NCBI GenBank assembly: GCA_038205015.1
Contig: JBBRCK010000002.1
Location: 33,913 to 97,912 of the forward strand
Length of the DNA: 64,000 bases
From: Candidatus Levyibacteriota bacterium
GTDB lineage: Bacteria; Patescibacteriota; Microgenomatia; Levybacterales; UBA12049
Reading direction: 5' to 3'
Shown here: one piece after another, positions 1-64,000 of the stretch
How positions within the stretch are numbered: the first letter of the stretch is position 1
Layout of the letters: each line of letters begins with the position of its first letter
Program-made: the position numbers and the translations under genes
The notes under the pieces: model-generated
Seen by the model: only the letters and a program-made list of their open reading frames with translations
What the model was told of the DNA's origin: nothing
Database searches by the model: none

Positions 1-1163
1 ACATACCCTGCAAGCATAGATGTACAAAAGGATACTAAAATAAGAAGTCTTGTAGAGAATTGCGCAAGATCTAGAGTTGGAATTATTGACCAGATAGGCC
101 GTGAGATTGGAGTTAATAAGAATAATAAGATAGAAAATAAGGATAACCAAAATATAATAAAAGTTTTATATTTTAATTTAACTTTATTGGTTAATATTGC
201 AATTATAGAAAGAGTAACTACAGCCAATTGAGTGTATCCAATAACATAAGATAACTCGCCGTTTGGTCCTTGAAATAGAAATCCAAATCTCCATGGGGAA
301 TAAAATAATTGCCAAAAAGGTACAAATATAATCGCAGAAGTGATGCTTTTATGATAATTTGTAAACTGTAATAACAATATGTCTGCAATCCAAGCATGCA
401 TAGAAAGAATTATGCCTATTGTTGCAGTTAACAGTAGGTATTTAATAATTTGTATTTTGTTTTGATTTTTCCAGATTTTAAAATAAATATATGGAAGAAT
501 AATCAATCCAGCAAAAACAGTTGAAGGAGAGTGAGCGAGATATGATAAATATAGTATTACTCCGGTCCAGATAGACAGGAGTAAACTTTGTTTATCAATA
601 ATTTTTTTAAAACAATATAGTAAAAGAGGAATAAAAAGAAAACCGGCGATTTCTCCGCCTGTTGCACGAAAATGTAAATTAACTAAATGATAAGGAGAAA
701 ATAAATAAAATGTTGCTGCGACGAAAGCAGCTTTTTTATCTTTGAATTCTTCGAATGCAAATTTAAACATTACTATTCCAGAAAGAATAAAACATGATCC
801 TAAAAATATTTTCATGCTGTCAATAAAAGAAAATCCAATAATATGTAAAAATGAAACAAAGTAATATAGAAGTACATAGCTAAAAATAAATAACGGATAT
901 CCATAACTACTATTTAAATCTCCGCCCCATGATGGAATCAATTGTCCATCTTTTAAATTATTGTAAAAAGACATTGCATTTCTAATATGAATGTTAAAAT
1001 CACCACTTTCATAATCTCCTGGTCTAAAAATGCTTACAATAGGTAAAATAGATATTAAAATAAGTAGGACAAAAAAATTAATCTTTTTCTTTGGGAAAAT
1101 ATATTTATAAATTATAGTTCCAGTCAAAAGTAAACCAGATAAAACTAAATTTATAAAAGCCAT
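1..1163 (-). CDS. Partial polytopic membrane protein, YfhO/GT-C-like putative glycosyltransferase. The N-terminus is at 1163 and the C-terminus runs off the window start.
   Basis: Not in the ORF track. Manual reverse-strand translation from ATG 1163..1161 gives at least 387 codons with no stop (MAFINLVLSGLLLTGTIIYKYIFPKK...HIRNAMSFYNNLKDGQLIPSWGGDLNSSYGYPLFIF...). It is multi-TM, and its R..N...P.W...G.P loop motif resembles the YfhO-like protein at 20482-22863. Confidence 0.5.
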   Translation of the reverse strand, partial: MAFINLVLSGLLLTGTIIYKYIFPKKKINFFVLLILISILPIVSIFRPGDYESGDFNIHIRNAMSFYNNLKDGQLIPSWGGDLNSSYGYPLFIFSYVLLYYFVSFLHIIGFSFIDSMKIFLGSCFILSGIVMFKFAFEEFKDKKAAFVAATFYLFSPYHLVNLHFRATGGEIAGFLFIPLLLYCFKKIIDKQSLLLSIWTGVILYLSYLAHSPSTVFAGLIILPYIYFKIWKNQNKIQIIKYLLLTATIGIILSMHAWIADILLLQFTNYHKSITSAIIFVPFWQLFYSPWRFGFLFQGPNGELSYVIGYTQLAVVTLSIIAILTNKVKLKYKTFIIFWLSLFSILLFLLTPISRPIWSIIPTLDLAQFSTRLLILVSFCTSMLAGY

Positions 1164-1216
1164 TCTATGGAGATCAAACATGATGATATAATAGCTTTGT
1201 AAATTTATAATATCAA

Positions 1217-1663
1217 GTGAAATTATTGTTTATGAAAAAAGTATTCTTGAGTTTATTTTTTCTATGGATTATTTTAAGTATTTTAACTTTGCCTTATAAT
1301 GCTTTAAATACGGTTTTAGATATTAAATCATGGTTTTTTTTAACAGATAACCAAAAAAGAGAAAAGATCTTCGGGGATACATATGATTATATTTATTTTA
1401 TAAATTCAAAAACACCAAAAAATTCAAATATCTATATATTTTCAAAAGATGGTAAAATTGGTTTAATTGCAAGATATTTCCTTTATCCCCGCAAGCTCTA
1501 TGTGACTAAAGATGATAGTAATTTAATTAATCTTTTAAAGCATGAATCCTTTGATTATATTTCTCTTTATGATAAAGAGAAAATAATACAAAATTATAAA
1601 TTATTTGCTAAATATCAATCAAAAACTACATTTCATTTTGGAATAATTTATAAGAAAATATGA
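1217..1663 (+). CDS. Hypothetical membrane-anchored protein with an N-terminal TM helix and a soluble domain.
   Basis: 148-aa ORF with a hydrophobic N-terminus. Its stop overlaps the next gene's start (ATGA at 1660). Confidence 0.35.
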   Translation: MKLLFMKKVFLSLFFLWIILSILTLPYNALNTVLDIKSWFFLTDNQKREKIFGDTYDYIYFINSKTPKNSNIYIFSKDGKIGLIARYFLYPRKLYVTKDDSNLINLLKHESFDYISLYDKEKIIQNYKLFAKYQSKTTFHFGIIYKKI

Positions 1664-3024
1664 TTGACATAATTTTAACTTCGTTAGCAATATCTTTTGT
1701 TGCATTATTAGGATTTTCAATAATCAAATATTTTAGCTTATGGTCGGAAGCGGATAATCTTTCAATTGCTGCAGTTTCTTATGGTTTAGGTGTTGGGCTC
1801 ATTTCTATGCAGTTGTATATTTATTCCAGAATCGGCTTGCAGTGGAGTAGAGAATTAATAATGTTTCCCTGGTTTATGCTTATGCTATTTGTTTTTATAA
1901 ATAATATACATAGCCTATCTAAATTCAAAATCCCTAAGTTTAATATTACTTCAGGAATTAATCTTATCCTTTTGTTTTTTATTATTGCAGCAGCGAGTTA
2001 TACTTTTTTTGAAGCTTTAATTCGTCCGGTTAGCGTTTGGGATGCTGTAGCGATTTGGATGAACAAATCAAAAATCTTTTATTTTGACCAAAGCATAACG
2101 ACTAATCTGCTATATTTATTTGATTTTGGTTATCCGTTGGTAGTTAGTTTATTTGGAACTTTTATATATATAATTCTGGGTCACATAAATGATTCCGCAG
2201 TGCTTTTGACTTCGTTTGCTTTTTACTTTTTTACGGCTCTTTTATTATTTTCCACTATTAAGAAAAGATTTGGTTTAACATATGCATTAATTTTTACTTT
2301 TCTTTTTGTTACAACTCAAAATTTTGTTAGGCATGGTGGGAGAATGGAGGCAGGTCAAGCTGATCTACCGCTTGGGTATTATACTTTTGTTTGCCTAATA
2401 TTGCTCTTAGATTATTTTAAACAAAATAAAGCTAAATTACTGTCACTTCTCTCAATATATTTGGGAATTACTGGACTTATAAAATCTGAAGCTCTATTTA
2501 TTACTATTGCGATTGTAATTCCAATTATATATCAAATTTATAAAACTAAGCATTATAACCATTTAATTATTCTCTTCTTTTGGGTTTTACCAATAATTGA
2601 TTGGCAGCTATACAAAAACGATATAGCTAAGCCGCCTAATTTTTACCCGTTTTATCAAAACATCCTATCCTGGCAAAGAGTGGTTAATACTTTATTAGGA
2701 ATGGTAAAAGAGTTTATAAATATAAAAAGCTGGAATATGCTTTGGATAGTGTATTTTTATTCTTTCTTAATAGTAAAAATAAAGAATAAAAAGGAATTAA
2801 TAATTATAAATACAATTATACTTTCACAAATCTTTATATATTTTTTAATTTATATTTTAAATTCTGCCTTTAATCCAGAAAGTTCTGCCGAAAGATTATA
2901 TGTTCATATTGCACCATTAGTTTTCTTCTATCTTGCAATAGTTTTCTGGAAATTAATAGACTTAAAAGATTTAAGAAAAAGCATTATGTTACTCTTTTCT
3001 AAAGTTAGTTCATTATTTAATTAA
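1660..3024 (+). CDS. Polytopic membrane protein, putative GT-C/YfhO-like glycosyltransferase.
   Basis: 454 aa with many TM helices. Loop motif RPVSVWDAVAIW...DFGYPL resembles the other GT-C-like paralogs in this window. Confidence 0.4.
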   Translation: MIDIILTSLAISFVALLGFSIIKYFSLWSEADNLSIAAVSYGLGVGLISMQLYIYSRIGLQWSRELIMFPWFMLMLFVFINNIHSLSKFKIPKFNITSGINLILLFFIIAAASYTFFEALIRPVSVWDAVAIWMNKSKIFYFDQSITTNLLYLFDFGYPLVVSLFGTFIYIILGHINDSAVLLTSFAFYFFTALLLFSTIKKRFGLTYALIFTFLFVTTQNFVRHGGRMEAGQADLPLGYYTFVCLILLLDYFKQNKAKLLSLLSIYLGITGLIKSEALFITIAIVIPIIYQIYKTKHYNHLIILFFWVLPIIDWQLYKNDIAKPPNFYPFYQNILSWQRVVNTLLGMVKEFINIKSWNMLWIVYFYSFLIVKIKNKKELIIINTIILSQIFIYFLIYILNSAFNPESSAERLYVHIAPLVFFYLAIVFWKLIDLKDLRKSIMLLFSKVSSLFN

Positions 3025-3050
3025 AGAATGTTATAATTCCAACCACTATT

Positions 3051-5642
3051 ATGGTTAAGGTAAGAGCAACATTAATTTGCACAATATTTAACGAAGAAAA
3101 AAACATTGAAAGCTTCATAAAATCTATTGCAAAGCAAACAGTTATTCCAAACGAAATTATTATTGTGGATGGCGGAAGTAAAGATAATACAGATGTTGTA
3201 CTTAAGAGATTAATAGAAAAATATGCCAACAAACTTAAGATAATATTTTTACAAAAGATGGGAAATAGGTCTATTGGCAGAAATGAGGCAATCAAAAATT
3301 CTTCTAACGAAATAATTCTTTGTACCGATTCGGGAAATTTATTGGATAAAAACTGGGTAAAAGAAATTACCAGACCCTTTTCTAATAAAAGGGTAGAAGT
3401 TGTAGCAGGATACTATAAAGGGATTGGAAAGACAGCGTTTGAAAAATGCATGATTCCTTATGCTCTCGTAATGAAAGAAAGGATAAATAAGAATAATTTT
3501 TTACCTGCAACAAGGTCTATGGCATTTAAAAAAAATATTTGGAAAAAGGTAGGTGAATTCAATGAAAAATTTTCTCACAATGAAGATTATGATTTTGCAA
3601 ACAAACTTAAAAGTAGGAATGCAAAAATTGTATTTACAGACAAAGCGATTGTAAGTTGGTTTCCTAGAAGAAATTTAAAGCAGGCATTTGTTATGTTTTT
3701 TAGGTTTGCTTTTGGTGACGGAGAATCAGGGAATTTGCGAGAAAAGGTGTTATATATATTCTTAAGATATTTTTTGTTATTTTATTTGCTTTTTCTTGAT
3801 TATTTATACAAATCTAAAATTTTATCGATAATTATTAGTTTAGGAGTTGTAGCTTATCTGTCTTGGTCTATTGCAAAAAATACTAAGTATATAAATGACT
3901 CAAAAAAATATTTTTTACTTCCTCTAATTCAATTGACATCTGATATTGCAGTAATGGTTGGTACGAGTTTGGGGGTTATAAAGCGTGTTATTAATTTAGA
4001 TTTTAAAGCTGTGTTTTTACATAATAAGGGGTTATTTTTTATCTTAATTGTTTATATATTAACAGTTTTGTCTTCAATTACGTGGGGTATTCCAAATCAG
4101 AATCACCCATTTTTATACCATATGGATGAATGGCATCAGCTTCAATCTGTAAGGTTTGTTTTTCAATATGGAAGTCCAAATTTTCAAGCATCTGCGAACG
4201 GACCTATGTTTCATTTCTTTCTCTCAGGAATTTATCTTTCCCCCTTTGTTTTACTAAAAATTGTAAATCCTTTCACAATAAAATCTGCTATAGATGCGAT
4301 AAACATGCAACATTTAATATTTATTATTCTTCGTTTGAATACCTTATTGTTTGGTGTACTAACTTTACTTACTATTTATAAGACTTCAAAGATTTTAAAA
4401 ATTAAATCAATGCTTCCAATTGTATTACTTGCATTTACTCCGGTTTGGATAATGTTAAGCAATAATTTTAAGTATGATATTGCACTTACGTTTTGGCTGA
4501 CATTTTCAATATATTGTTTTTTAAGATACTTTAAAAACCCTATAATTCATAATTTAGTTTTACTTTGTATCGTATCTGCATTGACTCTATCAGTTAAGGT
4601 TACGGGAATTCCACTTATTGGATTAATTATTGTAAGTTTCTTTTTATTTTCCAATAATCCTTTTAATAGGATAAAAGATTTAGTTATTGGATTAATTTCC
4701 TATTTTTTGATTGTAATTTTCTTTGGAATTCCGGATATTATATTTAATGGAAAAAGTATTTATGAATATTTATATTCAAATTTAACTTTAACAGCTAATT
4801 TGTCAAATTATGTTAAAACTGGATACTCCACTTTTTCTTTTATAATGTTACATAATTTTCCTACAATTTTTGGCCATCCATTATTTTTATTGTTTTGCTT
4901 ATCGCTTATCTACTTCTTAAAATTAATACGTGAAAGCGTAATTAATAAAGAAAAGATTTATAAATTTTATTTAATTATATTGTTGTACTTTATTATTTTT
5001 ATTTTTAGTTTTTATCCGATTATTAATTTGGGACCATCAGCAAACAGAGTTTTAGTTATATTACCCGCAATGGTGTTAATAATAGCTATCTCAGTAAGCG
5101 AATTTATTAAAAACTTGAGTGGTAACAAGAAAATATTAGTGATTTTTATACTATTTATTTGTATTTTTTTACAAATTTTTGAAACTTATTGTTGGGTTTT
5201 ATTAAAACATACTCCTGCTCCTCAAGAAACATCTTCTTCCTGGGTTTTAAAAAATATAAAACCATATACTACAATAGGTTTAGAAAATATACCTTTATAT
5301 CAAAAAGAACCTGACATTGTTCTAAAAGAATTTTATAATAAGCAGTATAAAACGAATTTGAAATTAAAATATAATTATCAAATTGTAGATTACAATACCA
5401 AAAATCTTCCGGAAGTAATAATTGTATCGGACGTGAAATTATCAGAGGAGTCTGAGAGAAATACCTCGAAAATTAATCTTATAAATAAATTAAATAAGGA
5501 AAATTATAAAATTATTACTACCTTTTCGCCAGCTTTAAATTTTTATTATTTTTTTGGTAATACATTTAATTTTGTTTCATCTGGTCTTATAGCATATCCG
5601 GGAGATATTACAATTTTTAAGAAAAATAACATGCAGAATTAA
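3051..5642 (+). CDS. Fusion protein: N-terminal GT2 glycosyltransferase (polyprenyl-phosphate sugar synthase-like) joined to a C-terminal PMT/ArnT-like GT-C membrane glycosyltransferase.
   Basis: 863 aa. N-terminus LICTIFNEEKNIESFI...IIIVDGGSKDNT...CTDSGN is GT2-like. About 14 TM segments follow, carrying a DE loop motif (YHMDEWH), with a C-terminal soluble domain. Confidence 0.6.
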   Translation: MVKVRATLICTIFNEEKNIESFIKSIAKQTVIPNEIIIVDGGSKDNTDVVLKRLIEKYANKLKIIFLQKMGNRSIGRNEAIKNSSNEIILCTDSGNLLDKNWVKEITRPFSNKRVEVVAGYYKGIGKTAFEKCMIPYALVMKERINKNNFLPATRSMAFKKNIWKKVGEFNEKFSHNEDYDFANKLKSRNAKIVFTDKAIVSWFPRRNLKQAFVMFFRFAFGDGESGNLREKVLYIFLRYFLLFYLLFLDYLYKSKILSIIISLGVVAYLSWSIAKNTKYINDSKKYFLLPLIQLTSDIAVMVGTSLGVIKRVINLDFKAVFLHNKGLFFILIVYILTVLSSITWGIPNQNHPFLYHMDEWHQLQSVRFVFQYGSPNFQASANGPMFHFFLSGIYLSPFVLLKIVNPFTIKSAIDAINMQHLIFIILRLNTLLFGVLTLLTIYKTSKILKIKSMLPIVLLAFTPVWIMLSNNFKYDIALTFWLTFSIYCFLRYFKNPIIHNLVLLCIVSALTLSVKVTGIPLIGLIIVSFFLFSNNPFNRIKDLVIGLISYFLIVIFFGIPDIIFNGKSIYEYLYSNLTLTANLSNYVKTGYSTFSFIMLHNFPTIFGHPLFLLFCLSLIYFLKLIRESVINKEKIYKFYLIILLYFIIFIFSFYPIINLGPSANRVLVILPAMVLIIAISVSEFIKNLSGNKKILVIFILFICIFLQIFETYCWVLLKHTPAPQETSSSWVLKNIKPYTTIGLENIPLYQKEPDIVLKEFYNKQYKTNLKLKYNYQIVDYNTKNLPEVIIVSDVKLSEESERNTSKINLINKLNKENYKIITTFSPALNFYYFFGNTFNFVSSGLIAYPGDITIFKKNNMQN

Positions 5643-5699
5643 AGAATGAGAACTAATATAGATTATGATGTTATTCTTTGTTAAAATACTATATGTTTT

Positions 5700-6230
5700 A
5701 TGAAATTTACTAAAACTTTTATTTCTGGATTAATTGTTATTGAATTTGATAAATTTGACGACGAAAGAGGATATCTTGCTAAATTTTTTGACAAAGAAAC
5801 CTACAAAAAAAATAATATTAAATTAGATTTAACACAGGTAAAATATTCTTCTACTAAGAAAAAAGGTACTATTCGTGGGCCACATATGCAATTCAAGCCT
5901 GATGAGGAAGCAAAAATAGTTCATTGTTTGAAGGGAAGAATTTTCGATGTGGTTTTGGATTTGAGGCCAAAATCAAAAACATACGGAAAATGGTTTGGAG
6001 AAGCTATGTCAGATAAAAATAAAAAAAGTTTATACATACCAAAAGGACTTGCCCATGGTTACCAAACTTTAACTAATGACTGTGATGTTTTGTATATGAT
6101 GTCCGGGCATTTTTCTAAAACAAATTATGTTGGTGTTAGATGGGATGATCCACATTTTAATATTACTTGGCCTTTAAAACCTACTTTGATTGCAGAAAAA
6201 GACCTTAAGCGGCCATTGTTTAATAAATAG
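5700..6230 (+). CDS. rmlC: dTDP-4-dehydrorhamnose 3,5-epimerase.
   Basis: 176 aa cupin. Motifs GIRGPHMQF, LKGRIFDVVLDLR and KSLYIPKGLAHGYQTL are typical of RmlC. Confidence 0.85.
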   Translation: MKFTKTFISGLIVIEFDKFDDERGYLAKFFDKETYKKNNIKLDLTQVKYSSTKKKGTIRGPHMQFKPDEEAKIVHCLKGRIFDVVLDLRPKSKTYGKWFGEAMSDKNKKSLYIPKGLAHGYQTLTNDCDVLYMMSGHFSKTNYVGVRWDDPHFNITWPLKPTLIAEKDLKRPLFNK

Positions 6231-6232
6231 TT

Positions 6233-7099
6233 ATGATTGATTTACTAATTATTGGGAAGGACGGGCAGCTTGGTAAAGCGTTTGTGAAAGCCTCGAGAGA
6301 ACAAAAACTTAGCTTCAAGGCATATTCAAAAGACGAACTTGATATCACAAAAAATTTACACGTAGAAAAAATACTAAAGAAAATTAAGCCAAAAATTATT
6401 ATTAATACCTCTGCATTTCACGTTACCGCGCTTTGTGAAAAGAAACCCCTTGATGCATTTAAAGTTAATTGCATAGCAGTTTCAAATTTGGCAAAATTGG
6501 CTAAAGCAGTTAATGCGAGATTTGTTACCTATAGCACAAATTATGTATTTGATGGTAAAAAAGGTCAACCATACTTTGAAAACGATATTGTAAACCCACT
6601 GCAAATGTATGGATTAAGTAAGCTTGCAGGAGAAATGTCAGCTTTAAATGAATATCCTAGTGGAACTTACATCATAAGAACTTGCGGAGTTTACGGAGGA
6701 GGGTATTCGGGTAGCAAAAGTAAAAAAGGGAATTACGTTCTAAAAATTTTAAATGAAGCAAGGACTAACGAAGTAATACGCGCAAGTACTAAGCAAATTG
6801 TAAATCCAACATATGCCGGAGATTTAGCGAAATACTCAATAAGTTTATTGAAATTAAATCCAAAGCCAGGTATATATCACCTTGCTAGCGAAGGTTTTTG
6901 CAGTTGGTACGACTTTGCAAAGAAAATACTGGAATATAAAAAAATTAATGTAAAACTAATTCCGTTTGAAAGTAATGAAGAAAATATAAATTTTCAAAGT
7001 CCACTTTTTTCAGCTCTTCAAAATAGTAAAGCTAAGAAGCTTGGAATTGTTTTACCAAGTATAGAAGATGGATTATTTAAGTATCTGGTAGAAATTTAA
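6233..7099 (+). CDS. rmlD: dTDP-4-dehydrorhamnose reductase.
   Basis: 288 aa SDR. Motifs IINTSAFHVTALCEKKPLDAFKVN, YSTNYVFDG and YGLSKLAGE are typical of RmlD. Confidence 0.85.
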   Translation: MIDLLIIGKDGQLGKAFVKASREQKLSFKAYSKDELDITKNLHVEKILKKIKPKIIINTSAFHVTALCEKKPLDAFKVNCIAVSNLAKLAKAVNARFVTYSTNYVFDGKKGQPYFENDIVNPLQMYGLSKLAGEMSALNEYPSGTYIIRTCGVYGGGYSGSKSKKGNYVLKILNEARTNEVIRASTKQIVNPTYAGDLAKYSISLLKLNPKPGIYHLASEGFCSWYDFAKKILEYKKINVKLIPFESNEENINFQSPLFSALQNSKAKKLGIVLPSIEDGLFKYLVEI

Positions 7100-7101
7100 G
7101 T

Positions 7102-7338
7102 ATGAAGAAAATAATTTTTTATACGACTATTTTGTATTTAATCTTTTTGATTATTTTTAGATTTTCTTTTAGATATTTTAGAACTTTTTTTCTTCCTCCG
7201 GAAATTTCAGGATTTAAAATAGTCGGTTATTCTCAGTACTTTGGGTATCCATTCTATTATGATACTGTAGTATTTTTTCTTTTAGTTTTAGTTCCAAGTT
7301 TAATATTTTTAATCTTTATGCTGCACCATAAGAAATGA
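7102..7338 (+). CDS. Small 2-TM membrane protein, hypothetical.
   Basis: 78 aa with two hydrophobic helices. Translationally coupled to the flanking genes. Confidence 0.3.
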   Translation: MKKIIFYTTILYLIFLIIFRFSFRYFRTFFLPPEISGFKIVGYSQYFGYPFYYDTVVFFLLVLVPSLIFLIFMLHHKK

Positions 7339-9275
7339 AGAAGCTATATTTATATATTAAGAAGAATATTTTTGAAGTAATATTTATTGTAATTATTGAT
7401 ACACTAATTTCTATAATTAATTATTTCTTCTTGCACATAAGCGATTTAAAACTTTCAAATTTTGACTTACAGACATTTTTGACTTGGTATTATGCTGCTT
7501 CTAGAAACTTAATCCCATATAAAGATTTATATTATCCTTATGGTTTACTTTCGTATTATAGACAAGAAAATATATATTTTTCCTTAATTTACATATTTAT
7601 TTCGGTTTTAGCTTTTAATGTTACATTTTATATATTTAAAATAGTTTTTAAACAAAATTTTCTTTCATATGCTGTATCAATTATTTTTTTAGTATTTATT
7701 CTGCTAATCCCCGGTTTAGAGACATTTAATAGATATGGAGTTTCATTTGCTTTAACACTAATCATATCTTACGTATTTTTTGTTACAAAAACATCTAAAA
7801 AAATACTATTCGCTTTGGGATTTATTATTTCTACTATTTTTTGGATGCTTCATGATCAAGGAATTTATGCATACATTATTTTTGCTGTATTCTTTTTTAG
7901 TAAAGAAATTAATAAGTTTATGCTTTATAAGAATAAACTTAGATTTTTCGGTGAGTTCTTTAAAAATACTTTTTCTTTTTTATTTGGATGCTTCATTGGT
8001 TTATTTATTTTTCTTATATATCTTATAAAACATAATGCAGTTAGTGAATTTTGGTATTACTTAACAGTAAGCCTTCCTGAGTTTCCAGTTTTGTCTAAGA
8101 CACCTTTTTTTAACTTTCTCTTTACGTTTAACAACCTGTTTTCAATTGCCGTACTATGCCTTTCGATATTTTTTGTTATTTATAAATTACTTAAAAAACG
8201 AAAGAAGTCTTTATTTATGTATATCGAAATTGGATTAATTATTCTAATTTTGTTATTTGAACAAAAAAATGTTATCCGTTCGATTTCAATCTCATTTACA
8301 TTTGTATCTTTTGCGTTGTTATTTATCGTTTTATTTGACTTTATTATTTTGAATAAAAAAAATATTAGAGGTTTAAAACCATTAAAGCTCACTTATTTAT
8401 TGATTCTATTATTTATTACTATCGTATTTTACTTTTCAAATTATAATTTTAATACTTTTTTTACAAATAAAAATAATTCTTCAACTTATAATAGTCATAT
8501 TGCAGTAATTAATAAATTAAGAACATATAGTCAATTTAATAATAAGATTTTTAGCTTTCCCGGTGATCCAATTTTTTACACATTGCTTAAACAAATCCCA
8601 CCTTACTTTACTAGTATTTACGAAGCATCATCTGAACAGTCACAGCAAAGGATAATTGATTATATGAAAAACAATAATATTTGGTACGTAGTGATTAATA
8701 TAGGTAATAAATCAATTCAAGATACCGTGCCTAACTATATACGTGGGGTTTATGAATTAAAGTATATTCTTAATAATTATTCAGTAAAGGATACTGTTAG
8801 TAATTTTTTAATATTAGAAAGAAATTCTAATAAAGATTTTTTTACTAAAAGCAATGATTACAAAGTACAAGAATATATAAATTATCTTTTAAATGTTAAT
8901 TTGGAATCAATTCCATATTCTGAAGGCATATATAAATCTAGGTCTTTAATAAATAATATAATTATAATTAACGCTTCAAACAGTAGGTTATTAAATGAAT
9001 TTCTAAATAAAAATGTTGTAAATTCAAAAAACATAGTTTTAGTAGTAAAAAATAATATTAACTCTGCAAAATCGATTCAAATTAGTGTAAAATCAGAAAA
9101 CGACTTAAGCACAAACGTAAATTTTAAATCATGTGATCTAAAATTTTGTTATATTAATTTATCAAATCTGCCATTGTTTTATAAAAATAGAAGAATTAAG
9201 TCGATAAATTATAACGATAATTCTTTAGTTGGGCTTATAAAAGTTAACGATAATAGTATAAAAGAATTATGGTAA
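7335..9275 (+). CDS. Polytopic membrane protein (YfhO/GT-C-like N-terminal half) with an Asn-rich C-terminal extracytoplasmic domain.
   Basis: 646 aa. About 370 aa of TM helices carry the motif SRNLIPYKDLYYPYGLL. The C-terminal roughly 270 aa are hydrophilic and N-rich. The gene sits immediately upstream of a GtrB/CsbB-like GT2. Confidence 0.4.
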   Translation: MKKLYLYIKKNIFEVIFIVIIDTLISIINYFFLHISDLKLSNFDLQTFLTWYYAASRNLIPYKDLYYPYGLLSYYRQENIYFSLIYIFISVLAFNVTFYIFKIVFKQNFLSYAVSIIFLVFILLIPGLETFNRYGVSFALTLIISYVFFVTKTSKKILFALGFIISTIFWMLHDQGIYAYIIFAVFFFSKEINKFMLYKNKLRFFGEFFKNTFSFLFGCFIGLFIFLIYLIKHNAVSEFWYYLTVSLPEFPVLSKTPFFNFLFTFNNLFSIAVLCLSIFFVIYKLLKKRKKSLFMYIEIGLIILILLFEQKNVIRSISISFTFVSFALLFIVLFDFIILNKKNIRGLKPLKLTYLLILLFITIVFYFSNYNFNTFFTNKNNSSTYNSHIAVINKLRTYSQFNNKIFSFPGDPIFYTLLKQIPPYFTSIYEASSEQSQQRIIDYMKNNNIWYVVINIGNKSIQDTVPNYIRGVYELKYILNNYSVKDTVSNFLILERNSNKDFFTKSNDYKVQEYINYLLNVNLESIPYSEGIYKSRSLINNIIIINASNSRLLNEFLNKNVVNSKNIVLVVKNNINSAKSIQISVKSENDLSTNVNFKSCDLKFCYINLSNLPLFYKNRRIKSINYNDNSLVGLIKVNDNSIKELW

Positions 9276-9279
9276 TTTT

Positions 9280-10038
9280 ATGAAAAATGCAAATATAAAT
9301 GTAATTATTCCCTCATATAACGAATCAAAAAATGTTCCAGCAGTAATTCGTGGTATTAGAAATGAGTTTCCGGAAGTAAGGATAATTTTTGTTGATGATT
9401 CAAATAAAGCAGAAAATAAAAAACTTAAAGATGTTATTTCAAAATTTGAAAATACAGATTTAATAACAAGAGGAAAGAAGCTTGGTAGGGGAAGTGCGGT
9501 AATGGATGGTTTTAAATTCGGATTAAAATATAAAAAGGCACAATATTTTTATGAAATGGACTCCGATTTAGCACATGAACCGACACATTTAAAAAGATTT
9601 TTGCAAAAAATTAAAGAGACTAATGCTGGCCTTGTTATAGGGTCACGCTATATGACAGGTGGAAGAGTTGTAGGTGTATCAATTTCCAGAAGAATTTTAA
9701 GCAGAATAATAAATAGATTTTTACGTATAATGTTAGGCTTTAAGCTAACTGACTACACAAGTGGTTATAGGCTTTATGGTAGAAGTGCTGTTGAGTTTCT
9801 TGTAAAATCTAAATTGAAATCAACCGGTTTCATTGCGCTTTCTGAAATATCCTATAAGCTTCATAAAAATAAATTTATGATCAAAGAAGTACCGGTAACC
9901 ATTTCTACTAGAAAATTTGGAAGGTCAACTATGGGTATAAAAGAATTGCTGAATTCACTAATATTTGTAATAAAAATGAAATTTGAGGAAGAAATACTAA
10001 ATATGTTTTATGCAAAACATTCTCATTACAAAAAATAG
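9280..10038 (+). CDS. GT2 polyprenyl-phosphate sugar synthase (DPM1/GtrB/CsbB-like), soluble form.
   Basis: 252 aa. Motifs IIPSYNESKN, FVDDSN, DSDLAHEP and GSRY..GG are GT2/DPM-like, and there is no C-terminal TM. About 50% identical to the paralog at 16852-17601. Confidence 0.75.
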   Translation: MKNANINVIIPSYNESKNVPAVIRGIRNEFPEVRIIFVDDSNKAENKKLKDVISKFENTDLITRGKKLGRGSAVMDGFKFGLKYKKAQYFYEMDSDLAHEPTHLKRFLQKIKETNAGLVIGSRYMTGGRVVGVSISRRILSRIINRFLRIMLGFKLTDYTSGYRLYGRSAVEFLVKSKLKSTGFIALSEISYKLHKNKFMIKEVPVTISTRKFGRSTMGIKELLNSLIFVIKMKFEEEILNMFYAKHSHYKK

Positions 10039-10055
10039 AAAGCTTATTTACTTGA

Positions 10056-10064
10056 TGTTATAAT
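10056..10064 (+). promoter_or_regulatory. Extended -10 promoter element (TGTTATAAT) upstream of the flippase gene.
   Basis: TGnTATAAT consensus lies 22 nt upstream of ATG 10086. Confidence 0.35.
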
Positions 10065-10085
10065 ATTCCAATTCAATTTTCGCCT

Positions 10086-11330
10086 ATGGGCTACTCAAAA
10101 AATTTTATAATTGGCATTTCATGGGTATCAATTCTTCGCATATCTGTAAAGCTGCTATCCTTAATAAAGATTATCGTTTTAGCAAGAATTTTATCTCAAT
10201 CTCAATTTGGAGCATTTTCTATCGCATTTATAGTTTATGGATTTTCGACAATTATCACCGAAACGGGCGTAAATACAGTATTAGTTCAGAATAATGAATC
10301 ATTAAGTAAATATATCAATACCGCATGGGTAATTACAATTACAAGGGGATTTGTAGTATTTATTTGTACACTTTTGTCTGCACCCTTAATTTCTCATTTT
10401 TTTAACATCCGTGAAGTTTATAGTTTGATAATTCTAATCAGTCTTGTGCCATTAATACAAGGGTTTATCAATCCAGCTGAAATATTATTTCAAAAAAACA
10501 TGTTATTCAAGAAAGAATTATCTTTTAGAATTATTATTAATATTCTGGAGGTAATTTTTACAATTATGTTTGTATATATTACAAAGAACGCAACAGGATT
10601 GGCATATGGATTAATCCTTGGTGCATTAATTGAAGTTTTTTTATCAATGTTCTATCTTAGTCCAAAGCCAAAATTTATCTTTAATAAAAAACATGCACGA
10701 ATGATAATACATAAAGGTAAATGGATTACATATGCTGGAATATTTAGTTATTTATATCAAAATATAGACAATCTAATTGTAGGTAAGTTCCTTGGAGCTT
10801 CGTCGTTGGGATTATACGACTTAATTTATAAAGTATCTATGATTCCGTTAAATGAAATAACAGATGTATTTGGAAGGGTAAGTTTTCCAATTTATATTAA
10901 AATTTCAAATGATGCAAGTAGACTTAAAAAAGCATTTTTAAAGTCCACAGTATTAATAATAATTATTATTTTTCCCGTATCTTTGGTTTGTTTTTTCTTT
11001 CCAAAAGAAGTACTCACTTTATTATTAGGAGAAAAATGGCAGGCTGGAAGTCAAATATTTCAAATTTTTGCTGGTTTTGGGATAATTAGAGCATTATCTA
11101 ATTCAACATCAGCATTTTTTATGGGTTTGGGAAAACAAAAATACGCAGCGATATTATCATTTATAAGTTTATTTACACTTTTAGTGATAATATTTATTGC
11201 AATTAACAATTATGGATTAGTAGGAGTGGCAGTATCTGTAATTACCTCGTCATTCATTGTTTTATTGTTATCATTATTTTTTGTTAGCAAAACACTATCC
11301 GGATTAAAGCTAAATAATGAAAAAATATAA
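10086..11330 (+). CDS. Polysaccharide/oligosaccharide flippase of the MOP (Wzx-like) family.
   Basis: 414 aa with about 12 TM helices. Typical polysaccharide-biosynthesis-protein architecture. Confidence 0.6.
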   Translation: MGYSKNFIIGISWVSILRISVKLLSLIKIIVLARILSQSQFGAFSIAFIVYGFSTIITETGVNTVLVQNNESLSKYINTAWVITITRGFVVFICTLLSAPLISHFFNIREVYSLIILISLVPLIQGFINPAEILFQKNMLFKKELSFRIIINILEVIFTIMFVYITKNATGLAYGLILGALIEVFLSMFYLSPKPKFIFNKKHARMIIHKGKWITYAGIFSYLYQNIDNLIVGKFLGASSLGLYDLIYKVSMIPLNEITDVFGRVSFPIYIKISNDASRLKKAFLKSTVLIIIIIFPVSLVCFFFPKEVLTLLLGEKWQAGSQIFQIFAGFGIIRALSNSTSAFFMGLGKQKYAAILSFISLFTLLVIIFIAINNYGLVGVAVSVITSSFIVLLLSLFFVSKTLSGLKLNNEKI

Positions 11331-12513
11331 TATAGGATTAATTTATGGAAATTTAAATAATGGTGGAGGAGCATATCAAATGCTTTCTTTAGCTAAAGAA
11401 TTGTCAAAGAAAAATAATGTTTTTGTTTTTGTTTATTCAGATTTGACAGAGGGAGCATACGAAAAACTAATAAATGATATTAAGTTTATTGTTATAAATA
11501 AAGAAAAAGTTAAACCTCAGTTTTGGATTTATAATTTATTAGAACCATTAATTATCTCAATTAAATTAAGCAGAGAGATTGGTAGTTATAATTTAGACGT
11601 TTTAAATCCTCATGAGTGGCCAGCTAGTTGGGCAGCTGTTATTGTGAAGATATTTAAAAAAATTCCAGTTGTTTGGATGTGTAATGACGTCTGGCATATG
11701 CCAGAACAGGATATTTATGAAAATAGAAGAAGAATGTTATTTATAAAAAAATATTTTTTCAGATTTATTGACTTATTGTTATTTTCATTTATCGATGAAA
11801 CAGTCGTTTTAGATAGTAGAATTAAAAAGATTATTAGTAAGTACTATAATAAAACTCCAATTGTAGTTAGAAGTGGTATTGATATAGATAGGTATAAAAA
11901 TAAATATATAATTAATATTGAAAAAAAACGCCTACATATTGACACAAATAAGATAGTATTTCTTTGTCAGTCAATTTTTTTTCCGCACCGCCGTTTTGAA
12001 GATGTAATTTTAGCAATTAAAATAATTCAATTCAAATATGGCAATTTAATTTTGTATATTATTGGATCAAGTAAGTATGACACCAGCTATTGCAGAAAAA
12101 TACAGGGGCTTATTGATGACAATAATCTACAAGGGTCAGTGATTATAGTTGATAAATTTCTTGATGATAATCACATGTTAAATTTTTTAAAAGCGTGTGA
12201 TGTATTCGTTTATCCAAATTTTAATCAAACTTGGGGACTCATCGCAATTGAGGCAATGGCATTAGGTAAACCATGTATTATTTCAAACAAATCAGGTGTT
12301 CATGAAGTCATTAAAGATTTTAATAATGGCCTTATATTTAAAAGTAAAAACGTTAACGATTTAGCAAATAAGATGGAAACATTAATCAAGAATAAAAACC
12401 TTAGAACATTAATAGGAAATAATGCTAGAGATTATGTATTTTCAAATTTATCTTGGGAAAATTATTCAAATTCAATGTTAAGAATATTTCATAAAGTTGT
12501 TTTAAACTTATAG
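11317..12513 (+). CDS. Glycosyltransferase family 4 (GT-B fold).
   Basis: 398 aa. C-terminal EAMALGKPCIISNKSGVHEVI...NGLIF is the Glycos_transf_1 signature. Confidence 0.7.
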   Translation: MKKYNIGLIYGNLNNGGGAYQMLSLAKELSKKNNVFVFVYSDLTEGAYEKLINDIKFIVINKEKVKPQFWIYNLLEPLIISIKLSREIGSYNLDVLNPHEWPASWAAVIVKIFKKIPVVWMCNDVWHMPEQDIYENRRRMLFIKKYFFRFIDLLLFSFIDETVVLDSRIKKIISKYYNKTPIVVRSGIDIDRYKNKYIINIEKKRLHIDTNKIVFLCQSIFFPHRRFEDVILAIKIIQFKYGNLILYIIGSSKYDTSYCRKIQGLIDDNNLQGSVIIVDKFLDDNHMLNFLKACDVFVYPNFNQTWGLIAIEAMALGKPCIISNKSGVHEVIKDFNNGLIFKSKNVNDLANKMETLIKNKNLRTLIGNNARDYVFSNLSWENYSNSMLRIFHKVVLNL

Positions 12514-12542
12514 TTCCACTATATTTTCGTCTATTCTAGTAG

Positions 12543-12548
12543 TATAAT
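12543..12548 (+). promoter_or_regulatory. -10 box TATAAT, 10 nt upstream of the epimerase start codon.
   Basis: Sequence agTATAATcgttaagtttATG. Confidence 0.3.
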
Positions 12549-12558
12549 CGTTAAGTTT

Positions 12559-13581
12559 ATGAGAAGAATTTTAATAACTGGTGGAGCAGGTTTTATTGGA
12601 ACAAATGCGACTGCATATTTTTTAAAAAAAAATAATCAAGTAACTATATTTGATAATTTCTCAAGAGAGGGTAGTAAAAAAAATATTATTTTTCTGCGTA
12701 AGAATTTTAAGAAAAATTTTAAAATTGTAAAAGGTGATGTTAGAATATTTAATAAAAAACTAATTAATTTAATAAACGCATCAGATGTGGTAATTCATCT
12801 TGCTGGTCAAGTTGCAGTTACGACGTCTGTAATAGATCCAATAACGGATTTTGATATTAATGTTAGGGGAACAATAAATATTCTTGAAGCGATAAGATTA
12901 GTAAAAAAGAAACCCATATTAATCTATAGTTCAACAAATAAAGTATATGGTGATTTGTCTAATTATGAAATTGTTGAATCTGAAGAAAGATATAGATTTA
13001 AAAATTTACCTAATGGTGTTTCTGAGCAAACAAATTTAGACTTTTATTCACCTTATGGATGTAGCAAAGGTTCAGCAGATCAGTATGTACATGACTATGC
13101 AAGGATTTATAGATTAAATACAATTGTTTTTAGACAATCGTGTATTTATGGGCCTCATCAGTTTGGAATTGAAGACCAAGGTTGGCTTGCTTGGTTTATG
13201 ATTGCAGTTGTAAAAAAATTACCTATTACAATTTATGGTAATGGTAAGCAAGTAAGAGATGCATTATTTGTAGACGATTTAATACGTGCTTATGATTTAG
13301 CAATCAAAAATATTAAAAAAACCAAGGGACAAGTTTATAATATAGGAGGCGGAAGTAAGAATACAATTTCTGTTTGGAAAGAATTTTGTCCTAAATTAAA
13401 TGAGTTGTTTAATACAAATGTAAAATTTAAGTACAGCAAGCAAAGACCGGGTGATCAGCCAATATATATTTCTGATATTAGAAAAGCCTATAAAGATTTT
13501 TACTGGAAGCCTCAAGTCACTTTGAACGATGGGTTAAAGCAACTTGCACAATGGATTAGTAATAATAAGGAAAGCTTCTAG
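12559..13581 (+). CDS. NAD-dependent sugar epimerase, CDP-paratose 2-epimerase (tyvelose epimerase)-like.
   Basis: 340 aa SDR. Motifs GGAGFIG, HLAGQVAVTTSVIDP, YSSTNKVYGDL, YSPYGCSKGSADQYV, DQGW and GNGKQVRD match the CDP-tyvelose-2-epimerase subfamily as recalled from memory. Confidence 0.6.
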   Translation: MRRILITGGAGFIGTNATAYFLKKNNQVTIFDNFSREGSKKNIIFLRKNFKKNFKIVKGDVRIFNKKLINLINASDVVIHLAGQVAVTTSVIDPITDFDINVRGTINILEAIRLVKKKPILIYSSTNKVYGDLSNYEIVESEERYRFKNLPNGVSEQTNLDFYSPYGCSKGSADQYVHDYARIYRLNTIVFRQSCIYGPHQFGIEDQGWLAWFMIAVVKKLPITIYGNGKQVRDALFVDDLIRAYDLAIKNIKKTKGQVYNIGGGSKNTISVWKEFCPKLNELFNTNVKFKYSKQRPGDQPIYISDIRKAYKDFYWKPQVTLNDGLKQLAQWISNNKESF

Positions 13582-14685
13582 ATGAAAATTGCTTTTTTTC
13601 ATGAATTACATGCAGGGGGAGCAAGAAGAGCCTCAAATGAATTTGCAAAACAGCTTAGAAAAAACCATACAGTAGATTTATACATCACTGATGAAGGTCT
13701 TAATTCTAAAGAAAAAAATTTTTATGATAGAATTTTCTTCTTCAAATTTCTGCCTATAAAATGGAATGGTAATGATTGGAGGGGTAAGCTTTATAAAGAT
13801 ACTTATGAGCTGTATAAACTTTACAAATTACATAAAAATATAGCTAAAGTTATAGATAAAAAAAAATACGACATTGTTTTTGTTCAGCCATCAAAATTAA
13901 CTCAGGCACCTTTTATTCTCAGGTTTTTAAAAAGTAAAAATATGTATTATTGTCAGGAAAGCTTAAGAATAGTATACGATAAATCATTCAGAATTAATAA
14001 ACAACTGCCAAAATATAAATACATTTATGAAAGTGTAAATAGATTTATAAGAAAAATAATTGATAAAAAAAATATAAAATCGGCAAATCAAGTATTGGTG
14101 AATTCAAATTTTACAAAAAGAAATATATTTAGTGCATATAACATTTCCTCAAAAGTTTGTTATATGGGAGTAGATACAAATATATTTAAGCCCTCTAAAA
14201 TTAAAAAAACGAATGACATTTTATATATTGGAGCATATGCCTATTCAGACGGATATACTGACTTGAAAAAAATATTATCAAAAAATACTCAAAAATATAA
14301 AGTATTAATTTTAGCCCAAGAAAGAAAATGGATAGATAACGATTTATTGCTTAGAAGTCTCTACAGTCAATCAAAAATTGCATTAGCATTGTCTCATAAT
14401 GAACCTTTCGGTTTAATACCACTTGAGGCTATGGCTTGTGGTGTGCCTATAATAGCAATTAATGAGGGAGGATATAAAGAGTCAGTAGTAAATGGTAAAA
14501 CAGGTTTCTTGGTTTCAAGAAATACAGTCCTTTTACAAAAAAAAATTAATTATCTGCTTAAGAATAAAAAAATTTTAGAAAAATTTAGTTATGAATCAAG
14601 GAGTCATATTTTACAAAATTGGACGTGGGAAAAGAATACTAGAATACTTGAGAAAATTATTATAAAAAGAGTGTTAGAAGATTAG
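13582..14685 (+). CDS. Glycosyltransferase family 4 (GT-B fold).
   Basis: 367 aa. EPFGLIPLEAMACGVPIIAINEGGYKESVVNGKTGFLV is the Glycos_transf_1 signature. Confidence 0.65.
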   Translation: MKIAFFHELHAGGARRASNEFAKQLRKNHTVDLYITDEGLNSKEKNFYDRIFFFKFLPIKWNGNDWRGKLYKDTYELYKLYKLHKNIAKVIDKKKYDIVFVQPSKLTQAPFILRFLKSKNMYYCQESLRIVYDKSFRINKQLPKYKYIYESVNRFIRKIIDKKNIKSANQVLVNSNFTKRNIFSAYNISSKVCYMGVDTNIFKPSKIKKTNDILYIGAYAYSDGYTDLKKILSKNTQKYKVLILAQERKWIDNDLLLRSLYSQSKIALALSHNEPFGLIPLEAMACGVPIIAINEGGYKESVVNGKTGFLVSRNTVLLQKKINYLLKNKKILEKFSYESRSHILQNWTWEKNTRILEKIIIKRVLED

Positions 14686-14702
14686 TCAGTTATATTTTTA
14701 AT

Positions 14703-16874
14703 ATGATTTCAATAATTATTGTTAATTATAAAGTTGAGAAGGAATTATATAAATGCATAGAGTCAATTTATGATTCAAAACAAAACATAAGTTTTGAGAT
14801 AATTGTTGTAGATAACGATAAAACTAGAACTATCGAAAAAAAACTTAAGAAGAGATTTCCTAAGGTAATTTATGTTTTTAGCAAAAAGAACATTGGCTAT
14901 GGTGCAGGAAATAATTTAGGTCAAGAATATGCAAAAGGAGAATATTTATTCTTTTTAAATCCAGATACTTATGTTAAATCATTAAATCTTAAAGAACTTC
15001 TTGACGATTTTAAATTCAAAAATGCAGGCATTATTGCCCCAACACTTATTATTAATGGCAAAGAGTCATTAGAGCAGGGGTCTATTGCGCTTACGCCATT
15101 AGTTGCCATATTTAAATTATCGTTTATAGATAAACTATATCCTAATAATCCTATTTCAAAAGAATTTTGGGTAAAAAATCATAAAAATAAATTAAAACAG
15201 GTAGACGTTGTTCCTGGAACAGCATTGATTATTTCTAAAGAATTATTTTTGAAGATTGGAAAATTTGACGAAAGATTTTTCTTATACTTTGAAGAATATG
15301 ATCTTTGTAGAAGAGTAAGAAAGCTTGGGTATAATATTTTTATAGATTCAGATTCTAAAATCGTTCACGAATGGGGGAAAAGTACGAGTAAGCTTGAAAA
15401 TATAGACAAAATTTTTAACTCAAGTAGATATTTATATTTTAGAAAACATTTCGGATTAATAAAAACGTTACTTGTTGAATTTTTCTTAAGAATTAATAAG
15501 GTTTCTATTTTTATTACTTTCCTTTTAGCAACAGCACTATTTTTGAGGATATACAATCTTTCTATCAGCATGCCTTTTATAGGTGACCAAGGATGGTTCT
15601 ATTTATCCGCTAGAGATATGTTACTAACAGGTAAAATTCCCTTAGTAGGAATTACCTCAAGTCATACATGGCTTCATCAGGGGCCATTGTGGACTTATAT
15701 TTTGTCTGCAGGCTTGTATTTATCCAATTTTAATCCATTTTCTGGTGGTTATATAACAGCTCTCTTTGGGGTTGGAACAGTTTATCTAATGTACAAAATG
15801 GGATCGAATATATTTTCAAGAAGAGTCGGGTTAATATCTGCTTTTTTATATACAACCTCTCCGTTGGTAATAATTTTTGATCGTCAGGCTTTTGATCCAA
15901 GTCTAATGCCATTTTTTACTGTTTTGTACTTTTTTTCATTGGTAAAATTAATAAGAGGAGAAAGGAGATATTTACCTTTGTCGATATTTATTTTAGTTAT
16001 TTTATATAACTTAGAACTTGCCTCATTTACCCTTATTATCCCATTTTTGTTAGTTTTATTTTTTCTATTTAAATTTAAAACAGGATACCTAAAAACATTA
16101 TTTAGTAAAAATTTAATATTACTATCTATTTTTGCATTCTTAATTCCCATGACCCCAATTTTAATATATGATTTCTCAAACGGTTTTAAACAAACTCTAG
16201 TGTTTGCTATATGGATTGGATATAAATTTTTAGGATTATTTTTTTCAAACCATTCCGGAGGGATCAGCTTATTAGATATTTATAGATTTATTACAAACAA
16301 ACTTCAGATTTTAATTTTTGCTGAAAATTATTTGTTTGCTAATTTACTATTTGTATTTTCTATTCTATATTTAATTTTTAATAGTTTAAAGAATAAATCT
16401 AATTTTTTAAATTCTAAATTTATATTATTATTGTTTATTCTTACCACACTTGCCGGAGTTATAGTTAATAAAACACCTTCAGATGCTTATTTACCAATTT
16501 CATTCCCTTTTATTATTTTCGCAATAGCAATCTTATTCGATCATTTATATAACAACAAATATTTAAAGTACTTTTCCATTTTTGTCTTATTTGTCATATT
16601 TACTTATAATTTTAACTTTATATATAAACAATCGTTTGCGCCTGAGATTCAGAAAAGGCAAATAGCAGTGCAAAAGATTATTGCTTTAACAAATGGTAGT
16701 AAATATAATTTATCAGGTAAAGGAATGAATAGTCAGTTCGAAAGTTTTACGATGAATTATGAATATCTATTGTGGTGGAAAGGTCATCAACCAAGCAAGG
16801 TGCCGCAGAAAATGCAAATTGTTATAAGCGAAGAATCAGGTGGCATAATGATTGATAAATATGAAACAAAATAA
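14703..16874 (+). CDS. Fusion protein: N-terminal GT2 (rhamnosyl/glycosyl transferase-like) joined to a C-terminal GT-C-like polytopic membrane domain.
   Basis: 723 aa. N-terminus ISIIIVNYK...IIVVDNDK...NIGYGAGNN...FFLNPDT is GT2. From about aa 255 there are roughly 12 TM helices with the loop motif GDQGWFYLSARDM. Confidence 0.6.
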   Translation: MISIIIVNYKVEKELYKCIESIYDSKQNISFEIIVVDNDKTRTIEKKLKKRFPKVIYVFSKKNIGYGAGNNLGQEYAKGEYLFFLNPDTYVKSLNLKELLDDFKFKNAGIIAPTLIINGKESLEQGSIALTPLVAIFKLSFIDKLYPNNPISKEFWVKNHKNKLKQVDVVPGTALIISKELFLKIGKFDERFFLYFEEYDLCRRVRKLGYNIFIDSDSKIVHEWGKSTSKLENIDKIFNSSRYLYFRKHFGLIKTLLVEFFLRINKVSIFITFLLATALFLRIYNLSISMPFIGDQGWFYLSARDMLLTGKIPLVGITSSHTWLHQGPLWTYILSAGLYLSNFNPFSGGYITALFGVGTVYLMYKMGSNIFSRRVGLISAFLYTTSPLVIIFDRQAFDPSLMPFFTVLYFFSLVKLIRGERRYLPLSIFILVILYNLELASFTLIIPFLLVLFFLFKFKTGYLKTLFSKNLILLSIFAFLIPMTPILIYDFSNGFKQTLVFAIWIGYKFLGLFFSNHSGGISLLDIYRFITNKLQILIFAENYLFANLLFVFSILYLIFNSLKNKSNFLNSKFILLLFILTTLAGVIVNKTPSDAYLPISFPFIIFAIAILFDHLYNNKYLKYFSIFVLFVIFTYNFNFIYKQSFAPEIQKRQIAVQKIIALTNGSKYNLSGKGMNSQFESFTMNYEYLLWWKGHQPSKVPQKMQIVISEESGGIMIDKYETK

Positions 16875-17601
16875 GCATAATATTTTAGGCAATGACTTTG
16901 TTGTAGTTTTTCCCTCATTTATTGAAGTTGAGAATGTCTCTATTTTGGTAAAAAGAATTAGAGCAGCTTTGCCAAAATCGAAAATAATTATCGTTGATGA
17001 TTCACCAAGGAAAGAAAATGAAGTAATCAAACGCAGCGTTAAACAATTTACAAATATACAGTTTATTTCAAGACTAAAAAAGCTAGGAAGAGGGAGCGCA
17101 ATAATTGAAGGTCTTAAGCTTGGTTTGAAAGATAAGACAAATAAATATTTCTTCGAAATGGATTCGGATCTTGCTCAGAATCCCAAGGAATTTATTAGGT
17201 TTATAAAAAAAATGAATGAAGAAAACGTAGACTTGGTAGTTGGATCACGTTATATTCGAGGCGGTAGAACAATTGGCGTTACTAAATCTAGGATAATATT
17301 AAGTAGGATTATAAATAAATTTCTATATCTATTATTGGGAGTTAAGCTTACAGACTATACTGATGGTTTTAGATTATACAACCGAAGATCAGTAGAACTC
17401 ATAGCCAAAGAGGATATAAAATCTACGGGATTTATTACTTTAACTGAGACAGTTTATAAATTAAACAGGAAAGGTATTAAAATGGCTGAGGTGCCGGTTA
17501 CAATTTATAGCAGAAGATACGGTATCTCTACTCGTGATTTTAATGAATTATTCCAATCTTTGCTATTTGTTCTTAAAATGAGGTTTGAATATTCTAGCTA
17601 G
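16852..17601 (+). CDS. GT2 polyprenyl-phosphate sugar synthase (DPM1/GtrB/CsbB-like), paralog of 9280-10038.
   Basis: 249 aa. Motifs IVDDSP, KKLGRGSAIIEGL, EMDSDLAQNP and GSRYIRGG. Its start overlaps the 3' end of the upstream fusion gene by 23 nt. Confidence 0.75.
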   Translation: MINMKQNKHNILGNDFVVVFPSFIEVENVSILVKRIRAALPKSKIIIVDDSPRKENEVIKRSVKQFTNIQFISRLKKLGRGSAIIEGLKLGLKDKTNKYFFEMDSDLAQNPKEFIRFIKKMNEENVDLVVGSRYIRGGRTIGVTKSRIILSRIINKFLYLLLGVKLTDYTDGFRLYNRRSVELIAKEDIKSTGFITLTETVYKLNRKGIKMAEVPVTIYSRRYGISTRDFNELFQSLLFVLKMRFEYSS

Positions 17602-17602
17602 G

Positions 17603-18847
17603 TTACCTAATATAGGGTGTTGGTATCGGAATTATAAATTTCCCCCCGTTCTTTATAAACTCTTTTTCTTTTTGAATTATTTTTTCTGCGTAATTCCAAA
17701 CAAGTAACAGATAATAATCAGGCTTTTCTCCTCTTTTTATTTCCTCTTCTTGAGAAATAACCTCAATATGCTTTCCCGGACTATATAAACCGTATTTGTA
17801 AGGTGTTTTGTCAACAATATAATCAAGATAGTTAGTTCCGATATTGCAATAATTAAGTAAGGTATTTGATTTGGCAGATGCACCGTACCCAGCTATTTTT
17901 TTATTTTGGCTTTTAAGATCTTTTAACAGTTGGACAAGTTTTATTTTAATATAATTAACTCTAGCTTGAAATCCAAGATAAGTATTTATATTTGTTATAC
18001 CCATATGAATTTCATTTTCAATTGCATTTAAAAGTCTATTTTCAATTTTTTGTTTACCTTTATGAGCGACAAATAATCTTATAGAGCCGCCTTGAGTATT
18101 ATGTTCCTCCACGTCAAATGCTTCCAAATCAAATTGTTCTAACAGTTTAAGCAGGGGATAAAGTGAAAAAAAAGATTGGTGCTCATGATAAATGTTATCG
18201 AATTGATTATTAAATAATAGATACGGAAAATATTGACACTCAAAGATAAAAACACCATTTTCGTCAAGTAAATACTTAATTCCGGATATAAAATCATATA
18301 AATCATTAACATGAGCAATAACGTTATTTGCAATAATTATTCCTGCTTTGCCGGCATTTGTTACCACATCATTGGCAGACCGTTTATTAAAAAAATCGTT
18401 AATTGTCGGTATGCCATTAGCATTAGCCGCATCGGTAACATTTTTTGCAGGATCAATCCCTAAGGCCTTATAGCCTTTAGTGATAAATGGTTTTAGCAGT
18501 GTGCCATCATTACTGGCTACCTCGACAACAAATTGTTTAGATTGTTTTGGAAACCTCTGCATAACAGCCTCCGCGTATGCCTCAAAATATCCAATTGATG
18601 CAGGAGATCCTCCAGTATAGAATGCATAATCTTGCCCGAACAAAAGCTTAGGATTTACTTCATCAACGAGTTGAACTAAAAAACATTTTGGACAAACTTT
18701 TACATCTAAAGGAAATTTGTGTTCCTTGTCTTTTACGTTTTTAACAAATAAATCTGCGAGAGGAGTTTTATCAAGGGTTATAAAATTAAATAGTTTTTTA
18801 TGTTTGCAAATCCTGCAAGTGGTTCTAATACTTACTAAACTATTCAT
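17603..18847 (-). CDS. NDP-hexose C-methyltransferase (TylCIII-like) with an N-terminal zinc-ribbon, a class I SAM MTase domain and a C-methyltransferase C-terminal domain.
   Basis: 414 aa. N-terminal CRIC...CPKC zinc finger, then SAM-binding VVEVASNDGTLL. The C-terminal domain matches the sugar C-methyltransferase family. It is the only minus-strand gene inside the plus-strand cluster. Confidence 0.65.
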   Translation of the reverse strand: MNSLVSIRTTCRICKHKKLFNFITLDKTPLADLFVKNVKDKEHKFPLDVKVCPKCFLVQLVDEVNPKLLFGQDYAFYTGGSPASIGYFEAYAEAVMQRFPKQSKQFVVEVASNDGTLLKPFITKGYKALGIDPAKNVTDAANANGIPTINDFFNKRSANDVVTNAGKAGIIIANNVIAHVNDLYDFISGIKYLLDENGVFIFECQYFPYLLFNNQFDNIYHEHQSFFSLYPLLKLLEQFDLEAFDVEEHNTQGGSIRLFVAHKGKQKIENRLLNAIENEIHMGITNINTYLGFQARVNYIKIKLVQLLKDLKSQNKKIAGYGASAKSNTLLNYCNIGTNYLDYIVDKTPYKYGLYSPGKHIEVISQEEEIKRGEKPDYYLLLVWNYAEKIIQKEKEFIKNGGKFIIPIPTPYIR

Positions 18848-18931
18848 ACGTTCTGGCAGGTAGGTTATTATAAATTATACACAAGGTTATTATCAATAGC
18901 AGGGTTTATTTGTTTATAAAATATTTTAAAG

Positions 18932-18937
18932 TATAAT
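18932..18937 (+). promoter_or_regulatory. -10 box TATAAT, 7 nt upstream of start codon 18945 (leaderless-type).
   Basis: Sequence aagTATAATattacccATG. Confidence 0.3.
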
Positions 18938-18944
18938 ATTACCC

Positions 18945-20528
18945 ATGAATAAAAAGAAAAAAATTCTTGCCGCATTATTTGTATTCGTGTTTGCTTTTTT
19001 ATTGCGCTTATGGAACTTAAATTCAATGGGAAGGACTTGGGACGAGACTGCATATGTTGAGGTTGGAAATAAAATGATCCAGTTAATTTTGAATAAAAAC
19101 ATATTTAATAGTTATTTTTATCATTTTACAGATGCTCCACCACTGGCAAGATATTTATTTGGAATTGCAAGTAATTTAGATATTAAAAGTATAATTGGCG
19201 GTATTCCTGTCTTTAATTATGAATATACTTATGCACGGTTAATATCGATAATATTTTCTTCTTTCTCATCAGTAATTGTTCTATTTATTGGGATTGAGTT
19301 TATTTCCGTCTTTGTAGGAATAGCGGCAGCAATTATTTTGGCAATGCTTCCGTTTTTTCTTGGATTATCACAGTTAGCCACTTTAGAAAGTACTTTATTT
19401 TTCTTTTTTACACTCTCTGTTTATTTATACCTGAGATTTTTGAGAAAGCCATCGAAATTAAATGTATTTTTAACTGGTTTTGCAATTGGTTTAGCGATTT
19501 TATCAAAGTATACGAATGTGTTATTAATTCCTGTAATTTTAGGAATATATTTCTTTTGGAATAAAGAAATAAAAGATAAATTATCCAAGATAATTTTAAA
19601 ACAAACACTATATATGTTTGTGATTGCAATCCTTACATTTATTATTGCTTGGCCAATGCCATGGGCAAATTTAAGTTATGTAATTGGTTTTAACTATAAC
19701 TGGAGGGTGATGGGAAATTTGCAGCCTGACATTGAAGTTTTTTATGGAAGATTAATGCATCTTCCTGTATTTTATTATCCCGTAATGTTTTTAATAACAA
19801 CCCCGTTAATAATCGTATTATTATTTTTTATCGGTTCCAAATTTATTTCGGATTATACCAGTAAAAAGGAAATTGCTAAGAAAGCTAAAGAGAGTGGATT
19901 TGTTAGTTCAAAATGGTTTTTGTATTCACTTCTTGCATGGTTTTGCATTCCATTTATTCAATCATTTTATAATTATCGCCATCATGGAATCAGATTTATT
20001 ATAGAAATTTACGCACCTTTATCAATAATTGCTGCAATCGGATTAAATTGTATATCATCAAAGTTTTCCAAAACCTTGATGGCTCGTATATTGTTTTTAT
20101 TTGTAGTAATTATATATTTAGCTATATCTCTTATTAAACTTACTCCCTATTATTTAGATTATTATAATGGTTTGGTTGGGGGAACAAATGGCGTTTATAA
20201 AAACAGACTTTTTGAAATTGGTTGGTGGGGACAAGGGCTTGGAGAAGCAGGTTATTATTTACAAAATTACGCAAAACCTAATTCTAAAATAGGACTATTT
20301 ATTTCTCCAACAAGTGTGTTCCCGCCAATTAAAAATCAAAAGATAATGTTAATAGATCCGGTTAGGGGAGTATATGATTCAAAAATTAAATACGATTATG
20401 TTGTTGTAAATTACTTTCATGTCTTAAGAGAAAGATTCGATGACAGTAAAATTAAAGGGGACTACAAACTAATACATACAGTTAGCGCTGACGGCGCGGT
20501 TTTAGTTTATATATACCAAAAAATTTAG
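18945..20528 (+). CDS. PMT/ArnT-like (GT39/GT83-type) polyprenyl-phosphate-sugar-dependent membrane glycosyltransferase.
   Basis: 527 aa. The first loop carries the DE motif (GRTWDETAYVEVG) typical of the PMT_2/ArnT family, followed by about 11 TM helices. Confidence 0.6.
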   Translation: MNKKKKILAALFVFVFAFLLRLWNLNSMGRTWDETAYVEVGNKMIQLILNKNIFNSYFYHFTDAPPLARYLFGIASNLDIKSIIGGIPVFNYEYTYARLISIIFSSFSSVIVLFIGIEFISVFVGIAAAIILAMLPFFLGLSQLATLESTLFFFFTLSVYLYLRFLRKPSKLNVFLTGFAIGLAILSKYTNVLLIPVILGIYFFWNKEIKDKLSKIILKQTLYMFVIAILTFIIAWPMPWANLSYVIGFNYNWRVMGNLQPDIEVFYGRLMHLPVFYYPVMFLITTPLIIVLLFFIGSKFISDYTSKKEIAKKAKESGFVSSKWFLYSLLAWFCIPFIQSFYNYRHHGIRFIIEIYAPLSIIAAIGLNCISSKFSKTLMARILFLFVVIIYLAISLIKLTPYYLDYYNGLVGGTNGVYKNRLFEIGWWGQGLGEAGYYLQNYAKPNSKIGLFISPTSVFPPIKNQKIMLIDPVRGVYDSKIKYDYVVVNYFHVLRERFDDSKIKGDYKLIHTVSADGAVLVYIYQKI

Positions 20529-22863
20529 GTTTTAAGTTAATAAATATAAGAAATAAAACTATCGCTAATGTTAACCCAGTAATAAATATTCCAAGATTAT
20601 AGTTTGATGGCTCAAATTCAAATATTATTTTATGCTCTCCTTTTGTTAAATAGATTGATCTAAAAATATAATCACCTTTTAATACTTTAATTAAAGTACC
20701 ATTATCATATGCTTTCCAACCCGGATACCAAATTTCACTTAAAACCAAGTATCCCGCTTTAGTAATAGAAGTATTTATAATTATTTTATTTGCGGAATAT
20801 TTATTTATATCTAAATACTGCTGTATGTCTGATTTATTGATAGTTAAAAACTTTAATTTATTTATATCTGTTAAATTCGGTACAGCCAGATTGTCCTTAG
20901 AAATTGAAAACTTACCGCTTTTAATTAAATCTTCCGAAATAATATATGCTCTGGGAAAATATGATAGATTTTCATATAAATAAAAATTAACAGTTTTATT
21001 GCCTATATTATCTTTATAAGAATGTAAAAGCTTGAAGTTTGTATTATCAATTGTTTTTTCCCAAATTAAATATTTTGTATTTAGTAGGTCTAATATTTTA
21101 GGATTAATAATTGATTGAATTTGTATAAATGATTCAAAAGGAGCATCTGAGTGTTTGCCAATAAGCCAAAGAAAATTCCGGTAATTGTTAAGATACACTC
21201 CTTCATATCCTGTGAGAATTTGTAATCCATTTATCATTGCGATAGTGCTGTAGGTACCAGACATTGCGAAAACTCTATAAGTAGAATTATCCTTTTTTAT
21301 ATCTTTGATTACTTGGGGAGTTTTGAATAATTCATTTGGACTTCCTGTTTCAATTACCTTATAGCTAAATAGCCAAAGCTGAATAAAAATTAATGATAGA
21401 ATAAATAGTTTGAATATATTTGGTTTTATTCGTCTTGTTAAATATAAATATATACTTATAAATATTATTGATGAAAAGGTTAAAAGTGAAAAAATATCAA
21501 AAAGTGTTTGCCTAAAGATTGTTAAATGATTTATATCTACGGCATAAGAGTTTTTAAGAATGTATTTTTCGTATAATTGTAAAAGATTTTGTGAATAAAT
21601 AAATATAACTGGTATTAACGTTATTAAAGAAATAGTAAATAAATATTTGGAAATTAATATTAATTTGTTAATAAATTTAGTGGTTGACTTTAAATTTAAA
21701 AAATAATTTATTCCAAATCCAGAAAGAATGGCAATGCTAAAGGAATAGATATATAAAAATCTTGATGGGGCTCTAAATAAGGCAATCCCCGGAATATAAT
21801 GAAATAAAATTGAATATATTGGTGTAAATTTTCCAAAAGCGAATAATAGTGAAATGAGTGTAGATAACAAGAAGATAAATACATATCTATTTCGTTTAAA
21901 CACAATTGCTATTAAAGCAAAAATTAAGGGTACTAGTCCGAGATACCCATTCATTTCCCAAAGATTTCCTATTCCCCAGAAAGTTTGATTAAATGGAGAG
22001 CCAAAAAAATAAGGAAGTATAAAAGAAATCATTTGATAAGGTTTTAAAGAAAACGCAGAAGCAAATTCAAAAGAAATTCCACCGGCTCTTTCAGAAAGAT
22101 TTGTTAGTTCTAGAGAGGGAACTAGCTGTATTGCAGATAGAGCAACTCCAATCAGGAAAGATAATAAAAATAAGAAAATAAGTTTTAAAATATATAATAC
22201 ATTTTTGTTTTCTTTATAATCAAAAAAAAGTCTGATAAAAAAATATGTACACGAAAATAACAAATTATAAAAAGTAAATTGAGAATGGCCAACTAGTATT
22301 GTTAAGGCAATCGTTATTCCTGCTAAAAGCCCAAAAATATATTTCTTTGTTTTTAATAAAGATTCATAAAAATATAACAAAAGTGGTAACCAAACTATGG
22401 CATCCAAAATATATAAATGTCCTGGATAAATTCTGAAAACAACTGGTCCACTAAACATAAATATTACTGCAGAAATAAACGCGCTAAAACTACCCAAATT
22501 TAATTTTTTGGCAAATAAATATGTAAAAAGACCAATTAAAAAAATATCAATAATAAATAAATACCCAAAAACATATCCTACGGGAATGATTAGGAATAGT
22601 AGATATAGAGGATAAAAAACTCCGGAGGAAGGATTTGCTAAAAACGGTGTTCCAGAGAACATCGCAGGTTCCCAAAAGGGAATTTGGTGGTATTGATTAA
22701 AAAAGATTGAAAAAAAATATTTGGGATAATAGGCAGAGCCTAAAATATCTGAAGCTGAAATAATTTGTGAAGGATTAGTAATTAGTTTGTTGAAAAAAAG
22801 TAAAGTTAACAGAAACAGCGATAGTGGATACCTATATTTAAAAAAAGTCTTAAGTAAATTCAT
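20482..22863 (-). CDS. YfhO-family polytopic membrane protein (GT-C-type glycosyltransferase).
   Basis: 793 aa with many TM helices. N-terminal loop NQYHQIPFWEPAMFSGTPFLANP matches the YfhO-type motif. Overlaps the convergent gene 18945-20528 by 47 bp. Confidence 0.5.
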   Translation of the reverse strand: MNLLKTFFKYRYPLSLFLLTLLFFNKLITNPSQIISASDILGSAYYPKYFFSIFFNQYHQIPFWEPAMFSGTPFLANPSSGVFYPLYLLFLIIPVGYVFGYLFIIDIFLIGLFTYLFAKKLNLGSFSAFISAVIFMFSGPVVFRIYPGHLYILDAIVWLPLLLYFYESLLKTKKYIFGLLAGITIALTILVGHSQFTFYNLLFSCTYFFIRLFFDYKENKNVLYILKLIFLFLLSFLIGVALSAIQLVPSLELTNLSERAGGISFEFASAFSLKPYQMISFILPYFFGSPFNQTFWGIGNLWEMNGYLGLVPLIFALIAIVFKRNRYVFIFLLSTLISLLFAFGKFTPIYSILFHYIPGIALFRAPSRFLYIYSFSIAILSGFGINYFLNLKSTTKFINKLILISKYLFTISLITLIPVIFIYSQNLLQLYEKYILKNSYAVDINHLTIFRQTLFDIFSLLTFSSIIFISIYLYLTRRIKPNIFKLFILSLIFIQLWLFSYKVIETGSPNELFKTPQVIKDIKKDNSTYRVFAMSGTYSTIAMINGLQILTGYEGVYLNNYRNFLWLIGKHSDAPFESFIQIQSIINPKILDLLNTKYLIWEKTIDNTNFKLLHSYKDNIGNKTVNFYLYENLSYFPRAYIISEDLIKSGKFSISKDNLAVPNLTDINKLKFLTINKSDIQQYLDINKYSANKIIINTSITKAGYLVLSEIWYPGWKAYDNGTLIKVLKGDYIFRSIYLTKGEHKIIFEFEPSNYNLGIFITGLTLAIVLFLIFINLKPKFFGIYKLKPRRQR

Positions 22864-22912
22864 GAACGTAGTATAGCAAATATGATTATTAGAGAAAAAT
22901 ACAATTTTAAGT

Positions 22913-22918
22913 TATAAT
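22913..22918 (+). promoter_or_regulatory. -10 box TATAAT, 6 nt upstream of ATG 22925 (leaderless-type).
   Basis: Sequence gtTATAATttggttATGctt. Confidence 0.3.
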
Positions 22919-23689
22919 TTGGTTATGCTTTCCGTTGTAATACTCACAAAAAATGAAGAAAAAAATATAATTGATTGTTTGGAGAGTGTTTCTTGGGCCG
23001 ATGAAATATTGTTAATAGATGATTATTCAACAGACAGAACAATTGAGGTTACCAAGAATTTTGATTTAAATAAAAAGGTCACCATAATTAAAAAAAGGCT
23101 TGATAATGATTTTTCTTCTCAAAGAAACTTTGGTATCTTAAAAGCAAAGTATGATTGGATATTATTTGTAGATGCTGACGAAAGAGTAACAAAAGAGCTT
23201 AGGGAAGAAATACATTTGGTTTTAATTAGCGAAAAAACAAATCCTGCTTTTTATGGATTTTATTTATCAAGAAAGGACGTTATGTGGGGTAAAATGATTA
23301 AACATGGAGAAATGGGTAGTATAAGACTTTTAAGATTAATAAAAAAGGGAAGTGGTAAATGGAAAGGAAAAGTACATGAGCAGTTTATCGCAGAAAAAAG
23401 AGTTGAAGAATTAGAAAACGGACTATTGCATTTTCCACATCAATCAATCAGTGATTTTTTAACCGAAATTAATTTTTATACGAGTATAAGATCTAAAGAA
23501 TTGTTTAACTTAGGAGTACAGACTAATATTTTACAAATCATATTTTATCCAATGGCTAAATTTATTATGAATTATTTAGTAAAACAGGGAATTAGAGACG
23601 GTACTGAAGGTTTAATCTTGGCAATTATAATGAGTTTTCACTCCTTTTTAGTAAGAGGAAAGCTATGGATATTATGGCAAAAAAAATAA
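22919..23689 (+). CDS. Glycosyltransferase family 2 (LPS-core/KdtX-like).
   Basis: 256 aa. Motifs LSVVILTKNEEKNI and LIDDYSTDRT are GT2. The track start is TTG at 22919. The biological start is more likely ATG 22925, giving MLSVVIL. Confidence 0.7.
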   Translation: MVMLSVVILTKNEEKNIIDCLESVSWADEILLIDDYSTDRTIEVTKNFDLNKKVTIIKKRLDNDFSSQRNFGILKAKYDWILFVDADERVTKELREEIHLVLISEKTNPAFYGFYLSRKDVMWGKMIKHGEMGSIRLLRLIKKGSGKWKGKVHEQFIAEKRVEELENGLLHFPHQSISDFLTEINFYTSIRSKELFNLGVQTNILQIIFYPMAKFIMNYLVKQGIRDGTEGLILAIIMSFHSFLVRGKLWILWQKK

Positions 23690-23765
23690 TATATTTTATT
23701 TTTCTGCTCTGGTCGTTTTTTGTTCTCTACAACTATTTTTCTTATATTTTATGTAAAGGAGGATT

Positions 23766-25343
23766 GTGTTTGCATTTGCTTTTTTAACTGGTATATATTC
23801 ATACATTATTTTTTTTCTAGGAATATTTGGACAGCTATATAGAAATTATGTGCTAGTTTCTTCTGTAATTTATGTATTATTAGTATTGATATTATTTAAA
23901 AATTATCCAAAGGTATTAGCAATTAAACTCTATAAAAAAACATCCATTGTTAAGGAAGCTTTAAAAAATAGATTGTCATTAGTTTTAATAATTCTATTAA
24001 CAGTTCAAATTTTGATCAATTTTATAGGAGTCTTGGGACCTGAAGTATCCTTTGATGCGCTTTGGTATCATCTTACTTTACCAAAGCTGTATATTCTAAA
24101 TCATTCAATTTTTCATATTTCCGGTGGTCTTTTATATTATTCAGATATGCCAAAGTTAGTAGAAATGCTTTATGTACCATTTCTAATGTTTGGAAATGAA
24201 ATTGGCGCAAAATTTCTGCACTTTGTTTTCGGAATACTAGTTTTGTTTATATTATATATAATTTCTATTAGGTTTTTGTCTAAAAATTTATCATTATTAG
24301 TTTTGATTCTGTTTTATTCAAATTTAGTTGTAGGTTGGGAATCTATTACAGCTTATGTAGACTTAGCAAGAACATTTTTTGAACTACTTTCATTTTATGG
24401 ATTTATTATCTGGTTTAAAAATAGGAATAGTAAGTATTTATTTTATTCTGCGATTATTTTAGGTTTTGCAATAACAGTAAAATTAGTAGTTATATTTGAT
24501 TTACTAATTTTCTTATGTCTATTTGTATATTTAAAGAAAGACATTTTTAAAAACATAATTCAGTTTAGTGGCATTTCTTTGTTAATTCCTTTACCTTGGT
24601 TTATATTCTCATATTTAAATACCGGCAACTTATTTTATCCATATTTTAGTTTACCTGTTGATTCCGGACATTTTCTTAACATGCCAACGTTGTCCTCGCT
24701 TATAAATTTCTCAGATCCAATTTCGCCAATTTATTTAATTTTACTTCCTATTATTTTATTAAGTTATAAACAATTTGATAAGAATACAAAGTTGATTTTT
24801 ATTATGTTTATTACTGGAATTTTAATATGGTTTTTGACTCAAACCGGGAGAGGAACAAGATTTTTGCTTCCCTATCTTCCATTAGCATCAATTTTGTGTA
24901 TTCTCATTATTCAATCATTTAAAAGTATAATTATAAAAAAATATTTGTATGTATTAATTATTATTATTTCATTAACTTCAATTGGGTACAGATTAATTGC
25001 GAATATTAAGTTTTTACCCGTTGTAATCGGAAAAGAATCGAGAGAGTATTTTCTTACTAATCATTTAAATTTTTCTTTTGGAGATTTTTATGATGTAGAT
25101 GGATATTTTAAAAATAACATTCAAAAATCCGATAAAGTACTTTTATATGGATTTCATAATTTATATTATGTAAATTTTCCATACATTGATTCAAGCTGGG
25201 TTAAAAAAGGAGATAAGTTTAATTATATTGCAGTTCAAAATGCAAATATTCCGGATAGATTTTTAGATTGGAAAAAAGTTTATTACAATAATCAAACAAG
25301 AGTTGGACTATACTCAAAGGAAGCAATAATATGGGAATACTAG
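23766..25343 (+). CDS. Polytopic membrane protein, GT-C-like.
   Basis: 525 aa with about 13 TM helices. GTG start preceded by SD aaaggagga at 23752-23760. Confidence 0.4.
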   Translation: MFAFAFLTGIYSYIIFFLGIFGQLYRNYVLVSSVIYVLLVLILFKNYPKVLAIKLYKKTSIVKEALKNRLSLVLIILLTVQILINFIGVLGPEVSFDALWYHLTLPKLYILNHSIFHISGGLLYYSDMPKLVEMLYVPFLMFGNEIGAKFLHFVFGILVLFILYIISIRFLSKNLSLLVLILFYSNLVVGWESITAYVDLARTFFELLSFYGFIIWFKNRNSKYLFYSAIILGFAITVKLVVIFDLLIFLCLFVYLKKDIFKNIIQFSGISLLIPLPWFIFSYLNTGNLFYPYFSLPVDSGHFLNMPTLSSLINFSDPISPIYLILLPIILLSYKQFDKNTKLIFIMFITGILIWFLTQTGRGTRFLLPYLPLASILCILIIQSFKSIIIKKYLYVLIIIISLTSIGYRLIANIKFLPVVIGKESREYFLTNHLNFSFGDFYDVDGYFKNNIQKSDKVLLYGFHNLYYVNFPYIDSSWVKKGDKFNYIAVQNANIPDRFLDWKKVYYNNQTRVGLYSKEAIIWEY

Positions 25344-26524
25344 AAAAATTATTTATTTTATTTATATTTACCTTTCCCACCGGCGTAATTGCCAGGCTTC
25401 AATTTTCAAATGGACTTGCAATCTCTATAAATGATTTAATATTAATGATTTTAATTCTCTTTTGGGTATTTTATAGAATAAAACTCAAATCTTTTGAAGG
25501 CAAATATTATTTATCAAAACCGATTGGAATATTTATTTTTCTGGGATTATTTTCTTTAATATTAAATTTTCCAAATCTTGGATTTGATAAATTCTTAATA
25601 TCATTTACTTACCTTGCAAGGTTTATTGGATACGCATTGTTATATTTTATAGTAAAAGATTTTACAAACTCTTTTAAAATTAAGATTAACAAATATTTAT
25701 TAATTTCTGGATTAATAGTACTGATATTAGGTTATATTCAATATTTTTTTTACCCGAGTCTTAAGAGCTTATCATTTTTAGGTTGGGATATTCATCTATA
25801 TAGAATGGTTTCGGTATTTCTTGATCCAAATTTTGCTGGAACATTTTTTAATATTTATTTAATTTTTTCCTTAGAGTTTTTCCGAAAAAGATATAAAAAA
25901 TTATCAAAGGTTAAAATATCGCTTTTTTTATTAATCCCAATATTTACACTTTTTTCAATATATTTGACATATTCAAGAAGCGCACTAATTATGTTATTTA
26001 TTTGTACGGCTACGTATTTAATCCTACTTAATAAAAAGAAATTAATAATAATTTCTACAATTGTTCTTTTTCTGTTAATTTTTATTTCACCTAGGGCTTT
26101 TCAAACAGAAGGTACTAATTTATTAAGAATAGTTTCAACTACTGAAAGAATACAATCTGTCCAAATAGTAACTAAAGTAATTTCAGCAAATCCGTTATTC
26201 GGAGTAGGTTTTAATGCTTATAGGTATGCTCAGAATAAGTTAGGATTAGACAACGTTTATTGGCAAGTTACTCATGCCGGAGCAGGAACTGACGCAAGTC
26301 TCTTGTTCGTAATTGCAACAACCGGTTTTATAGGTTTACTAGCTTTTCTTTATTTAATCTATAAATTATTATATCTCGCAAAGTTAAATCTAAATAAAAA
26401 CGGAATTATACTGTTTTCAGTATTGGTTGGCTTGTTGGCTAACAGTTTATTTATAAACAGTTTTTTCTTTGTTTTTATATTAGAGTGGATTTGGATACTC
26501 TCCGGCGTTACTGAGAATAGTTAA
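25331..26524 (+). CDS. O-antigen ligase/polymerase family (Wzy_C) membrane protein, possibly an O-oligosaccharyltransferase.
   Basis: 397 aa with about 10-12 TM helices. A periplasmic loop carries YSRSALIML and HAGAGTDAS, resembling the Wzy_C/WaaL/PglL family. Confidence 0.5.
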   Translation: MGILEKLFILFIFTFPTGVIARLQFSNGLAISINDLILMILILFWVFYRIKLKSFEGKYYLSKPIGIFIFLGLFSLILNFPNLGFDKFLISFTYLARFIGYALLYFIVKDFTNSFKIKINKYLLISGLIVLILGYIQYFFYPSLKSLSFLGWDIHLYRMVSVFLDPNFAGTFFNIYLIFSLEFFRKRYKKLSKVKISLFLLIPIFTLFSIYLTYSRSALIMLFICTATYLILLNKKKLIIISTIVLFLLIFISPRAFQTEGTNLLRIVSTTERIQSVQIVTKVISANPLFGVGFNAYRYAQNKLGLDNVYWQVTHAGAGTDASLLFVIATTGFIGLLAFLYLIYKLLYLAKLNLNKNGIILFSVLVGLLANSLFINSFFFVFILEWIWILSGVTENS

Positions 26525-27218
26525 CTTTTAGGTCTTTTTCCGTTTTATTACCAGCTTGATCGGTTGCTATGATTTTAATTTGATTATCTCCGCCTTGGAG
26601 AGATAAGTTATAAGAAAAGTTGTTGCTGTAATCAATTATTGCAGAGAATCCATTAACAGTAACGCTTACTCCGAAATCCACTTTTCCAGTTACATTAGCT
26701 GTATTTTGATCTTTTTTAAAGCTTTGTCCATCAGAAGGAGAGTTTACATCTAGTGACGGTGGAGAATTTTTAAATATGACGTCAACATTATTTGAAAAAC
26801 TACTCTTTTTATCGTTAATTTGCGCATTTACTTTAATTTGATTATTTCCGCTTGAGAGATTCTCGTTAAATACAAATGCTCCATCACTATTTGCTTTGAC
26901 ATCGTCGACCTCCTTATTATTGATATATAAATAAACTTTGGCGTCCTTTTTAGATTTGCCTGCTATAACTATTTGAGCACTGTTTGTAGCCGTTGGAAGT
27001 TGATTTAATACGGGTGTATCTAAGAAGATGATTTTATCTCCGCTTACCGAGTTTGTGCTTTGTGTTTTTTGTCCTGTTAGAAACAGACTAAAGTTGACTA
27101 AAAAATCCAAGCCAAATTTAAATAAGATAAAAAGTATCATTACGATTCCAATTATGCTTAAAGCAATTGTTTTTCTTGTTTTCTTTTCTGTATTTTTATT
27201 AAGTCTGGAACGTCTCAT
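26508..27218 (-). CDS. Membrane-anchored surface protein with two Ig-like (Big-type) repeats.
   Basis: 236 aa with a basic N-terminus and a single TM helix. Two beta-rich N/S/K-rich repeats follow (…GNNQIKVNA… and …GDNQIKIIATDQAGN…). Its start codon lies 4 nt from the tRNA-Thr 3' end. Confidence 0.4.
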   Translation of the reverse strand: MRRSRLNKNTEKKTRKTIALSIIGIVMILFILFKFGLDFLVNFSLFLTGQKTQSTNSVSGDKIIFLDTPVLNQLPTATNSAQIVIAGKSKKDAKVYLYINNKEVDDVKANSDGAFVFNENLSSGNNQIKVNAQINDKKSSFSNNVDVIFKNSPPSLDVNSPSDGQSFKKDQNTANVTGKVDFGVSVTVNGFSAIIDYSNNFSYNLSLQGGDNQIKIIATDQAGNKTEKDLKVNYSQ

Positions 27219-27222
27219 AATG

Positions 27223-27295
27223 AGCCGAAGGTGAGATTTGAACTCACGACTTACTCTTTACGAAAGAGTTACTCTACCAGCTGAGTTACTTCGGC
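27223..27295 (-). tRNA. tRNA-Thr (anticodon CGT).
   Basis: Manual cloverleaf on the reverse strand. Acceptor GCCGAAG/CTTCGGC, D-arm ACTC-AGCTGGTA-GAGT, anticodon stem ACTCT/AGAGT with loop TTCGTAA, T-arm GTGAG-TTCAAAT-CTCAC, discriminator T. CCA is not encoded. Confidence 0.8.
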
Positions 27296-27333
27296 ATTAG
27301 TATATTCTATGAAATTTTATCTATCAAGGCAAA

Positions 27334-27749
27334 TTAAGAGGTTCTGGAGTGTTTACTTCTTCTGGCGACTTTTAACTCGAGTATAGCTTTTCTAAGTTCT
27401 GCCTCTGCCACCACAAAGTCTTTTTGATTCTCTCTGTTTTTCATAGCTTGCTTTGCTTTCTCTTGAGCTGCTTGAGCTTTTGCTACTTCGATGTCATCGG
27501 CTTTAACTGCATAATCTGCCAGTATATTTACATGATTATTTGCAATTTCTAAGAAACCGCCTGTAATCGCAAAATGCTCAATTTTATTATTGTTTCTAAT
27601 AATCATTTCCCCGGGAACAATTTTTGTTAAAAGATTAACATGGTTTGGAAGAATAGATATCTCTCCGGTTGTTGTAGGAATTGTTAGTTCGTCAACCTCT
27701 TCTTTTAGAATTACTTTTGTTGGGGTAATAATTTCCAGAATAAGCTTCA

Positions 27750-27750
<1 letters not shown>
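27334..27750 (-). CDS. atpC: F0F1 ATP synthase subunit epsilon.
   Basis: 138 aa. N-terminal beta-sandwich (PTTTGEISILPNH), C-terminal helix and operon position identify it. Confidence 0.85.
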
Positions 27751-30003
<2,253 letters not shown>

Positions 30004-30005
30004 AT

Positions 30006-31529
30006 TTAATTGAACATTTTCTTAAATTCTAATGCTCCTTTTTCTATTTTTTTCAAAAGTTCCTCGTTTGGTTTTTGACCTGTCGCTAATTCTTCTAAAA
30101 TTTTAGGATATTTTCTTTTCATAAAATTATGAAAGTCAGCTTCAAATTGTAATACTTTCTCAACGGCAATATCATCAATTATTCCGTTTGTAGCAACCCA
30201 AATGCTTAAATACTCCAAACTTTCTGAAAGTGGGCTGTATTGAAGCTGTTTTAGAATTTCGATTGTTCTTTTTCCTCTTTCAAGCTGTTTAGACGTTGCT
30301 TCATCTAGTTCTGATCCGAATTGCGCAAAAGCAGCTAAATTATTGTATTGTGCAAGTTCCAGTCTCATTTTTCCGGCAATAGATTTAATTGCTGGTGTTT
30401 GCGCTGCTCCTCCAACTCTGGAAACAGAGCTTGCCGCATCTATTGCTGGTCTATTTCCTGAATAAAATAGGTCAGTTGAGAAGAAAATTTGTCCGTCGGT
30501 AATGGAGATAACATTGGTTGGAATGTAAGCTGACAAGTCGTTTGCTTGAGTTTCAATTACGGGTAAAGCGGTAATTGATCCACCGCCATTTGCCTTATTC
30601 ATTTTTACTGCTCTTTCTAAAAGTCTTGAATGTAAATAAAAGATATCTCCAGGATAAGCTTCTCGTCCTGCCGGTCTTTTTAAAATTAACGATATTTGTC
30701 TATATGCCCAAGCGTGTTTAGTTAAATCATCGTAAACTACTAAAACATCTTTACCTTTTTCCATAAAGTATTCGGCGATAGCAACACCTGCATAAGGAGC
30801 TAAATACTGAAGGGAAGCAGGTTCGGAAGCCGAGGCAACAACTACGATTGTATAATCCAAGCTTTCTGCCTCTCTAAGTTTTTCAACTACCTGTGCAACG
30901 GTTGATTGTTTTTGTCCGATCGCAACGTAAATACAGATTACCGGATCTTCTTTTCTTAATTTTGCGGCCTGTTTTTGATTGATTATTGTGTCAATGGCTA
31001 TTGCAGTTTTACCGGTACCTCTATCTCCGATTATTAACTCTCTTTGCCCTCTTCCGATAGGAATCATTGAGTCAATCGCTTTAATACCTGTTTTAAGTGG
31101 AGTATTTACCGGTTCTCTTTCAACAACACCAGCTGCAATTCTCTCCAGAGGCATTGCTTTGCCTTTTTTAGGTTTTGATTTTGCATCTAACGGAACTCCA
31201 AGAGGATTAATGACTCTTCCTAAGAGATCCTCAGATGCCTCAATGCTTAAAAGAATTCCGGTAGTTTTAACGCTGTCTCCCTCCTTAAGGTTTTCAGCTT
31301 TATCAAGAAGTATTATTGAAACACTGTCTTCATCTAAATTTAATATTACTCCTCTTGAGCTGTTTTCAAATTCAACAATCTCTCCCATCATTGCTTTTGA
31401 AAGTCCTGATGCGACGATAACGCCGTCGTTATTCTTTTCAACAACACCAACATTGCTCTGAGACCCAGCAGCGTTAAATGATGATAATTTTTTTTCTAAA
31501 TCTTCGATTATTTTTTTACTTTTATCCAT
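30006..31529 (-). CDS. atpA: F0F1 ATP synthase subunit alpha.
   Basis: 507 aa. P-loop GDRGTGKTA, with ELIIGDRGTGKTAIAIDTIINQ. Confidence 0.95.
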   Translation of the reverse strand: MDKSKKIIEDLEKKLSSFNAAGSQSNVGVVEKNNDGVIVASGLSKAMMGEIVEFENSSRGVILNLDEDSVSIILLDKAENLKEGDSVKTTGILLSIEASEDLLGRVINPLGVPLDAKSKPKKGKAMPLERIAAGVVEREPVNTPLKTGIKAIDSMIPIGRGQRELIIGDRGTGKTAIAIDTIINQKQAAKLRKEDPVICIYVAIGQKQSTVAQVVEKLREAESLDYTIVVVASASEPASLQYLAPYAGVAIAEYFMEKGKDVLVVYDDLTKHAWAYRQISLILKRPAGREAYPGDIFYLHSRLLERAVKMNKANGGGSITALPVIETQANDLSAYIPTNVISITDGQIFFSTDLFYSGNRPAIDAASSVSRVGGAAQTPAIKSIAGKMRLELAQYNNLAAFAQFGSELDEATSKQLERGKRTIEILKQLQYSPLSESLEYLSIWVATNGIIDDIAVEKVLQFEADFHNFMKRKYPKILEELATGQKPNEELLKKIEKGALEFKKMFN

Positions 31530-31531
31530 AA

Positions 31532-31882
31532 TTACTTATTAATATAGTTAACCATTTGTTTAATATTATTTTTTAAATTAAAGTCATAAATTGTATCATT
31601 ATCGATTAATTGAAGCCCTGCAATTAATGATCTATCCTCTTTTAATATAATTTTCTTATTGGCAAATAACTTTTTCACCTCGTTTAATAAAGTACTGTTC
31701 TTTAAAAGATTAGGAACAACTATTGTAACAGTATTTTTATTTTCGATGTTTTTTAAAGATTTTATATACATTTTAAGATCTTTTTGTGATAACTGTTTTA
31801 CAATTTTATCGACTTTTTTTCCGTCCAATAAATTATTTGTATAACTTAAATTTGCCATTTTTTTTATAATTTTAAAATTCAT
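31532..31882 (-). CDS. atpH: F0F1 ATP synthase subunit delta (OSCP), N-terminally truncated form.
   Basis: 116 aa. The C-terminal motif LIAGLQLIDNDTIYDFNLKNNIKQ is OSCP-like, and it sits between atpF and atpA. It lacks the usual N-terminal helical domain of about 60 aa. Confidence 0.6.
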   Translation of the reverse strand: MNFKIIKKMANLSYTNNLLDGKKVDKIVKQLSQKDLKMYIKSLKNIENKNTVTIVVPNLLKNSTLLNEVKKLFANKKIILKEDRSLIAGLQLIDNDTIYDFNLKNNIKQMVNYINK

Positions 31883-31884
31883 AA

Positions 31885-32388
31885 TTAATTAATTTTTTTA
31901 ATATCTTTTATAGCCTTTTCCACGATTTGTTTTTGTTCCTTTTCTCCAAACATTCCTTCAAGTGTTTTTGAAATCATGTTTCCCGCTAGAATGCTGACAT
32001 TTTCGGTCAATTTTCTTTCTAAATTTTTTGCTTCCTGCTCAATTTGCGTTTTTGCTTCCATAATCATTTTTTCTGTTTGCTTCTTTGTATTTTGTTCAAT
32101 TTCTTTTGAAATTTCTAAAGCTTGTGTCTTTGTATCCTCGATAATCTTTTTAGCTTCATCTTGAGCATTAGATAAAATCTTTTTTTCTTTCTCGATTGTT
32201 TTTTCTAAGGTTAATCTTGATTCTTCCGCTTGTTTTAAACCTTCTTTGATTACATCTTCCCGTTTCTTCACCATATCCATAACGGGCTTATATAAAAAGC
32301 GTTTTAATAGAAAAAATATAATTAAAAAATTTATGATTTGAGCCCCCAGCATTACGGGATCAAATCCAAGGGTTTTTAAAAAATCCAT
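31885..32388 (-). CDS. atpF: F0F1 ATP synthase subunit b.
   Basis: 167 aa. One N-terminal TM helix and a long charged coiled-coil. Operon position supports the call. Confidence 0.75.
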   Translation of the reverse strand: MDFLKTLGFDPVMLGAQIINFLIIFFLLKRFLYKPVMDMVKKREDVIKEGLKQAEESRLTLEKTIEKEKKILSNAQDEAKKIIEDTKTQALEISKEIEQNTKKQTEKMIMEAKTQIEQEAKNLERKLTENVSILAGNMISKTLEGMFGEKEQKQIVEKAIKDIKKIN

Positions 32389-32391
32389 ATC

Positions 32392-32598
32392 TTATTTTAT
32401 GAAAGCTAAAATTAATGAATAAATTGCGATAGCTTCTGCGAATGCCATACCTAAAAGCATTGCTGGTAAAATTTTTCCTGATGCTTCTGGATTTCTTCCG
32501 ATCGCTTCCATTGCTTTTGCTCCGATTAATCCAATTGCCAAGGCTGCCATCTGACCTCCGATAGCAATAATTAATCCTCCGGATATACTAAATGTCAC
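32392..32598 (-). CDS. atpE: F0F1 ATP synthase subunit c.
   Basis: 68-aa hairpin with glycine-rich helix 1, RNPEA loop and a conserved carboxylate in helix 2 (AEAIAIY). Confidence 0.85.
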   Translation of the reverse strand: MTFSISGGLIIAIGGQMAALAIGLIGAKAMEAIGRNPEASGKILPAMLLGMAFAEAIAIYSLILAFIK

Positions 32599-33335
32599 TG
32601 GTGACTCACCTCCTTAGCATGCTCTTTATGTGGCGTCATTAAGACAGCCATAAAAGCCATGGTCAACATTGAAAAAACTAGTGCTTGAACCAGTCCAACA
32701 ACTACCTCAAGCATCATGAAGGGTAGGGGAAATAAAACTGCAAAAATTGTAGCAACCGTTCCTAAAACAACTTCGCCTGCAAAAATATTGCCAAATAAAC
32801 GGAAAGAAAGTGAAACAATCTTGGTTAATTCGCCAATAAGTTCAAGTATTCCAATGTAAAGACTTAAGGGATTTAAAGAAAAATATCTGGAAAGATACTC
32901 TTTTATCCCCAGAGTATTAAAACTTAAGATATGTGTTGCAAAAATAGACACTAAAGCTAAGGCAAGTGTGACATTAAAATCGCTGGTTGCTGCTCTAAAA
33001 AAGGGAATTATCTTATCGTGTTCTTTTATACCGATTACACTAATTCCCGGAATAAGGCCGGACCAGTTTGCAATTAAAATAAAAAGAAAAAAAGTCATAA
33101 AAAAGGGAAATATTTTTACTGTATTTTCTCCGGCGACAGAATATGTAATGTTATAAAATTCCTGAATAATCGTTTCAATTATTGTTTGAAGTTTTCCAGG
33201 GATTAGGCTGAGTTTTTTCCTCAATGAAATTATCAAGCCAATTAAGGCCGCATCAACTAGAAGGGTATCTAGAAAAGAGTTGGTAAAGCTAAAAAAGCCA
33301 ATACGAAAAATAGGTTCTGCTGCAAATGAAACCAT
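32595..33335 (-). CDS. atpB: F0F1 ATP synthase subunit a.
   Basis: 246 aa with 5-6 TM helices. Conserved Arg in LSFRLFGNIFAGE. Confidence 0.85.
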   Translation of the reverse strand: MVSFAAEPIFRIGFFSFTNSFLDTLLVDAALIGLIISLRKKLSLIPGKLQTIIETIIQEFYNITYSVAGENTVKIFPFFMTFFLFILIANWSGLIPGISVIGIKEHDKIIPFFRAATSDFNVTLALALVSIFATHILSFNTLGIKEYLSRYFSLNPLSLYIGILELIGELTKIVSLSFRLFGNIFAGEVVLGTVATIFAVLFPLPFMMLEVVVGLVQALVFSMLTMAFMAVLMTPHKEHAKEVSHQ

Positions 33336-33366
33336 TGTTATATTTTATTTATAAATTGAGTTCAAG

Positions 33367-36300
33367 TCAAGAAGCTAAATTGCTAAAAGATCTGATTTTA
33401 TCAACTAGAATTACCGGTTTGTCGTTTTTTGAATCAATCTTTCCGCTCACTAGAATAACATTTTCTTTAGTAAGTAGAGATTTGTAGTTGTCAAAAACTT
33501 TAGGAAAAATAACGCATTCGGCACTAACTCCATTTTCATTTGATAGCAGTAGGAATGCCATTTCTTTATTAGATTTTTTCGTAAAAATTCTTCTTATAGA
33601 TTCAACAATTCCTCCGATTGTAACTTGAGTGGTAGCTTTTTCTTCTTCCAAGGCTTCTAATTCGTGGGTAATTTCTGCTTTAATTTTAATTAAATTATCA
33701 AATTGCGGATGGGCGGTTAAGTAAAATCCTAAAAACTCTTTTTCAAAAGCAAGCTTTTCATCATCCGTAAAATCATTAAATTCGGAAGATGACTCAGTTA
33801 AAGTATCTTGTTTTTCAAATTCAGATTCAAATAAACTAGTTTGTCCACTTTTAGTTTCTTTTTTCTTTTTATTTGATTTTTCAATAATTTCCGGATAGTC
33901 TATTAACAATTTTGCTCTTTTGCCAAAAGTGTCCATGGCGCCAGCTTTAATTAAGCTTTCGACGGTTTTTTTGTTTATCGTTGAAAGATCAACTCTTTTA
34001 CAAAAATCGTCAAATGAGAGAAAATCTCCCTTATTTCTATTTTCCAAGATATTTTCGATTGCCGCTTTACCGACATTTTTAATAGCAGATAAACCAAATC
34101 TGATTTTAGTATTATCTTCAATAGTAAATTCATCACCCGATTTATTAATATTAGGAGGTAATACTTGAATTTTTATTCTTTTACATTCGGCAACTGCCTG
34201 GGCTATTTTTTCATTTTTGGTTGGGCCGGTAGTTCCTCTTGATTCCGCAGTTAGTAAAGCAGTCATCAGCTCAACAGGATAATTGGCTTTTAGGTAAGCG
34301 GTTCTAAAGGCGATTGTTGCATAGCATGCTGCGTGTGCTTTCCCAAACCCGTATCCTGCGAATGGTTCGAATAAAATCCATAAACCTTCTGCCTTATCTT
34401 TTGCCATTCCATTTGTAATACATCCTGAGATAAAATGATCATGTTCTTTTTTCATTTCAGCAGGAATTTTTTTACCAACTGCTTTTCTGAGTTTGTCTGC
34501 CTCAAGCCACGAGTAACCGGCAACTTTAATAGCGGTTAGAAGTAAATCGTCTTGGAAAGTGATTATTCCGTATGATTCTTTTAAAACATCCTCAAGTCTT
34601 GGGTCCGGAAATTTGATAAGCTTAGGGTTATGCTTTCTTCGAATAAACTCTGGGATATTTGCCATAGGGCCTGGTCGATACAAAGCTACCATTGCCTGCA
34701 GATCGAAAATAGTAGTCGGCTTTAACTCTTTGATATATCTTCTCATTCCTGATGATTCAAGCTGAAAAATTCCGGTTGTTTCGCCCGAAGCTAATAATTT
34801 ATAAGTTTTTTCATTCTCAAACGTAATTTTTGAAAAATCTACGACTTTTTCTTGATTTTCGAGTATAAATTTTAAAGCTTCTTGAATAATGGTTAGATTT
34901 CTAAGTCCTAAGAAATCAATTTTTAATAATCCTACTCCGTCTTCGCCAATTGAGTACATATCATATTGAGTAACAATTTTATCTCCATTACTTTCTCTTT
35001 GAAGTGGGGTATATTCGGTAATATCTTTATCGGCAATAACTACTCCAGCCGCGTGGACCGAGGCATGTCTAGCAACCCCTTCAACTTTTCTGGCTAAATC
35101 CAAAAGCCTTCTGGTTTCATCCTCGGTGGTATAAGCAATTTTAAGTTCCGGGCTTTGATCAAGGGCCTTATCAATTGTCATTGCGTGTCCTTGCCAGCCA
35201 AGAGGAATCATTTTAGAAATTCTGTCAGGAACTGAATAGGGATAGCCTAAAACTCTTCCAATATCTCTAACCGAACCTTTCGCTTCCATCGTTCCAAAAG
35301 TAATTATTTGAGCGACTTTATCTCGTCCGTATTTTTCGGTAACGTATTCAATTACTTCATCACGTCGATTGTCCGCAAAATCTAAATCAATATCAGGAGG
35401 GGATGGACGCATTGGATTTAAAAATCTTTCAAAAGGAAGCTTAAAGAAAAGTGGATCAATGTCGGAAATTCCGAGTGCATAAGATACTATCGAACCAGCA
35501 TTGGAACCTCTTCCAGGACCAACAGTAATTCCTTGCAATTTGGCCCAATTTACAAAGTCTGCAACAATTAAAATATATGTTTCGTATCCCTTTTTTAAAA
35601 TAATAGAAAGTTCATATTCAGTTCGCTCTGAAATTTCATTTGTAACAGTATTATATCTTCTTATTAATCCTTCGTTAACTTTAACTTTCATATATTCAGC
35701 AGCAGTAATTCCGCCTGGAACTTCAAACAAAGGCATAATCCATTTTCCAAGAGGAATTTCAACGTTGCACATCTCAGCAATTTTTACCGTATTTTCGATT
35801 GCTTCGGGATTTTGCACAAAAAGTCCGGTCATTTCTTCTTGAGTTTTAATATAAAAATCAGGAGAATTAATCATTGATAATTTTCTATCTTTCGTATCAA
35901 GCGTGGTTTGAGTTTGAACACACAATAAAGCCTCCTGTGCTTCTGCATCAGAATTTTTTACATAATGATTATCATTTGTTGCAACTAGGGGTATGCCTAA
36001 GTCTTTAGATAACTTTATTAATTTTGGGTTTAAAATTTCTTGTGGTGGAATATTAATATGTTTTTGGAGTTCCAAGTAAAAATTATCCTGTCCAAATATT
36101 TCGTTTAATTTTTTTGCCCTTTCGATTGCAGTTTGTTCCTGATTTCTTAAGAGTGGTTCGGAGATAAATCCGCTTACGCAAGCACTTAAACAAATTAATC
36201 CTTCATGATATTCGTTTAGTAGCTCTAAATCTGCGCGTGGTTTATAATAATATCCTTCCAATCCGGCAACAGAAATTATTTTCATTAAATTTTTATAACC

Positions 36301-36591
36301 TTGAAAATTTTTTGCAAGTAAAACCAAATGATTAGAATCTGAATCTATTCCAGCTTCTTTATCGTGTCTTGAACGCTTGCCAATGTAAATTTCTGCTCCG
36401 ATTATCGGTTTAATTCCTTCTTCGATACAGGTTTTGTAAAAGTTGATCATTCCATACATATTGCCATGGTCTGTGATGGCAATGGCTTTCATATTTAATT
36501 CCTTTGCACGCAAAACCATCTCTTTAATTTTTGAAAGACCGTCTAGAAGCGAAAACTCACTATGATTATGAAGATGAACAAAATCTGCCAT
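33367..36591 (-). CDS. dnaE: DNA polymerase III subunit alpha.
   Basis: 1074 aa. PHP domain FVHLHNHSEFSLLDG, polymerase core and OB fold. No intein. Confidence 0.95.
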   Translation of the reverse strand: MADFVHLHNHSEFSLLDGLSKIKEMVLRAKELNMKAIAITDHGNMYGMINFYKTCIEEGIKPIIGAEIYIGKRSRHDKEAGIDSDSNHLVLLAKNFQGYKNLMKIISVAGLEGYYYKPRADLELLNEYHEGLICLSACVSGFISEPLLRNQEQTAIERAKKLNEIFGQDNFYLELQKHINIPPQEILNPKLIKLSKDLGIPLVATNDNHYVKNSDAEAQEALLCVQTQTTLDTKDRKLSMINSPDFYIKTQEEMTGLFVQNPEAIENTVKIAEMCNVEIPLGKWIMPLFEVPGGITAAEYMKVKVNEGLIRRYNTVTNEISERTEYELSIILKKGYETYILIVADFVNWAKLQGITVGPGRGSNAGSIVSYALGISDIDPLFFKLPFERFLNPMRPSPPDIDLDFADNRRDEVIEYVTEKYGRDKVAQIITFGTMEAKGSVRDIGRVLGYPYSVPDRISKMIPLGWQGHAMTIDKALDQSPELKIAYTTEDETRRLLDLARKVEGVARHASVHAAGVVIADKDITEYTPLQRESNGDKIVTQYDMYSIGEDGVGLLKIDFLGLRNLTIIQEALKFILENQEKVVDFSKITFENEKTYKLLASGETTGIFQLESSGMRRYIKELKPTTIFDLQAMVALYRPGPMANIPEFIRRKHNPKLIKFPDPRLEDVLKESYGIITFQDDLLLTAIKVAGYSWLEADKLRKAVGKKIPAEMKKEHDHFISGCITNGMAKDKAEGLWILFEPFAGYGFGKAHAACYATIAFRTAYLKANYPVELMTALLTAESRGTTGPTKNEKIAQAVAECKRIKIQVLPPNINKSGDEFTIEDNTKIRFGLSAIKNVGKAAIENILENRNKGDFLSFDDFCKRVDLSTINKKTVESLIKAGAMDTFGKRAKLLIDYPEIIEKSNKKKKETKSGQTSLFESEFEKQDTLTESSSEFNDFTDDEKLAFEKEFLGFYLTAHPQFDNLIKIKAEITHELEALEEEKATTQVTIGGIVESIRRIFTKKSNKEMAFLLLSNENGVSAECVIFPKVFDNYKSLLTKENVILVSGKIDSKNDKPVILVDKIRSFSNLAS

Positions 36592-36593
36592 AT

Positions 36594-37334
36594 TTATGGG
36601 GAAACAATGACAGTCCTGTCTCTTCCTCCTTCTTTAGCACTATATAAACCAAGAGTGTCAACTTTTTCAAAAAATGCTCTTTCTTCCTGTTGTCGGTTTA
36701 TTCCTCCACCAATACTTACTGTTATTGGAATTTGTAAGTCTTGACCTTCTTTTGTTACCGAATAAGGAGAGCCTCCAACTGCTGTTCTTAATTTTTCAGC
36801 AACTTTTTCTAAATCTTCTTCGCTATGCATTCCTGGAAGTAGTACTACCAATTCTTCTCCTCCATAGCGAAATATTTGATCATTTTGCTCAGCTTCTGCT
36901 CGTACTTGTCTTAAATGTGATGTCAAATTTTGTGCGGTTTGAATTATAACGCTGTCTCCAACAGCATGACCGTAACTGTCATTAACTTTTTTAAAGTGGT
37001 CTATATCAACTATTAACAATCCAAATGGTGCTCCGTTCTCAATGAGTTTTTTAACTTCTTCCTTGTATGCGCCATTATCTAAAAGTCCCGTCATTGGATC
37101 TTTTCTTTTTTGACCTTTTACTCTTTCTGTTAATATATCTCTTGCTACCATAGATCTAGCAATAAGCTCATTTCTTTGTTCTTGGGTAAGTGTCCCTGAA
37201 TTAACTTGATTTTGAAGTGAATTAAGCCAATCGACATTAGACTGAATTCTTTGATCAATTCCAAGTCTCCTTTCACTTCTTTTTTCTGTTTGATTTTGTG
37301 GAATATTAGTTGGTGTTTCTACTGCTTCGCTCAT
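36594..37334 (-). CDS. GGDEF-domain protein (putative diguanylate cyclase) with a coiled-coil N-terminus.
   Basis: 246 aa. Motifs DPMTGLLDN, LLIVDIDHFKKVNDSYGHAVGD, RYGGEELVVLLP and ITVSIGG match the GGDEF fold. The signature is GGEEL and no RxxD I-site is evident. Confidence 0.75.
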   Translation of the reverse strand: MSEAVETPTNIPQNQTEKRSERRLGIDQRIQSNVDWLNSLQNQVNSGTLTQEQRNELIARSMVARDILTERVKGQKRKDPMTGLLDNGAYKEEVKKLIENGAPFGLLIVDIDHFKKVNDSYGHAVGDSVIIQTAQNLTSHLRQVRAEAEQNDQIFRYGGEELVVLLPGMHSEEDLEKVAEKLRTAVGGSPYSVTKEGQDLQIPITVSIGGGINRQQEERAFFEKVDTLGLYSAKEGGRDRTVIVSP

Positions 37335-38674
37335 TTTAATTTCGCGGTTAAAACCGCCTTAATTTTTTCAGCGTCAACTTTTTCTTTGAACTGACGCATA
37401 ACCTGACCTACTAAAAACATTATAACTGTTTCCTTGCCTTTTTTGAAGTCTTCAACAGCCCTCGGATTATCATTTATAACTTTTTCTACAATTTTATCTA
37501 ACTCATCTTCATTTACAGCTAATATAGCTGTTGCTTGAATAAATTGTTTAATAATACTTGCCGGAAGTTCGTCTGCAAGATTAACGTCTCTATTAACAAT
37601 AAAATTTGTGAGCTTTTGAGGGTCGATATTCTCTTTAATACCAATTTTTATTGCTTCTTCAAAATTAACAGATGCTTTTATGTTGTCAGATACAGTGATA
37701 GCATCGCTTATTTTAATATTAAGTTCTTTTGCTAATCTTGTTACTTTTTCATCTGGAAGCTCGGGGAGAGAATTTTTTATATTTTCTATTTCTTGCTTAA
37801 TCCATCTGATCGGTGGAATGTCTGGTTCTGGAAAATATCTATAATCGGAAGCTTCTTCTTTTACGCGCTGTGAAACTGTAGAAGAGTTTTTTTCCACAAA
37901 TCCTCTTGTTTCCTGAGCCGGAGTTTTTCCATTATCTAAAATTTCTGCTTGCCGATTAATTTCGTATTCAATTGCCTTACTAACAAAGCCAAACGAGTTG
38001 ATGTTTTTAACTTCTACTTTGTAATTTGGTAACTTAGTTTCTCCATCTTTTCTTAAAGATATATTTGGTTCAAGTCTCATATTGCCTTTTTCCATATCGG
38101 CATTAGATACATCGAGATATCTAACAATTTGTTGTAATTTTTGAAGATATTCTTTTACCTCCTCTGCAGTTTCAAAATCAGGTTCGGTTACTATCTCAAC
38201 TAAAGGTACGCCAGAACGGTTAAAATCTATCAAGCTAACATCTTTTCCGTTGACTACTTCGTGTATTAGTTTTCCCGTGTCTTCTTCCATATGCACCCTG
38301 GTAATACCGATTCTTTTTCCGGTTGAAAGAGTAATGTGGCCGCTTACGCAAAACGGTTTATCGTATTGGGAAATCTGATAACCTTTTGAGAGGTCAGGGT
38401 AAAAATAATTCTTTCTGTCAAATTTACTAAATAAAGGAATTTCGCAGTTTAATGCCAGGCCAATCATCACGCACCATTCGATTGCTTTTTTATTTGGGTA
38501 GGGAAGTGCTCCTGGTAATCCAAGGCATACTGGGCAAGTGTGAGTATTTGGTTTTTGTCCGAAATAATCCGCAGAACATGAACAAAACATTTTACTATTT
38601 GTTTTAAGTTCTACGTGTACTTCAAGTCCAATTACCGTTGTATATTTCATAATTTTGGCTTTAATCTTCTCCAA
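37331..38674 (-). CDS. gatB: Asp/Glu-tRNA amidotransferase subunit B.
   Basis: 447 aa. VIGLEVHVELKT..CPVCLGLPGALP N-terminus is typical of GatB. Confidence 0.9.
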   Translation of the reverse strand: MEKIKAKIMKYTTVIGLEVHVELKTNSKMFCSCSADYFGQKPNTHTCPVCLGLPGALPYPNKKAIEWCVMIGLALNCEIPLFSKFDRKNYFYPDLSKGYQISQYDKPFCVSGHITLSTGKRIGITRVHMEEDTGKLIHEVVNGKDVSLIDFNRSGVPLVEIVTEPDFETAEEVKEYLQKLQQIVRYLDVSNADMEKGNMRLEPNISLRKDGETKLPNYKVEVKNINSFGFVSKAIEYEINRQAEILDNGKTPAQETRGFVEKNSSTVSQRVKEEASDYRYFPEPDIPPIRWIKQEIENIKNSLPELPDEKVTRLAKELNIKISDAITVSDNIKASVNFEEAIKIGIKENIDPQKLTNFIVNRDVNLADELPASIIKQFIQATAILAVNEDELDKIVEKVINDNPRAVEDFKKGKETVIMFLVGQVMRQFKEKVDAEKIKAVLTAKLK

Positions 38675-40068
38675 TCTTCATTTTGACTAGCTTGTTCATA
38701 TTGATTAGCGACGGAAAGTATTAATTCTTCGCTAAATTGCGGGCCGATTATTTGCATTCCGATTGGAAGTTTAGAGGTAGAAAACCCTACCGGAATGTTT
38801 ATTCCTGCAAGACCTGCAATTGATGAAGGTTCAACTAAAACGTCTGCAATTTCACCAAACATAGAAAGATCTTTAGTTGCCCCTACGGGTAGTGCCAATG
38901 ATGGACTGGTGGGAGCAATAATTACATCTACTTTTTCGAAGGCTTTTTTAAAGTCGTTTATAATTACAGTTCGTACTTTTTGAGCTTTATTATAATATTG
39001 ATCGTAATATCCAGAAGATAGTGCGTATGTTCCAAACATAATTCTTCTCTTTGCTTCCTCCATAAATTTTTCCCTTCCTGATCCAAATCTGATTCCGTCG
39101 TATCGGGCTAGATTAGAAGAAACTTCTGATCTTTGAATGATGGTATAAACATCTATTGCATATTTAGGATCAAAAAGTTTTATATCTTCTTGTTTTGCAC
39201 CTAATTCCAATAATTTCAATACAGCCTTTTTCACTGCTTCTTCAACTTCCTTATCGATTCCTTTAATAAAATATTCACTGGAAATTCCAATTCTTAAGTC
39301 CTTTATTGATTTGTCCAAATTTTTAGAATAATCCCCTACCAGTTGCGGGGAAGTGGTAGCGTCTAATTCGTCTTTTCCGGCTAAAATTTGTAAGATTAGT
39401 GCCGAATCTTCAACTGTTTTTGTAATTGGGCCGGGGGAATCAAGCGACGAACCCATGGCAACAACACCATACCTACTGACTCTTCCGTAAGTTGGCTTTA
39501 AGCCAACCACCCCACACCATGATGCTGGCTGCCTAATCGAGCCTGCAGTTTCAGATCCAATAGCAGCTATTACTTGGTTTGCTGCAACTGCTGCCGCTGA
39601 GCCTCCTGAAGAGCCTCCAGGTAAGTGATTTGTGTTCCAAGGGTTTCGAGTAGGTCCAAAATCGGATGTTTCGGTAGACGAGCCATGTGCCCAAGCGTCC
39701 ATATTTGTTTTTCCTATCATTACCATTCCGGAATCTTTTAATTTTTTAACAACTGTTGCATCGTATGGAGGAATATAATCTTCCAAAACTTTGCTTGAAG
39801 CGGTTGTTTTGACTCCTTGGGTTGAAAAATTGTCTTTAAAAGCAATTGGAATTCCCAAAAGCGGAAGTTCGACTCCATTTTTTAAAGCTTCATCAGCATT
39901 CCTTGCTTGTTCTAAAGCCTCTTGTTGGGTAACTGTTACGAAAGCATTTAATTTATCATCGGTTTGTTTAATTTGATCAAGACAAGCATTGGTAAGTTCA
40001 ACAGATGAAAAATCTTTATTCTTTAATCCTTCCTGCGTTTTTTTAATTGTTAATTGGTTTAGATTCAT
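38647..40068 (-). CDS. gatA: Asp/Glu-tRNA amidotransferase subunit A (amidase).
   Basis: 473 aa. Amidase signature GGSSGGSAAAVAA with the Ser-cisSer-Lys triad context. Confidence 0.9.
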   Translation of the reverse strand: MNLNQLTIKKTQEGLKNKDFSSVELTNACLDQIKQTDDKLNAFVTVTQQEALEQARNADEALKNGVELPLLGIPIAFKDNFSTQGVKTTASSKVLEDYIPPYDATVVKKLKDSGMVMIGKTNMDAWAHGSSTETSDFGPTRNPWNTNHLPGGSSGGSAAAVAANQVIAAIGSETAGSIRQPASWCGVVGLKPTYGRVSRYGVVAMGSSLDSPGPITKTVEDSALILQILAGKDELDATTSPQLVGDYSKNLDKSIKDLRIGISSEYFIKGIDKEVEEAVKKAVLKLLELGAKQEDIKLFDPKYAIDVYTIIQRSEVSSNLARYDGIRFGSGREKFMEEAKRRIMFGTYALSSGYYDQYYNKAQKVRTVIINDFKKAFEKVDVIIAPTSPSLALPVGATKDLSMFGEIADVLVEPSSIAGLAGINIPVGFSTSKLPIGMQIIGPQFSEELILSVANQYEQASQNEDWRRLKPKL

Positions 40069-40073
40069 ATATT

Positions 40074-40730
40074 TTAAAAAGTACGAATACCTTTTCGTTG
40101 AATATTTACTTTATGTGTATTAGCTATTTTAAAATAGTTTCCATCAGTTTCTATTACGACATACCCGGTATTTTCAATAGAGCCACTAGGTAAATGATGA
40201 AATTTAGCATGCCCGATATAATTTAAAAAACATCTTATTATATTGCCATGAGAAACAATCATTATTGTTTGATTCTTGTGAATAACTAATATTTCTTTTA
40301 GATAATTAATTAATCTAATTGCTGCTTCTTCTACGCTTTCCATTTCATTTGTATGTTTATATTCTAAAATTTCTTTTTCGCTTAGATTACTTAAATCTTT
40401 TTGGATATCTTTTCTTAACTCTTGTTCAGATTTACCACTTAAGGTCATTAAATAGTGCCAAAAATTTCTTTCTCTTATCTGATTAGTTAGTGCAAGATTA
40501 AGATTTTTATTCTTGGCAATAAATTCTGCAGTTTGCTTTGTTCTATTTAAGTCAGATGAATAAATTGCATCTATTTTTGTATTTCTAAATTCTTTTGTTA
40601 AATCTTTTGCTTGTTTAATTCCATTATTTGTAAGTTTGCTTTCAAATTCATCACTTTTTACCTTATATTGTCCTATGTTATCAAATGATTCGGCATGTCT
40701 TACTAAATAAATTGTTGTTAAGTTATTCAT
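40074..40730 (-). CDS. Histidine phosphatase family protein (phosphoglycerate-mutase-like).
   Basis: 218 aa. N-terminal RHG motif (IYLVRHAESFDN) with a downstream catalytic His. Overlaps gatC by 8 nt. Confidence 0.7.
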   Translation of the reverse strand: MNNLTTIYLVRHAESFDNIGQYKVKSDEFESKLTNNGIKQAKDLTKEFRNTKIDAIYSSDLNRTKQTAEFIAKNKNLNLALTNQIRERNFWHYLMTLSGKSEQELRKDIQKDLSNLSEKEILEYKHTNEMESVEEAAIRLINYLKEILVIHKNQTIMIVSHGNIIRCFLNYIGHAKFHHLPSGSIENTGYVVIETDGNYFKIANTHKVNIQRKGIRTF

Positions 40731-41007
40731 TATTAAAAATTGCGTTTACTTTAAATAAACCATTGTGTATTGATTTTGCGTTAGATAAGGCTTGTTCTTG
40801 GGTTAGCGAAGGTTTTGCGATATCATCGCGGACAATATTCTCTAGGCCAGTAACTTGGCTAGTTGGTTCGATACCTTTTGTATCCACAGTATTTAACTCC
40901 TCAACGTATCTAATGGTTTCTTCAAGTTGGGTTTCAAGTTTGGTTTTTTCTTCGGGGGTTAGTGGAAGATTTGCGAGTTTTGCTATATGTGTAACATCTA
41001 TTTTCAT
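40723..41007 (-). CDS. gatC: Asp/Glu-tRNA amidotransferase subunit C.
   Basis: 94 aa. IAKLANLPLTPEE...EELNTVDT is typical of GatC. Confidence 0.8.
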   Translation of the reverse strand: MKIDVTHIAKLANLPLTPEEKTKLETQLEETIRYVEELNTVDTKGIEPTSQVTGLENIVRDDIAKPSLTQEQALSNAKSIHNGLFKVNAIFNNE

Positions 41008-41015
41008 CCCAATTA

Positions 41016-41768
41016 TTATATTGTAATACCGAGCTTTTTAGCAACTTGCAGTCTTGCGTTTTCTTCCAGGGTGTCATCAAGAGTTTTAAGCTCAATTATT
41101 TTTTTATATTTAACCTGTAATGCTTTAGAAATTAAATAATCTGCCAGCATGGGATTTTTAGGTAATATTGGTCCATGAAAATATGTTCCGATCGAATTCT
41201 TATAAATTGCCCCCTCTTCTTTTGATGCTTCGTTACTTCCAAAACCTTTAATTACTTTTCCTAGCGGCTTAATACTGCTGCCAAGTATAGTTCGGCCTCC
41301 ATGGTTTTCAAATCCGATAATAGTGGTTGGCTTAGTAAATAAATCGATGTTTTCAATTGCAATATTTCCAATCAGGCGTTCTCCTCCAGGATTTTCGGTA
41401 TACATATCAAGTATTCCAAGTTGAGGTAATTTATTATCGTTGGCGGTTTTATAATATTCTCCTAAGTACTGAAAACCTCCACAAATATAAAGTCCGGGAA
41501 TACCTGATTCAATTATTGTTTTTAATGTTTCCTTTTTCTTAATTAAGTCTTTAGCAACAATTTCCTGTTGGGTATCTTGTGCTCCGCCCATCATTATTAA
41601 ATCTAAAGATAAAAGGTCTTGTTTTGTTGAATCAATTCCTATATTTTTAACCTCAGTCTCAATACCGCGCCAATGGCATCTTTTTTGTAATACGATAATA
41701 TTACCTCTGTCTCCATAGGTACTCATTAATTCAGGATATAGCCAGCCAATGGTTAATTTAAGCTTCAT
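41016..41768 (-). CDS. gatD: Lipid II isoglutaminyl synthase glutaminase subunit GatD (CobB/CobQ-type GATase).
   Basis: 250 aa. GDRGNII, ICGGFQYLGEYY, GFENHGGRT and HGPILPKNP closely match S. aureus GatD motifs. Confidence 0.8.
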   Translation of the reverse strand: MKLKLTIGWLYPELMSTYGDRGNIIVLQKRCHWRGIETEVKNIGIDSTKQDLLSLDLIMMGGAQDTQQEIVAKDLIKKKETLKTIIESGIPGLYICGGFQYLGEYYKTANDNKLPQLGILDMYTENPGGERLIGNIAIENIDLFTKPTTIIGFENHGGRTILGSSIKPLGKVIKGFGSNEASKEEGAIYKNSIGTYFHGPILPKNPMLADYLISKALQVKYKKIIELKTLDDTLEENARLQVAKKLGITI

Positions 41769-43045
41769 AATATTTTTTTGCCTGTTAAAATTTTTCTTAT
41801 TTCAAGCATTGCCGAGTAATTAGCAAGAATATAAAGTGTTTCGCTATCATCTAAATTTCCCAGAATTTTTGTAATACCTAATTCTAAATCAGTAAATACG
41901 TGATTAAAACAATCTGTATATTTTAGCCTTAAAGACAGGTCTTCTTTTCTATCGCCGCAAACTGAAATATTCATATCTTTTTCCAAGAGCCTTTCAAAAT
42001 CTATATCCCAAATCCAGGAAACATCAAGTCCATCAGGAATTTGGTCATTTAATGCAAATAACAAGTTTTTTCCGTTTAATTTATTAACGGTATCCAAAGA
42101 CTCGTTAAAACTAATTGGGTTTTTGGATAAAAATATTTTTACTTTTCTATTTTTGTAAATAATTTCTTCTTGTCTCCCAAAAGCAGGTTTAAATTCTTTT
42201 AATGCCTTTTCGATTTGGGCATTTTCAAGTCCCAAAGCTTTTGAAAAGACTACGCTGGCAAGTGTATTGTAAATAGCATAAGTGCCAGACAGCGGATAAT
42301 AAGAAAAACTGGTCATATCAGGCTTTGGTCTCTTAAGTTGACAGTTAGGACAATCCCAAATTCCTAAATGAGAAAAATAGTAGCTTTCAAAATTTAACTT
42401 AGTCATACAATTAGGGCATAAAATTGAATCTGCTCCGTGTTGAATAAGTTTTGTTTGAAGTGATTTTTCGCTTAGTCCGAAGTAATATGTTTTAAGCTTT
42501 AGTTTTAATCCTAAAAATGCAATCTGTGGGTCATCGGCATTTAAGATAAGAGTTGTATTTTTATATTTTCCGATTGTTTTCTTCCACTTCTTAGCAATCG
42601 AGTCGATTTCTCCATATCTATCGAGTTGATCTCTAAATAGATTTAAGGCAATAAGATAATCTGGCTCAATCTTTTCTGATAATACAGAAAGGGCATTCTC
42701 ATCAACTTCAAATATCGCAACCTCTTTTTTTAAATTTCCCAAAAAATCTGAATTAATTATTAGAGACGAAGCAACCCCGCTTAATAAATTTGCGCCTGAG
42801 GAATTAATCATTATTTTAATGTTATTTTTTTCAAGAATTGTCTCGATTAACTTTGAGGTGGTTGTTTTTCCATTGGTACCAACAACAAATACAGTTTTTA
42901 ACTTATTTTTCTTTAAAACTTCTTGAACAAATTTTTTATTTAACTTTAAGGCAATGTGTCCGGGCCAAGTTGAGCCATTTCCTAGGTTTAATCTGGTACT
43001 GACAAAAGATAGAGCCTTTCCTAAAAAAAATATTAAATTGTTCAT
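41765..43045 (-). CDS. murT: Lipid II isoglutaminyl synthase MurT (Mur-ligase-like with Cys4 zinc ribbon and DUF1727).
   Basis: 426 aa. Nucleotide-binding loop VVGTNGKTTTSKLI, zinc ribbon CPNC...CPNC, and a Mur-ligase central domain. Coupled to gatD by ATGA overlap. Confidence 0.8.
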   Translation of the reverse strand: MNNLIFFLGKALSFVSTRLNLGNGSTWPGHIALKLNKKFVQEVLKKNKLKTVFVVGTNGKTTTSKLIETILEKNNIKIMINSSGANLLSGVASSLIINSDFLGNLKKEVAIFEVDENALSVLSEKIEPDYLIALNLFRDQLDRYGEIDSIAKKWKKTIGKYKNTTLILNADDPQIAFLGLKLKLKTYYFGLSEKSLQTKLIQHGADSILCPNCMTKLNFESYYFSHLGIWDCPNCQLKRPKPDMTSFSYYPLSGTYAIYNTLASVVFSKALGLENAQIEKALKEFKPAFGRQEEIIYKNRKVKIFLSKNPISFNESLDTVNKLNGKNLLFALNDQIPDGLDVSWIWDIDFERLLEKDMNISVCGDRKEDLSLRLKYTDCFNHVFTDLELGITKILGNLDDSETLYILANYSAMLEIRKILTGKKIL

Positions 43046-43047
43046 TA

Positions 43048-43950
43048 CTACATGCTGCGAAGGATTTTTATTCTTTCTTCAATTGAAGGATGTGTGTCAA
43101 ACAAAGATACAAACATTTGTTTTGTATTTTTTCCTTTAAATGGGTTGACAATAAATAGATGTGCTGTTGCATTGCTGGCTGATTTCAAAGTATTTTTATT
43201 TTGCTCAAGTTTTTCCAAAGCACTGGCTAATCCCTCAGGATATCTGGTTAAAAGTGCTCCGGAGGCATCCGCTAAAAATTCTCTTTTTCTTGAAATTGCC
43301 AGCTGAATTAAAGTTGCTGCAATGGGGGATAAAATCGCGAGAATTATGCCAATAATTAAAAAAACAGATTGTAAGCTGTTATCTTTACTATCTCTGCCTC
43401 TTCCAAATCCGCCAAACCAAAGCTGGTTAGTAAAAAGATTAGAAAGTATTGCCACAAATCCGACCAATATCGCCACAATTCCCATTAGCCTGATGTCAAA
43501 ATTTTTAACATGGGATAGTTCATGGGCAATTACACCCTCAAGCTCGCTTTTATCCAGTATTGCAAGAATGCCTGATGTTACACAAACTATTGCATGCTTA
43601 GGATCCCTGCCGGTTGCAAATGCGTTAGGGGAGGGGTCGTTAATTAAATATATTCTGGGCAAGGGAATCCCATCTCCTATACAAAGGTTTTCAACAATTC
43701 TAAAAAGCTCAGGATTATCCTGTTTTGCAATTTCTTTCGCGCCTGTGGTTGCCAAAATTATTTTATCGGAATAGTAATAGCTGCTAACGCTAGTAATAGT
43801 TGCCAGAATAAGTGCAATTACTGCAAAACCTATTCCATAGCCAAGTGCTTTGGAAAACACATAAACAAGGGTAGTTATTATTAAAACAAACAATAACATT
43901 ATCGCCCAAGTTTTATTTTTATTTGAAGATATAGCTGAGTATATATTCAT
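43048..43950 (-). CDS. htpX: M48-family zinc metalloprotease HtpX.
   Basis: 300 aa with TM helices. HEXXH as GVIAHELSHVKN. Confidence 0.75.
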   Translation of the reverse strand: MNIYSAISSNKNKTWAIMLLFVLIITTLVYVFSKALGYGIGFAVIALILATITSVSSYYYSDKIILATTGAKEIAKQDNPELFRIVENLCIGDGIPLPRIYLINDPSPNAFATGRDPKHAIVCVTSGILAILDKSELEGVIAHELSHVKNFDIRLMGIVAILVGFVAILSNLFTNQLWFGGFGRGRDSKDNSLQSVFLIIGIILAILSPIAATLIQLAISRKREFLADASGALLTRYPEGLASALEKLEQNKNTLKSASNATAHLFIVNPFKGKNTKQMFVSLFDTHPSIEERIKILRSM

Positions 43951-43952
43951 GT

Positions 43953-44498
43953 TTAAAAACTAACTTTGACTGGTTTTTTATCATCTTCAGTTGCTCCAAA
44001 AAATTCTGCATCTTTAAAGTTAAAGAGTTTTGCAAAAAATACGTTTGGAAAAACTCGTAACTTTGTGTTGTAATCCAAGACATTTGAGTTATAGAACTGT
44101 CTTGAGTAAGCAACTTTATTTTCCGTGTCGGAAAGTTCACCTTGAAGCTCCATAAAGTTTTGGCTAGCCTTTAAATCTGGATAGCTTTCTGCTACTGCAA
44201 AAATTGATTTCAAAGTATCGCTAAGTTGAGAATTTGCTGCAGCTTTTTCTTGTGGTCCTTTTGCAGAAACTAAATTAGCTCTTTCTTTTGTTACTTTCTC
44301 AAAAAGATCTTTTTCGTGTTTGGCATAACCTTTTACGGCTTCAACCAAATTTGGAATTAAATCAGCTCTTCTTTTAAGTTGAACATCAATTTGCGAGAGA
44401 GCTTCTGATACTCGCATCTTTGCAACAATGATGCTGTTATACAGAAACCATACAAAAACAAGTACTAGTCCTATTCCTAATATTAAGTAAATATTCAT
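43953..44498 (-). CDS. lemA: LemA-family protein.
   Basis: 181 aa with an N-terminal TM helix. Conserved LemA core [38 protein letters not shown] lies upstream. Confidence 0.75.
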
Positions 44499-44518
44499 TT
44501 AATCGTGGCACCTCCTTT

Positions 44519-46327
44519 CTATTTTTCAATCCAATTTCTAAATTCATTATACGATAAAGAGTTTAAGATGTCATTTTTTGTTGCCCATCCACGTCTCGCC
44601 ATAAATATTCCGTATTTTTGCATATCCATTTGATTCTTTGCGTGGCTATCAGAATCAATAACCAGTTTTACTCCAGCATTTATCGCCATTTTTATATTTG
44701 AATCGGTTAAATCTAGACGCCCAGGCCAACTATTGATTTCTAAAGCTTTATTATTTTTATTACAAAAATTGAATAATTTCTCCCAATCTAATTCATATCC
44801 CGGTCTAGCGTTTAACAGTCTTCCAGTAGGGTGGGCGAGTATTTTAGCTTTTGGATGTGATAATCCATTTATAATTCTCTCGGTCATTTTCTCTTTATCC
44901 ATATTAAAAACGCTATGAATAGAAATAATTACTGCGTCAAGCAAGTTTAGCGATTTATTATCGATTGCAAGTTTTCCTGAGGGTAAAATATCAACTTCGA
45001 GCAATTTAATTATTCGAACATATTTATTGCTAGATTTAAGTTGCTCAATTTTTTCATTGCGTTTATTTATGATTTCGTATATTTTTTCATTGGTATGCTT
45101 ACTTAAACTAGGATTATGCTCTGAAAATCCTAAATATTCATAATTGAGTTCTTTTGCCTTGATTAGCATTTCTTCCATTGAATTATTTCCTAAATCGTGG
45201 CTTGGTTCTATTGGAAAGCTCGAGTGAATGTGCAAATCTCCTTTTAAATCGTTAATTTTTATTAAATCAGGAAGTTTCTTTCTATCTGCAAGTTCAATTT
45301 CGCCAGTGTCTTCCCTAATTTCTGGGGGAATCCAAGGTAATCCAATAGCGTTATAAAATTTTTCCTCATCTTCATATTTAGTAATTTTGCCATCCTTAGA
45401 TTTTATTCCATATTCAGATAAAGATAGTTTCTTTTTTAAAGCATATTCTCTTAGATGAACATTATGATTTTTGCTGCCTGTAAAGTGTTGCAGTAAAGAG
45501 CCGAATGCATCGCTTGGTTGGATTAAAAGATCAACCTGTCTGCCTCCGGATACCAAAAGTGAGGCTGAAATATCTCCTTTTTCAATTATTCTCTCTTTCC
45601 CGGGATAGTTTACGAAATATTCAATTACGTTTTTAGAATTTTTTGAGGCTACTGCCAAATCAATATCACCTACAGTTGGCATGCGTCTTCTTAGACTACC
45701 AAGAGCCTCAACTTTATCAACATCAGGACATTGTTTTAAATACAAAATAAGCTTTTCGGCAATCTCAAAAGCGTAAGGTAAAGTCATTCTGGTGGTTTTA
45801 CCTTTTCCTTCTTTAAATTCGGCAATTGCTCTTAAGATATCTGCTTGTGACTTTTCTCCAAAACCCTCTAAAGACGCGATTTTACCTTTACTTGCAAGTT
45901 TTGCTAGCTCCTTAATTACTGTTTTAGGATCTGATAGGTTAAATTTATGCACCAGCTTATATGCTCTTTTAGGACCAAAAGATGGAATATCCATCAGCAC
46001 AAAGACGGATTCGGGAATATCCTTTAAAGCCCATTCAAACTGTGCCGTTGTTCCTGTTTTAAATAAATCAATTAAGTGAGATTGTATTGTTCTCCCAACT
46101 CCAGAAAGCTGGTCTAGTTTATTTTCGCGGTAGTAATCTTTTAATTCACCGGTAAGGTTAGCAATTGTATCTGCTGCTCTTTGATAAGCGATAATCTGAA
46201 AGCGAAATTTATTTTCATCTTTGATAATATATGAGGCTGCGACATTTTTTAAAAGTTTTGAGATTTCAAGGTTACTCACAGTTAAAAAATAATAGCACTT
46301 AGTAAGGTCTGGTACAAGGCTTGTCAT
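44519..46327 (-). CDS. polX: DNA polymerase X family protein with a C-terminal PHP phosphoesterase domain.
   Basis: 602 aa. N-terminal Pol-beta-like HhH and nucleotidyltransferase (GSLRRRMPTVGDIDL). C-terminal PHP (HIHSSFP...DSDSH). Confidence 0.8.
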   Translation of the reverse strand: MTSLVPDLTKCYYFLTVSNLEISKLLKNVAASYIIKDENKFRFQIIAYQRAADTIANLTGELKDYYRENKLDQLSGVGRTIQSHLIDLFKTGTTAQFEWALKDIPESVFVLMDIPSFGPKRAYKLVHKFNLSDPKTVIKELAKLASKGKIASLEGFGEKSQADILRAIAEFKEGKGKTTRMTLPYAFEIAEKLILYLKQCPDVDKVEALGSLRRRMPTVGDIDLAVASKNSKNVIEYFVNYPGKERIIEKGDISASLLVSGGRQVDLLIQPSDAFGSLLQHFTGSKNHNVHLREYALKKKLSLSEYGIKSKDGKITKYEDEEKFYNAIGLPWIPPEIREDTGEIELADRKKLPDLIKINDLKGDLHIHSSFPIEPSHDLGNNSMEEMLIKAKELNYEYLGFSEHNPSLSKHTNEKIYEIINKRNEKIEQLKSSNKYVRIIKLLEVDILPSGKLAIDNKSLNLLDAVIISIHSVFNMDKEKMTERIINGLSHPKAKILAHPTGRLLNARPGYELDWEKLFNFCNKNNKALEINSWPGRLDLTDSNIKMAINAGVKLVIDSDSHAKNQMDMQKYGIFMARRGWATKNDILNSLSYNEFRNWIEK

Positions 46328-46367
46328 TGACTAGGTTTCAATAATTTGTTAGGATACTTTCAGTTTT

Positions 46368-46442
46368 GGGGTGGTAGCTCAGTTTGGTTAGAGCGCTTCC
46401 CTGTCACGGAAGAGGTCGCGGGTTCGAGTCCCGTTCACCCCG
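46368..46442 (+). tRNA. tRNA-Asp (anticodon GTC).
   Basis: Manual cloverleaf. Acceptor GGGGTGG/TCACCCC, D-arm GCTC-AGTTTGGTTA-GAGC, anticodon stem CTTCC/GGAAG with loop CTGTCAC, T-arm GCGGG-TTCGAGT-CCCGT, discriminator G. CCA is not encoded. Confidence 0.85.
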
Positions 46443-46551
46443 CACATTCGACGCACCAGAACTGCCCACAAAGTTGGATGTAAAAGTTTTTGGGAACGTG
46501 ACGGAAAGTATAACTCACTAACTAAAACTATTTAAAATAACTTCTGTCCAG

Positions 46552-46559
46552 AAAGGAGG
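46552..46559 (+). promoter_or_regulatory. Shine-Dalgarno sequence AAAGGAGG for the LysM gene.
   Basis: Perfect anti-SD complement lies 3-6 nt upstream of ATG 46563. Confidence 0.5.
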
Positions 46560-46562
46560 AAA

Positions 46563-47147
46563 ATGCCCAAAAAAACATTAAAAAAATCTGTTGTAAAAAA
46601 AGATGGATATCTTGCTCAAATTAATTGGGGAGAATCTTATACCAGCTTATTTTTAGGCGCAGTTGTGGTAGTCGTTGCATTAATTTTACTTTTCTCATTC
46701 TTGAAAGCTAGAAATATGCAAAACCAACAAACTCAATCTACTTCTACAACTTCTGGTGAAGTAGTAAGAGAAACAAGGCCGAAAACATACACAGTAAAAG
46801 AAGGAGAAAGCCTTTGGCAAATATCGGAAAAAATATATAAATCGGGGTATAACTGGGTGGATTTAGCAAGCGCTAATCACTTAGTAAATCCAGGAATTCT
46901 TTTTGTTAACACAAAATTAATCGTTCCAGATGTTATGTCAAAACAAATAACTGTTGTTAACGCTGCAGTTGAGCAAAGCTTAATTAAAGGGGATACCTAT
47001 ACTGTAAAAAAGGGTGATTATCTTTGGAATATAGCAATAAGAGCTTATGGGGATGGATACAAATGGGTTGAAATTGCAAAAGCTAATAATTTAGCCAATC
47101 CAAGTTTAATCTATTCTGGAAACGTTCTTAGGCTTCCAAGGCAATAA
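46563..47147 (+). CDS. LysM-repeat protein (two LysM domains) with an N-terminal TM anchor.
   Basis: 194 aa. Two copies of YTVK.GE.LW.I....YG.GY.W..IA.AN.L.NP..I.....L..P. Confidence 0.75.
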   Translation: MPKKTLKKSVVKKDGYLAQINWGESYTSLFLGAVVVVVALILLFSFLKARNMQNQQTQSTSTTSGEVVRETRPKTYTVKEGESLWQISEKIYKSGYNWVDLASANHLVNPGILFVNTKLIVPDVMSKQITVVNAAVEQSLIKGDTYTVKKGDYLWNIAIRAYGDGYKWVEIAKANNLANPSLIYSGNVLRLPRQ

Positions 47148-48263
47148 TCTAAAAAGCAGGAAAAGTTGAAGGATAAGTAATATTAATCCGCCAAAAAATA
47201 CATGTGACTGAATAAGTTGCGGGTAATTTAATGGTGACTTTAAGTTTGTTGAAATTAGTAGATAACTTATAAAAAGAACTATATATAAAAATATCCCTTG
47301 TTCTCCTTTAGCGTATTTCTTGATAAAAAAATAAGTTGTAATAAAAGGGACTAGGCTCCAGACGAAATGGTGTTGCCACGAGAAGCTATTTAAAAGTAAG
47401 CTGGCTGTAATTATAGTGCTAATTTCTAAATTTATTGTGAATTTATCTTTCAGCTTACTCAAAACTATCGGTAAAAAAGTAAATATTAAAATAATTATGC
47501 TTACCAAACCTCTAATAAATCCCCTATAAGTAGGGTCAACTCCTGCGCGAACTATTACACCGGACAACGACTGGTTGTAGTAATATCCTTGCCAGGCATT
47601 TACTAATGTTGGAAGAATTTTTTGATAGAAATATATATTTATTTCTTGTCTTACAAAGATAAATGAAAATAATAATCCGAGAATTGTTACTACTACAAGA
47701 ATAAATAAAGCTTTCCATTTTCTTTTAAGGATTAAATATAATGGCATAATAAGAGGAAAAAATTTTAATAGAAGCGATAATCCCAGGAATGGAATTGCTT
47801 TAATTTCTGATTTATTAAAATAGTAAATGAAAATGCATAAACAAAGAAGAATAAGCATATTAATTTGTCCCATTCCCAGCGTGTATTTAGCTGGAAACGA
47901 TAAAAAAACCAGCGATGATAAGATTAATCCAAGCGAAGAAGAGAATTTGATTTCGTAAACTTTAAATAATAGTTTTAAAGAAATAAGCAATGCAAAGATA
48001 GATAAAATTATCCATAGCTTTTGTGCAACAGCGAACGAAAGAATAGAAAGTGGCAGAAAAAATATGAATATAAATGGTGGATAAACAGAAGGGGTAAATA
48101 AATTTTTATTCGCTAAATAAGGGTTTATGTCCTGGATTGAAATGATCGGATTATAGTAATAGCTTCGAAAATCCGGAAAAGAATCGTTAAAAATTACTTT
48201 AGACATTAATAGAAAAGCGACTACGAACAAAACTATCGGGAAAACTTTAGATAAAAATTTCAT
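47106..48263 (-). CDS. Polytopic membrane protein, possibly a DUF2029/GT87-like glycosyltransferase.
   Basis: 385 aa with about 11 TM helices. Overlaps the convergent LysM gene by 42 bp. Confidence 0.35.
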   Translation of the reverse strand: MKFLSKVFPIVLFVVAFLLMSKVIFNDSFPDFRSYYYNPIISIQDINPYLANKNLFTPSVYPPFIFIFFLPLSILSFAVAQKLWIILSIFALLISLKLLFKVYEIKFSSSLGLILSSLVFLSFPAKYTLGMGQINMLILLCLCIFIYYFNKSEIKAIPFLGLSLLLKFFPLIMPLYLILKRKWKALFILVVVTILGLLFSFIFVRQEINIYFYQKILPTLVNAWQGYYYNQSLSGVIVRAGVDPTYRGFIRGLVSIIILIFTFLPIVLSKLKDKFTINLEISTIITASLLLNSFSWQHHFVWSLVPFITTYFFIKKYAKGEQGIFLYIVLFISYLLISTNLKSPLNYPQLIQSHVFFGGLILLILQLFLLFRLLPWKPKNVSRID

Positions 48264-48306
48264 TTTGAGAAAATTATAGCATTTGTTGTGATAAAATATT
48301 TAAGTC

Positions 48307-48377
48307 GCGGGATTAGTACACCGGTAGTATGCTACCTTCCCAAGGTAGAGAAGCGAGTTCAATTCTCGTATCCCGCT
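48307..48377 (+). tRNA. tRNA-Gly (anticodon CCC).
   Basis: Manual cloverleaf. Acceptor GCGGGAT/ATCCCGC, D-arm GTAC-ACCGGTA-GTAT, anticodon stem CTACC/GGTAG with loop TTCCCAA, T-arm GCGAG-TTCAATT-CTCGT, discriminator T. Confidence 0.8.
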
Positions 48378-48387
48378 CAAAAAATCA

Positions 48388-48416
48388 TTGACTACCTCTT
48401 AAAACTTTGATATAGT
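48388..48416 (+). promoter_or_regulatory. Sigma70-like promoter (TTGACT-17-TATAGT) for pyrG.
   Basis: -35 at 48388-48393 and -10 at 48411-48416. The predicted TSS at about 48423 coincides with the annotated GTG start. Confidence 0.35.
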
Positions 48417-48421
48417 AAATC

Positions 48422-50098
48422 GTGCCCACTAGAAAATTGAAATCAATAAAATATATTTTTGTTTCAGGCGGTGTAATCTCAGGAATTGGGAAAGGAACTA
48501 CCGCTGCCTCTATCGCTCTTCTTTTAAAATCTGCAGGCTATAAAGTTGCTCCAATCAAATTTGAAAATTATTTGAATATTGATGCGGGAACGATCAACCC
48601 AATTGAGCACGGTGATCCATTTTTATGTGAAGACGGTACAGAAGCAGACATGGATATTGGTACTTACGAAAAATTTTTAGATGAAGATATGGGAGAAGAT
48701 AATTTCGTAACAATTGGAAAGATTTACAAAACGGTAATCGATAAGGAAAGAAGGTTTGAGTATAACGGTGAAGATGTCGAAGCAATTCCCTACATAACAG
48801 ATGACATAATTGGAAGAATAGAATCATTAGGAAAAAAGGAAAATGCCGATATTGTAATTATAGAGTTAGGCGGAACAGCCGGAGAGTATCAAAACATTTT
48901 TTATTACGAAGCATCAAGGATGATGACTTTAAAAAAATCAGAAGATGTTATTCATATTCATGTGAGTTATGTTCCAACTCCGGGGCACTTAGGAGAACCA
49001 AAAACAAAACCTACGCAACTATCGGTTAGAACCTTAAATTCCATGGGAATTCAGCCAGACTTTATTATTACTAGGGGCGAAAAATATCTGGACCAAAGAA
49101 GAAAAGATAGATTAGCGCTTTTTTGTAATATGCACAAAGAAGATATTATTTCTAGTCCAGATCTTCCATCGGTTTACGAGATTCCATTTGTATTACATAA
49201 GCAGGACCTAGATAAAAAAATACTTAAAAAACTTTCACTTCCGATTAAGAAAACTGATCTTAAAGGTTGGAGTAAATTTGTTGAAAGTTCAAAAACAGCT
49301 AAAAAAGATATCGAAATCGCAATTGTTGGTAAATATTTTGGTACTGGTGAATATCAGCTTAGGGATTCTTATGCGGCACTTTTTGATGCAATTGACCACG
49401 CTGGCTGGAAATTAGGAGTGAATATAAAAACCAGATGGGTAAATGCGGAGAAAGTCGAACAAGAAGGTGCTGAAAAGATTATTGGAAAGCCAAATGGCAT
49501 AATTGTTCCGATTGGTTGGGGTGAAAGAGGAGCAGAGGGTATGATTCAAGCGGCCTCTTATGCAAGAGAGGAAAAAATTCCTTACCTTGGTCTTTGCTAT
49601 GGTATGCAACTGGCAGTAATAGCCTATGCCAGAGATATTTTGGATTTTAAAGATGCAAATACTGAGGAAAATAATAAAACTACCAAGCATCCCGTTATTC
49701 ATTTTATGCCAAACCAAAAAGATTTATTAAGTAAAAAATCATATGGTGGTACTATGCGGTTAGGTTCGTGGCAAGCAAAAATAGAAAAAGGAACTAGGGC
49801 TTATGAGATATATAAAAAATATCATGGATTTGATAATGAAAATAAATCTCTAACTTCAGAAAGACATAGGCATAGATATGAATTTAACGATAAATTTAGC
49901 AGTGATTTTAAGAAGAATGGGTTAATTATTAGCGCAAGATCGGTTGTTGAGAATCTCGCAGAGATAATTGAGCTTCCTAAAACTGTCCATCCATTTTACT
50001 TTGGAACGCAGGGACATCCGGAATACAAAAGCAGGCCTTTAAAACCACACCCAATTTTTCTAGAGTTTATAGATTCCAGCGTAAAAACTATTGAGTAA
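48422..50098 (+). CDS. pyrG: CTP synthase.
   Basis: 558 aa. N-terminal KYIFVSGGVISGIGKG, and a GATase domain with GLCYGMQ and HRHRYEFN. The track start is GTG 48422. TTG 48437 (MKSIKYIFV) fits the conserved N-terminus and the promoter position better. Confidence 0.92.
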   Translation: MPTRKLKSIKYIFVSGGVISGIGKGTTAASIALLLKSAGYKVAPIKFENYLNIDAGTINPIEHGDPFLCEDGTEADMDIGTYEKFLDEDMGEDNFVTIGKIYKTVIDKERRFEYNGEDVEAIPYITDDIIGRIESLGKKENADIVIIELGGTAGEYQNIFYYEASRMMTLKKSEDVIHIHVSYVPTPGHLGEPKTKPTQLSVRTLNSMGIQPDFIITRGEKYLDQRRKDRLALFCNMHKEDIISSPDLPSVYEIPFVLHKQDLDKKILKKLSLPIKKTDLKGWSKFVESSKTAKKDIEIAIVGKYFGTGEYQLRDSYAALFDAIDHAGWKLGVNIKTRWVNAEKVEQEGAEKIIGKPNGIIVPIGWGERGAEGMIQAASYAREEKIPYLGLCYGMQLAVIAYARDILDFKDANTEENNKTTKHPVIHFMPNQKDLLSKKSYGGTMRLGSWQAKIEKGTRAYEIYKKYHGFDNENKSLTSERHRHRYEFNDKFSSDFKKNGLIISARSVVENLAEIIELPKTVHPFYFGTQGHPEYKSRPLKPHPIFLEFIDSSVKTIE

Positions 50099-50113
50099 TT
50101 GGAAAAGTTAAGT

Positions 50114-50119
50114 TATAAT
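50114..50119 (+). promoter_or_regulatory. -10 box TATAAT, 8 nt upstream of the rplS ATG.
   Basis: Sequence aagtTATAATataaagctATG. Confidence 0.3.
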
Positions 50120-50127
50120 ATAAAGCT

Positions 50128-50412
50128 ATGATTGCAAATATTGATTTCGTACCCGGTGACGTTGTTAAGGTTCATCAAAAAATACAAGAAGGTGAAAAAA
50201 CCAGAATTCAAATCTTTGAAGGAGCGGTTTTATCAATTTCTGGTCGGGGAGAAAATAAAATGTTTATCGTAAGAAAAGTAGTAGGAGAAGTTGCAGTAGA
50301 AAGAATTTTTCCGGTTAATTCACCAAGCATAGAAAAAGTGGTTGTTAAAGCCCATTCAAAAAATAAACCAAGACGAGCTAAGCTTTATTATTTAAGAACA
50401 ATCGGAAAATAA
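50128..50412 (+). CDS. rplS: 50S ribosomal protein L19.
   Basis: 94 aa. [32 protein letters not shown]...[18 protein letters not shown] and RRAKLYYLR match L19. Confidence 0.85.
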
Positions 50413-50473
50413 AACTACATTTTAATCTCAAATCCAATTGCAAAGCTTGTAGAATAAATCGCCTCAAAAAACA

Positions 50474-52462
50474 TTATTGGTTTTTAAGAAGTTTAATTTG
50501 ATCTCTTAAAATTGTTGCAGTTTCAAAGTCTAATTCTTTAGCAGCTTCTCTCATTTCCTTAGATATTTTCTTAATTAATTTTTCCCGTTCATCTGGCAGA
50601 ATGACCTCTTTTTTGCTTAAAGTCAGTAAATAATTAATTTCTTCATTTTTTTGTTCTCTCTCAACAAGTCTTGTTCTAATGATTTTTTCAATTCCTTTTG
50701 GTGTTATATGATGTTTTTTATTGTATGCAATTTGAACCTCTCTTCTTCTATCAACCTCATCCATCGCCGCTTTCATCGACCCAGTAATCTTGTCTGCATA
50801 CATTAAAACGAGTGAATCAATATTTCTGGCAGCTCTTCCCATGGTTTGAATTAAAGAAGTCCTGCTTCTTAAAAATCCTTCTTTATCTGCATCAAGTATT
50901 GCAACTAAAGATACTTCCGGTAAATCCAAACCCTCCCTTAATAAATTAATTCCAACTAAAACATCGTAATCTCCCTCTCGTAGCTTATCTAATACGTCTT
51001 GCCTTTCCAAAGTTTCGATATCTGAGTGTAAATACGAAACTTTGATATCTCTTTCCTGAAAATATGACGACAAATCTTCCGCCATCCTTTTGGTAAGAGT
51101 GGTAACTAGTACTCTTTGTTTTTTGATAACTCTTTTTTCAATTTCAGAAATTAAATCTTCGATTTGTCCCTTAGATGGTCGAATAATAACTTGCGGGTCG
51201 ATTAAACCGGTTGGTCTAATCAGTTGCTCAACAACAGCATTGTTTTCTTTAGCTAAACTTATTTCATATTCATCTGGCGTTGCACTTACGTAAATTGAGT
51301 CATTAATTCTATTTACAAATTCTTCATATCTTAGCGGCCTGTTATCTAACGCCGAAGGGAGTCTAAATCCATAATCTACCAAAGTTTGCTTTCTGCTTCT
51401 GTCCCCGTTATACATTCCTCTAATCTGGGGTAATGTAATGTGCGATTCATCAATTACGGTAAGAAAATCGCTGTCACACTGTTTAAAGTAGTCAAGTAAT
51501 GTAAAAGGTGGTAGTCCTGGTTCTCTTTTTTCAAAGTATCTTGAATAATTTTCAATCCCATTAACATATCCAATCTCTCTTATCATATCCAAATCAAAAT
51601 TGGTCCTTTGTGCAAGACGTTGGGCCTCTAAGAGTTTTCCTTCAGACTTAAACTGCTTTAATCTTATGTCTAAATCATTTTTTATTGTATGAAAGACATC
51701 CTTATAGGTTGATGGGTCAGTCATATAATGTTTTGCTGGATAAATTATTGTTGATTCTAGTTTTTTAGATATTTCTCCGGTTAGGGTTTCAAACTCTGAA
51801 AGCTTTATGACTTTATTATTCAAAATGTTTATTCTTAGACCAATATCAGAATATGCAGGAAAAAGATCAATGTCTTCGCCTCTAATTCTAAAGGTTCCTC
51901 TTTCAAAGCTATAGTCATTTCTGTCGTACTGAAGATCTGCCAGTCTTTCGATTATTTCGTTTTGACTCAAATCTTGTCCATTTTTAAGTTCCAAAACAAA
52001 TCTTCCGTATTCCAAAGGAGAACCCAAATTATAAATGCAGGAGACAGAAGCAACCACAATTACGTCTTTTCTAGTTAATAAATTGGTAGTTGCAGCTAGT
52101 CTAAGCCTATCTATTTCTTCGTTGATTTGAACCTCTTTTTCGATATAAGTATCACTTTGTGGCACATAAGCTTCCGGTTGATAATAATCATAATAAGAAA
52201 CAAAGTAACTTACTGCATTATTAGGAAAATAATCTCTAAACTCTTGGTAAAGCTGAGCGGCTAAGGTTTTATTGTGAGAAATAACTAAAGTCGGTTTTTG
52301 TACTCTTTCAATAACATTAGCCATAGTAAAAGTTTTACCACTTCCTGTAACTCCCAATAGCACTTGATGCTTAAAATCATTTTTTAAACCTTCTACAAGT
52401 TTTTTAATAGCTTCGGGCTGATCACCTTTAGGCTTGTAATTTGAAGTTAATTTAAAGTTCAT
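50474..52462 (-). CDS. uvrB: Excinuclease ABC subunit B.
   Basis: MNFKLTSNYKPKGDQPEAIKKLVEGL matches the canonical UvrB N-terminus, with Walker A GVTGSGKTFT and a UvrB/UvrC interaction tail. The track's upstream extension to 52507 uses TTG and translates the lexA promoter, so it was trimmed. Confidence 0.93.
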   Translation of the reverse strand: MNFKLTSNYKPKGDQPEAIKKLVEGLKNDFKHQVLLGVTGSGKTFTMANVIERVQKPTLVISHNKTLAAQLYQEFRDYFPNNAVSYFVSYYDYYQPEAYVPQSDTYIEKEVQINEEIDRLRLAATTNLLTRKDVIVVASVSCIYNLGSPLEYGRFVLELKNGQDLSQNEIIERLADLQYDRNDYSFERGTFRIRGEDIDLFPAYSDIGLRINILNNKVIKLSEFETLTGEISKKLESTIIYPAKHYMTDPSTYKDVFHTIKNDLDIRLKQFKSEGKLLEAQRLAQRTNFDLDMIREIGYVNGIENYSRYFEKREPGLPPFTLLDYFKQCDSDFLTVIDESHITLPQIRGMYNGDRSRKQTLVDYGFRLPSALDNRPLRYEEFVNRINDSIYVSATPDEYEISLAKENNAVVEQLIRPTGLIDPQVIIRPSKGQIEDLISEIEKRVIKKQRVLVTTLTKRMAEDLSSYFQERDIKVSYLHSDIETLERQDVLDKLREGDYDVLVGINLLREGLDLPEVSLVAILDADKEGFLRSRTSLIQTMGRAARNIDSLVLMYADKITGSMKAAMDEVDRRREVQIAYNKKHHITPKGIEKIIRTRLVEREQKNEEINYLLTLSKKEVILPDEREKLIKKISKEMREAAKELDFETATILRDQIKLLKNQ

Positions 52463-52500
52463 AATCTTAATTTTAACATATATTGATATAGTCTGACTTC

Positions 52501-52530
52501 TTGACAAAGTTTGATTATTTTTCGTATATT
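52501..52530 (+). promoter_or_regulatory. lexA promoter (TTGACA-18-TATATT), leaderless-type.
   Basis: -35 at 52501-52506 and -10 at 52525-52530. ATG 52539 is 8 nt after the -10. Confidence 0.4.
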
Positions 52531-52538
52531 TTATACAT

Positions 52539-53165
52539 ATGTCAGGAGTATTATACAGAAAAGAAAGAGAAGTCTTAGAATTTTTAGCACAGTTTCAAAA
52601 ACAATACGGTTATTCTCCAACTTTGACTGAAATTGCACAGGGGACAAATCATAAGAGTAATTCAACAGTTCATACTTTAATTAAATCTCTGGTTGAAAAA
52701 GGATATGTACAAAAAGTTGACGGCAATACCAGAGTACTAAAAATTGTTGATGAAAAAGTATCATTATCGCTTATGGGCAGTAAGCCGGCGATAGAATTAC
52801 CACTTTTAGGTTTTATCGCAGCAGGAAGTCCCCTAGAGCCTCACACAGACCCTAATGCGTCATTCTTTGTATCCGCATCGCTTTTGTCCGGCAAAAACAC
52901 AGCTTATGTTTTACAAGTTAAAGGCAGGTCGATGATAGATGATGGAATATTGGACGGTGATTATGTAGTAATTGAAAAAATGAGTGATGCCAGTAATGGA
53001 GATATTGTTGTAGCAATGGTGGATGATAACCTCGCAACTTTAAAGAAATTTTTTAGAGAAGATGGTAGGGTGGTCTTAAAACCAGCAAATTCGGAAATGT
53101 CGCCAATTTACCCGACAAAATTAACAATTCAAGGAAAAGTTGTAGGATTGGTAAGAAAATTCTAG
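52539..53165 (+). CDS. lexA: SOS repressor LexA.
   Basis: 208 aa. N-terminal winged HTH (YSPTLTEIAQGT), C-terminal S24 peptidase (GRSMIDDGILDGDYVVI...LKK), and an A-G cleavage-site context FIAAGSP. Confidence 0.85.
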   Translation: MSGVLYRKEREVLEFLAQFQKQYGYSPTLTEIAQGTNHKSNSTVHTLIKSLVEKGYVQKVDGNTRVLKIVDEKVSLSLMGSKPAIELPLLGFIAAGSPLEPHTDPNASFFVSASLLSGKNTAYVLQVKGRSMIDDGILDGDYVVIEKMSDASNGDIVVAMVDDNLATLKKFFREDGRVVLKPANSEMSPIYPTKLTIQGKVVGLVRKF

Positions 53166-53169
53166 TAGA

Positions 53170-53796
53170 TTATTTTCTTTTGAATTTGACAAGTTTTAAT
53201 TTGTAATTAATATAAAATAAAACTCCAAGAATAAGTAAAACAACAATTACGACTTCAAATTGCCTAAAGTATCCTCCGATATTCTTCCACTGACTACCCA
53301 AATAAAATCCAAAATATGTTACTAGACTTACATAAACAGTAGATGCTAATAAATTTGCTATTACAAACTTAACAAATTTAACTTCGGATATTCCAGCGGC
53401 TACGGACATAAACGATTTAACGCCCGGTAAGATTTTTCCTACAAAAACAATTGGACTTCCATATTTACTTATCCATCCTGTTGCTTTGTGATAATCATGT
53501 TCTGTAATTAAAATAAATTTTCCATATTTCCTTATTAAAGAAAGCAGTAAATTTTCTTCTAAAAAATATCCAATTGAGTAACCGATTATCGAACCGATTA
53601 AATCACCTAAAATTGCCGTTAAGATTACGAGAATTAGAGATAAACTGCCAATATTCGCTAAAAATCCGGCAAATGGAAGAGTAACTTCAGAAGGAATTGG
53701 TATTGCAGAGGCGTTTAGTATCATCAGAATTAATATTCCTAAATAGCCTGTGGACTGAATTAGATGTATAATTAAGCCTGATAATGTTTCTAACAT
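53170..53796 (-). CDS. DedA/VTT-family membrane protein.
   Basis: 208 aa with 4-5 TM helices. The motif GYSIGYFLEE...KYG is DedA-like. Confidence 0.65.
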   Translation of the reverse strand: MLETLSGLIIHLIQSTGYLGILILMILNASAIPIPSEVTLPFAGFLANIGSLSLILVILTAILGDLIGSIIGYSIGYFLEENLLLSLIRKYGKFILITEHDYHKATGWISKYGSPIVFVGKILPGVKSFMSVAAGISEVKFVKFVIANLLASTVYVSLVTYFGFYLGSQWKNIGGYFRQFEVVIVVLLILGVLFYINYKLKLVKFKRK

Positions 53797-53801
53797 AATC
53801 T

Positions 53802-54500
53802 ATGGGTAATTTATATATTGTATCAACACCAATTGGGAATTTACAAGACATAACGCTAAGAGCACTAAAGACCTTAGAAGAAGTAGATGTAATTGCTTGC
53901 GAAGATACCAGAGTTACTAAAATTTTAATCCATGAACATTTTAAGGACATAAAAGTTAAAATGTATGAAAAACTATTTTCCTTTTATGAAGAAAATGAGT
54001 TTGAAAGAATGCCCCAAATTATTAATCTTCTTATAAATGATAAAAATGTCGCATTAGTATCTGATGCAGGAACGCCAACAATTTCAGATCCAGGTTTCAA
54101 ATTAGTCAGAGAATGTCTTGAAAAAAATATAAAAGTTATTTCAATTCCCGGTGCCAATGCTATAACTTCTGCATTATCTATTTCTGGTTTACCTACAGAT
54201 AAATTTACATTTGTTGGTTTTCTTCCAAAGAAATCAGGGCACAGAAAAACACTTTTAGAAAATGTTCAGAAATCACAGGGAATACTCAGCTCAACCGTAA
54301 TAATTTATGAATCTCCTTATAAAATAGTAAAAACTCTAGAAGAACTCAAAAGTGTTTTTGGAAATATTAACGTAACGCTTGCTAGGGAACTGACAAAAAT
54401 TCATGAGGAAGTAAGGTCCGAAAAGATAGACACGTTATTAAATTTTTATACAAAAACAAAACCAAGAGGGGAATATGTAGTTCTTTTTAATTTAAAGTGA
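53802..54500 (+). CDS. rsmI: 16S rRNA (cytidine1402-2'-O)-methyltransferase.
   Basis: 232 aa. LYIVSTPIGNLQDITLRA...VIACEDTRVT is the tetrapyrrole-methylase-fold RsmI signature. Confidence 0.85.
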   Translation: MGNLYIVSTPIGNLQDITLRALKTLEEVDVIACEDTRVTKILIHEHFKDIKVKMYEKLFSFYEENEFERMPQIINLLINDKNVALVSDAGTPTISDPGFKLVRECLEKNIKVISIPGANAITSALSISGLPTDKFTFVGFLPKKSGHRKTLLENVQKSQGILSSTVIIYESPYKIVKTLEELKSVFGNINVTLARELTKIHEEVRSEKIDTLLNFYTKTKPRGEYVVLFNLK

Positions 54501-55754
54501 TTTAATCTGACCTTGAATTTGTAAAAGACGATTATATTTTGCTACTCTTTCTCCTCTTGCCGGAGCTCCAAATTTTACGTAATCTGCATTTACCGCTACT
54601 GCTAGGTCAGCTATGAAATCATCATTGGTTTCGCCTGAACGATGCGAAACCGTTATTTTAAGACCCGCTTGTTTTGCCATTTCAGCAACCGCTAACGCTT
54701 CGATAACAGTTCCAATCTGATTTGGTTTAATAATTATTCCGGTAATTGTCTTTTTTTCTAGCGCAGTTTGAAGTCTGTAAGGATTTGTAACCGTGAGGTC
54801 ATCTCCGACTATTAAAGTTTGTTGTGATAGAGAAGTATAGAGTTGATTCCAGCCTTCCCAATCATCTTCCGAGAGTCCATCTTCTAAGTAAAGTAGGTGG
54901 TAATCTTTGTTAAGCGAAATGTAAAAATCAACCATATCCTTTGAAGTCATGGCAATTGTTTTATCTTTAATATGGTATTTTTGTTCTGAATATAAATTGT
55001 TTGCTGCAGCATCCATCCCCAGAAAAACATCAAATCCAAGCCTAATATTAGCAGAATCGATCGATTGCTTTAGTATGAGCAAGGCATCTTGGTTAGTTGC
55101 CAGCTTTGGAGAAAATCCGCCTTCGTCACCTAAAAGAATTGATAAATTGTTCGTTTGAAGTTGATTTTTAAGTGAAAAGTAAACATTTGTGCCTATTTCC
55201 AAACATTCATCGAAACTTTTAGAGCTGGCAGGAATAACTAAAAACTCTTGAAAATCGATTGTTCCTCCTTCAGCATGTTTTCCTCCGTTTATTAAATTAA
55301 ATGCAGGAATTGGAATTTTTATCGGAGTATTATCCTTTTTAACAAACTCTCGAAGGTATAAAAAGAGCGGAAGCACAGCACTTTTTGCAGATGCTTTGGC
55401 AACAGCCATAGAGACAGAGAGAATTGCGTTGGCTCCAAGCCTTGATTTGTTGTTTGTACCATCTAATTCAATCATTTTTTTGTCGACATCTGGATGATGC
55501 GCTGCTTCCATACCAATCAAACTAGGAGCAATAACATTTTCAATATTAATTATTGCATTTTGTACGCCTAGACCTTGAGATTTTTTTTCATTTTTGTCAC
55601 GTATTTCAACAGCCTCATATTTTCCAGTAGAAGTGCCGGTTGGTGCTGACGCAATTCCGGTTGATCCGTCTGATAAAATAACAGCCGTTTCGATTGTGGG
55701 ATGCCCCTTAGAATTTAAGATTTCTCTTGCCGAGATTTTTTTGATTTTAGCCAT
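54492..55754 (-). CDS. eno: Enolase.
   Basis: 420 aa. Motifs SHRSGETED (as SHRSGETND), IKPNQIGT and N-terminal SAREILNSKG. Confidence 0.95.
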   Translation of the reverse strand: MAKIKKISAREILNSKGHPTIETAVILSDGSTGIASAPTGTSTGKYEAVEIRDKNEKKSQGLGVQNAIINIENVIAPSLIGMEAAHHPDVDKKMIELDGTNNKSRLGANAILSVSMAVAKASAKSAVLPLFLYLREFVKKDNTPIKIPIPAFNLINGGKHAEGGTIDFQEFLVIPASSKSFDECLEIGTNVYFSLKNQLQTNNLSILLGDEGGFSPKLATNQDALLILKQSIDSANIRLGFDVFLGMDAAANNLYSEQKYHIKDKTIAMTSKDMVDFYISLNKDYHLLYLEDGLSEDDWEGWNQLYTSLSQQTLIVGDDLTVTNPYRLQTALEKKTITGIIIKPNQIGTVIEALAVAEMAKQAGLKITVSHRSGETNDDFIADLAVAVNADYVKFGAPARGERVAKYNRLLQIQGQIKSL

Positions 55755-55756
55755 GA

Positions 55757-58018
55757 CTATTTGTTTATAAATTCTCTTTCGGATTTAGAAAGAAGTACTC
55801 TAGTATTTTCAATTGCATCGGGTGAAACAGAAACACTGGTTACACCCCAATTAACAAGTTTTTTAACAAGCTCAGGATAAGTAGAAACAGCCTGTCCACA
55901 CATTGACGAGGTAATCCCGTGTTTATGGGCGGTTTTTATTACATGTTCAAATGCCCAAAGTGTTGATTCATCCATTTCGTTAAATTCGCTTGCGACCTCA
56001 TAATTATCTCTGTCAGTTCCCATAACGAGCATTGTTAAGTCGTTTGAACCAATTGATATTCCATCAATTCCAACCTGGATGAATTTTTCTAAAAGTATTA
56101 CGTTAGAAGGAATCTCTACCATCATCCACAATTTAAACGTCGAAGATCGTTGAAGACCCGATTTATTAATCAAAACTTTAACTTTCTCAAGCTCTGAAAC
56201 AGTTCTAACAAATGGAATCATTAGCCATAGATTTTTCAAATTCATTTTTTCTCTGATTTTTATAATTGCGCGAAGTTCCAAATCAAAAACTTTTGGGTCG
56301 TTAATATAGCGAAATGCTCCTCTAAATCCCAACATTGGATTTGACTCCTCAGGCTCGTAGTCTTTTCCACCTATAAGGTTTCTATATTCGTTAGTTTTAA
56401 AATCCGATGCCCGGTAAACAACCGGTCTTGGATAAAACGCTTTACAGAATTTAGCGATATCGTCGGCGAGTTTATCTACAAATTCATTTGATCGTCCATC
56501 TTTAATCATTTTTTTGGGATGAATACCAATATCTGCCATGATAAATTCCGCTCGCAAGAGCCCAACACCATCTGCATCTTTTTGAGAAATATCATCAGCC
56601 AGTTGGGGTTCGGCTAAATTTACATAAAGTTTAGTAGCTGTTTTGACTCGCTGCGAGGGAGTTTTTTGCATAACTTGCTTAATTGCAAAACCGCCTTTAT
56701 AAACTTCTCCTTTAGTTCCATTAACCGTAATAATATTTCCGGTTTTAAGCACTTTTGTGGCTGTTTGAGTACCAACAACCGCTGGAATTCCCAATTCTCT
56801 TGAAACAATTGCAGCATGTGAAGTTCTCCCGCCACTATCCGTAACTACTGCAATCGCTTTTTTCATAGCAGGAACATAATCCGGATTTGTTTGCGGGGCC
56901 ACCAGAATATCTCCTGAGTTAACTTTACCGATCTCTTTTGCTGATAAAATTAATTTAATTGGTCCAACGGCGATTCCCGGACTCGCCGGATCTCCTTTTA
57001 CTATGATATCTGACTGAATCGGTATTTGAGTTAAAACGTTAATTGTTTTATTTTGCGTGGTGGTTACAGCTCTGGTTTGTACAATAAATACCTGGTTTTT
57101 TTCAATTGCCCATTCAATGTCTTGGGGGAAATAATAATGTTTTTCAAGCTGCAAGCCTAACTTGGCAAGTTCAATAATTTGCTTATCAGAAATTTTTTGT
57201 TTTCCGGCTTTTGATTTTTCAACTTTAACTTCCTTATTATCAACACCGGCTTTAATCATCATTTTTTTCTGAATAGACATTTTTTTGTTTAATATAGATA
57301 AGTCACTTTTTAAAACTTCGTAGTGGTCGGGATTTTCTGCCCCTTGAACAATTAATTCTCCTAATCCAAAAATTGATTCAATCGTTACTTTTGATTTATC
57401 GTTTGTAACCGGATCAAGCGTAAACATTATTCCTGAAGCATCGGATTCAACCATTTTTTGCACGACTAGGGCAATGCCGACTTTAATATGATCAAATTTT
57501 TGATTGTGTCTATAAAAAATTGCCCTGGCATTAAAAAGAGAAGCCCAACCTTCTTTAATCTTCTCAATTAATACAGCATCTCCTTTAACATTTAAAAATG
57601 TTTCTTGTTGTCCGGCAAAAGACGCTCCGGCTAAATCCTCTGCTGTTGCGGATGATCTTACAGCCACAAGGGTATCCGAAAACTTTCCTCCTAATAAATT
57701 ATAGTTTTTTAAAACATTTTTAGTTAATTCTTGAGATAAAATACCTTCTATGATAAATTTTTTAATATGTGAGGATACCTGATCGAGAGACTTATTGTTA
57801 TTAAAATTCGTAGTGGAGATTAGATGTTTGATTTTTATATCCAGTCGGTTCTCTTTTATAAAGTCATAGTATGCTTGTGAGGTAATTACAAAACCCGGGG
57901 GAACAGGAAATTTTGACTTAGTCATTTCTCCTAAGTTAGCGCCTTTTCCTCCAACCAAAGCGACATCTTCCTTGCCAACTTCGGAAAACCAAACTACATA
58001 TGGGGCAGATCTAGACAT
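55757..58018 (-). CDS. ppsA: Phosphoenolpyruvate synthase (pyruvate, water dikinase).
   Basis: 753 aa. N-terminal ATP-grasp (VGGKGANLGEM), phosphohistidine domain (GGRTSHAAIVSRELGIP) and C-terminal PEP-utilising TIM barrel. Confidence 0.9.
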   Translation of the reverse strand: MSRSAPYVVWFSEVGKEDVALVGGKGANLGEMTKSKFPVPPGFVITSQAYYDFIKENRLDIKIKHLISTTNFNNNKSLDQVSSHIKKFIIEGILSQELTKNVLKNYNLLGGKFSDTLVAVRSSATAEDLAGASFAGQQETFLNVKGDAVLIEKIKEGWASLFNARAIFYRHNQKFDHIKVGIALVVQKMVESDASGIMFTLDPVTNDKSKVTIESIFGLGELIVQGAENPDHYEVLKSDLSILNKKMSIQKKMMIKAGVDNKEVKVEKSKAGKQKISDKQIIELAKLGLQLEKHYYFPQDIEWAIEKNQVFIVQTRAVTTTQNKTINVLTQIPIQSDIIVKGDPASPGIAVGPIKLILSAKEIGKVNSGDILVAPQTNPDYVPAMKKAIAVVTDSGGRTSHAAIVSRELGIPAVVGTQTATKVLKTGNIITVNGTKGEVYKGGFAIKQVMQKTPSQRVKTATKLYVNLAEPQLADDISQKDADGVGLLRAEFIMADIGIHPKKMIKDGRSNEFVDKLADDIAKFCKAFYPRPVVYRASDFKTNEYRNLIGGKDYEPEESNPMLGFRGAFRYINDPKVFDLELRAIIKIREKMNLKNLWLMIPFVRTVSELEKVKVLINKSGLQRSSTFKLWMMVEIPSNVILLEKFIQVGIDGISIGSNDLTMLVMGTDRDNYEVASEFNEMDESTLWAFEHVIKTAHKHGITSSMCGQAVSTYPELVKKLVNWGVTSVSVSPDAIENTRVLLSKSEREFINK

Positions 58019-58026
58019 ATATTCTT

Positions 58027-58055
58027 ATTATGAGATTTATTTATAAAATTTTCAA
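58027..58055 (-). promoter_or_regulatory. Candidate ppsA promoter on the minus strand (TTGAAA-17-CATAAT), leaderless-type.
   Basis: The reverse complement reads TTGAAAattttataaataaatctCATAATaagaatatATG. The -10 ends 8 nt before the start codon. Confidence 0.3.
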
Positions 58056-58062
58056 GGAGAAG

Positions 58063-59079
58063 TTATGAAGCAAGTATTTTTTTCAATTTTTCAACCATTT
58101 CAACCGGGGTTGGATCTTGACCGTACTCTAAAGCTAAATAATATGATGCCCAATCAGCGTAAGTGATACTTAAAAACATTTTTGAAAAAACATCTTCTCC
58201 CTGCATTTCAACTATCTCTGACTCAATTTCTTTTTCCTTTAATAAGCTTGCTGTTGCTTCATATCTTTTAATATTTTTAGGATTATCATCTAAGTCCTTT
58301 AACATAATAATAAAAAACTTTGACTGAGGATTTGTAAAACCAACCATTTCATTGTGATTAAGTTCCGGGAAAAAATTCCAAAATGCCGGAGTTTTTGCAT
58401 TTTCATTAATTTTAATTTTCCATATCATAGCAACTGACATATACTTAGAAGAAGCATAAATAATTGGTGTTTTGCCTTTTAGTTTTTGAGCCAATTTTTT
58501 CCCTTTTTGTTCATACGTTTCCATTTTTTCATTAAATTTTTCTGACATTTTAAGTAAATCTTGAGTTTTATCGTCAGCCATTCCTTGATTTACAAGAATT
58601 TGATACATTGCGCCAAAAAAATAACCCGTTCCCATTCTAGGTTGATAGTTTGGATACGGAATAGGAAGCTTTACGTGTGGCATTCCATATTCTTTACATT
58701 TTTCTTCAAGTTTTCCACCACTGGAAAAACCGACAAATTTAAGTCCGTTTGCTCTTAATTCTTCAAGTGAAGCAAGAGTTTCTTCGGTATTTCCAGAATA
58801 GGAAGCAATAAAATTGAGGTTATTTTTACCTAAAGCGTTTTGGGAAAGTGAATAAAATCTATTTATTTCAACAGGAAAAAGAAGGTTCTGATTATCACAA
58901 TAGGCTTTTAAAAGATTTGTAGGAAGTGCAGAGCCACCCATTCCAGAAACTGTTAGAGATTTAAATTCTCCATCAAGCTTAATACTTTTTGCAAGTTCCA
59001 TTCCAATTTTAAATTGATTCGGAGTATCTAAAATAAATTGTCTAAAATTAGAAATATCTAATGGATTTAAATTATTCAT
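58063..59079 (-). CDS. Bifunctional phosphoglucose/phosphomannose isomerase (archaeal-type SIS PGI/PMI).
   Basis: 338 aa. SGMGGS and SYSGNTEET SIS motifs and the C-terminal bact_PGI_C-like region. Confidence 0.7.
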   Translation of the reverse strand: MNNLNPLDISNFRQFILDTPNQFKIGMELAKSIKLDGEFKSLTVSGMGGSALPTNLLKAYCDNQNLLFPVEINRFYSLSQNALGKNNLNFIASYSGNTEETLASLEELRANGLKFVGFSSGGKLEEKCKEYGMPHVKLPIPYPNYQPRMGTGYFFGAMYQILVNQGMADDKTQDLLKMSEKFNEKMETYEQKGKKLAQKLKGKTPIIYASSKYMSVAMIWKIKINENAKTPAFWNFFPELNHNEMVGFTNPQSKFFIIMLKDLDDNPKNIKRYEATASLLKEKEIESEIVEMQGEDVFSKMFLSITYADWASYYLALEYGQDPTPVEMVEKLKKILAS

Positions 59080-60440
59080 TAAGAATTTTCTTTAATAAAA
59101 TCAACCAGCTCTTTTGTTTTTTGATCTTGTAATTCTTTTGATTTTGCTTCCAAATTTAGCCTTAAAAGTGGCTCTGTATTGGATTTTCTTAAATTAAATC
59201 TCCAATTTTCGTACTCAACAGACAGTCCGTCGATATATTCAATTTTTCCATCAAAATATTTCTTCTCCGCAATTTTTATGATTTCATCTTTTTTTTCTGT
59301 CTCAAAGTTTATCTCTCCGGGACTAAAGTATTTAGAAGTGTAGGGAAGAGCTAATTTAGAAAGAGTAGTATTATATTTTGAAATCATTTCCCAGATTAAA
59401 AATAATGGAATTACTCCATTATCTCTAAAATAATTTTCTCTAAAATAAAAATGTGAGGACATTTCTCCTGCAAATACTGCATTTTCCTGTTTCATTTTAG
59501 CAGCAATGACCGTCATTCCCGGTTTTGAAATTATTACTTTTCCGCCCGAATTAACAATTTCTTCTGACGTTGCCCAGACAAGTCTTGGATCAATTAAGAC
59601 TTTTCCACCCGGATTTTTAGAAAGTATTTCTTTGGCTAAAATTGCCGTAACAAAATAGCCTTCAATAAATTCTCCGTTTTCATCGGCAAAAAAACATCTA
59701 TCACCATCGGCATCCCACGATACTCCTAAATCCGCTTTCTCTTTTTTTATAAGTGCAAGAGTTTCGGTCCGATTATCAGGTAGCAAAGGATTTGGCGGTC
59801 CTTTTGGAAATGTTCCATCTGGTTTTTCATTTAATGGAAATATTGTAAGTGGAAGATTATACATTTCAACCGCTTTTTTAAGAATTAAATAGTCAACTCC
59901 GAAATTTGCATTAGCGACAATTCTTAAAGGCTTTAATACGTCTTTGTTAATAAAACCAATTGAATTTTTAATAAAGTCTTCTCTGATATCAAGCTTCTCA
60001 ACTGTTCCTTTTATGTCTGCATTTGGTACTTGATAAGAATTGTCTAAAAGCATATCCTTCATCTGAGAAAGTCCAGATTCACCCGAAATTGGCTCAGCGT
60101 TTCTCTTGCAGAAGTTCATTCCGTTATATTCCCTAGGGTTATGTGAAGCTGAAACAGTTATTCCACCGTCAACATCGCTACTTCCAACTGCAAAATAGTA
60201 CTCATCAGTAGAAACTACTCCAATATCAAAAACGCTCACTCCAGCATCTACAAAAGCCTTAAGAATAGCATTAAATAAGCTTTCTCCGGATTCTCTTACA
60301 TCTCGTCCTAATACTACTTTCTTGGGATTGAATAACTTTATGTAGGCCTGAGTAATTTTGCCTGCAACATCTTCATTGAAGTCAGTTGGATAAACACCTC
60401 GTACGTCGTAGGACTTAAAGATACTAGTGTTAACATTCAT
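59079..60440 (-). CDS. Phosphomannomutase/phosphoglucomutase.
   Basis: 453 aa. Active-site loop TVSASHNPREYNGM, metal-binding DADGDR and sugar-binding GEMSSH. Confidence 0.85.
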   Translation of the reverse strand: MNVNTSIFKSYDVRGVYPTDFNEDVAGKITQAYIKLFNPKKVVLGRDVRESGESLFNAILKAFVDAGVSVFDIGVVSTDEYYFAVGSSDVDGGITVSASHNPREYNGMNFCKRNAEPISGESGLSQMKDMLLDNSYQVPNADIKGTVEKLDIREDFIKNSIGFINKDVLKPLRIVANANFGVDYLILKKAVEMYNLPLTIFPLNEKPDGTFPKGPPNPLLPDNRTETLALIKKEKADLGVSWDADGDRCFFADENGEFIEGYFVTAILAKEILSKNPGGKVLIDPRLVWATSEEIVNSGGKVIISKPGMTVIAAKMKQENAVFAGEMSSHFYFRENYFRDNGVIPLFLIWEMISKYNTTLSKLALPYTSKYFSPGEINFETEKKDEIIKIAEKKYFDGKIEYIDGLSVEYENWRFNLRKSNTEPLLRLNLEAKSKELQDQKTKELVDFIKENS

Positions 60441-60449
60441 TAGTCTATA

Positions 60450-61139
60450 TTATAAATCGGCTAAGAAAAAGTCAATGGATTTATTTAGTCCGAATGAAAC
60501 TTTTCCTGTTTTGTGATTCTGTTCAATATCAAAAAGTTTTTTGTATAACTTTCTTAATTTTTCTTCTCCAAACAAGTTGGCTTGACTCTTTAGTTTTGAT
60601 AGTTGCCAAGTTGCTAATCTTTTTGCTTCATCAATATCTGATGAGTTAGTTACTGTCGACATAAGAAGTCTGAATTGCCTAACTAGCATAAACCAAATTA
60701 GCTCTTCTTCTAAATTTACTCTTAACCTATTAAATAAAGATAAAGAGTTTTTATAACTATTCGGCTTTAAGCTATCTAAAAATACAAAAAGTAAAGAGGG
60801 GATTGAATAATTACTTATTTGGGAATTCTTTATCAATCCAATTTGTGTTTTTGATAATTCTGAACCTTCCCAAAAAACTAAGTTTAAATTTTTTTTGGAA
60901 TTGATGTAATCAATTATTTTTTTAAATTCTAAAGTATTAGATTTATTTCCTGCGAATAAGTTTTCGATAAAAATAGTTTTTTCTCTTTCAAAAAAAGAAT
61001 CACCCTCAATATTTTGGAAAAATAAATCAAAACTTAATTTTTCACCATTTAGTAAAACAAAAGATTCTGTTTTACTTTTAAGTTCAAAAAAACTTTCTCT
61101 GGTTTTTTGAATATCATTTCCGTGAATTATCGTAATCAT
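60450..61139 (-). CDS. Possible DNA polymerase III delta subunit (HolA-like), short form.
   Basis: 229 aa. N-terminal IIHGNDIQKTRESFFEL resembles the HolA start and the C-terminal region is helical. Weak similarity only. Confidence 0.35.
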   Translation of the reverse strand: MITIIHGNDIQKTRESFFELKSKTESFVLLNGEKLSFDLFFQNIEGDSFFEREKTIFIENLFAGNKSNTLEFKKIIDYINSKKNLNLVFWEGSELSKTQIGLIKNSQISNYSIPSLLFVFLDSLKPNSYKNSLSLFNRLRVNLEEELIWFMLVRQFRLLMSTVTNSSDIDEAKRLATWQLSKLKSQANLFGEEKLRKLYKKLFDIEQNHKTGKVSFGLNKSIDFFLADL

Positions 61140-61555
61140 CTTAATTTTTTAAATTGATCAAACAATTTATCTGCGGTTTTATGCAAATTTCTGGATTTCG
61201 TGTGATGGGGAACCAAAGCACCGGAAAAATTATTTGGAATATGCAAAAGTTCATGAATCAGAACTCGATACTGATTATCTTCATCTAATTTATCATAGTA
61301 TTTTGATAAGACCTCTACAACGTAGTGTGGCTCAAGTTTTAAAACCCTTTGAAAAATTTTTGGCATAGACCATATTCTGGCATAAGCCCTGGATTTAGAG
61401 CCTTGCGTCCGATATCCATGTACATTGCTTAATGGAATATGCGATAAGTCTAAAACAGAAAGTATTTTTTTAATTTTTAAGTCAACGTCTTCGGCATCTT
61501 CCCACTCAAGTTTTTTACTTTTCGCACTAGAATGTTTTGTTATAAACTTTATCAT
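61136..61555 (-). CDS. Small HExxH zinc-metallopeptidase-like protein (SprT/DUF45-like).
   Basis: 139 aa with the motif VLIHELLHIPNN. Family assignment is uncertain. Confidence 0.3.
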   Translation of the reverse strand: MIKFITKHSSAKSKKLEWEDAEDVDLKIKKILSVLDLSHIPLSNVHGYRTQGSKSRAYARIWSMPKIFQRVLKLEPHYVVEVLSKYYDKLDEDNQYRVLIHELLHIPNNFSGALVPHHTKSRNLHKTADKLFDQFKKLR

Positions 61556-62073
61556 GTGTGTTTGTCTGCAACATACGAAGCCGCATAAGCGTATGGTTTT
61601 GTTTTGGCAACAAATCCGTTACCGGTTACCATGCCCACAACTTCTTTAATCATATTCCTGGTGTCACCGTGCTCTCCAACGTCAACGTGAATCTCCAAGT
61701 TGTAATTAGGAGATTTACCATTTAATTGTTTTTTAAAAAGTGGAACAAAAATAGTAGCAAAGCTTAATGATGTGATAGTTTCGGAATATATTTTTTCTCT
61801 TAGAGAATGAATATTTTTAACATATTGTCTTCGCCAAAAATATTGACCCCCATAACCTTTTCTGTGAATTAATATTGCAGTTACTAAGTTGATAGTACTT
61901 CCAACTTTTTTATCATCTGATCTTTTTTCATGAGAATCAGTCCCGATAACCAAACTGTATTCTGCATCCGAATCCTCTTCCAAAAATAATTTAATTTTTT
62001 CAATTGTTTCAGTAATCGAAAGCATTCCATAAGTGTGACTTTGGAATATTTCGTCTGATAAATCACTGTTCAT
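61552..62073 (-). CDS. Hypothetical protein, possibly RNase-H-fold YkuK/DUF458-like.
   Basis: 173 aa and soluble. The family guess rests only on size and a VIGTDSH acidic motif. Confidence 0.25.
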   Translation of the reverse strand: MNSDLSDEIFQSHTYGMLSITETIEKIKLFLEEDSDAEYSLVIGTDSHEKRSDDKKVGSTINLVTAILIHRKGYGGQYFWRRQYVKNIHSLREKIYSETITSLSFATIFVPLFKKQLNGKSPNYNLEIHVDVGEHGDTRNMIKEVVGMVTGNGFVAKTKPYAYAASYVADKHT

Positions 62074-62105
62074 AAGCCTTGAGGCAATGCTAAATTATAC
62101 CATAA

Positions 62106-63245
62106 TCAAATTTTTAGCAGCCATTTAAAGATAGACCTGGTAGATTTGTCTATTCCCTCAAATACATTATCTATTTGTTTAGTATTTGGGAACGTTTCTA
62201 ACGGTAATTTCTTGTTTAGTTCAATTAAATCTTTTGGATTAAATGAAAGTTCCGGTTCTCCTTTAATTTTAGAGAAACTTTTATAGCTTTGATAAATTTT
62301 TGTTTTCTCGCCATCTCTAATAAACGAAAAATTGGCAAACGGTCCTTGCTGTGAATATAAAATAAATGGAGTTATCGCAACAATACTTTCATCATTCCAA
62401 TAGTTAAAAATAGCGTCATTGTAATAATTAGCTTGCGTAGCATCACTTACCGAATCCCTTGACCAGCCGGTTTCGGTTATAAAAACAGGAAGATTTTTTC
62501 CAGAAAGCTCATTTGCAAGCTGTTTTTGATAGTAAAAACTATATATTCCGGTATTAGATTTGGACGGTGGCCTTGAAAACGCCGGGTTAGGATATGAATG
62601 ACTGGCAATTGCATCGATTTTATTAAAAATTCCCGGAACTGCTCCTTCCATTTGGTACATAAAAGAATAGTTATTTATTGATTGGTCGGGAATATTAATT
62701 GAGGCATTATCTAGGCCCCCCATAATTATAAAAAACTCAGGATTTTTTTCTTTAAATGCATCTACCGAATAACTTAAGATATTCGCATACTCAGTAGCAT
62801 CCGGTATTCCTCCCCACTCATCTCCTCTATTTGGTTCGTTGAATATAACGATATATCTATTTTTTGTCGGCCAGGATAAATTATTTAAAAAATTGGCAAA
62901 GTCCAGCACATCATAATCTGTTGGCTTAGACCATGAAATGGTATTAAAATAATCACCGGTTGTAGCAATTCTTAAAATTGGAATTATATGCAGTTTTTTA
63001 CAATCATCCATAAAACTCTGCCATTTAATCAAATCTTTATCTGAGGATTGAATGGGTATTGTCACGTAACCCCAATCACCCCCACTTGAATTTACCAATG
63101 TTGCGGCTTCGGAAATCTCTGAAGGAAATAAAATATGAATCCCAAATTTATTATTAGCATGAGAAGTTGCGTCATAAATTGCAAAGGAGGAACGAGGAAA
63201 TAATAAGAAACATACTAAAAACAATATCAAAATTAGTTTTTTCAT
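62106..63245 (-). CDS. Secreted glycoside hydrolase of clan GH-A (GH5/GH26/GH113-like).
   Basis: 379 aa with a signal peptide (MKKLILILFLVCFLLFPRSSFA). Acid/base motif IVIFNEPN and nucleophile motif VFITETGWS are typical of clan GH-A (beta/alpha)8 hydrolases. Confidence 0.6.
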   Translation of the reverse strand: MKKLILILFLVCFLLFPRSSFAIYDATSHANNKFGIHILFPSEISEAATLVNSSGGDWGYVTIPIQSSDKDLIKWQSFMDDCKKLHIIPILRIATTGDYFNTISWSKPTDYDVLDFANFLNNLSWPTKNRYIVIFNEPNRGDEWGGIPDATEYANILSYSVDAFKEKNPEFFIIMGGLDNASINIPDQSINNYSFMYQMEGAVPGIFNKIDAIASHSYPNPAFSRPPSKSNTGIYSFYYQKQLANELSGKNLPVFITETGWSRDSVSDATQANYYNDAIFNYWNDESIVAITPFILYSQQGPFANFSFIRDGEKTKIYQSYKSFSKIKGEPELSFNPKDLIELNKKLPLETFPNTKQIDNVFEGIDKSTRSIFKWLLKI

Positions 63246-63279
63246 AGGCTTGGATATTTTACATCAATATGTAAATTAA

Positions 63280-64000
63280 TTAAACAGAAGAGTATCTTGC
63301 AAAGAGACCGGTTGACAAAAGTCTACTTCTTTCTTTTTCTTCCAAAGCCAGTTCTCCATATTCAATTTTTTCTTTTTGAAAACCTAAATAATCTTCTAGC
63401 ATGTTTGAAAGCATTTGCGAAGAAGATGAAATTGCATAAGCATTAACAATAAAAAATACTGGATTTTGCGATAAAATCTGCTTACAATTTTCTAGAAGTA
63501 TTGGAAAGCTTTTATTAAAGTCCCAAATTTCACCATCCGGTCCATGACCATAAACCGGTGGATCCATAATGATGGCATCATACTTACTGCCTCTTCGTAT
63601 TTCTCTGGCAGTAAAGGCAATTGCATCATCCAGTATCCACCGGATTGGCTTATCGGATAGATTTGATAGTGCTTGATTTTCCTTAGCCCAGGCAATAGAT
63701 GGCTTTGATCCATCTAAATGAGTAACTTTCGCACCATTGACAGCGCAAACTAAAGAAGCAATCCCAGTATATCCGAAAAGATTTAACACATTAATTTCTT
63801 TCTTTGCTATATTTATTTTTTTTTCCATAAACTCCCAATTTATAACTTGTTCAGGAAAAACACCGGTATGCTTAAACGGAGTTAACTTTGCATAAAATTT
63901 AATATTTTTGTAGGACATTTCCCATTTTTGTGGGAAGTCTGACTGTTTATCCCAAGTATCATTTAGAAATGTAGCATCAACTTTTTCCCAAGCTTTTTTA
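63280..64000 (-). CDS. Class I SAM-dependent rRNA methyltransferase (RlmI/YccW-like), partial. The N-terminus lies beyond the window end.
   Basis: Motifs VLNLFGYTGIASL, ILDDAIAF and DAIIMDPP. Manual translation shows the frame stays open upstream of the track's Met at 63918 all the way to the window edge. Confidence 0.6.
   Translation of the reverse strand, partial: KKAWEKVDATFLNDTWDKQSDFPQKWEMSYKNIKFYAKLTPFKHTGVFPEQVINWEFMEKKINIAKKEINVLNLFGYTGIASLVCAVNGAKVTHLDGSKPSIAWAKENQALSNLSDKPIRWILDDAIAFTAREIRRGSKYDAIIMDPPVYGHGPDGEIWDFNKSFPILLENCKQILSQNPVFFIVNAYAISSSSQMLSNMLEDYLGFQKEKIEYGELALEEKERSRLLSTGLFARYSSV

Follow-up and report, generated by a model that had tools for sequence, protein, structure and literature searches.

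The window, that is the whole 64,000-nt stretch of DNA from a Candidatus Levyibacteriota bacterium that was analysed, encodes an 863-aa protein, FUS1, in an ORF without interruption whose length is well above chance expectation for DNA of ~27% GC. FUS1 joins an N-terminal GT2 module to a polytopic GT-C module in a single polypeptide. Its features, the neighbouring genes and a related type of fusion from sister genomes are listed in Table 1.

Table 1. Features of FUS1, its gene cluster and the PP-GT + PMT fusions of related genomes
Feature	Position (nt)	Strand	Evidence
FUS1, predicted bifunctional glycosyltransferase, whole protein, 863 aa	3051..5642	+	Pfam, homologues, AF2
Cytoplasmic GT-A (GT2) catalytic domain, aa 1-~205	3051..3665	+	
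D93-S-G95, 'DxG' at the DxD position	3327..3335	+	Aligned with TarS D-S-D; invariance
E178-D179, xED motif; D179 predicted catalytic base	3582..3587	+	Invariant
Amphipathic interface helix, aa 209-226, (M/Q)xxR(F/Y)AxGD, degenerate QxxRW-like	3675..3728	+	AF2
TM hairpin of the GT2 module, helices aa 231-253 and 256-280	3741..3890	+	
Third helix of the GT2 module, aa 286-314; conserved Q294, D298, G304	3906..3992	+	AF2
Polytopic GT-C module, aa ~320-720	4008..5210	+	
M358-D359-E360-W361-H362, acidic motif, predicted first extracytoplasmic loop of GT-C	4122..4136	+	Invariance, AF2
C-terminal alpha/beta domain, aa 724-858, conserved IGxENIPIYQxxPD	5220..5624	+	AF2
Dedicated PP-GT, 252 aa, likely Pol-P-sugar maker of the cluster	9280..10038	+	NCBIfam, PDB
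Wzx-type flippase, syntenic with FUS1	10086..11330	+	Polysacc_synt_3 1.7e-65
FUS2, second GT2 + PMT_2 fusion, 723 aa, unrelated to FUS1	14703..16874	+	
Second PP-GT-type GT2, 249 aa	16852..17601	+	NCBIfam PpgS 2.4e-17, AglJ, ArnC
PP-GT + PMT fusions in related genomes	L005 12582..14840; L006 2627..4885; L045 12564..14822; L054 9947..12241		

Reality and layout of the fusion

The single-polypeptide fusion put forward by the original prediction is genuine. The same architecture is found in homologues from independent assemblies, of which at least 120 are full-length (42-54% identity, 99-100% of the query covered), and in 49 fused full-length copies in GTDB species genomes, and AlphaFold (AF2) models FUS1 confidently as a single chain (pLDDT 92.9, pTM 0.89) with a pLDDT >90 at the module junction. 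Split forms of both modules do exist in other genomes, but the fused frame is kept end to end in all of these proteins and the split genes do not lie side by side, so that one frameshift could not have produced FUS1 and an assembly or sequencing artefact merging two neighbouring genes is effectively refuted. A survey of other CPR, proposed together with the prediction, reveals the fusion to be widespread in CPR/Patescibacteria, many ultrasmall bacteria of the Levybacteria type having kept it. It can hardly be called unusual, as it had been, since it is not rare in the Levybacteria-type lineage and the window itself carries the second, unrelated GT2-GT-C fusion FUS2. A literature search on GT2-GT-C fusions and on CPR in combination with GT-C returned no paper on the FUS1 architecture, and FUS1 is most likely an uncharacterised variant of known enzyme kinds.

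In the AF2 model, the GT-A domain of the GT2 module (aa 1-~315) is followed by an interface helix, a TM hairpin and a third helix. The boundary with the GT-C module had been placed near nt 3740; as the hairpin and the third helix are part of the GT2 module, it lies instead at aa ~313-320 (nt ~3990-4010). The GT2 module contributes approximately two TM helices plus interface helices and the GT-C module ~11-13 TM helices, which is compatible with the earlier estimate of about 14. Among the membrane helices, the helix at aa 286-314 has the highest hydrophobic moment and the lowest mean hydrophobicity. It is flanked on either side by K/R-rich loops, and stand-alone homologues of the GT2 module terminate there. 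Judged by charge distribution and hydrophobic moment, it is probably an interface helix at the cytoplasmic face that closes the module, and the same two properties suggest where the interface between the two modules would lie. As anticipated, the GT2 site would lie in the cytoplasm and the GT-C site outside it with such a layout, and the C-terminal soluble domain is confidently predicted as an alpha/beta domain.

Family placement of the two modules

The N-terminal domain reaches the Pfam gathering score for GT2 (PF00535, aa 8-127, 6.9e-19; PF13641, aa 7-213, 2.3e-12) and has a GT-A fold, as expected of an inverting GT-A member of GT2. Its motif set is D40 / D93-x-G95 / E178-D179, and the GT2 catalytic residues, on which the original prediction depended, are conserved. 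The CTDSGN stretch, previously read as a DxD-type motif, is actually D-x-G: neither D93 nor G95 varies among the 114 family representatives compared (98 stand-alone, 16 fused), and the motif aligns to D-S-D of TarS. The invariant E178-D179 aligns with E177-D178 of TarS, whose D178 is equivalent as general base to TarP D181, SpsA D191 and PcManGT D223; a variant DxD also occurs in an active GT2, namely GADD in WrtF (PMC12595478). In the interface helix, position 215 is M or Q across the family, position 218 mostly R and position 219 F or Y, while D223 is invariant. The QxxRW region reads MFFRFAFGD in FUS1, and Q-x-x-R-(F/Y) is present in only part of the family.

When the family profile was compared with the PDB, K4CP (5e-22), TarS (3e-17) and PcManGT (1.6e-14) were matched, each over aa ~5-190, whereas PP-GTs align to the nucleotide-binding half only. 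The closest structure is PcManGT of Pyrobaculum calidifontis (PDB 6YV7), a 'minimal cellulose-synthase-like' GT2 with ~15% identity to the GT2 module. PcManGT is an archaeal, stand-alone enzyme with a canonical metal-dependent site, whereas FUS1 has a DxG motif, another helix arrangement and a fused GT-C. The family comprises 506 representatives (50% identity, E <= 1e-30), and the best 150 of these 506 are mostly stand-alone proteins of ~300-330 aa. The GT2 module is a member of a distinct, widespread ~315-aa family with resemblance to hyaluronan synthase, ceramide glucosyltransferase and PcManGT. Because the xED base is kept and the acceptor half is embedded in the membrane, the module probably transfers a sugar to the hydroxyl of a membrane-anchored acceptor. 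The best Foldseek match, hyaluronan synthase of a Chlorella virus, the PDB profile matches and the NCBIfam PgaC match over aa 7-303 also point to a membrane-embedded GT2 that acts on hydroxyls.

The GT-C module shows both a polytopic GT-C fold and a conserved acidic first loop, and Pfam PMT_2 (PF13231) matches aa 427-555 with 35.4 bits, above its cut-off of 26.1. The acidic loop motif originally noticed as HMDEWH is borne out by conservation, with MDEWH (aa 358-362) invariant in 119 aligned homologues. It directly follows the first TM helix of the module in the AF2 model, and homology and the positive-inside rule would place its loop on the extracytoplasmic side. PMT (GT39) and ArnT (GT83) are the closest known GT-C enzymes. 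Used alone or as a 119-sequence profile, the GT-C half matched no solved GT-C in the PDB by sequence. As ALG12, AglB and STT3 score similarly to PMT/ArnT, the module is not assignable to a single CAZy family (GT39, GT83, GT66). Compared with PMT, it lacks a MIR domain and ends in a C-terminal alpha/beta domain of its own type. We consider it PMT/ArnT/OST-like, and its fold suggests a polyprenyl-phosphate-linked donor.

Gene cluster, split orthologues and other fusions

A Wzx-type flippase gene lies downstream of FUS1 in all 39 loci with sufficient flank (<=82 bp away in 17 of them), and a PP-GT is present in 31 of the 39, directly downstream in eight. The dedicated PP-GT of the window is matched by NCBIfam PpgS (1.8e-19), AglJ (1e-18) and ArnC (1e-14), and in the PDB by DPMS (5mlz, 1.6e-18 over aa 4-239). 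The cluster thus encodes a PP-GT, a flippase and a GT-C together, as three- and four-component systems do, and its parts list (PP-GT, Wzx-type flippase, cytoplasmic elongating GTs, GT-C) is that of GtrA/B/C, GacI/J/K/L and lactococcal WpsA/B-WpsC-WpsG-WpsJ. In these systems the parts are separate proteins, whereas FUS1 unites an elongating-type GT2 and a GT-C in one polypeptide. The GT2 domain of FUS2 is rhamnosyltransferase/GlfT1-like, and GT2s of this kind elongate polyprenyl-PP-linked glycans.

The scanned ORFs of the window include no member of the GtrA family, and a Pfam search for a GtrA/GacJ-like partner in the small ORFs 7102..7338 and 1217..1663 and in 7552..7953 of locus L061 gave none. 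When the family profile was aligned with hhalign to the polytopic neighbours 1660..3024, 7335..9275 and 8306..9976 of locus L060, no relationship was detected. An initiating phosphoglycosyltransferase was not seen in the cluster. Adjacency to rmlC/rmlD was considered as a clue to the donor sugar and dropped, as it is not conserved beside FUS1 in other genomes.

In ten split loci of sister lineages, stand-alone N-modules (287-324 aa, 40-56% identity to FUS1, covering aa 1-312) and stand-alone GT-Cs (475-560 aa) are encoded in the same cluster by non-adjacent genes 1-9 kb apart. At least one lineage (L054) has kept the GT-C with no N-module within 18 kb. These distances and the arrangement of L054 indicate that coupling of the N-module to the GT-C is not obligate. 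In a neighbour-joining tree of the GT-C modules (without bootstrap), fused and split forms are interspersed, which suggests repeated fusion or fission of the modules, the tree being too rough for event counts.

Four related genomes, including L054, additionally encode true PP-GT + PMT fusions of 752-764 aa, immediately downstream of the FUS1 orthologue. These share the cluster and the single-polypeptide GT2 + GT-C layout with FUS1. Unlike that of FUS1, their GT2 is a bona fide PP-GT resembling ArnC, PgfS, AglJ and PpgS, and their GT-C is an orthologue of the PMT encoded by window ORF 18945..20528. The idea of a donor synthase fused to its consumer fits these proteins and not FUS1.

Proposed pathway and alternative readings

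We propose that FUS1 is a bifunctional membrane glycosyltransferase of a surface-glycan cluster of the Levybacteria-type (Patescibacteria/CPR) lineage. In this proposal, the GT2 module is a cytoplasmic inverting enzyme that would draw on a nucleotide sugar to glycosylate a hydroxyl group of an acceptor anchored in the membrane. This acceptor is most likely a sugar or glycan carried on polyprenyl phosphate, with the neighbouring PP-GT as the priming enzyme. The syntenic Wzx-type flippase would then flip the intermediate, and the GT-C (aa ~320-720 plus the C-terminal domain) would act at the outer face with a lipid-linked donor on a wall polymer, glycolipid or protein. FUS1 would accordingly couple two steps of one pathway across the membrane faces instead of joining a donor synthase to its own consumer. 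Conservation, architecture, synteny, split orthologues and family placement are observed, whereas the identities of donor and acceptor and the order of the steps are what we infer here. We hold it somewhat more probable than the opposite that a lipid-linked intermediate is elongated on the inner side by the GT2 half and, once flipped, is followed on the outer side by the action of the GT-C half. The GT content of the cluster, with at least five GT-Cs against only two PP-GTs and hence no assignable pairing, counts against this explanation, as do the coupling that is not obligate and the failure to see an initiating phosphoglycosyltransferase. The closest mechanistic precedent is lactococcal Pol-P-sugar elongation before flipping followed by GT-C transfer, in which separate proteins act in turn: GlcNAc-P-C55 from WpsA/B is extended by cytoplasmic GTs, turned over by a Wzx-type flippase and finally transferred by a GT-C (PMC10821137).

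The original prediction had seen the GT2 module as DPM/GtrB-like, making the polyprenyl-phosphate sugar that is used by its own GT-C, possibly in a self-contained handover. The module is indeed a GT2 embedded in the membrane, has an interface helix and a TM hairpin, and carries conserved basic residues (R155, K161, R218, R230, R239 and K276) at the membrane interface. PcManGT, its nearest structure, is reportedly Dol-P-dependent, which leaves room for a polyprenyl-phosphate acceptor. The fused/split pattern implies a functional linkage of the modules, and the PP-GT + PMT fusions in sister genomes indicate that fusions of donor synthase and consumer are selected in the lineage. However, the GT2 domain is not DPM/GtrB-like, and PP-GT models and structures fit only its nucleotide-binding half: the NCBIfam models ArnC (E 0.084), AglJ (0.041) and Dol-P-hexose transferase (0.035) cover aa ~7-120 only, whereas PP-GT family models match the neighbouring PP-GT at 1e-14 to 2e-19 over aa 5-227, and the closest solved structures are not PP-GTs. 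PP-GTs carry the acceptor-loop signatures DxDxxH(x)P and Dxx(S/T)G(F/Y)(R/F). Both were sought in FUS1 and are absent, its sequence reading TDSGNLLDKNW and LPATRSMAF...SHNEDYDF, whereas the neighbouring PP-GT has MDSDLAHEP and TDYTSGYR aligned to MDADLQHPP and KDPVSGFF of DPMS. The kept xED catalytic base, the separate PP-GTs in 31 of the 39 loci and the Wzx-type flippase in all 39 also speak against a fused donor synthase, which we regard as unlikely.

The analogy drawn with mycobacterial Ppm1 is loose. In Ppm1 of Mycobacterium tuberculosis (Rv2051c), D1 is an Lnt apolipoprotein N-acyltransferase domain, not a GT-C, and D2 is the PPM synthase, the two halves being separate adjacent genes in related species (PMC3460810). 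Ppm1 resembles FUS1 as a bi-domain fusion involving a glycosylation enzyme whose halves are separate in relatives, but it lacks a GT-C and, in contrast to FUS1, has a GT2 of the true PP-GT type. Pfam and NCBIfam gave no match to an Lnt/CN-hydrolase domain in FUS1.

Somewhat less likely still is that the GT2 module is a ceramide/diacylglycerol glucosyltransferase-like (GT21-like) enzyme producing a glycolipid anchor at the inner leaflet, which after flipping would be the acceptor for the GT-C, with Pol-P-sugar supplied by the separate PP-GTs. This logic resembles PIM/LM and LTA assembly. Ceramide glucosyltransferase (GT21, PDB 26qf) shares with FUS1 an unusual D-S-G where DxD would stand and, about the catalytic base, EDY(x)FA (hhalign probability 92%, for a ceramide glucosyltransferase sequence entered by hand). 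The match to PDB 26qf covers aa 80-270, including the membrane part; PF13506 (Glyco_transf_21) is at threshold in FUS1 (21.0 bits against 21.7), above it in one stand-alone orthologue (33.7 bits) and precomputed for most homologues; and HpnI is weakly matched. The relationship is nevertheless distant (E 5e-4) and the 26qf profile match weak, PF13641 and generic GT2 structures far outscore GT21, and the conserved neighbour is a Wzx-type flippase, which is typical for polyprenyl-linked substrates.

The original prediction further held that no separate GtrA-type flippase would be needed, and the presence of a Wzx-type flippase downstream of FUS1 in each of the 39 loci contradicts this. If FUS1 were a self-contained machine for 'make, flip and transfer', its lipid-linked product, formed at the cytoplasmic face, would need no dedicated flippase and would reach the GT-C site directly through a PcManGT-like half-tunnel (the hairpin and the Q294/D298 helix) that would be packed against the GT-C helices. 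The pTM of the single-chain model and the repeated independent GT2-GT-C fusions in bacteria with such tiny genomes are compatible with such a machine; we consider it very unlikely, and on present evidence FUS1 does not overturn the need for a flippase.

More improbable again is a processive, HAS/PgaC/NodC-like GT2 that polymerises a glycan and threads it out through a channel completed by the GT-C helices: the best Foldseek match of FUS1 is the Chlorella virus hyaluronan synthase, structural matches to HAS and PcManGT reach into the membrane part of the GT2 module, the best NCBIfam model is PgaC (aa 7-303) and a D,D,D,QxxRW-like motif set is present, but the module has only a TM hairpin and one helix where HAS and BcsA have at least six channel helices, its QxxRW is degenerate (MFFRF), its family consists mostly of ~315-aa stand-alone proteins without a partner channel, and it is nearest to the non-processive PcManGT.

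Patescibacteria/CPR combine minimal genomes with a life in attachment to other cells, and their envelopes are almost unstudied. The locus devotes ~25 kb to surface glycosylation and contains two unrelated GT2-GT-C fusions, to which sister genomes add the PP-GT-PMT fusion as a third type. Together, the fused and split forms serve as a Rosetta stone for matching each cytoplasmic GT to its extracytoplasmic GT-C partner, which is otherwise very difficult in any bacterium. The GT2 half defines a sizeable uncharacterised family of ~315-aa membrane GT2s, in which the invariant D-x-G replacing DxD raises a mechanistic question on metal use. With a confident single-chain model spanning both membrane faces, FUS1 is an attractive target for cryo-EM and biochemistry on cross-face coordination, and it is a notable, not a revolutionary, part of a cell-surface sugar pathway.

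Architecture and conservation of the fused gene

The target ORF (FUS1) is present at 3051..5642 (+) as the predicted GT2 and PMT-type fusion. Its 863 codons run without interruption and, at a surrounding G+C of ~27%, cannot be attributed to chance. Of the Pfam GT2 models, PF00535 covers aa 8-127 (E 6.9e-19) and PF13641 aa 7-213 (E 2.3e-12) at the N-terminus; the membrane part is matched by PMT_2 (aa 427-555, 35.4 bits versus a cut-off of 26.1). Among 5.8 billion proteins searched, at least 120 full-length homologues were found in NCBI, JGI, ENA and Logan assemblies (836-883 aa, query coverage 99-100%, identity 42-54%). GT2 and PMT_2 domain calls are common to all those listed, and the named homologues are annotated 'glycosyltransferase' and originate from Patescibacteria or Levybacteria. 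A GTDB scan with one genome per species yielded 78 loci, of which 49 carry the full-length fused gene. A frameshift artefact or merged gene pair at the domain junction, for which a check had been proposed, is excluded by this full-length conservation across independent homologues and GTDB loci. The junction itself had been placed near nt 3740; the module boundary lies at aa ~313-320 (nt ~3990-4010).

Named genomes with target-type loci are mostly Candidatus Levybacteria/Levyibacteriota. The titles 'uncultured Gammaproteobacteria' and 'Pseudomonadales' on many TPA MAG records with the cluster (L002, L005, L006, L010 and others) are probably wrong taxonomic labels.

Both modules also occur separately. 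In ~22 loci the GT-C part (aa ~315-860) forms an ORF of its own, 475-560 aa long; 10 of these loci encode a stand-alone GT2 module (287-324 aa, 40-56% identity to target aa 1-312) in the same cluster, 1-9 kb away. With aa 1-315 as query, exhaustive HMMER searching returned 506 representatives at E <= 1e-30; the best 150 of these are mostly stand-alone proteins of ~300-330 aa spanning aa 1-313, with fusions of ~830-870 aa in the minority. Fused and stand-alone GT-C modules are intermingled in a rough neighbour-joining tree, which suggests that fusion or fission occurred repeatedly. In two Paceibacterota-like loci (L072 and L076), the target's GT-C family is joined to a different GT2, related to that of the second fusion in the window (FUS2), indicating domain shuffling among GT2-GT-C fusions.

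Class and catalytic residues of the GT2 module

In NCBIfam, the target scores best against PgaC/IcaA (1.4e-16, aa 7-303), EpsD and TIGR04283 (3e-14), and MftF; with ArnC, AglJ and Dol-P-hexose transferase the match is limited to the first ~100 residues (E 0.03-0.08). A 78-sequence profile of the module family matched the PDB entries of K4CP (5e-22), TarS (3e-17), TarP (8e-17), PcManGT (1.6e-14, aa 5-192) and WrtF (3e-14); DPMS, GtrB and ArnC align with the nucleotide-binding half only (aa 3-111 to 4-148). The neighbouring ORF 9280..10038, used as internal control, is a textbook polyprenyl-phosphate glycosyltransferase (PP-GT; NCBIfam PpgS 1.8e-19, ArnC 1e-14) that matches DPMS 5mlz at 1.6e-18 over aa 4-239 and carries MDSDLAHEP and TDYTSGYR, aligned to DPMS motifs. 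Both motifs are absent from the target sequence. By these comparisons, its GT2 domain does not belong to the DPM/GtrB-like class originally assigned.

D40, D93, E178 and D179 are invariant in the module. In TarS, the position of D179 is taken by the catalytic base D178, which is equivalent to TarP D181, SpsA D191 and PcManGT D223 (PMC12595478). The DxD position reads D93-x-G95 (window 3327..3335), with the glycine invariant in 114/114 representatives; D-x-G is a family hallmark rather than decay. The family, with 506 representatives at E <= 1e-30, has it in place of the canonical DxD, and active GT2s with a non-canonical DxD exist, e.g. WrtF (PMC12595478). D-S-G and EDY(x)FA are apparently shared with ceramide glucosyltransferase (hhalign probability 92% against one sequence), which is supported by PDB 26qf, a ceramide glucosyltransferase that matches the profile weakly over aa 80-270. 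Candidates that may compensate in the handling of the nucleotide-sugar diphosphate or the metal are two further invariant residues of the target, D223 and D298; D298 sits in the third membrane-associated helix.

The surrounding glycan cluster and its synteny

The first 26.5 kb form a single low-GC surface-glycan cluster; among the ORFs scanned, no GtrA-family protein was found. FUS2 is unrelated to the target: the two share 22% identity, confined to the GT2 part, and the GT2 of FUS2 is of the rhamnosyltransferase/GlfT1 type. FUS2 has full-length homologues of its own, at least 120 in number, and is named 'GT2 family glycosyltransferase/4-amino-4-deoxy-L-arabinose transferase-like glycosyltransferase' in JGI.

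Features of the glycan cluster, of related loci and of the predicted target structure
Feature	Position	Strand	Remark
148-aa protein, one TM helix	1217..1663	+	No Pfam or NCBIfam match
Unassigned polytopic protein, 454 aa	1660..3024	+	No Pfam or NCBIfam match
rmlC + rmlD	5700..7099
78-aa ORF	7102..7338	+	No Pfam family match
Unassigned polytopic protein, 646 aa	7335..9275	+	No Pfam or NCBIfam match
PP-GT	9280..10038
Wzx-type flippase	10086..11330
GT4 (two)			In cluster
NDP-sugar epimerase/dehydratase	12559..13581
FUS2, GT2-PMT_2 fusion, 723 aa	14703..16874	+
Second PP-GT	16852..17601
Sugar C-methyltransferase	17603..18847
PMT	18945..20528
YfhO; another GT2; weak PMT_2 protein; Wzy_C protein			In cluster
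PP-GT + PMT fusion, L005	12582..14840
PP-GT + PMT fusion, L006	2627..4885
PP-GT + PMT fusion, L045	12564..14822
PP-GT + PMT fusion, L054	9947..12241
Different GT2 + target-type GT-C, L072	9095..11593
Different GT2 + target-type GT-C, L076	9131..11239
GT-A domain	aa 1-~205		AlphaFold2 model
Amphipathic helix with MFFRFAFGD	aa 209-226		AlphaFold2 model
Two hydrophobic helices	aa 231-253, aa 256-280		AlphaFold2 model
29-residue helix	aa 286-314		AlphaFold2 model
First GT-C helix	aa 326-341		AlphaFold2 model
Loop helix opening with invariant M358-D359-E360-W361-H362	After first GT-C helix		AlphaFold2 model
About ten further membrane helices	To aa 719		AlphaFold2 model
Alpha/beta domain	aa 724-858		AlphaFold2 model

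Related loci also encode the 148/454-aa pair and the 646-aa protein, and hhalign relates neither polytopic protein to the target family. A small membrane partner for the PP-GT, GacJ- or WpsB-like, might be encoded by the 78-aa ORF, which is flanked by rmlD and the 646-aa gene, a short way upstream of the PP-GT. The gene content (rmlC, rmlD, epimerase/dehydratase, C-methyltransferase) suggests production of a rhamnose-type, possibly C-methylated, deoxyhexose; the adjacency of rmlCD to the fusion is not kept in other genomes. G+C is 25-28% in the cluster (1..26500) versus 31-37% in the remainder (26500..64000). The shift falls at a tRNA gene (27223..27295, -) and the beginning of the ATP synthase operon, and could mean that the glycan genes form an island that varies or is exchanged horizontally.

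The core order in related loci is FUS1 - [PP-GT] - [C-methyltransferase] - Wzx - GT4 - FUS2 - GT2 - GT-C - Wzy_C. Wzx lies downstream of FUS1 in all 39 fused loci with >=5 kb of downstream flank, within 82 bp in 17 and within 3 kb in 27 of them; a PP-GT is present in 31, directly downstream in eight. In four related genomes, a PP-GT + PMT fusion (752-764 aa) directly follows the FUS1 orthologue. Its GT2 half is an ArnC/PgfS/AglJ/PpgS-like PP-GT, and the window counterparts of both halves are separate genes (second PP-GT and PMT). It is these fusions that the idea of a donor synthase fused to its consumer fits.

Topology, proposed function and meaning

An AlphaFold2 model of the target was built from a 119-sequence alignment (pLDDT 92.9, pTM 0.89). 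Of its membrane helices, 286-314 ranks first in hydrophobic moment and last in mean hydrophobicity; the loops on either side are K/R-rich, and the MDEWH loop has one basic residue. Hyaluronan and cellulose synthases show the helix order interface, TM, TM, interface. By analogy, helix 286-314 would lie on the cytoplasmic face, which implies an even count of membrane passes and would thus place the GT2 site in the cytoplasm and the acidic loop of the GT-C on the outer side.

On balance, we lean towards an elongating GT2 inside, flipping by Wzx and a GT-C acting outside with a lipid-linked donor. The GT2 module, as a membrane-embedded inverting transferase working at the cytoplasmic face, would glycosylate a hydroxyl of an acceptor that is anchored in the membrane. 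The most plausible acceptor is a sugar or glycan linked to polyprenyl phosphate, for which the neighbouring PP-GT would provide the priming step. Wzx would flip the intermediate, and outside the GT-C module would draw on its lipid-linked donor. The lactococcal PSP pathway, in which cytoplasmic GTs elongate GlcNAc-P-C55, a Wzx-type flippase flips and a GT-C transfers, is a precedent for these steps, but its components are separate proteins (PMC10821137).

We consider it unlikely that the GT2 module is the donor synthase for its own GT-C, as in the original prediction. This reading is kept alive mainly by PcManGT, which is reportedly Dol-P-dependent. A GT21-like glycolipid-anchor synthase, whose product serves as acceptor for the GT-C, is less probable again. 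A processive synthase seems very improbable, and the chance that the fusion is an artefact is negligible.

Mycobacterial Ppm1, put forward as the closest analogy, is a poor one, since D1 of Mt-Ppm1 is an Lnt acyltransferase (PMC3460810). In the literature searched, GT2-GT-C fusion proteins are not described and no paper on CPR with GT-C was found; hundreds of such fusions are already in public databases under automatic names. The architecture is an uncharacterised, common bifunctional type in Levybacteria and relatives. Its GT2 subfamily stands out by an unexplained invariant DxG, and the fusion is a Rosetta stone for matching cytoplasmic with extracytoplasmic glycosyltransferases.

Follow-up and report, generated by a model that had tools for sequence, protein, structure and literature searches.

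A GT2::GT-C fusion protein and its variable domain linkage in a patescibacterial glycan locus

The open reading frame 14703..16874 (+ strand) of a Candidatus Levyibacteriota bacterium starts with ATG and encodes a GT2::GT-C fusion protein of 723 aa plus stop, hereafter F2. It was analyzed in the context of the whole 64,000-nucleotide stretch of DNA that carries it, which we call the window. F2 looks like the product of a loose joining of adjacent surface-glycan genes that has been re-shuffled repeatedly, and not like a new type of machine. We consider it somewhat probable that its two halves are separable glycosyltransferases, both active, one on each side of the membrane, in one surface-glycan pathway. 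The new point is that the GT2::GT-C fusion is evolutionarily loose, since it occurs in fused, split, single-domain, swapped and GT4-fused states. In the literature searched, a natural GT2::GT-C fusion is nowhere described, an absence which is not in itself proof.

Domain architecture of F2

In F2 a GT2 (GT-A) domain (aa 1 to ~255) is followed by an ArnT/PMT-like GT-C domain and, at the C-terminus, by a small outer domain. The features are as follows.

14703..15467, + strand: GT-A/GT2 catalytic domain, predicted to be cytoplasmic (aa 1-255; Pfam, family alignment, Foldseek and PDB profile matches)
15402..15488, + strand: conserved two-helix linker from the GT2 core to TM1 (aa 234-262; alignment and AlphaFold model)
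15498..16631, + strand: GT-C membrane domain (aa 266-643; PMT_2 match, AlphaFold, Foldseek and topology reasoning)
15582..15620, + strand: first outer-loop motif GDQGWFYLSARDM (aa 294-306), which contains D295, the putative catalytic Asp
16632..16871, + strand: small alpha/beta C-terminal domain, predicted to be extracytoplasmic (aa 644-723; alignment and models)

The frame lies exactly where the initial annotation had placed it, and the GT2 motifs quoted there are all present (IIIVNYK at aa 4-10, VVDNDK at aa 35-40 and NIGYGAGNN at aa 63-71), as is the quoted loop motif at aa 294-306. We calculate that, in DNA of 27% GC with ~8% stop codons per random codon, 723 codons would stay open by chance with a probability near 1e-27. 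The AlphaFold model of the full-length protein has a pLDDT of 88.7 and a pTM of 0.84, and the sequence across the junction contains neither an internal Met nor a start codon. At least 120 full-length homologs share this layout with 46-55% identity, all of them apparently from Microgenomatia-type Patescibacteria. They come from many samples and assemblers and keep the junction conserved. An assembly artefact at the domain boundary, considered in the initial annotation, is ruled out by these independent homologs of identical architecture.

The GT2 half is matched by Pfam Glycos_transf_2 (PF00535; aa 3-125, 71.1 bits for a cut-off of 23.3, E 1.4e-19) and Glyco_tranf_2_2 (PF10111; aa 9-208, 35.7 bits for a cut-off of 27.3). 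In a family alignment of 59 homologs, N86-P87-D88, E197-E198-x-D200 and H222 are invariant and D37 nearly so; the DxD equivalent is the NPD variant formed by the first three. The top 50 Foldseek matches of the whole model are all GT-A enzymes. For the GT2 half, GalNAc-Ts, TarP, TarS, RmlT and WrtF are found by Foldseek with a probability of 1.00, and K4CP, TarP, TarS, RmlT and GalNAc-Ts by PDB profile matching. This half is most closely related to soluble stand-alone GT2s from many phyla. It had been described as “rhamnosyltransferase/WbbL-like”: TIGR01556 is indeed the top NCBIfam match, but at 49.5 bits for a cut-off of 200.55 this identity is not established. F2 shares with the soluble lipid-acceptor GT2s (WbbL/GlfT1/HpsN, TIGR01556) its size, an NPD-type metal motif, the E-E-x-D motif and a C-terminal His; its best NCBIfam matches are to models of this type, but all are weak and far under the curated cut-offs. 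Across relatives the Rml genes do not support a connection with rhamnose, as only a few relatives have them within 10 kb of F2.

In the GT-C half, PMT_2 (PF13231) matches aa 326-489 (36.6 bits for a cut-off of 26.1). This half was modelled separately because the top 50 matches of the whole model were GT-A enzymes only. The resulting model (pLDDT 91.6, pTM 0.92) gave GT-C-type polytopic membrane enzymes in all of its top 34 Foldseek matches, among them ArnT, ALG12, STT3/AglB/PglB, Pmt1/2, Pmt4, AftB and Emb. The best TM-scores are those of ArnT (5ezm, 0.63/0.56) and ALG12 (0.59/0.58), the E-values of oligosaccharyltransferases being slightly better than that of ArnT, and the alignments with Pmt1/2/4 cover ~260 columns only, with a TM-score of ~0.36. 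In the PDB, searched with E up to 10, no solved GT-C structure (ArnT included) gave a sequence or profile match to F2. Pfam detects neither PF02366 (PMT) nor a MIR domain.

According to AlphaFold and the positive-inside rule, the domain has 13 TM helices, instead of the ~12 initially counted, and its first outer loop contains two juxtamembrane helices. This loop also holds the invariant D295, 11 residues after TM1, which from its conservation and position is the putative catalytic Asp of the GT-C domain. The residues D295, H321, H325, N436, E438, D490 and Q497 are invariant across the 59 homologs; this half is thus under constraint, like the GT2 half. The helix map combined with the positive-inside rule places all the invariant polar residues of the GT-C on the outer face. 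The outer C-terminal domain (80 aa, without a WWDYG motif) carries invariant Y686, Y688 and W691 within MNYEYLLWWKG. F2 thus resembles ArnT (GT83) and PMT (GT39) of the PMT_2/PMT clan by its GT-C fold with 13 TM and juxtamembrane helices, by the Asp of its first outer loop and by its outer C-terminal domain. It differs from them by its extra N-terminal GT2, the lack of sequence match to solved GT-Cs and the lack of MIR and PF02366. Lipid A is an implausible acceptor for F2.

Locus, separability and origin of the fusion

The genes of the window used for comparison are listed below.

3051..5642, + strand: the other fusion, hereafter F1 (GT2 plus 2 TM plus GT-C, 863 aa)
9280..10038, + strand: second PpgS-like GT2, a 52% identical paralog of 16861
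10086..11330, + strand: Wzx-type flippase (Pfam), conserved across relatives
13582..14685, + strand: GT4 glycosyltransferase, conserved upstream neighbour of F2
16861..17601, + strand: PpgS/DPMS/ArnC-like GT2 of the TM-less polyprenyl-phosphate sugar synthase type, overlapping the F2 stop by 14 nt; candidate maker of the GT-C donor
22919..23689, + strand: stand-alone GT2 (256 aa); in nearly all relatives an ortholog comes immediately after F2, often with an overlap
23766..25343, + strand: stand-alone PMT_2-like GT-C (525 aa), in most loci with an F2-type GT-C and absent from GT2-only loci
25331..26524, + strand: Wzy_C membrane protein (O-antigen ligase/polymerase/PglL-type), conserved end of the locus
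26508-27218: membrane-anchored Ig-like protein, universal neighbour of the locus

This glycan locus is syntenic across relatives. Its gene set comprises RmlC/RmlD, Wzx, two GT4s, several GT2s, Wzy_C, YfhO, PMT-type GT-Cs and two PpgS-like synthases; searches of the window revealed no small flippase of the GtrA type. The overlap reported between the 3' end of F2 and a “soluble GtrB-like” synthase at 16852 is real, but the start of the latter is more likely ATG 16861 than TTG 16852, because the paralog 9280 points to it. The product is a TM-less polyprenyl-phosphate sugar synthase but not GtrB proper: it has zero TM helices, matches the DPMS and ArnC catalytic domains over its full length, and has PpgS as best NCBIfam model. 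A three-component system may be encoded here: in the window the synthase overlaps F2 and Wzx is present, but the synthase does not keep this position in relatives and a GtrA-type flippase was not found. The overlap is specific to the window: in relatives the 22919 ortholog adjoins the 3' end of F2 and the synthase follows the other fusion. Only ~7 of the loci with an F2-type GT-C have a PpgS-like synthase within 10 kb.

The syntenic slot of F2 is occupied by the fusion in ~26 loci, by separate genes in L032 and L046, by the GT-C alone in 7 loci and by the GT2 alone in at least 6. Among the best 150 GT-C representatives 76 are stand-alone and 55 fused, and stand-alone orthologs of the F2 GT-C half are kept in many genomes. 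Modules are also exchanged: L043 joins an F2-type GT2 to an F1-type GT-C, and P0372 joins an F2-type GT-C to a GT4 which is the ortholog of the upstream neighbour 13582..14685. The GT-C-only loci have no F2-type GT2. The GT2-only loci are without any GT-C module and keep Wzx and Wzy_C; therefore the basic route of export and ligation needs no GT-C. The GT-C modules behave as accessories. By parsimony the fusion state changes 39 times on the GT-C tree (41.9 with shuffled labels) and 13 times on a tree of neighbouring genes (13.1 with shuffled labels); since NJ trees are poorly resolved at such divergence, these figures indicate a lack of clustering only and are not a count of events.

F2 had been proposed to be independent of F1, and this is borne out by comparison of both halves. 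The GT2 halves are 22% identical (E 7e-6), the GT-C halves match with an E-value of 0.087, and in profile-profile comparisons the fused GT-Cs of F1 and F2 each score higher against the stand-alone GT-Cs of the locus than against one another. In a tree of 84 GT2 sequences (200 bootstraps) the F2-type GT2s form one group with 37 stand-alone GT2s from other phyla (200/200), while the GT2 of F1 groups with a different stand-alone GT2, the 22919-type (160/200). F1 and F2 never group together (0/200), and in F1 the GT2 and GT-C parts are separated by two additional TM helices. A recent duplication is thus ruled out by the low identity, the GT2 tree and the GT-C profile comparison, and the two GT2 domains have independent origins. 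The GT2 tree, the differing junctions and the further module combinations agree with the proposal that the fused architecture arose or was retained at least twice. The existence of these combinations (L043, P0372) brings the number of fusions to more than two.

A putative pathway and its alternatives

The domains of F2 with their folds and conserved catalytic-type residues, the synteny, the separability of the halves and the separate origin of the fusion are results of the analysis; the substrates, order of steps, acceptor and topology of the following pathway are inferred. In the cytoplasm the GT2 domain would extend a polyprenol-linked glycan with a sugar from a nucleotide-sugar donor, as partner of the adjacent GT4 and the 22919-type GT2. 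The glycan would then be flipped by Wzx before the GT-C step. On the outer face the GT-C domain, with its active site at D295, would add a sugar taken from a polyprenyl-phosphate sugar, which PpgS/DPMS-like GT2s such as 16861 and 9280 may supply; the acceptor would be either the glycan once exported or its final carrier. The lactococcal PSP and the three-/four-component systems provide a precedent for extension on a lipid carrier by a cytoplasmic GT2 followed by an outside GT-C (PMC10821137, PMC9574508). The fusion itself may have arisen by read-through from a cytoplasmic GT gene lying directly upstream of a GT-C gene; the joining of the GT4 neighbour to a GT-C in P0372 and the module swap in L043 speak for such a fusion by adjacency. 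The product would be topologically valid because the N-terminus of the GT-C is cytoplasmic and its gene lies directly downstream of that of a cytoplasmic GT.

The intuitive reading of a GT2::GT-C fusion is that the GT2 makes the polyprenyl-phosphate sugar for its own GT-C, as GtrB and GtrC would in one protein. GT2 enzymes do make such donors, and fusions of partner proteins are known in these systems, e.g. GacJ-GacI. However, neither NCBIfam nor the profile search gave a full-length DPMS, ArnC, PpgS or AglJ match for the GT2 half, whose profile reaches DPMS over the first 116 residues only, while 16861, taken as control, and 9280 are matched over their full length. The PpgS-like clade is also separate from the F2 GT2 in 200/200 bootstraps, the nearest relatives of the latter being the soluble stand-alone GT2s described above, and each half exists in loci devoid of the other. 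A role of the GT2 half as donor synthase is unlikely on these grounds, and we regard the self-supplying protein as very unlikely. We give a small but real chance to a GT-C acting like WpsJ or an oligosaccharyltransferase, which would move the flipped oligosaccharide, partly built by its own GT2, as a whole to the wall or to protein. STT3/AglB/PglB have the lowest Foldseek E-values, a WW-containing motif is conserved in the outer C-terminal domain, lactococcal GT-C enzymes transfer C55-P-linked oligosaccharides, and such a function would offer a reason to link builder and transferase. But ArnT and ALG12, which have the top TM-scores, are both monosaccharide transferases, the outer domain has 80 aa only and no WWDYG, the loci free of GT-C keep Wzx and Wzy_C, and the GT-C-only and GT2-only versions indicate that the pairing is not obligate.

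The acceptor could also be a protein: the PMT-like GT-C would modify secreted or surface proteins (pilins, S-layer or the neighbouring Ig-domain protein) and not a polysaccharide. Membership of the PMT_2 family, the presence of Pmt1/2 and Pmt4 among the structural matches and the universal Ig-like neighbour (26508-27218) are consistent with this reading. The Wzy_C family includes protein O-oligosaccharyltransferases, which also counts in its favour. It nevertheless appears quite improbable given the lack of PF02366 and MIR, the short Pmt alignments (~260 columns, TM ~0.36) and the fact that nothing in the data identifies an acceptor. Still less probable is a coupling device, in which the GT-C receives, and perhaps helps to translocate, the lipid-linked intermediate of its own GT2. 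Were it true, one chain would make the intermediate in the cytoplasm, pass it through the membrane and transfer it outside, as a minimal assembly line suiting the reduced CPR genomes. Finally, many GT2 enzymes need membrane association and the window is metagenome-type sequence, so that the membrane domain might be a mere non-catalytic anchor or scaffold, or the fusion an artefact of assembly or gene calling. This is hardly credible and already largely refuted by the invariant outer-face polar residues, the stand-alone GT-C orthologs retained in many genomes, and the at least 120 independent full-length homologs.

Related systems and significance

F2 is a variant of known glycosylation systems, each half most likely performing its own step in a Wzx/Wzy_C-type surface-glycan pathway. 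In M. tuberculosis, Ppm1 (Rv2051c) unites a polyprenyl-phosphate mannose synthase of the GT2 type and a polytopic membrane enzyme domain in one chain, whereas M. smegmatis has the two as separate, interacting proteins. Ppm1 resembles F2 by its cytoplasmic GT2 joined to a multi-TM enzyme domain and by fused and split states in related species. Unlike in F2, the membrane domain of Ppm1 comes first in the chain and resembles Lnt instead of a GT-C, and its GT2 is a donor synthase. The lactococcal PSP (Wps) pathway involves the WpsA/B primer, extension by a WpsC-type cytoplasmic GT2, the Wzx-type WpsG and the GT-C WpsJ. It shares with the pathway proposed here the extension of a lipid-linked glycan by GT-A enzymes inside, a Wzx-type export, a GT-C outside and a rhamnose-associated locus (RmlC/RmlD in the window). 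The Wps proteins are however separate polypeptides, and the likeness carries no claim of sequence orthology.

Extracytoplasmic glycosylation systems combine a cytoplasmic GT2 that synthesizes the polyprenyl-phosphate sugar, a flippase and a polytopic GT-C transferring outside (PMC9574508). The window resembles these three-/four-component systems (GtrA/GtrB/Gtr-type; CsbB/YfhO; CsdAB/CflA; GacI/J/K/L; PpgS/Rv3779) by its PpgS/DPMS-like GT2s (9280 and 16861), Wzx and several GT-Cs, the C-terminal half of F2 being one of these. In those systems, however, the GT-C is a separate protein, whereas that of F2 is fused to a GT2 which is not of the donor-synthase type; moreover no GtrA-like flippase was found in the window, and relatives do not keep the donor synthase next to F2.

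Surface glycans are probably central to attachment and recognition in the ultra-small, host-dependent Patescibacteria, and we know of no glycan pathway characterized in them. If the halves of F2 are independent, as the evidence suggests, the lesson is modest: fusion by adjacency in a fast-shuffling polysaccharide locus. The F2 family nevertheless offers a natural single-chain pair of inside (GT-A) and outside (GT-C) enzymes, a possible target for structural work on the organization of the inside and outside steps, and its fused, split, single-domain and module-swapped series provides natural controls for whether physical linkage matters. The N-termini of GT-Cs tolerate different cytoplasmic GT folds (GT2, GT4), which could be of use in glycoengineering. 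In many species, at ~50% identity, the two halves have stayed fused; the linkage itself could be selected.

Domains, topology and homologs of F2

The ORF F2 (14703-16874, + strand) encodes 723 aa from the first ATG past the upstream stop. The four motifs quoted by the initial annotation are all found in it (aa 4-10, 35-40, 63-71 and 294-306), and Pfam detects a GT2 and a PMT_2 part:

F2 aa 3-125: Glycos_transf_2 (E 1.4e-19)
F2 aa 9-208: Glyco_tranf_2_2 (above cut-off)
F2 aa 326-489: PMT_2 (36.6 bits, cut-off 26.1)

The ORF and its reading as a GT2::GT-C fusion are confirmed. The junction (aa 230-266) is conserved among homologs and is folded, in the AlphaFold model, as two helices running into TM1; no internal start codon was found in it.

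The full-length model has a pLDDT of 88.7 and a pTM of 0.84, and the membrane half modelled alone 91.6 and 0.92. The GT2 half matches, by structure and profile, only GT-A enzymes (GalNAc-Ts, TarP, TarS, RmlT, WrtF, K4CP). Its catalytic-type residues N86-P87-D88, E197-E198-x-D200 and H222 are invariant in 59 homologs, D37 being nearly so. The structural matches of the GT-C half are likewise only GT-C enzymes: the top TM-scores are those of ArnT (5ezm, 0.63/0.56) and ALG12 (0.59/0.58), the top E-values those of STT3/AglB/PglB, followed by ALG9, Pmt1/2, AftB, Emb, AftA and PimE. None of the solved GT-C structures was reached from F2 by sequence. The model helices, read with the positive-inside rule, predict 13 TM helices; the first outer loop would hold two juxtamembrane helices, and the C-terminal 80 residues would form a domain on the outer side. 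All the invariant polar residues of the GT-C half (D295, R304/D305, H321, H325, R394, N436, E438, D490, Q497, Y686, Y688 and W691) would then lie outside. Given these matches, invariant residues and modelled topology, both halves look catalytically competent, one on each membrane face.

A search of 5.8 billion proteins (E ≤ 1e-5, 8000 candidates scored) returned at least 778 matches. The best 120 of the 778 are all 670-746 aa long (nearly all 717-746), with 92-100% query coverage and 46-55% identity, and all are annotated GT2 + PMT_2. Named homologs belong to "Patescibacteria group" or "Candidatus Levybacteria"; NCBI labels them "glycosyltransferase" and JGI [quoted passage not shown]. Scanning GTDB with a single genome per species gave 548 relatives, the full-length matches being in MAGs of Levybacteria/Levyibacteriota, Microgenomates, Woesebacteria and Gottesmanbacteria. 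F2 represents a real, conserved and uncharacterised family of putative bifunctional enzymes of Microgenomatia-type Patescibacteria. Both domains are in well-known families and the architecture is already labelled by automated annotation; in a literature search no natural GT2::GT-C fusion was found to have been described or characterised.

Many MAG records (TPA assemblies; L013, L014, L016-L018, L020, L021 and others) bear the title "uncultured Gammaproteobacteria bacterium", yet carry a Patescibacteria-type locus with the same synteny. For L014 and L021, where the stretch analysed includes the gene, identity to the ATP synthase beta subunit of the window is 75% and 87%. These labels are probably wrong.

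Relationship between F2 and F1

The other GT2::GT-C fusion, F1 (3051-5642, + strand; 863 aa; Pfam Glycos_transf_2, Glyco_tranf_2_3 and PMT_2), also represents a conserved family (407 matches; the best 120 of these are 763-883 aa, nearly all 836-883). By BLASTP the GT2 halves of F1 and F2 share 22% identity (E 7e-6) and the GT-C halves align at E 0.087. In an alignment of 84 GT2 sequences, identity of the F2 GT2 is about 20% with the F1 family and 30% (maximum 37%) with a set of 37 stand-alone GT2s (Planctomycetota, Flavobacterium, Deefgea, Myxococcota, Pelagibacteraceae and other taxa). A split uniting the F2-type GT2s with this stand-alone set is recovered in 200/200 NJ bootstraps, as are the F1 clade and the separation of the PpgS-like clade; F1 joins the stand-alone GT2 type of window 22919-23689 in 160/200 and F2 in 0/200. 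With hhalign, the two fused GT-C halves score 65.5 together, lower than F2 with the PMT-type GT-C at 18945-20528 (75.1) or the stand-alone PMT2-like GT-C at 23766-25343 (74.5), with which F1 scores 112.2 and 94.6 respectively; the two fused GT-Cs thus each lie nearer to stand-alone GT-Cs than to one another. The junctions also differ: in F1, two additional TM helices (aa 233-275) separate GT2 from GT-C. The proposal that F2 is an independent fusion, not a duplicate of F1, is supported by these comparisons, including the GT2 phylogeny suggested as its check.

In many relatives (L028, L036, L038, L044, L046, L047, L049) the portion of F1 made up of GT2 and the two TM helices is a protein of its own, about 315-347 aa long, so the fusion state of F1 also varies. 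F1 GT2 matches enzymes of the PgaC/IcaA, TarS and TarP types and not donor synthases of the DPMS/ArnC type.

Modularity of the F2 slot

Synteny of the glycan locus is strong across relatives: F1-type gene, (PpgS-like GT2, C-methyltransferase), Wzx, GT4, F2, 22919-type GT2, PMT2-like GT-C, Wzy_C, divergent Ig-domain protein, ATP synthase operon. Four states were seen between the upstream GT gene (usually GT4) and the 22919-type GT2.

States of the F2 slot in syntenic loci
Fused gene: about 26 species-level loci
Separate adjacent GT2 and GT-C ORFs: L032, L046
GT-C alone (~470 aa): L028, L031, L034, L038, L039, L041, L042
GT2 alone (~260-300 aa): L036, L040, L044, L047-L049

The most informative feature of the F2 family is this naturally occurring range of forms: fused, split, single-domain and with modules swapped. 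Against 1.84 billion cluster representatives, the GT-C half finds 213 clusters at E ≤ 1e-30; among the best 150 of the 213, complete stand-alone GT-Cs number 76 and fusions with an F2-type GT2 number 55. Partners are also exchanged. P0372 (878 aa, from this search) fuses an F2-type GT-C to a GT4 of GT-B fold that is orthologous to window 13582-14685 (49% identity). A third GT2/GT-C combination, L043:9974-12484 (837 aa; Candidatus Paceibacterota MAG JABGTR010000010.1), joins an F2-type GT2 (41%) to an F1-type GT-C (35%, F1 residues 331-863) without the two extra TM helices of F1. In L024, L027, L029, L030 and L037 a well conserved F2-type GT2 (37-56%) accompanies a far more divergent GT-C (26-34%). 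The fusion state does not cluster on the GT-C tree or the neighbouring-gene tree, and from these weakly resolved trees we claim no more than that fused and unfused forms are not two old separate lineages. GT2-only loci lack any GT-C module of the locus and keep Wzx and Wzy_C; the GT-C modules therefore appear to be accessories, sometimes fused to whatever cytoplasmic GT gene is upstream. The whole series argues for fusion by adjacency, not for a new mechanism. P0250 (1092 aa, same search), with a GT2, an F2-type GT-C and a second partial one, may reflect tandem duplication or faulty assembly.

In the window the next gene, whose start is most likely ATG 16861, overlaps the F2 stop and encodes a GT2 of 246 aa with no TM helix found; this GT2 matches DPMS (E 1.7e-13) and ArnC full length, its best NCBIfam model is PpgS, and it has a 52% identical paralog at 9280. 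The overlap of a synthase with the F2 3' end is thus true here but is not a conserved pairing, since in relatives the ortholog of 22919-23689 follows F2, often with a 4-nt overlap. The intervening block 16861-22863 (PpgS-like GT2, C-methyltransferase on the - strand, PMT-type GT-C, YfhO on the - strand) is absent from this position in relatives; in L001 and L005 the synthase ortholog, paired with the methyltransferase, comes after F1, not F2. The block therefore appears to have been inserted or rearranged in this lineage.

Proposed pathway and neighbouring genes

The best-supported reading, which we hold somewhat probable, is that F2 is a two-enzyme polypeptide of a Wzx/Wzy_C-type surface-glycan pathway. 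The lactococcal PSP pathway and glycosylation systems of three or four components offer a parallel (PMC10821137, PMC9574508). The cytoplasmic GT2 half would use a nucleotide sugar to extend a polyprenol-linked glycan, and the outward-facing GT-C half would decorate the exported glycan, or its carrier, with a polyprenyl-phosphate sugar made by PpgS-like enzymes. En-bloc transfer of an oligosaccharide by the GT-C half is possible but rather improbable, and protein O-glycosylation as its target is unlikely. Slightly less likely still is a GT2 half supplying the donor to its own GT-C half: the enzyme matching DPMS/ArnC full length is the 16861 GT2, the PpgS-like clade is apart from F2 GT2, and each domain exists alone. 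We give hardly any credence to a non-catalytic membrane anchor or an artefactual fusion. As to the sugar, the "rhamnosyltransferase/WbbL-like" assignment of the GT2 is not established: TIGR01556 is the best NCBIfam match but reaches a quarter of its cut-off, and Rml genes have no consistent linkage to F2 homologs across relatives.

Directly 5' of the 9280 synthase lies 7335-9275, whose 646-aa product has some 9-11 hydrophobic segments and matches nothing in Pfam or NCBIfam. By profile, its resemblance to the GT-Cs of the locus is weak: 71.5% probability for the divergent F2-type group and about 30% for YfhO and PMT2-like. Possibly it is a GT-C that has escaped recognition and works with this synthase. 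The membrane-anchored 236-aa protein at 26508-27218 (- strand; Glucodextran_B/Ig-like domain), convergent with Wzy_C and the locus-end neighbour in all relatives examined, may serve as a target for glycosylation or as a partner associated with the cell wall.

GC content is 0.25-0.30 in the glycan locus (1-26000) and 0.31-0.38 in the housekeeping part (26000-64000); lower GC is typical of exchangeable surface-polysaccharide loci. ARAGORN predicts an 86-nt tRNA-Lys(ttt) at 40475-40560 (+ strand) inside the mechanical ORF 40074-40730 (- strand), and either one or the other is spurious. A further GT-C (GT87 family; 47106-48263, - strand) sits away from the glycan locus, its neighbours being housekeeping genes (DNA polymerase III alpha, GatA/GatB, MurT, CTP synthase, UvrB, PPDK).

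Follow-up and report, generated by a model that had tools for sequence, protein, structure and literature searches.

What does a gene for a small GGDEF protein do between gatB and dnaE, in the middle of a run of housekeeping genes? Members of the CPR/Patescibacteria have genomes smaller than 1 Mb and are probably symbionts, and to our knowledge second-messenger signaling in them is essentially unexplored. Full-text literature searches returned nothing on GGDEF genes in Levybacteria; for GGDEF proteins or c-di-GMP in CPR, Patescibacteria, Levybacteria, and Saccharibacteria, the only mention that we found was a number of cyclase genes given in passing for groundwater MAGs (PMC9938205). We analyzed a 64-kb stretch of DNA (64,000 nucleotides; the window) from Levybacteria, which are ultra-small bacteria, that carries such a gene. 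An earlier reading of the sequence alone (the original prediction) had offered two possibilities for the protein, a source of c-di-GMP or another cyclic dinucleotide and a degenerate receptor.

The GGDEF gene and its gene array

We found that the GGDEF gene starts with an ATG at positions 37334 to 37332, which overlaps the gatB TGA (37333 to 37331) by 4 nt. The last base of its TAA is at 36594, and a gap of 2 nt separates it from the dnaE ATG, which begins at 36591. The ORF table and the sequence agree with the coordinates and distances of the original prediction. The start of gatB is uncertain and may be the TTG at 38674 (a 447-aa ORF) or a site 8 codons later (compare the database protein P0121, 439 aa).

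Table 1. Features of the GGDEF locus, in window coordinates.
Feature	Positions	Strand	Basis
GGDEF gene (type A slot cyclase, 246 aa; predicted helical pair plus GGDEF domain)	36594..37334	-	ORF, Pfam/NCBIfam, family A1, AF2
N-terminal module (residues 1-78)	37101..37334	-	AF2, family conservation
GGDEF catalytic domain (residues 79-240)	36615..37100	-	PF00990, PDB sequence matches, Foldseek
A-site motif R156-Y-G-G-E-E-L162	36849..36869	-	Sequence; aligned to PleD R366-YGGEEF
Split I-site equivalent, R142 (= PleD R359) and D152 (= PleD D362)	36879..36911	-	HMMER alignment to PleD
ATGA (gatB stop overlapping the GGDEF start)	37331..37334	-	Sequence read
gatB (upstream flank)	37331..38674	-	Pfam GatB_N, GatB_Yqey
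dnaE (downstream flank, 1074 aa)	33367..36591	-	Pfam PHP, DNA_pol3_alpha, finger, HHH_6, OB; junction sequence
One-direction gene array (19 kb)	27334..46327	-	ORFs, Pfam; order repeated in L082-L094

Sequence comparison indicates that the 246-aa gene is real and is not a chance ORF, because about 45 protein clusters with 33 to 78% identity have equal length and architecture. These clusters were recovered by a word-indexed search as a tight family (235 to 280 aa, E ≤ 1e-40, 39 to 78% identity in this search), beyond which the scores fell to those of generic GGDEF proteins. A profile search of genome contigs with the family alignment returned generic GGDEFs of other phyla and no Levybacteria locus.

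The gene lies in an array of the order PolX, LemA, M48 peptidase, MurT, GatD, GatC, His_Phos, GatA, GatB, GGDEF, DnaE, and atpBEFHAGDC. Spacers in the array are at most about 31 nt, except for a gap of about 200 nt that is expected to hold a short atpE. The GC content of the window is about 33% and is lower, 25 to 28%, in its first 26 kb. The source names attached to related proteins assign the lineage to Candidatus Levybacteria, within Patescibacteria/CPR. We found the order gatB-GGDEF-dnaE in six of six loci of family members with 33 to 62% identity, and the flanking array was also alike in these six loci wherever the contig reached further. At the junctions of related loci, the gatB side has an ATGA overlap or a gap of 1 to 24 nt, and the dnaE side has a gap of 1 to 17 nt. 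According to the gene tables, the 4-nt overlap with gatB is also present in L082, L084, L086, L090, L092, L093, and the P0006 contig; in L094, the GGDEF gene overlaps gatB by 8 nt. From the geometry of the junctions only, we infer co-transcription and translational coupling of the GGDEF gene with its neighbors.

Neither promoter-like nor terminator-like sites were enriched over shuffled sequence. A hairpin, GCGGTTTTAACCGC, is present 8 to 22 nt upstream of the GGDEF start. We rejected it as a regulatory element on account of this result for terminator-like sites, its position within the gatB coding sequence, and its conservation, since it is identical in one relative only (L084).

Active site, I-site, and N-terminal module

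The GGDEF domain was recognized by Pfam (PF00990, residues 79 to 240; 96.5 bits, cutoff 23.8, E = 1.8e-27) and by NCBIfam (TIGR00254; 108.9 bits, cutoff 37.4, E = 2e-31), and no equivalog cutoff was reached in the latter. PDB sequence matches to the domain include Bdellovibrio DgcB (6hbz) and PleD. The original prediction had reported the motif RYGGEEL, which we found at residues 156 to 162, and had proposed an alignment to PleD to check the substrate-binding residues and whether Leu at the fifth motif position is compatible with activity. In HMMER and MAFFT alignments, D110, K115, N118, D127, R156, GGEE, K234, and R238 correspond to PleD D327, K332, N335, D344, R366, GGEE, K442, and R446. By this alignment, all catalytic and GTP-binding residues are present, and the metal-, phosphate-, and guanine-binding set of PleD is complete. 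All sequence criteria that we applied place the protein in the GGDEF cyclase family.

We also monitored these residues in an alignment of 35 family members with 33 to 78% identity (the A1 alignment). Residues D110, D112, F114, K115, N118, D119, G122, H123, G126, and D127 are invariant or at least 90% conserved, as are R156, Y157, G158, G159, E160, E161, K234, and R238. Both glycines and both acidic residues of GG(D/E)EF are kept (G158-G159-E160-E161), and position 5 alone differs, with L162 in place of F. Leu is found at this position only in the closest relatives of the window gene and in P0028; the other A1 members have F, I, M, or V. The B. subtilis protein DgcP (YtrP), which functions as a c-di-GMP synthase in vivo, also has GGEEL at its A-site (PMC5422440). 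Because the relatives vary at this position and a functional DgcP has the same motif, Leu at position 5 is no evidence of inactivity. On these comparisons, GGEEL is a local variant and not a meaningful anomaly.

The original prediction also stated that the protein lacks an RxxD inhibitory site. We found no RxxD five residues upstream of RYGGEEL, where the sequence is EQNDQIFRYGGEEL. The equivalent residues R142 and D152 are present and invariant in A1, but they are 9 residues apart, split by a family-specific 7-aa insertion that is longer in some A1 members. A contiguous RxxD is present in most of the non-A types of GGDEF gene that we found at the same junction (see below).

These results bear on the two possibilities of the original prediction. 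The protein could be a catalytically dead GGDEF that serves as a receptor for c-di-GMP or GTP or as a scaffold, and the departure from GG(D/E)EF at position 5 and the lack of a sensor domain would fit this. In known receptor-type GGDEFs, the A-site is degenerate and function depends on an RxxD I-site that is intact. Here we observed the reverse, an intact A-site and a disrupted RxxD. All residues for binding metal, phosphate, and base are present and conserved, and the same motif is active in DgcP (PMC5422440). We consider a dead receptor very improbable. The reading as a c-di-GMP source is the better of the two, since the A-site residues are intact and invariant in the family, and this suggests that the gene most likely encodes a working c-di-GMP synthase.

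We next consider the N terminus, which the original prediction had described as a coiled-coil without a sensor or transmembrane domain. The AlphaFold2 model (mean pLDDT, 86) predicts a disordered stretch at residues 1 to 16 and helices at 18 to 45 and 51 to 77, followed by a canonical GGDEF fold. The region is thus predicted to be helical, as described, and more precisely to form a helical pair or stalk. The N-terminal 78 residues have no similarity to Pfam or PDB entries and match no known domain, in agreement with the lack of a sensor or transmembrane domain. Residues W36, A59, R60, and R71 are conserved in the module, and the disordered tail carries a conserved basic motif, E(R/K)RSxRR. An exhaustive, filter-free profile search of 1.84 billion protein representatives found 49 matches to the module. 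Of these, 39 are proteins of 216 to 280 aa, nearly all of them matched at the N terminus; the others are short fragments or long multi-stretch proteins. The module therefore appears to be specific to this architecture of helices plus GGDEF domain. Two other resemblances were rejected. ERRSxRR recalls the PilZ-type RRxxxR, but there is no PilZ barrel and the motif is lost in more divergent type A members, and an MshEN-like similarity ("RLG...") fails beyond three residues.

The best Foldseek matches to the model, over helix and domain together, were SiaD (7e6g), GCN4-WspR (3i5c), and Caulobacter DgcB (6ttr), followed by PleD. The model is of a monomer, and dimerization is outside what it shows; the N-terminal helices may fold back instead of forming a parallel stalk.

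We consider it fairly probable that the protein is an active, sensor-less diguanylate cyclase that dimerizes through its N-terminal helices and is expressed with the housekeeping array, with an I-site that is altered in type A. Such a small soluble cyclase would condense two GTP to c-di-GMP. The N-terminal helical pair would act as a dimerization stalk and so pair two GGDEF domains, in the manner of SiaD, WspR, and Caulobacter DgcB. Interruption of the RxxD product-inhibition site by the 7-aa insertion would relieve feedback inhibition. Because the protein has no sensor domain and the classical RxxD is interrupted, its output would probably be set mainly by expression, which the ATGA overlap and the 2-nt gap would link to the gatCAB-dnaE-atp array. 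A partner that binds the family-specific N terminus could possibly also set the output.

The original prediction noted that no EAL, HD-GYP, or PilZ partner is visible in the 64 kb. Likewise, a Pfam scan of about 45 window ORFs found no EAL, HD-GYP, PilZ, or MshEN domain, and we found none among the ORFs that were judged by eye or from orthologous loci (nine further sugar-pathway ORFs, LemA, M48, and the ATP-synthase genes). No c-di-GMP riboswitch was detected in the window, even at Rfam E ≤ 1. We saw no c-di-GMP phosphodiesterase, receptor, or riboswitch in the window or within roughly 10 kb on either side of the related loci, which counts against the explanation that we favor.

The gatB-dnaE junction in related loci

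We found a GGDEF gene between gatB and dnaE at three of three loci picked by GatB similarity alone. At L092 and L093, GatA, GatB, DnaE, and AtpB are 73 to 85% identical to those of the window, and the GGDEF proteins have 29% identity to that of the window over about 120 residues, with unrelated N termini. A GatB-seeded metagenome scan gave 80 further loci. Nineteen of the metagenome loci contain both flanking genes with a DnaE at least 61% identical; 14 of them hold a gene for a helical N terminus plus GGDEF domain (205 to 312 aa), and in five there is only a gatB-dnaE spacer of 4 to 57 nt. Two tandem GGDEF genes are present in L097 and in L096, a near-identical partial duplicate of L097. In twelve more distant loci, gatB abuts dnaE or the junction holds unrelated inserts. 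Clustering divided the 28 slot genes into 14 groups. The junction is a slot with zero, one, or two GGDEF genes, which belong to at least 14 very divergent subfamilies in Levybacteria. The original prediction had placed the gene in a conserved super-operon. We found that the operon is conserved but that its GGDEF gene is not: from one close relative to the next, the gene may be exchanged for a different one, duplicated, or lost. The comparison of loci indicates that the gatB-dnaE junction is older than the gene, which was inserted there specifically in Levybacteria; the ancestral state would be gatB followed directly by dnaE.

We compared the GGDEF proteins with their flanks. Similarity between GGDEF proteins showed no correlation with similarity between the GatB proteins (Spearman, 0.07; 377 pairs). 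Where GatB is 73 to 81% identical to that of the window, the GGDEF protein is either 74 to 78% identical (P0002, P0003, P0007, and P0008) or 29% identical (L092 and L093). The opposite discordance is present in the P0006 contig, with 66% identity in GatB and 76% in GGDEF (protein sequences matched by gene layout). In L098 and L106, the flanking DNA stays 83 to 89% identical as far as the gatB stop on one side and the dnaE start on the other. Between these two points, the cassette has 42% identity in DNA and 23% in protein. Its divergence (JC, 1.12) is above that of four-fold sites in the flanks (0.37 to 0.65), so relaxed constraint alone is not a sufficient explanation.

The N termini are unrelated between slot types. 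In contrast, nearly all slot proteins retain the catalytic residues, and all slot proteins tested passed the Pfam GGDEF threshold. In a test for monophyly of the slot types, phmmer scores between types (45 to 100 bits) are no higher than those to generic bacterial GGDEFs; by this measure a common origin in place is neither shown nor excluded. The slot may vary because an ancestral tandem array lost different members, because of homologous replacement, or because the genes diverged very fast in place. According to the explanation that we favor, genes for stalk-GGDEF proteins would have been exchanged or sorted between close Levybacteria relatives with retention of the catalytic residues.

These data also bear on the product and on the flanking genes. 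The protein might make a product other than c-di-GMP (3'3'-cGAMP, c-di-AMP, or linear pppGpG) or serve DnaE or GatB directly. Consistent with this, we saw no canonical partner genes for c-di-GMP, the gene is always next to dnaE, and one metagenome contig (L123) encodes an in-frame GGDEF-DnaE fusion. We rejected the fusion as a Rosetta-stone link to replication. A GGDEF domain 99% identical to that of L123 is a stand-alone 209-aa protein elsewhere (P0282 and its cluster, including Levybacteria RIFOXYA1_FULL_41_10), and no fused GGDEF-DnaE protein was found among the search matches. The five close relatives that have only a spacer suggest that DnaE and GatB do not need the gene. With regard to the product, the guanine-recognizing residues N118 and D127 (PleD N335 and D344) are invariant. 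Hypr GGDEFs, which produce cGAMP, have Ser at the PleD D344 position. Of the 28 slot genes, 26 have D at this position and two have N, and D127 is at least 90% conserved in A1. The guanine-specifying Asp thus speaks against another cyclic dinucleotide, which the original prediction had allowed. We regard another product or a direct role with DnaE or GatB as doubtful.

The slot could instead hold a conflict or interface module of fast-diversifying sensor cyclases. According to this model, the N-terminal helices recognize phage, host, or competitor proteins, the nucleotide product triggers effectors encoded elsewhere, and placement in an essential operon guarantees expression. Consistent with this, turnover is cassette-like with razor-sharp boundaries, divergence is above the neutral level of the flanks, and presence, absence, and tandem copies are all seen. 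In addition, the types have unrelated N termini but retain the catalytic residues, and the type A N-terminal module is almost confined to its architecture. However, none of eight slot types matched the defense models of PADLOC-DB v2, and no effector gene is adjacent in any locus, as the neighbors are always GatB and DnaE. Translational coupling between housekeeping genes is not usual for defense genes, which also counts against this model, and the slot could vary simply because cyclases of equivalent function are exchanged neutrally. A conflict module therefore seems unlikely to us. We are similarly hesitant about the broader suggestion that the junction is a dedicated diversification hotspot, in which selection keeps the cyclase chemistry and drives replacement elsewhere, especially in the N-terminal helices; this is a tentative idea with a small chance of being right.

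Two aspects appear to be new, a subfamily that is specific to Levybacteria and has an N-terminal module of its own and the use of the gatB-dnaE junction as a fixed slot that exchanges, duplicates, and loses stalk-GGDEF genes. If the favored explanation is true, a sensor-less cyclase tied to the genes for tRNA amidotransferase, replicative polymerase, and ATP synthase would couple c-di-GMP output to growth, and it would offer a very simple system for the role of c-di-GMP in a minimal cell. It is unusual for a signaling enzyme that one enzyme class at one junction with near-identical flanks has sequences that differ from one another as much as from any bacterial GGDEF. The slot provides a natural experiment for telling the constrained parts of a cyclase from those that diversify. 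If the hotspot idea were true, the enzymes would sense a fast-evolving partner, for example, a phage or a host or episymbiosis factor, and this would be a new form of GGDEF-based conflict or interface signaling in CPR bacteria, hard-wired into an essential operon.

Comparison with known systems

The window protein is most like SiaD of P. aeruginosa (7e6g), WspR (3i5c), and Caulobacter DgcB (6ttr) in structure, as these are likewise small and soluble with a short helical N terminus before a canonical GGDEF domain. We detected no sequence similarity between its own N-terminal helices and these three proteins. In contrast to these systems, the window gene lacks SiaABC-like partners (no Sia-like genes were found within the window), the protein has no receiver domain, and its RxxD is interrupted. 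The SiaD equivalog model (NF038266) aligned over residues 68 to 240 and scored 105.3 bits against a cutoff of 290, which does not place the protein in that family.

The GGDEF domain is 33 to 36% identical to that of PleD (1w25, 2v0n) in structural alignment. Unlike PleD, the window protein has no receiver domains, and it differs at F372 (Leu), at R359xxD362 (R142-x9-D152), and at R390 (K181). The A-site motif GGEEL is common to the window protein and DgcP (PMC5422440), but DgcP carries GAF sensor domains at its N terminus, and its gene lies in an unrelated genomic context.

As for the slot, variable-gene hotspots, such as those for defense or capsule genes, are flanked by conserved core genes. 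The gatB-dnaE junction likewise has conserved flanks, sharp boundaries, and occupants that are unrelated or absent in close relatives. No mobile-element genes were called or recognized in the gene tables of the sampled loci. Unlike such hotspots, the slot lies inside a tightly packed housekeeping array without PADLOC matches, and its occupant is always of one enzyme class, either one small cyclase gene or a tandem pair.

Variable insertion points in the housekeeping array

We found a histidine-phosphatase gene inserted in the array of co-directional housekeeping genes in the window only; in the related loci, gatC is followed directly by gatA. Other related loci vary elsewhere: two (L082 and L090) carry an asparaginase gene upstream of gatC on the opposite strand, and L084 has a PF05635 "23S rRNA IVP" gene inserted between gatA and gatB. 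Therefore, the array has additional small variable insertion points besides the slot between gatB and dnaE. ARAGORN also called a tRNA-Lys(ttt) in the histidine-phosphatase gene. This call is probably a false positive, since Rfam reported no such tRNA at that site, even at an E value of ≤1.

Features of the window and of related loci (L handles)
Feature	Location	Strand	Remarks
Disordered N-terminal tail of the GGDEF protein, residues 1-17	window 37284-37334		conserved basic motif E(R/K)RSxRR in family A1
Perfect short hairpin	window 37344-37357		within last gatB codons
Histidine-phosphatase gene (PF00300)	window 40074-40730	-	between gatC and gatA
tRNA-Lys(ttt), 86 nt, probable false positive	window 40475-40560	+	ARAGORN call; antisense within histidine-phosphatase gene
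Split dnaE, with overlapping ORFs of 577 and 515 aa	L084 10792-14024		one assembly
1266-aa ORF joining a type B GGDEF in frame to DnaE	L123 5329-9129		one metagenome contig
Tandem GGDEF genes, types C + B	L096 1395-2752; L097 5352-6682		between gatB and dnaE
284-aa ORF downstream of gatB	L108 2886-3740		weak GGDEF match (Pfam, 30.7 bits)
Cell-surface glycosylation cluster	window 1-26500		GC 25-28% vs about 33%
139-aa ORF, "putative phage metallopeptidase" (PF18894, E = 6e-21)	window 61136-61555	-	

Variants of the slot and of its flanking genes

The gene content of the slot itself also differs among loci. The two tandem GGDEF genes of L096 and L097 belong to different types and are 27% identical, which fits birth-and-death or differential-loss dynamics of the slot. 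The L108 ORF has a degenerate motif, "GGADE," and may be a slot gene in decay or repurposed; no dnaE was detected on that contig. In L123, GGDEF and DnaE are joined as ...KTTGGRN|FVHLHNHSEYS. Because a 99%-identical GGDEF from other assemblies stands alone, with the C terminus ...GGRITNQLVKPAA, the fusion looks like either a variant that has lost ~40 nt or an artefact of assembly. The split dnaE of L084 is probably a frameshift error: in the sister contig L085, whose GGDEF protein is identical to that of L084, dnaE is intact (1,075 aa).

The gatB start and the gatB/GGDEF junction

The mechanically called gatB ORF begins at a TTG and overlaps gatA by 28 nt (window 38647-38674). The true start is uncertain because the database protein of the same gene (P0121, 439 aa) begins 8 codons downstream of this TTG. 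At the other end of gatB, we found a hairpin (GCGGTTTTAACCGC on the coding strand) 8 to 22 nt upstream of the GGDEF start, identical in only one related locus, L084. In the window, there is no Shine-Dalgarno sequence at the hairpin site upstream of this start, unlike in L082, L086, and L090, where GGAGG or AGGAGG lies 6 to 12 nt upstream.

Surrounding gene content and the N-terminal tail

c-di-GMP classically targets exopolysaccharide synthesis. Besides rhamnose-pathway genes, the low-GC glycosylation cluster has several genes for glycosyltransferases of families GT2 and GT4 and encodes two fusions of GT2 with PMT, one further PMT-family protein, YfhO, a Wzx-like flippase, and a Wzy/O-antigen-ligase-like protein; none of the cluster's proteins contains a PilZ domain. 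Elsewhere in the window, the putative phage metallopeptidase ORF has an RNase-H-like gene on one side and, on the other, a gene encoding a DNA polymerase III delta-like protein.

The basic motif of the GGDEF protein's tail is missing from the most divergent family A1 members. That it might serve as a substitute product-binding site is pure speculation. PilZ domains bind c-di-GMP by the pattern RRxxxR, to which E(R/K)RSxRR is a formal fit.
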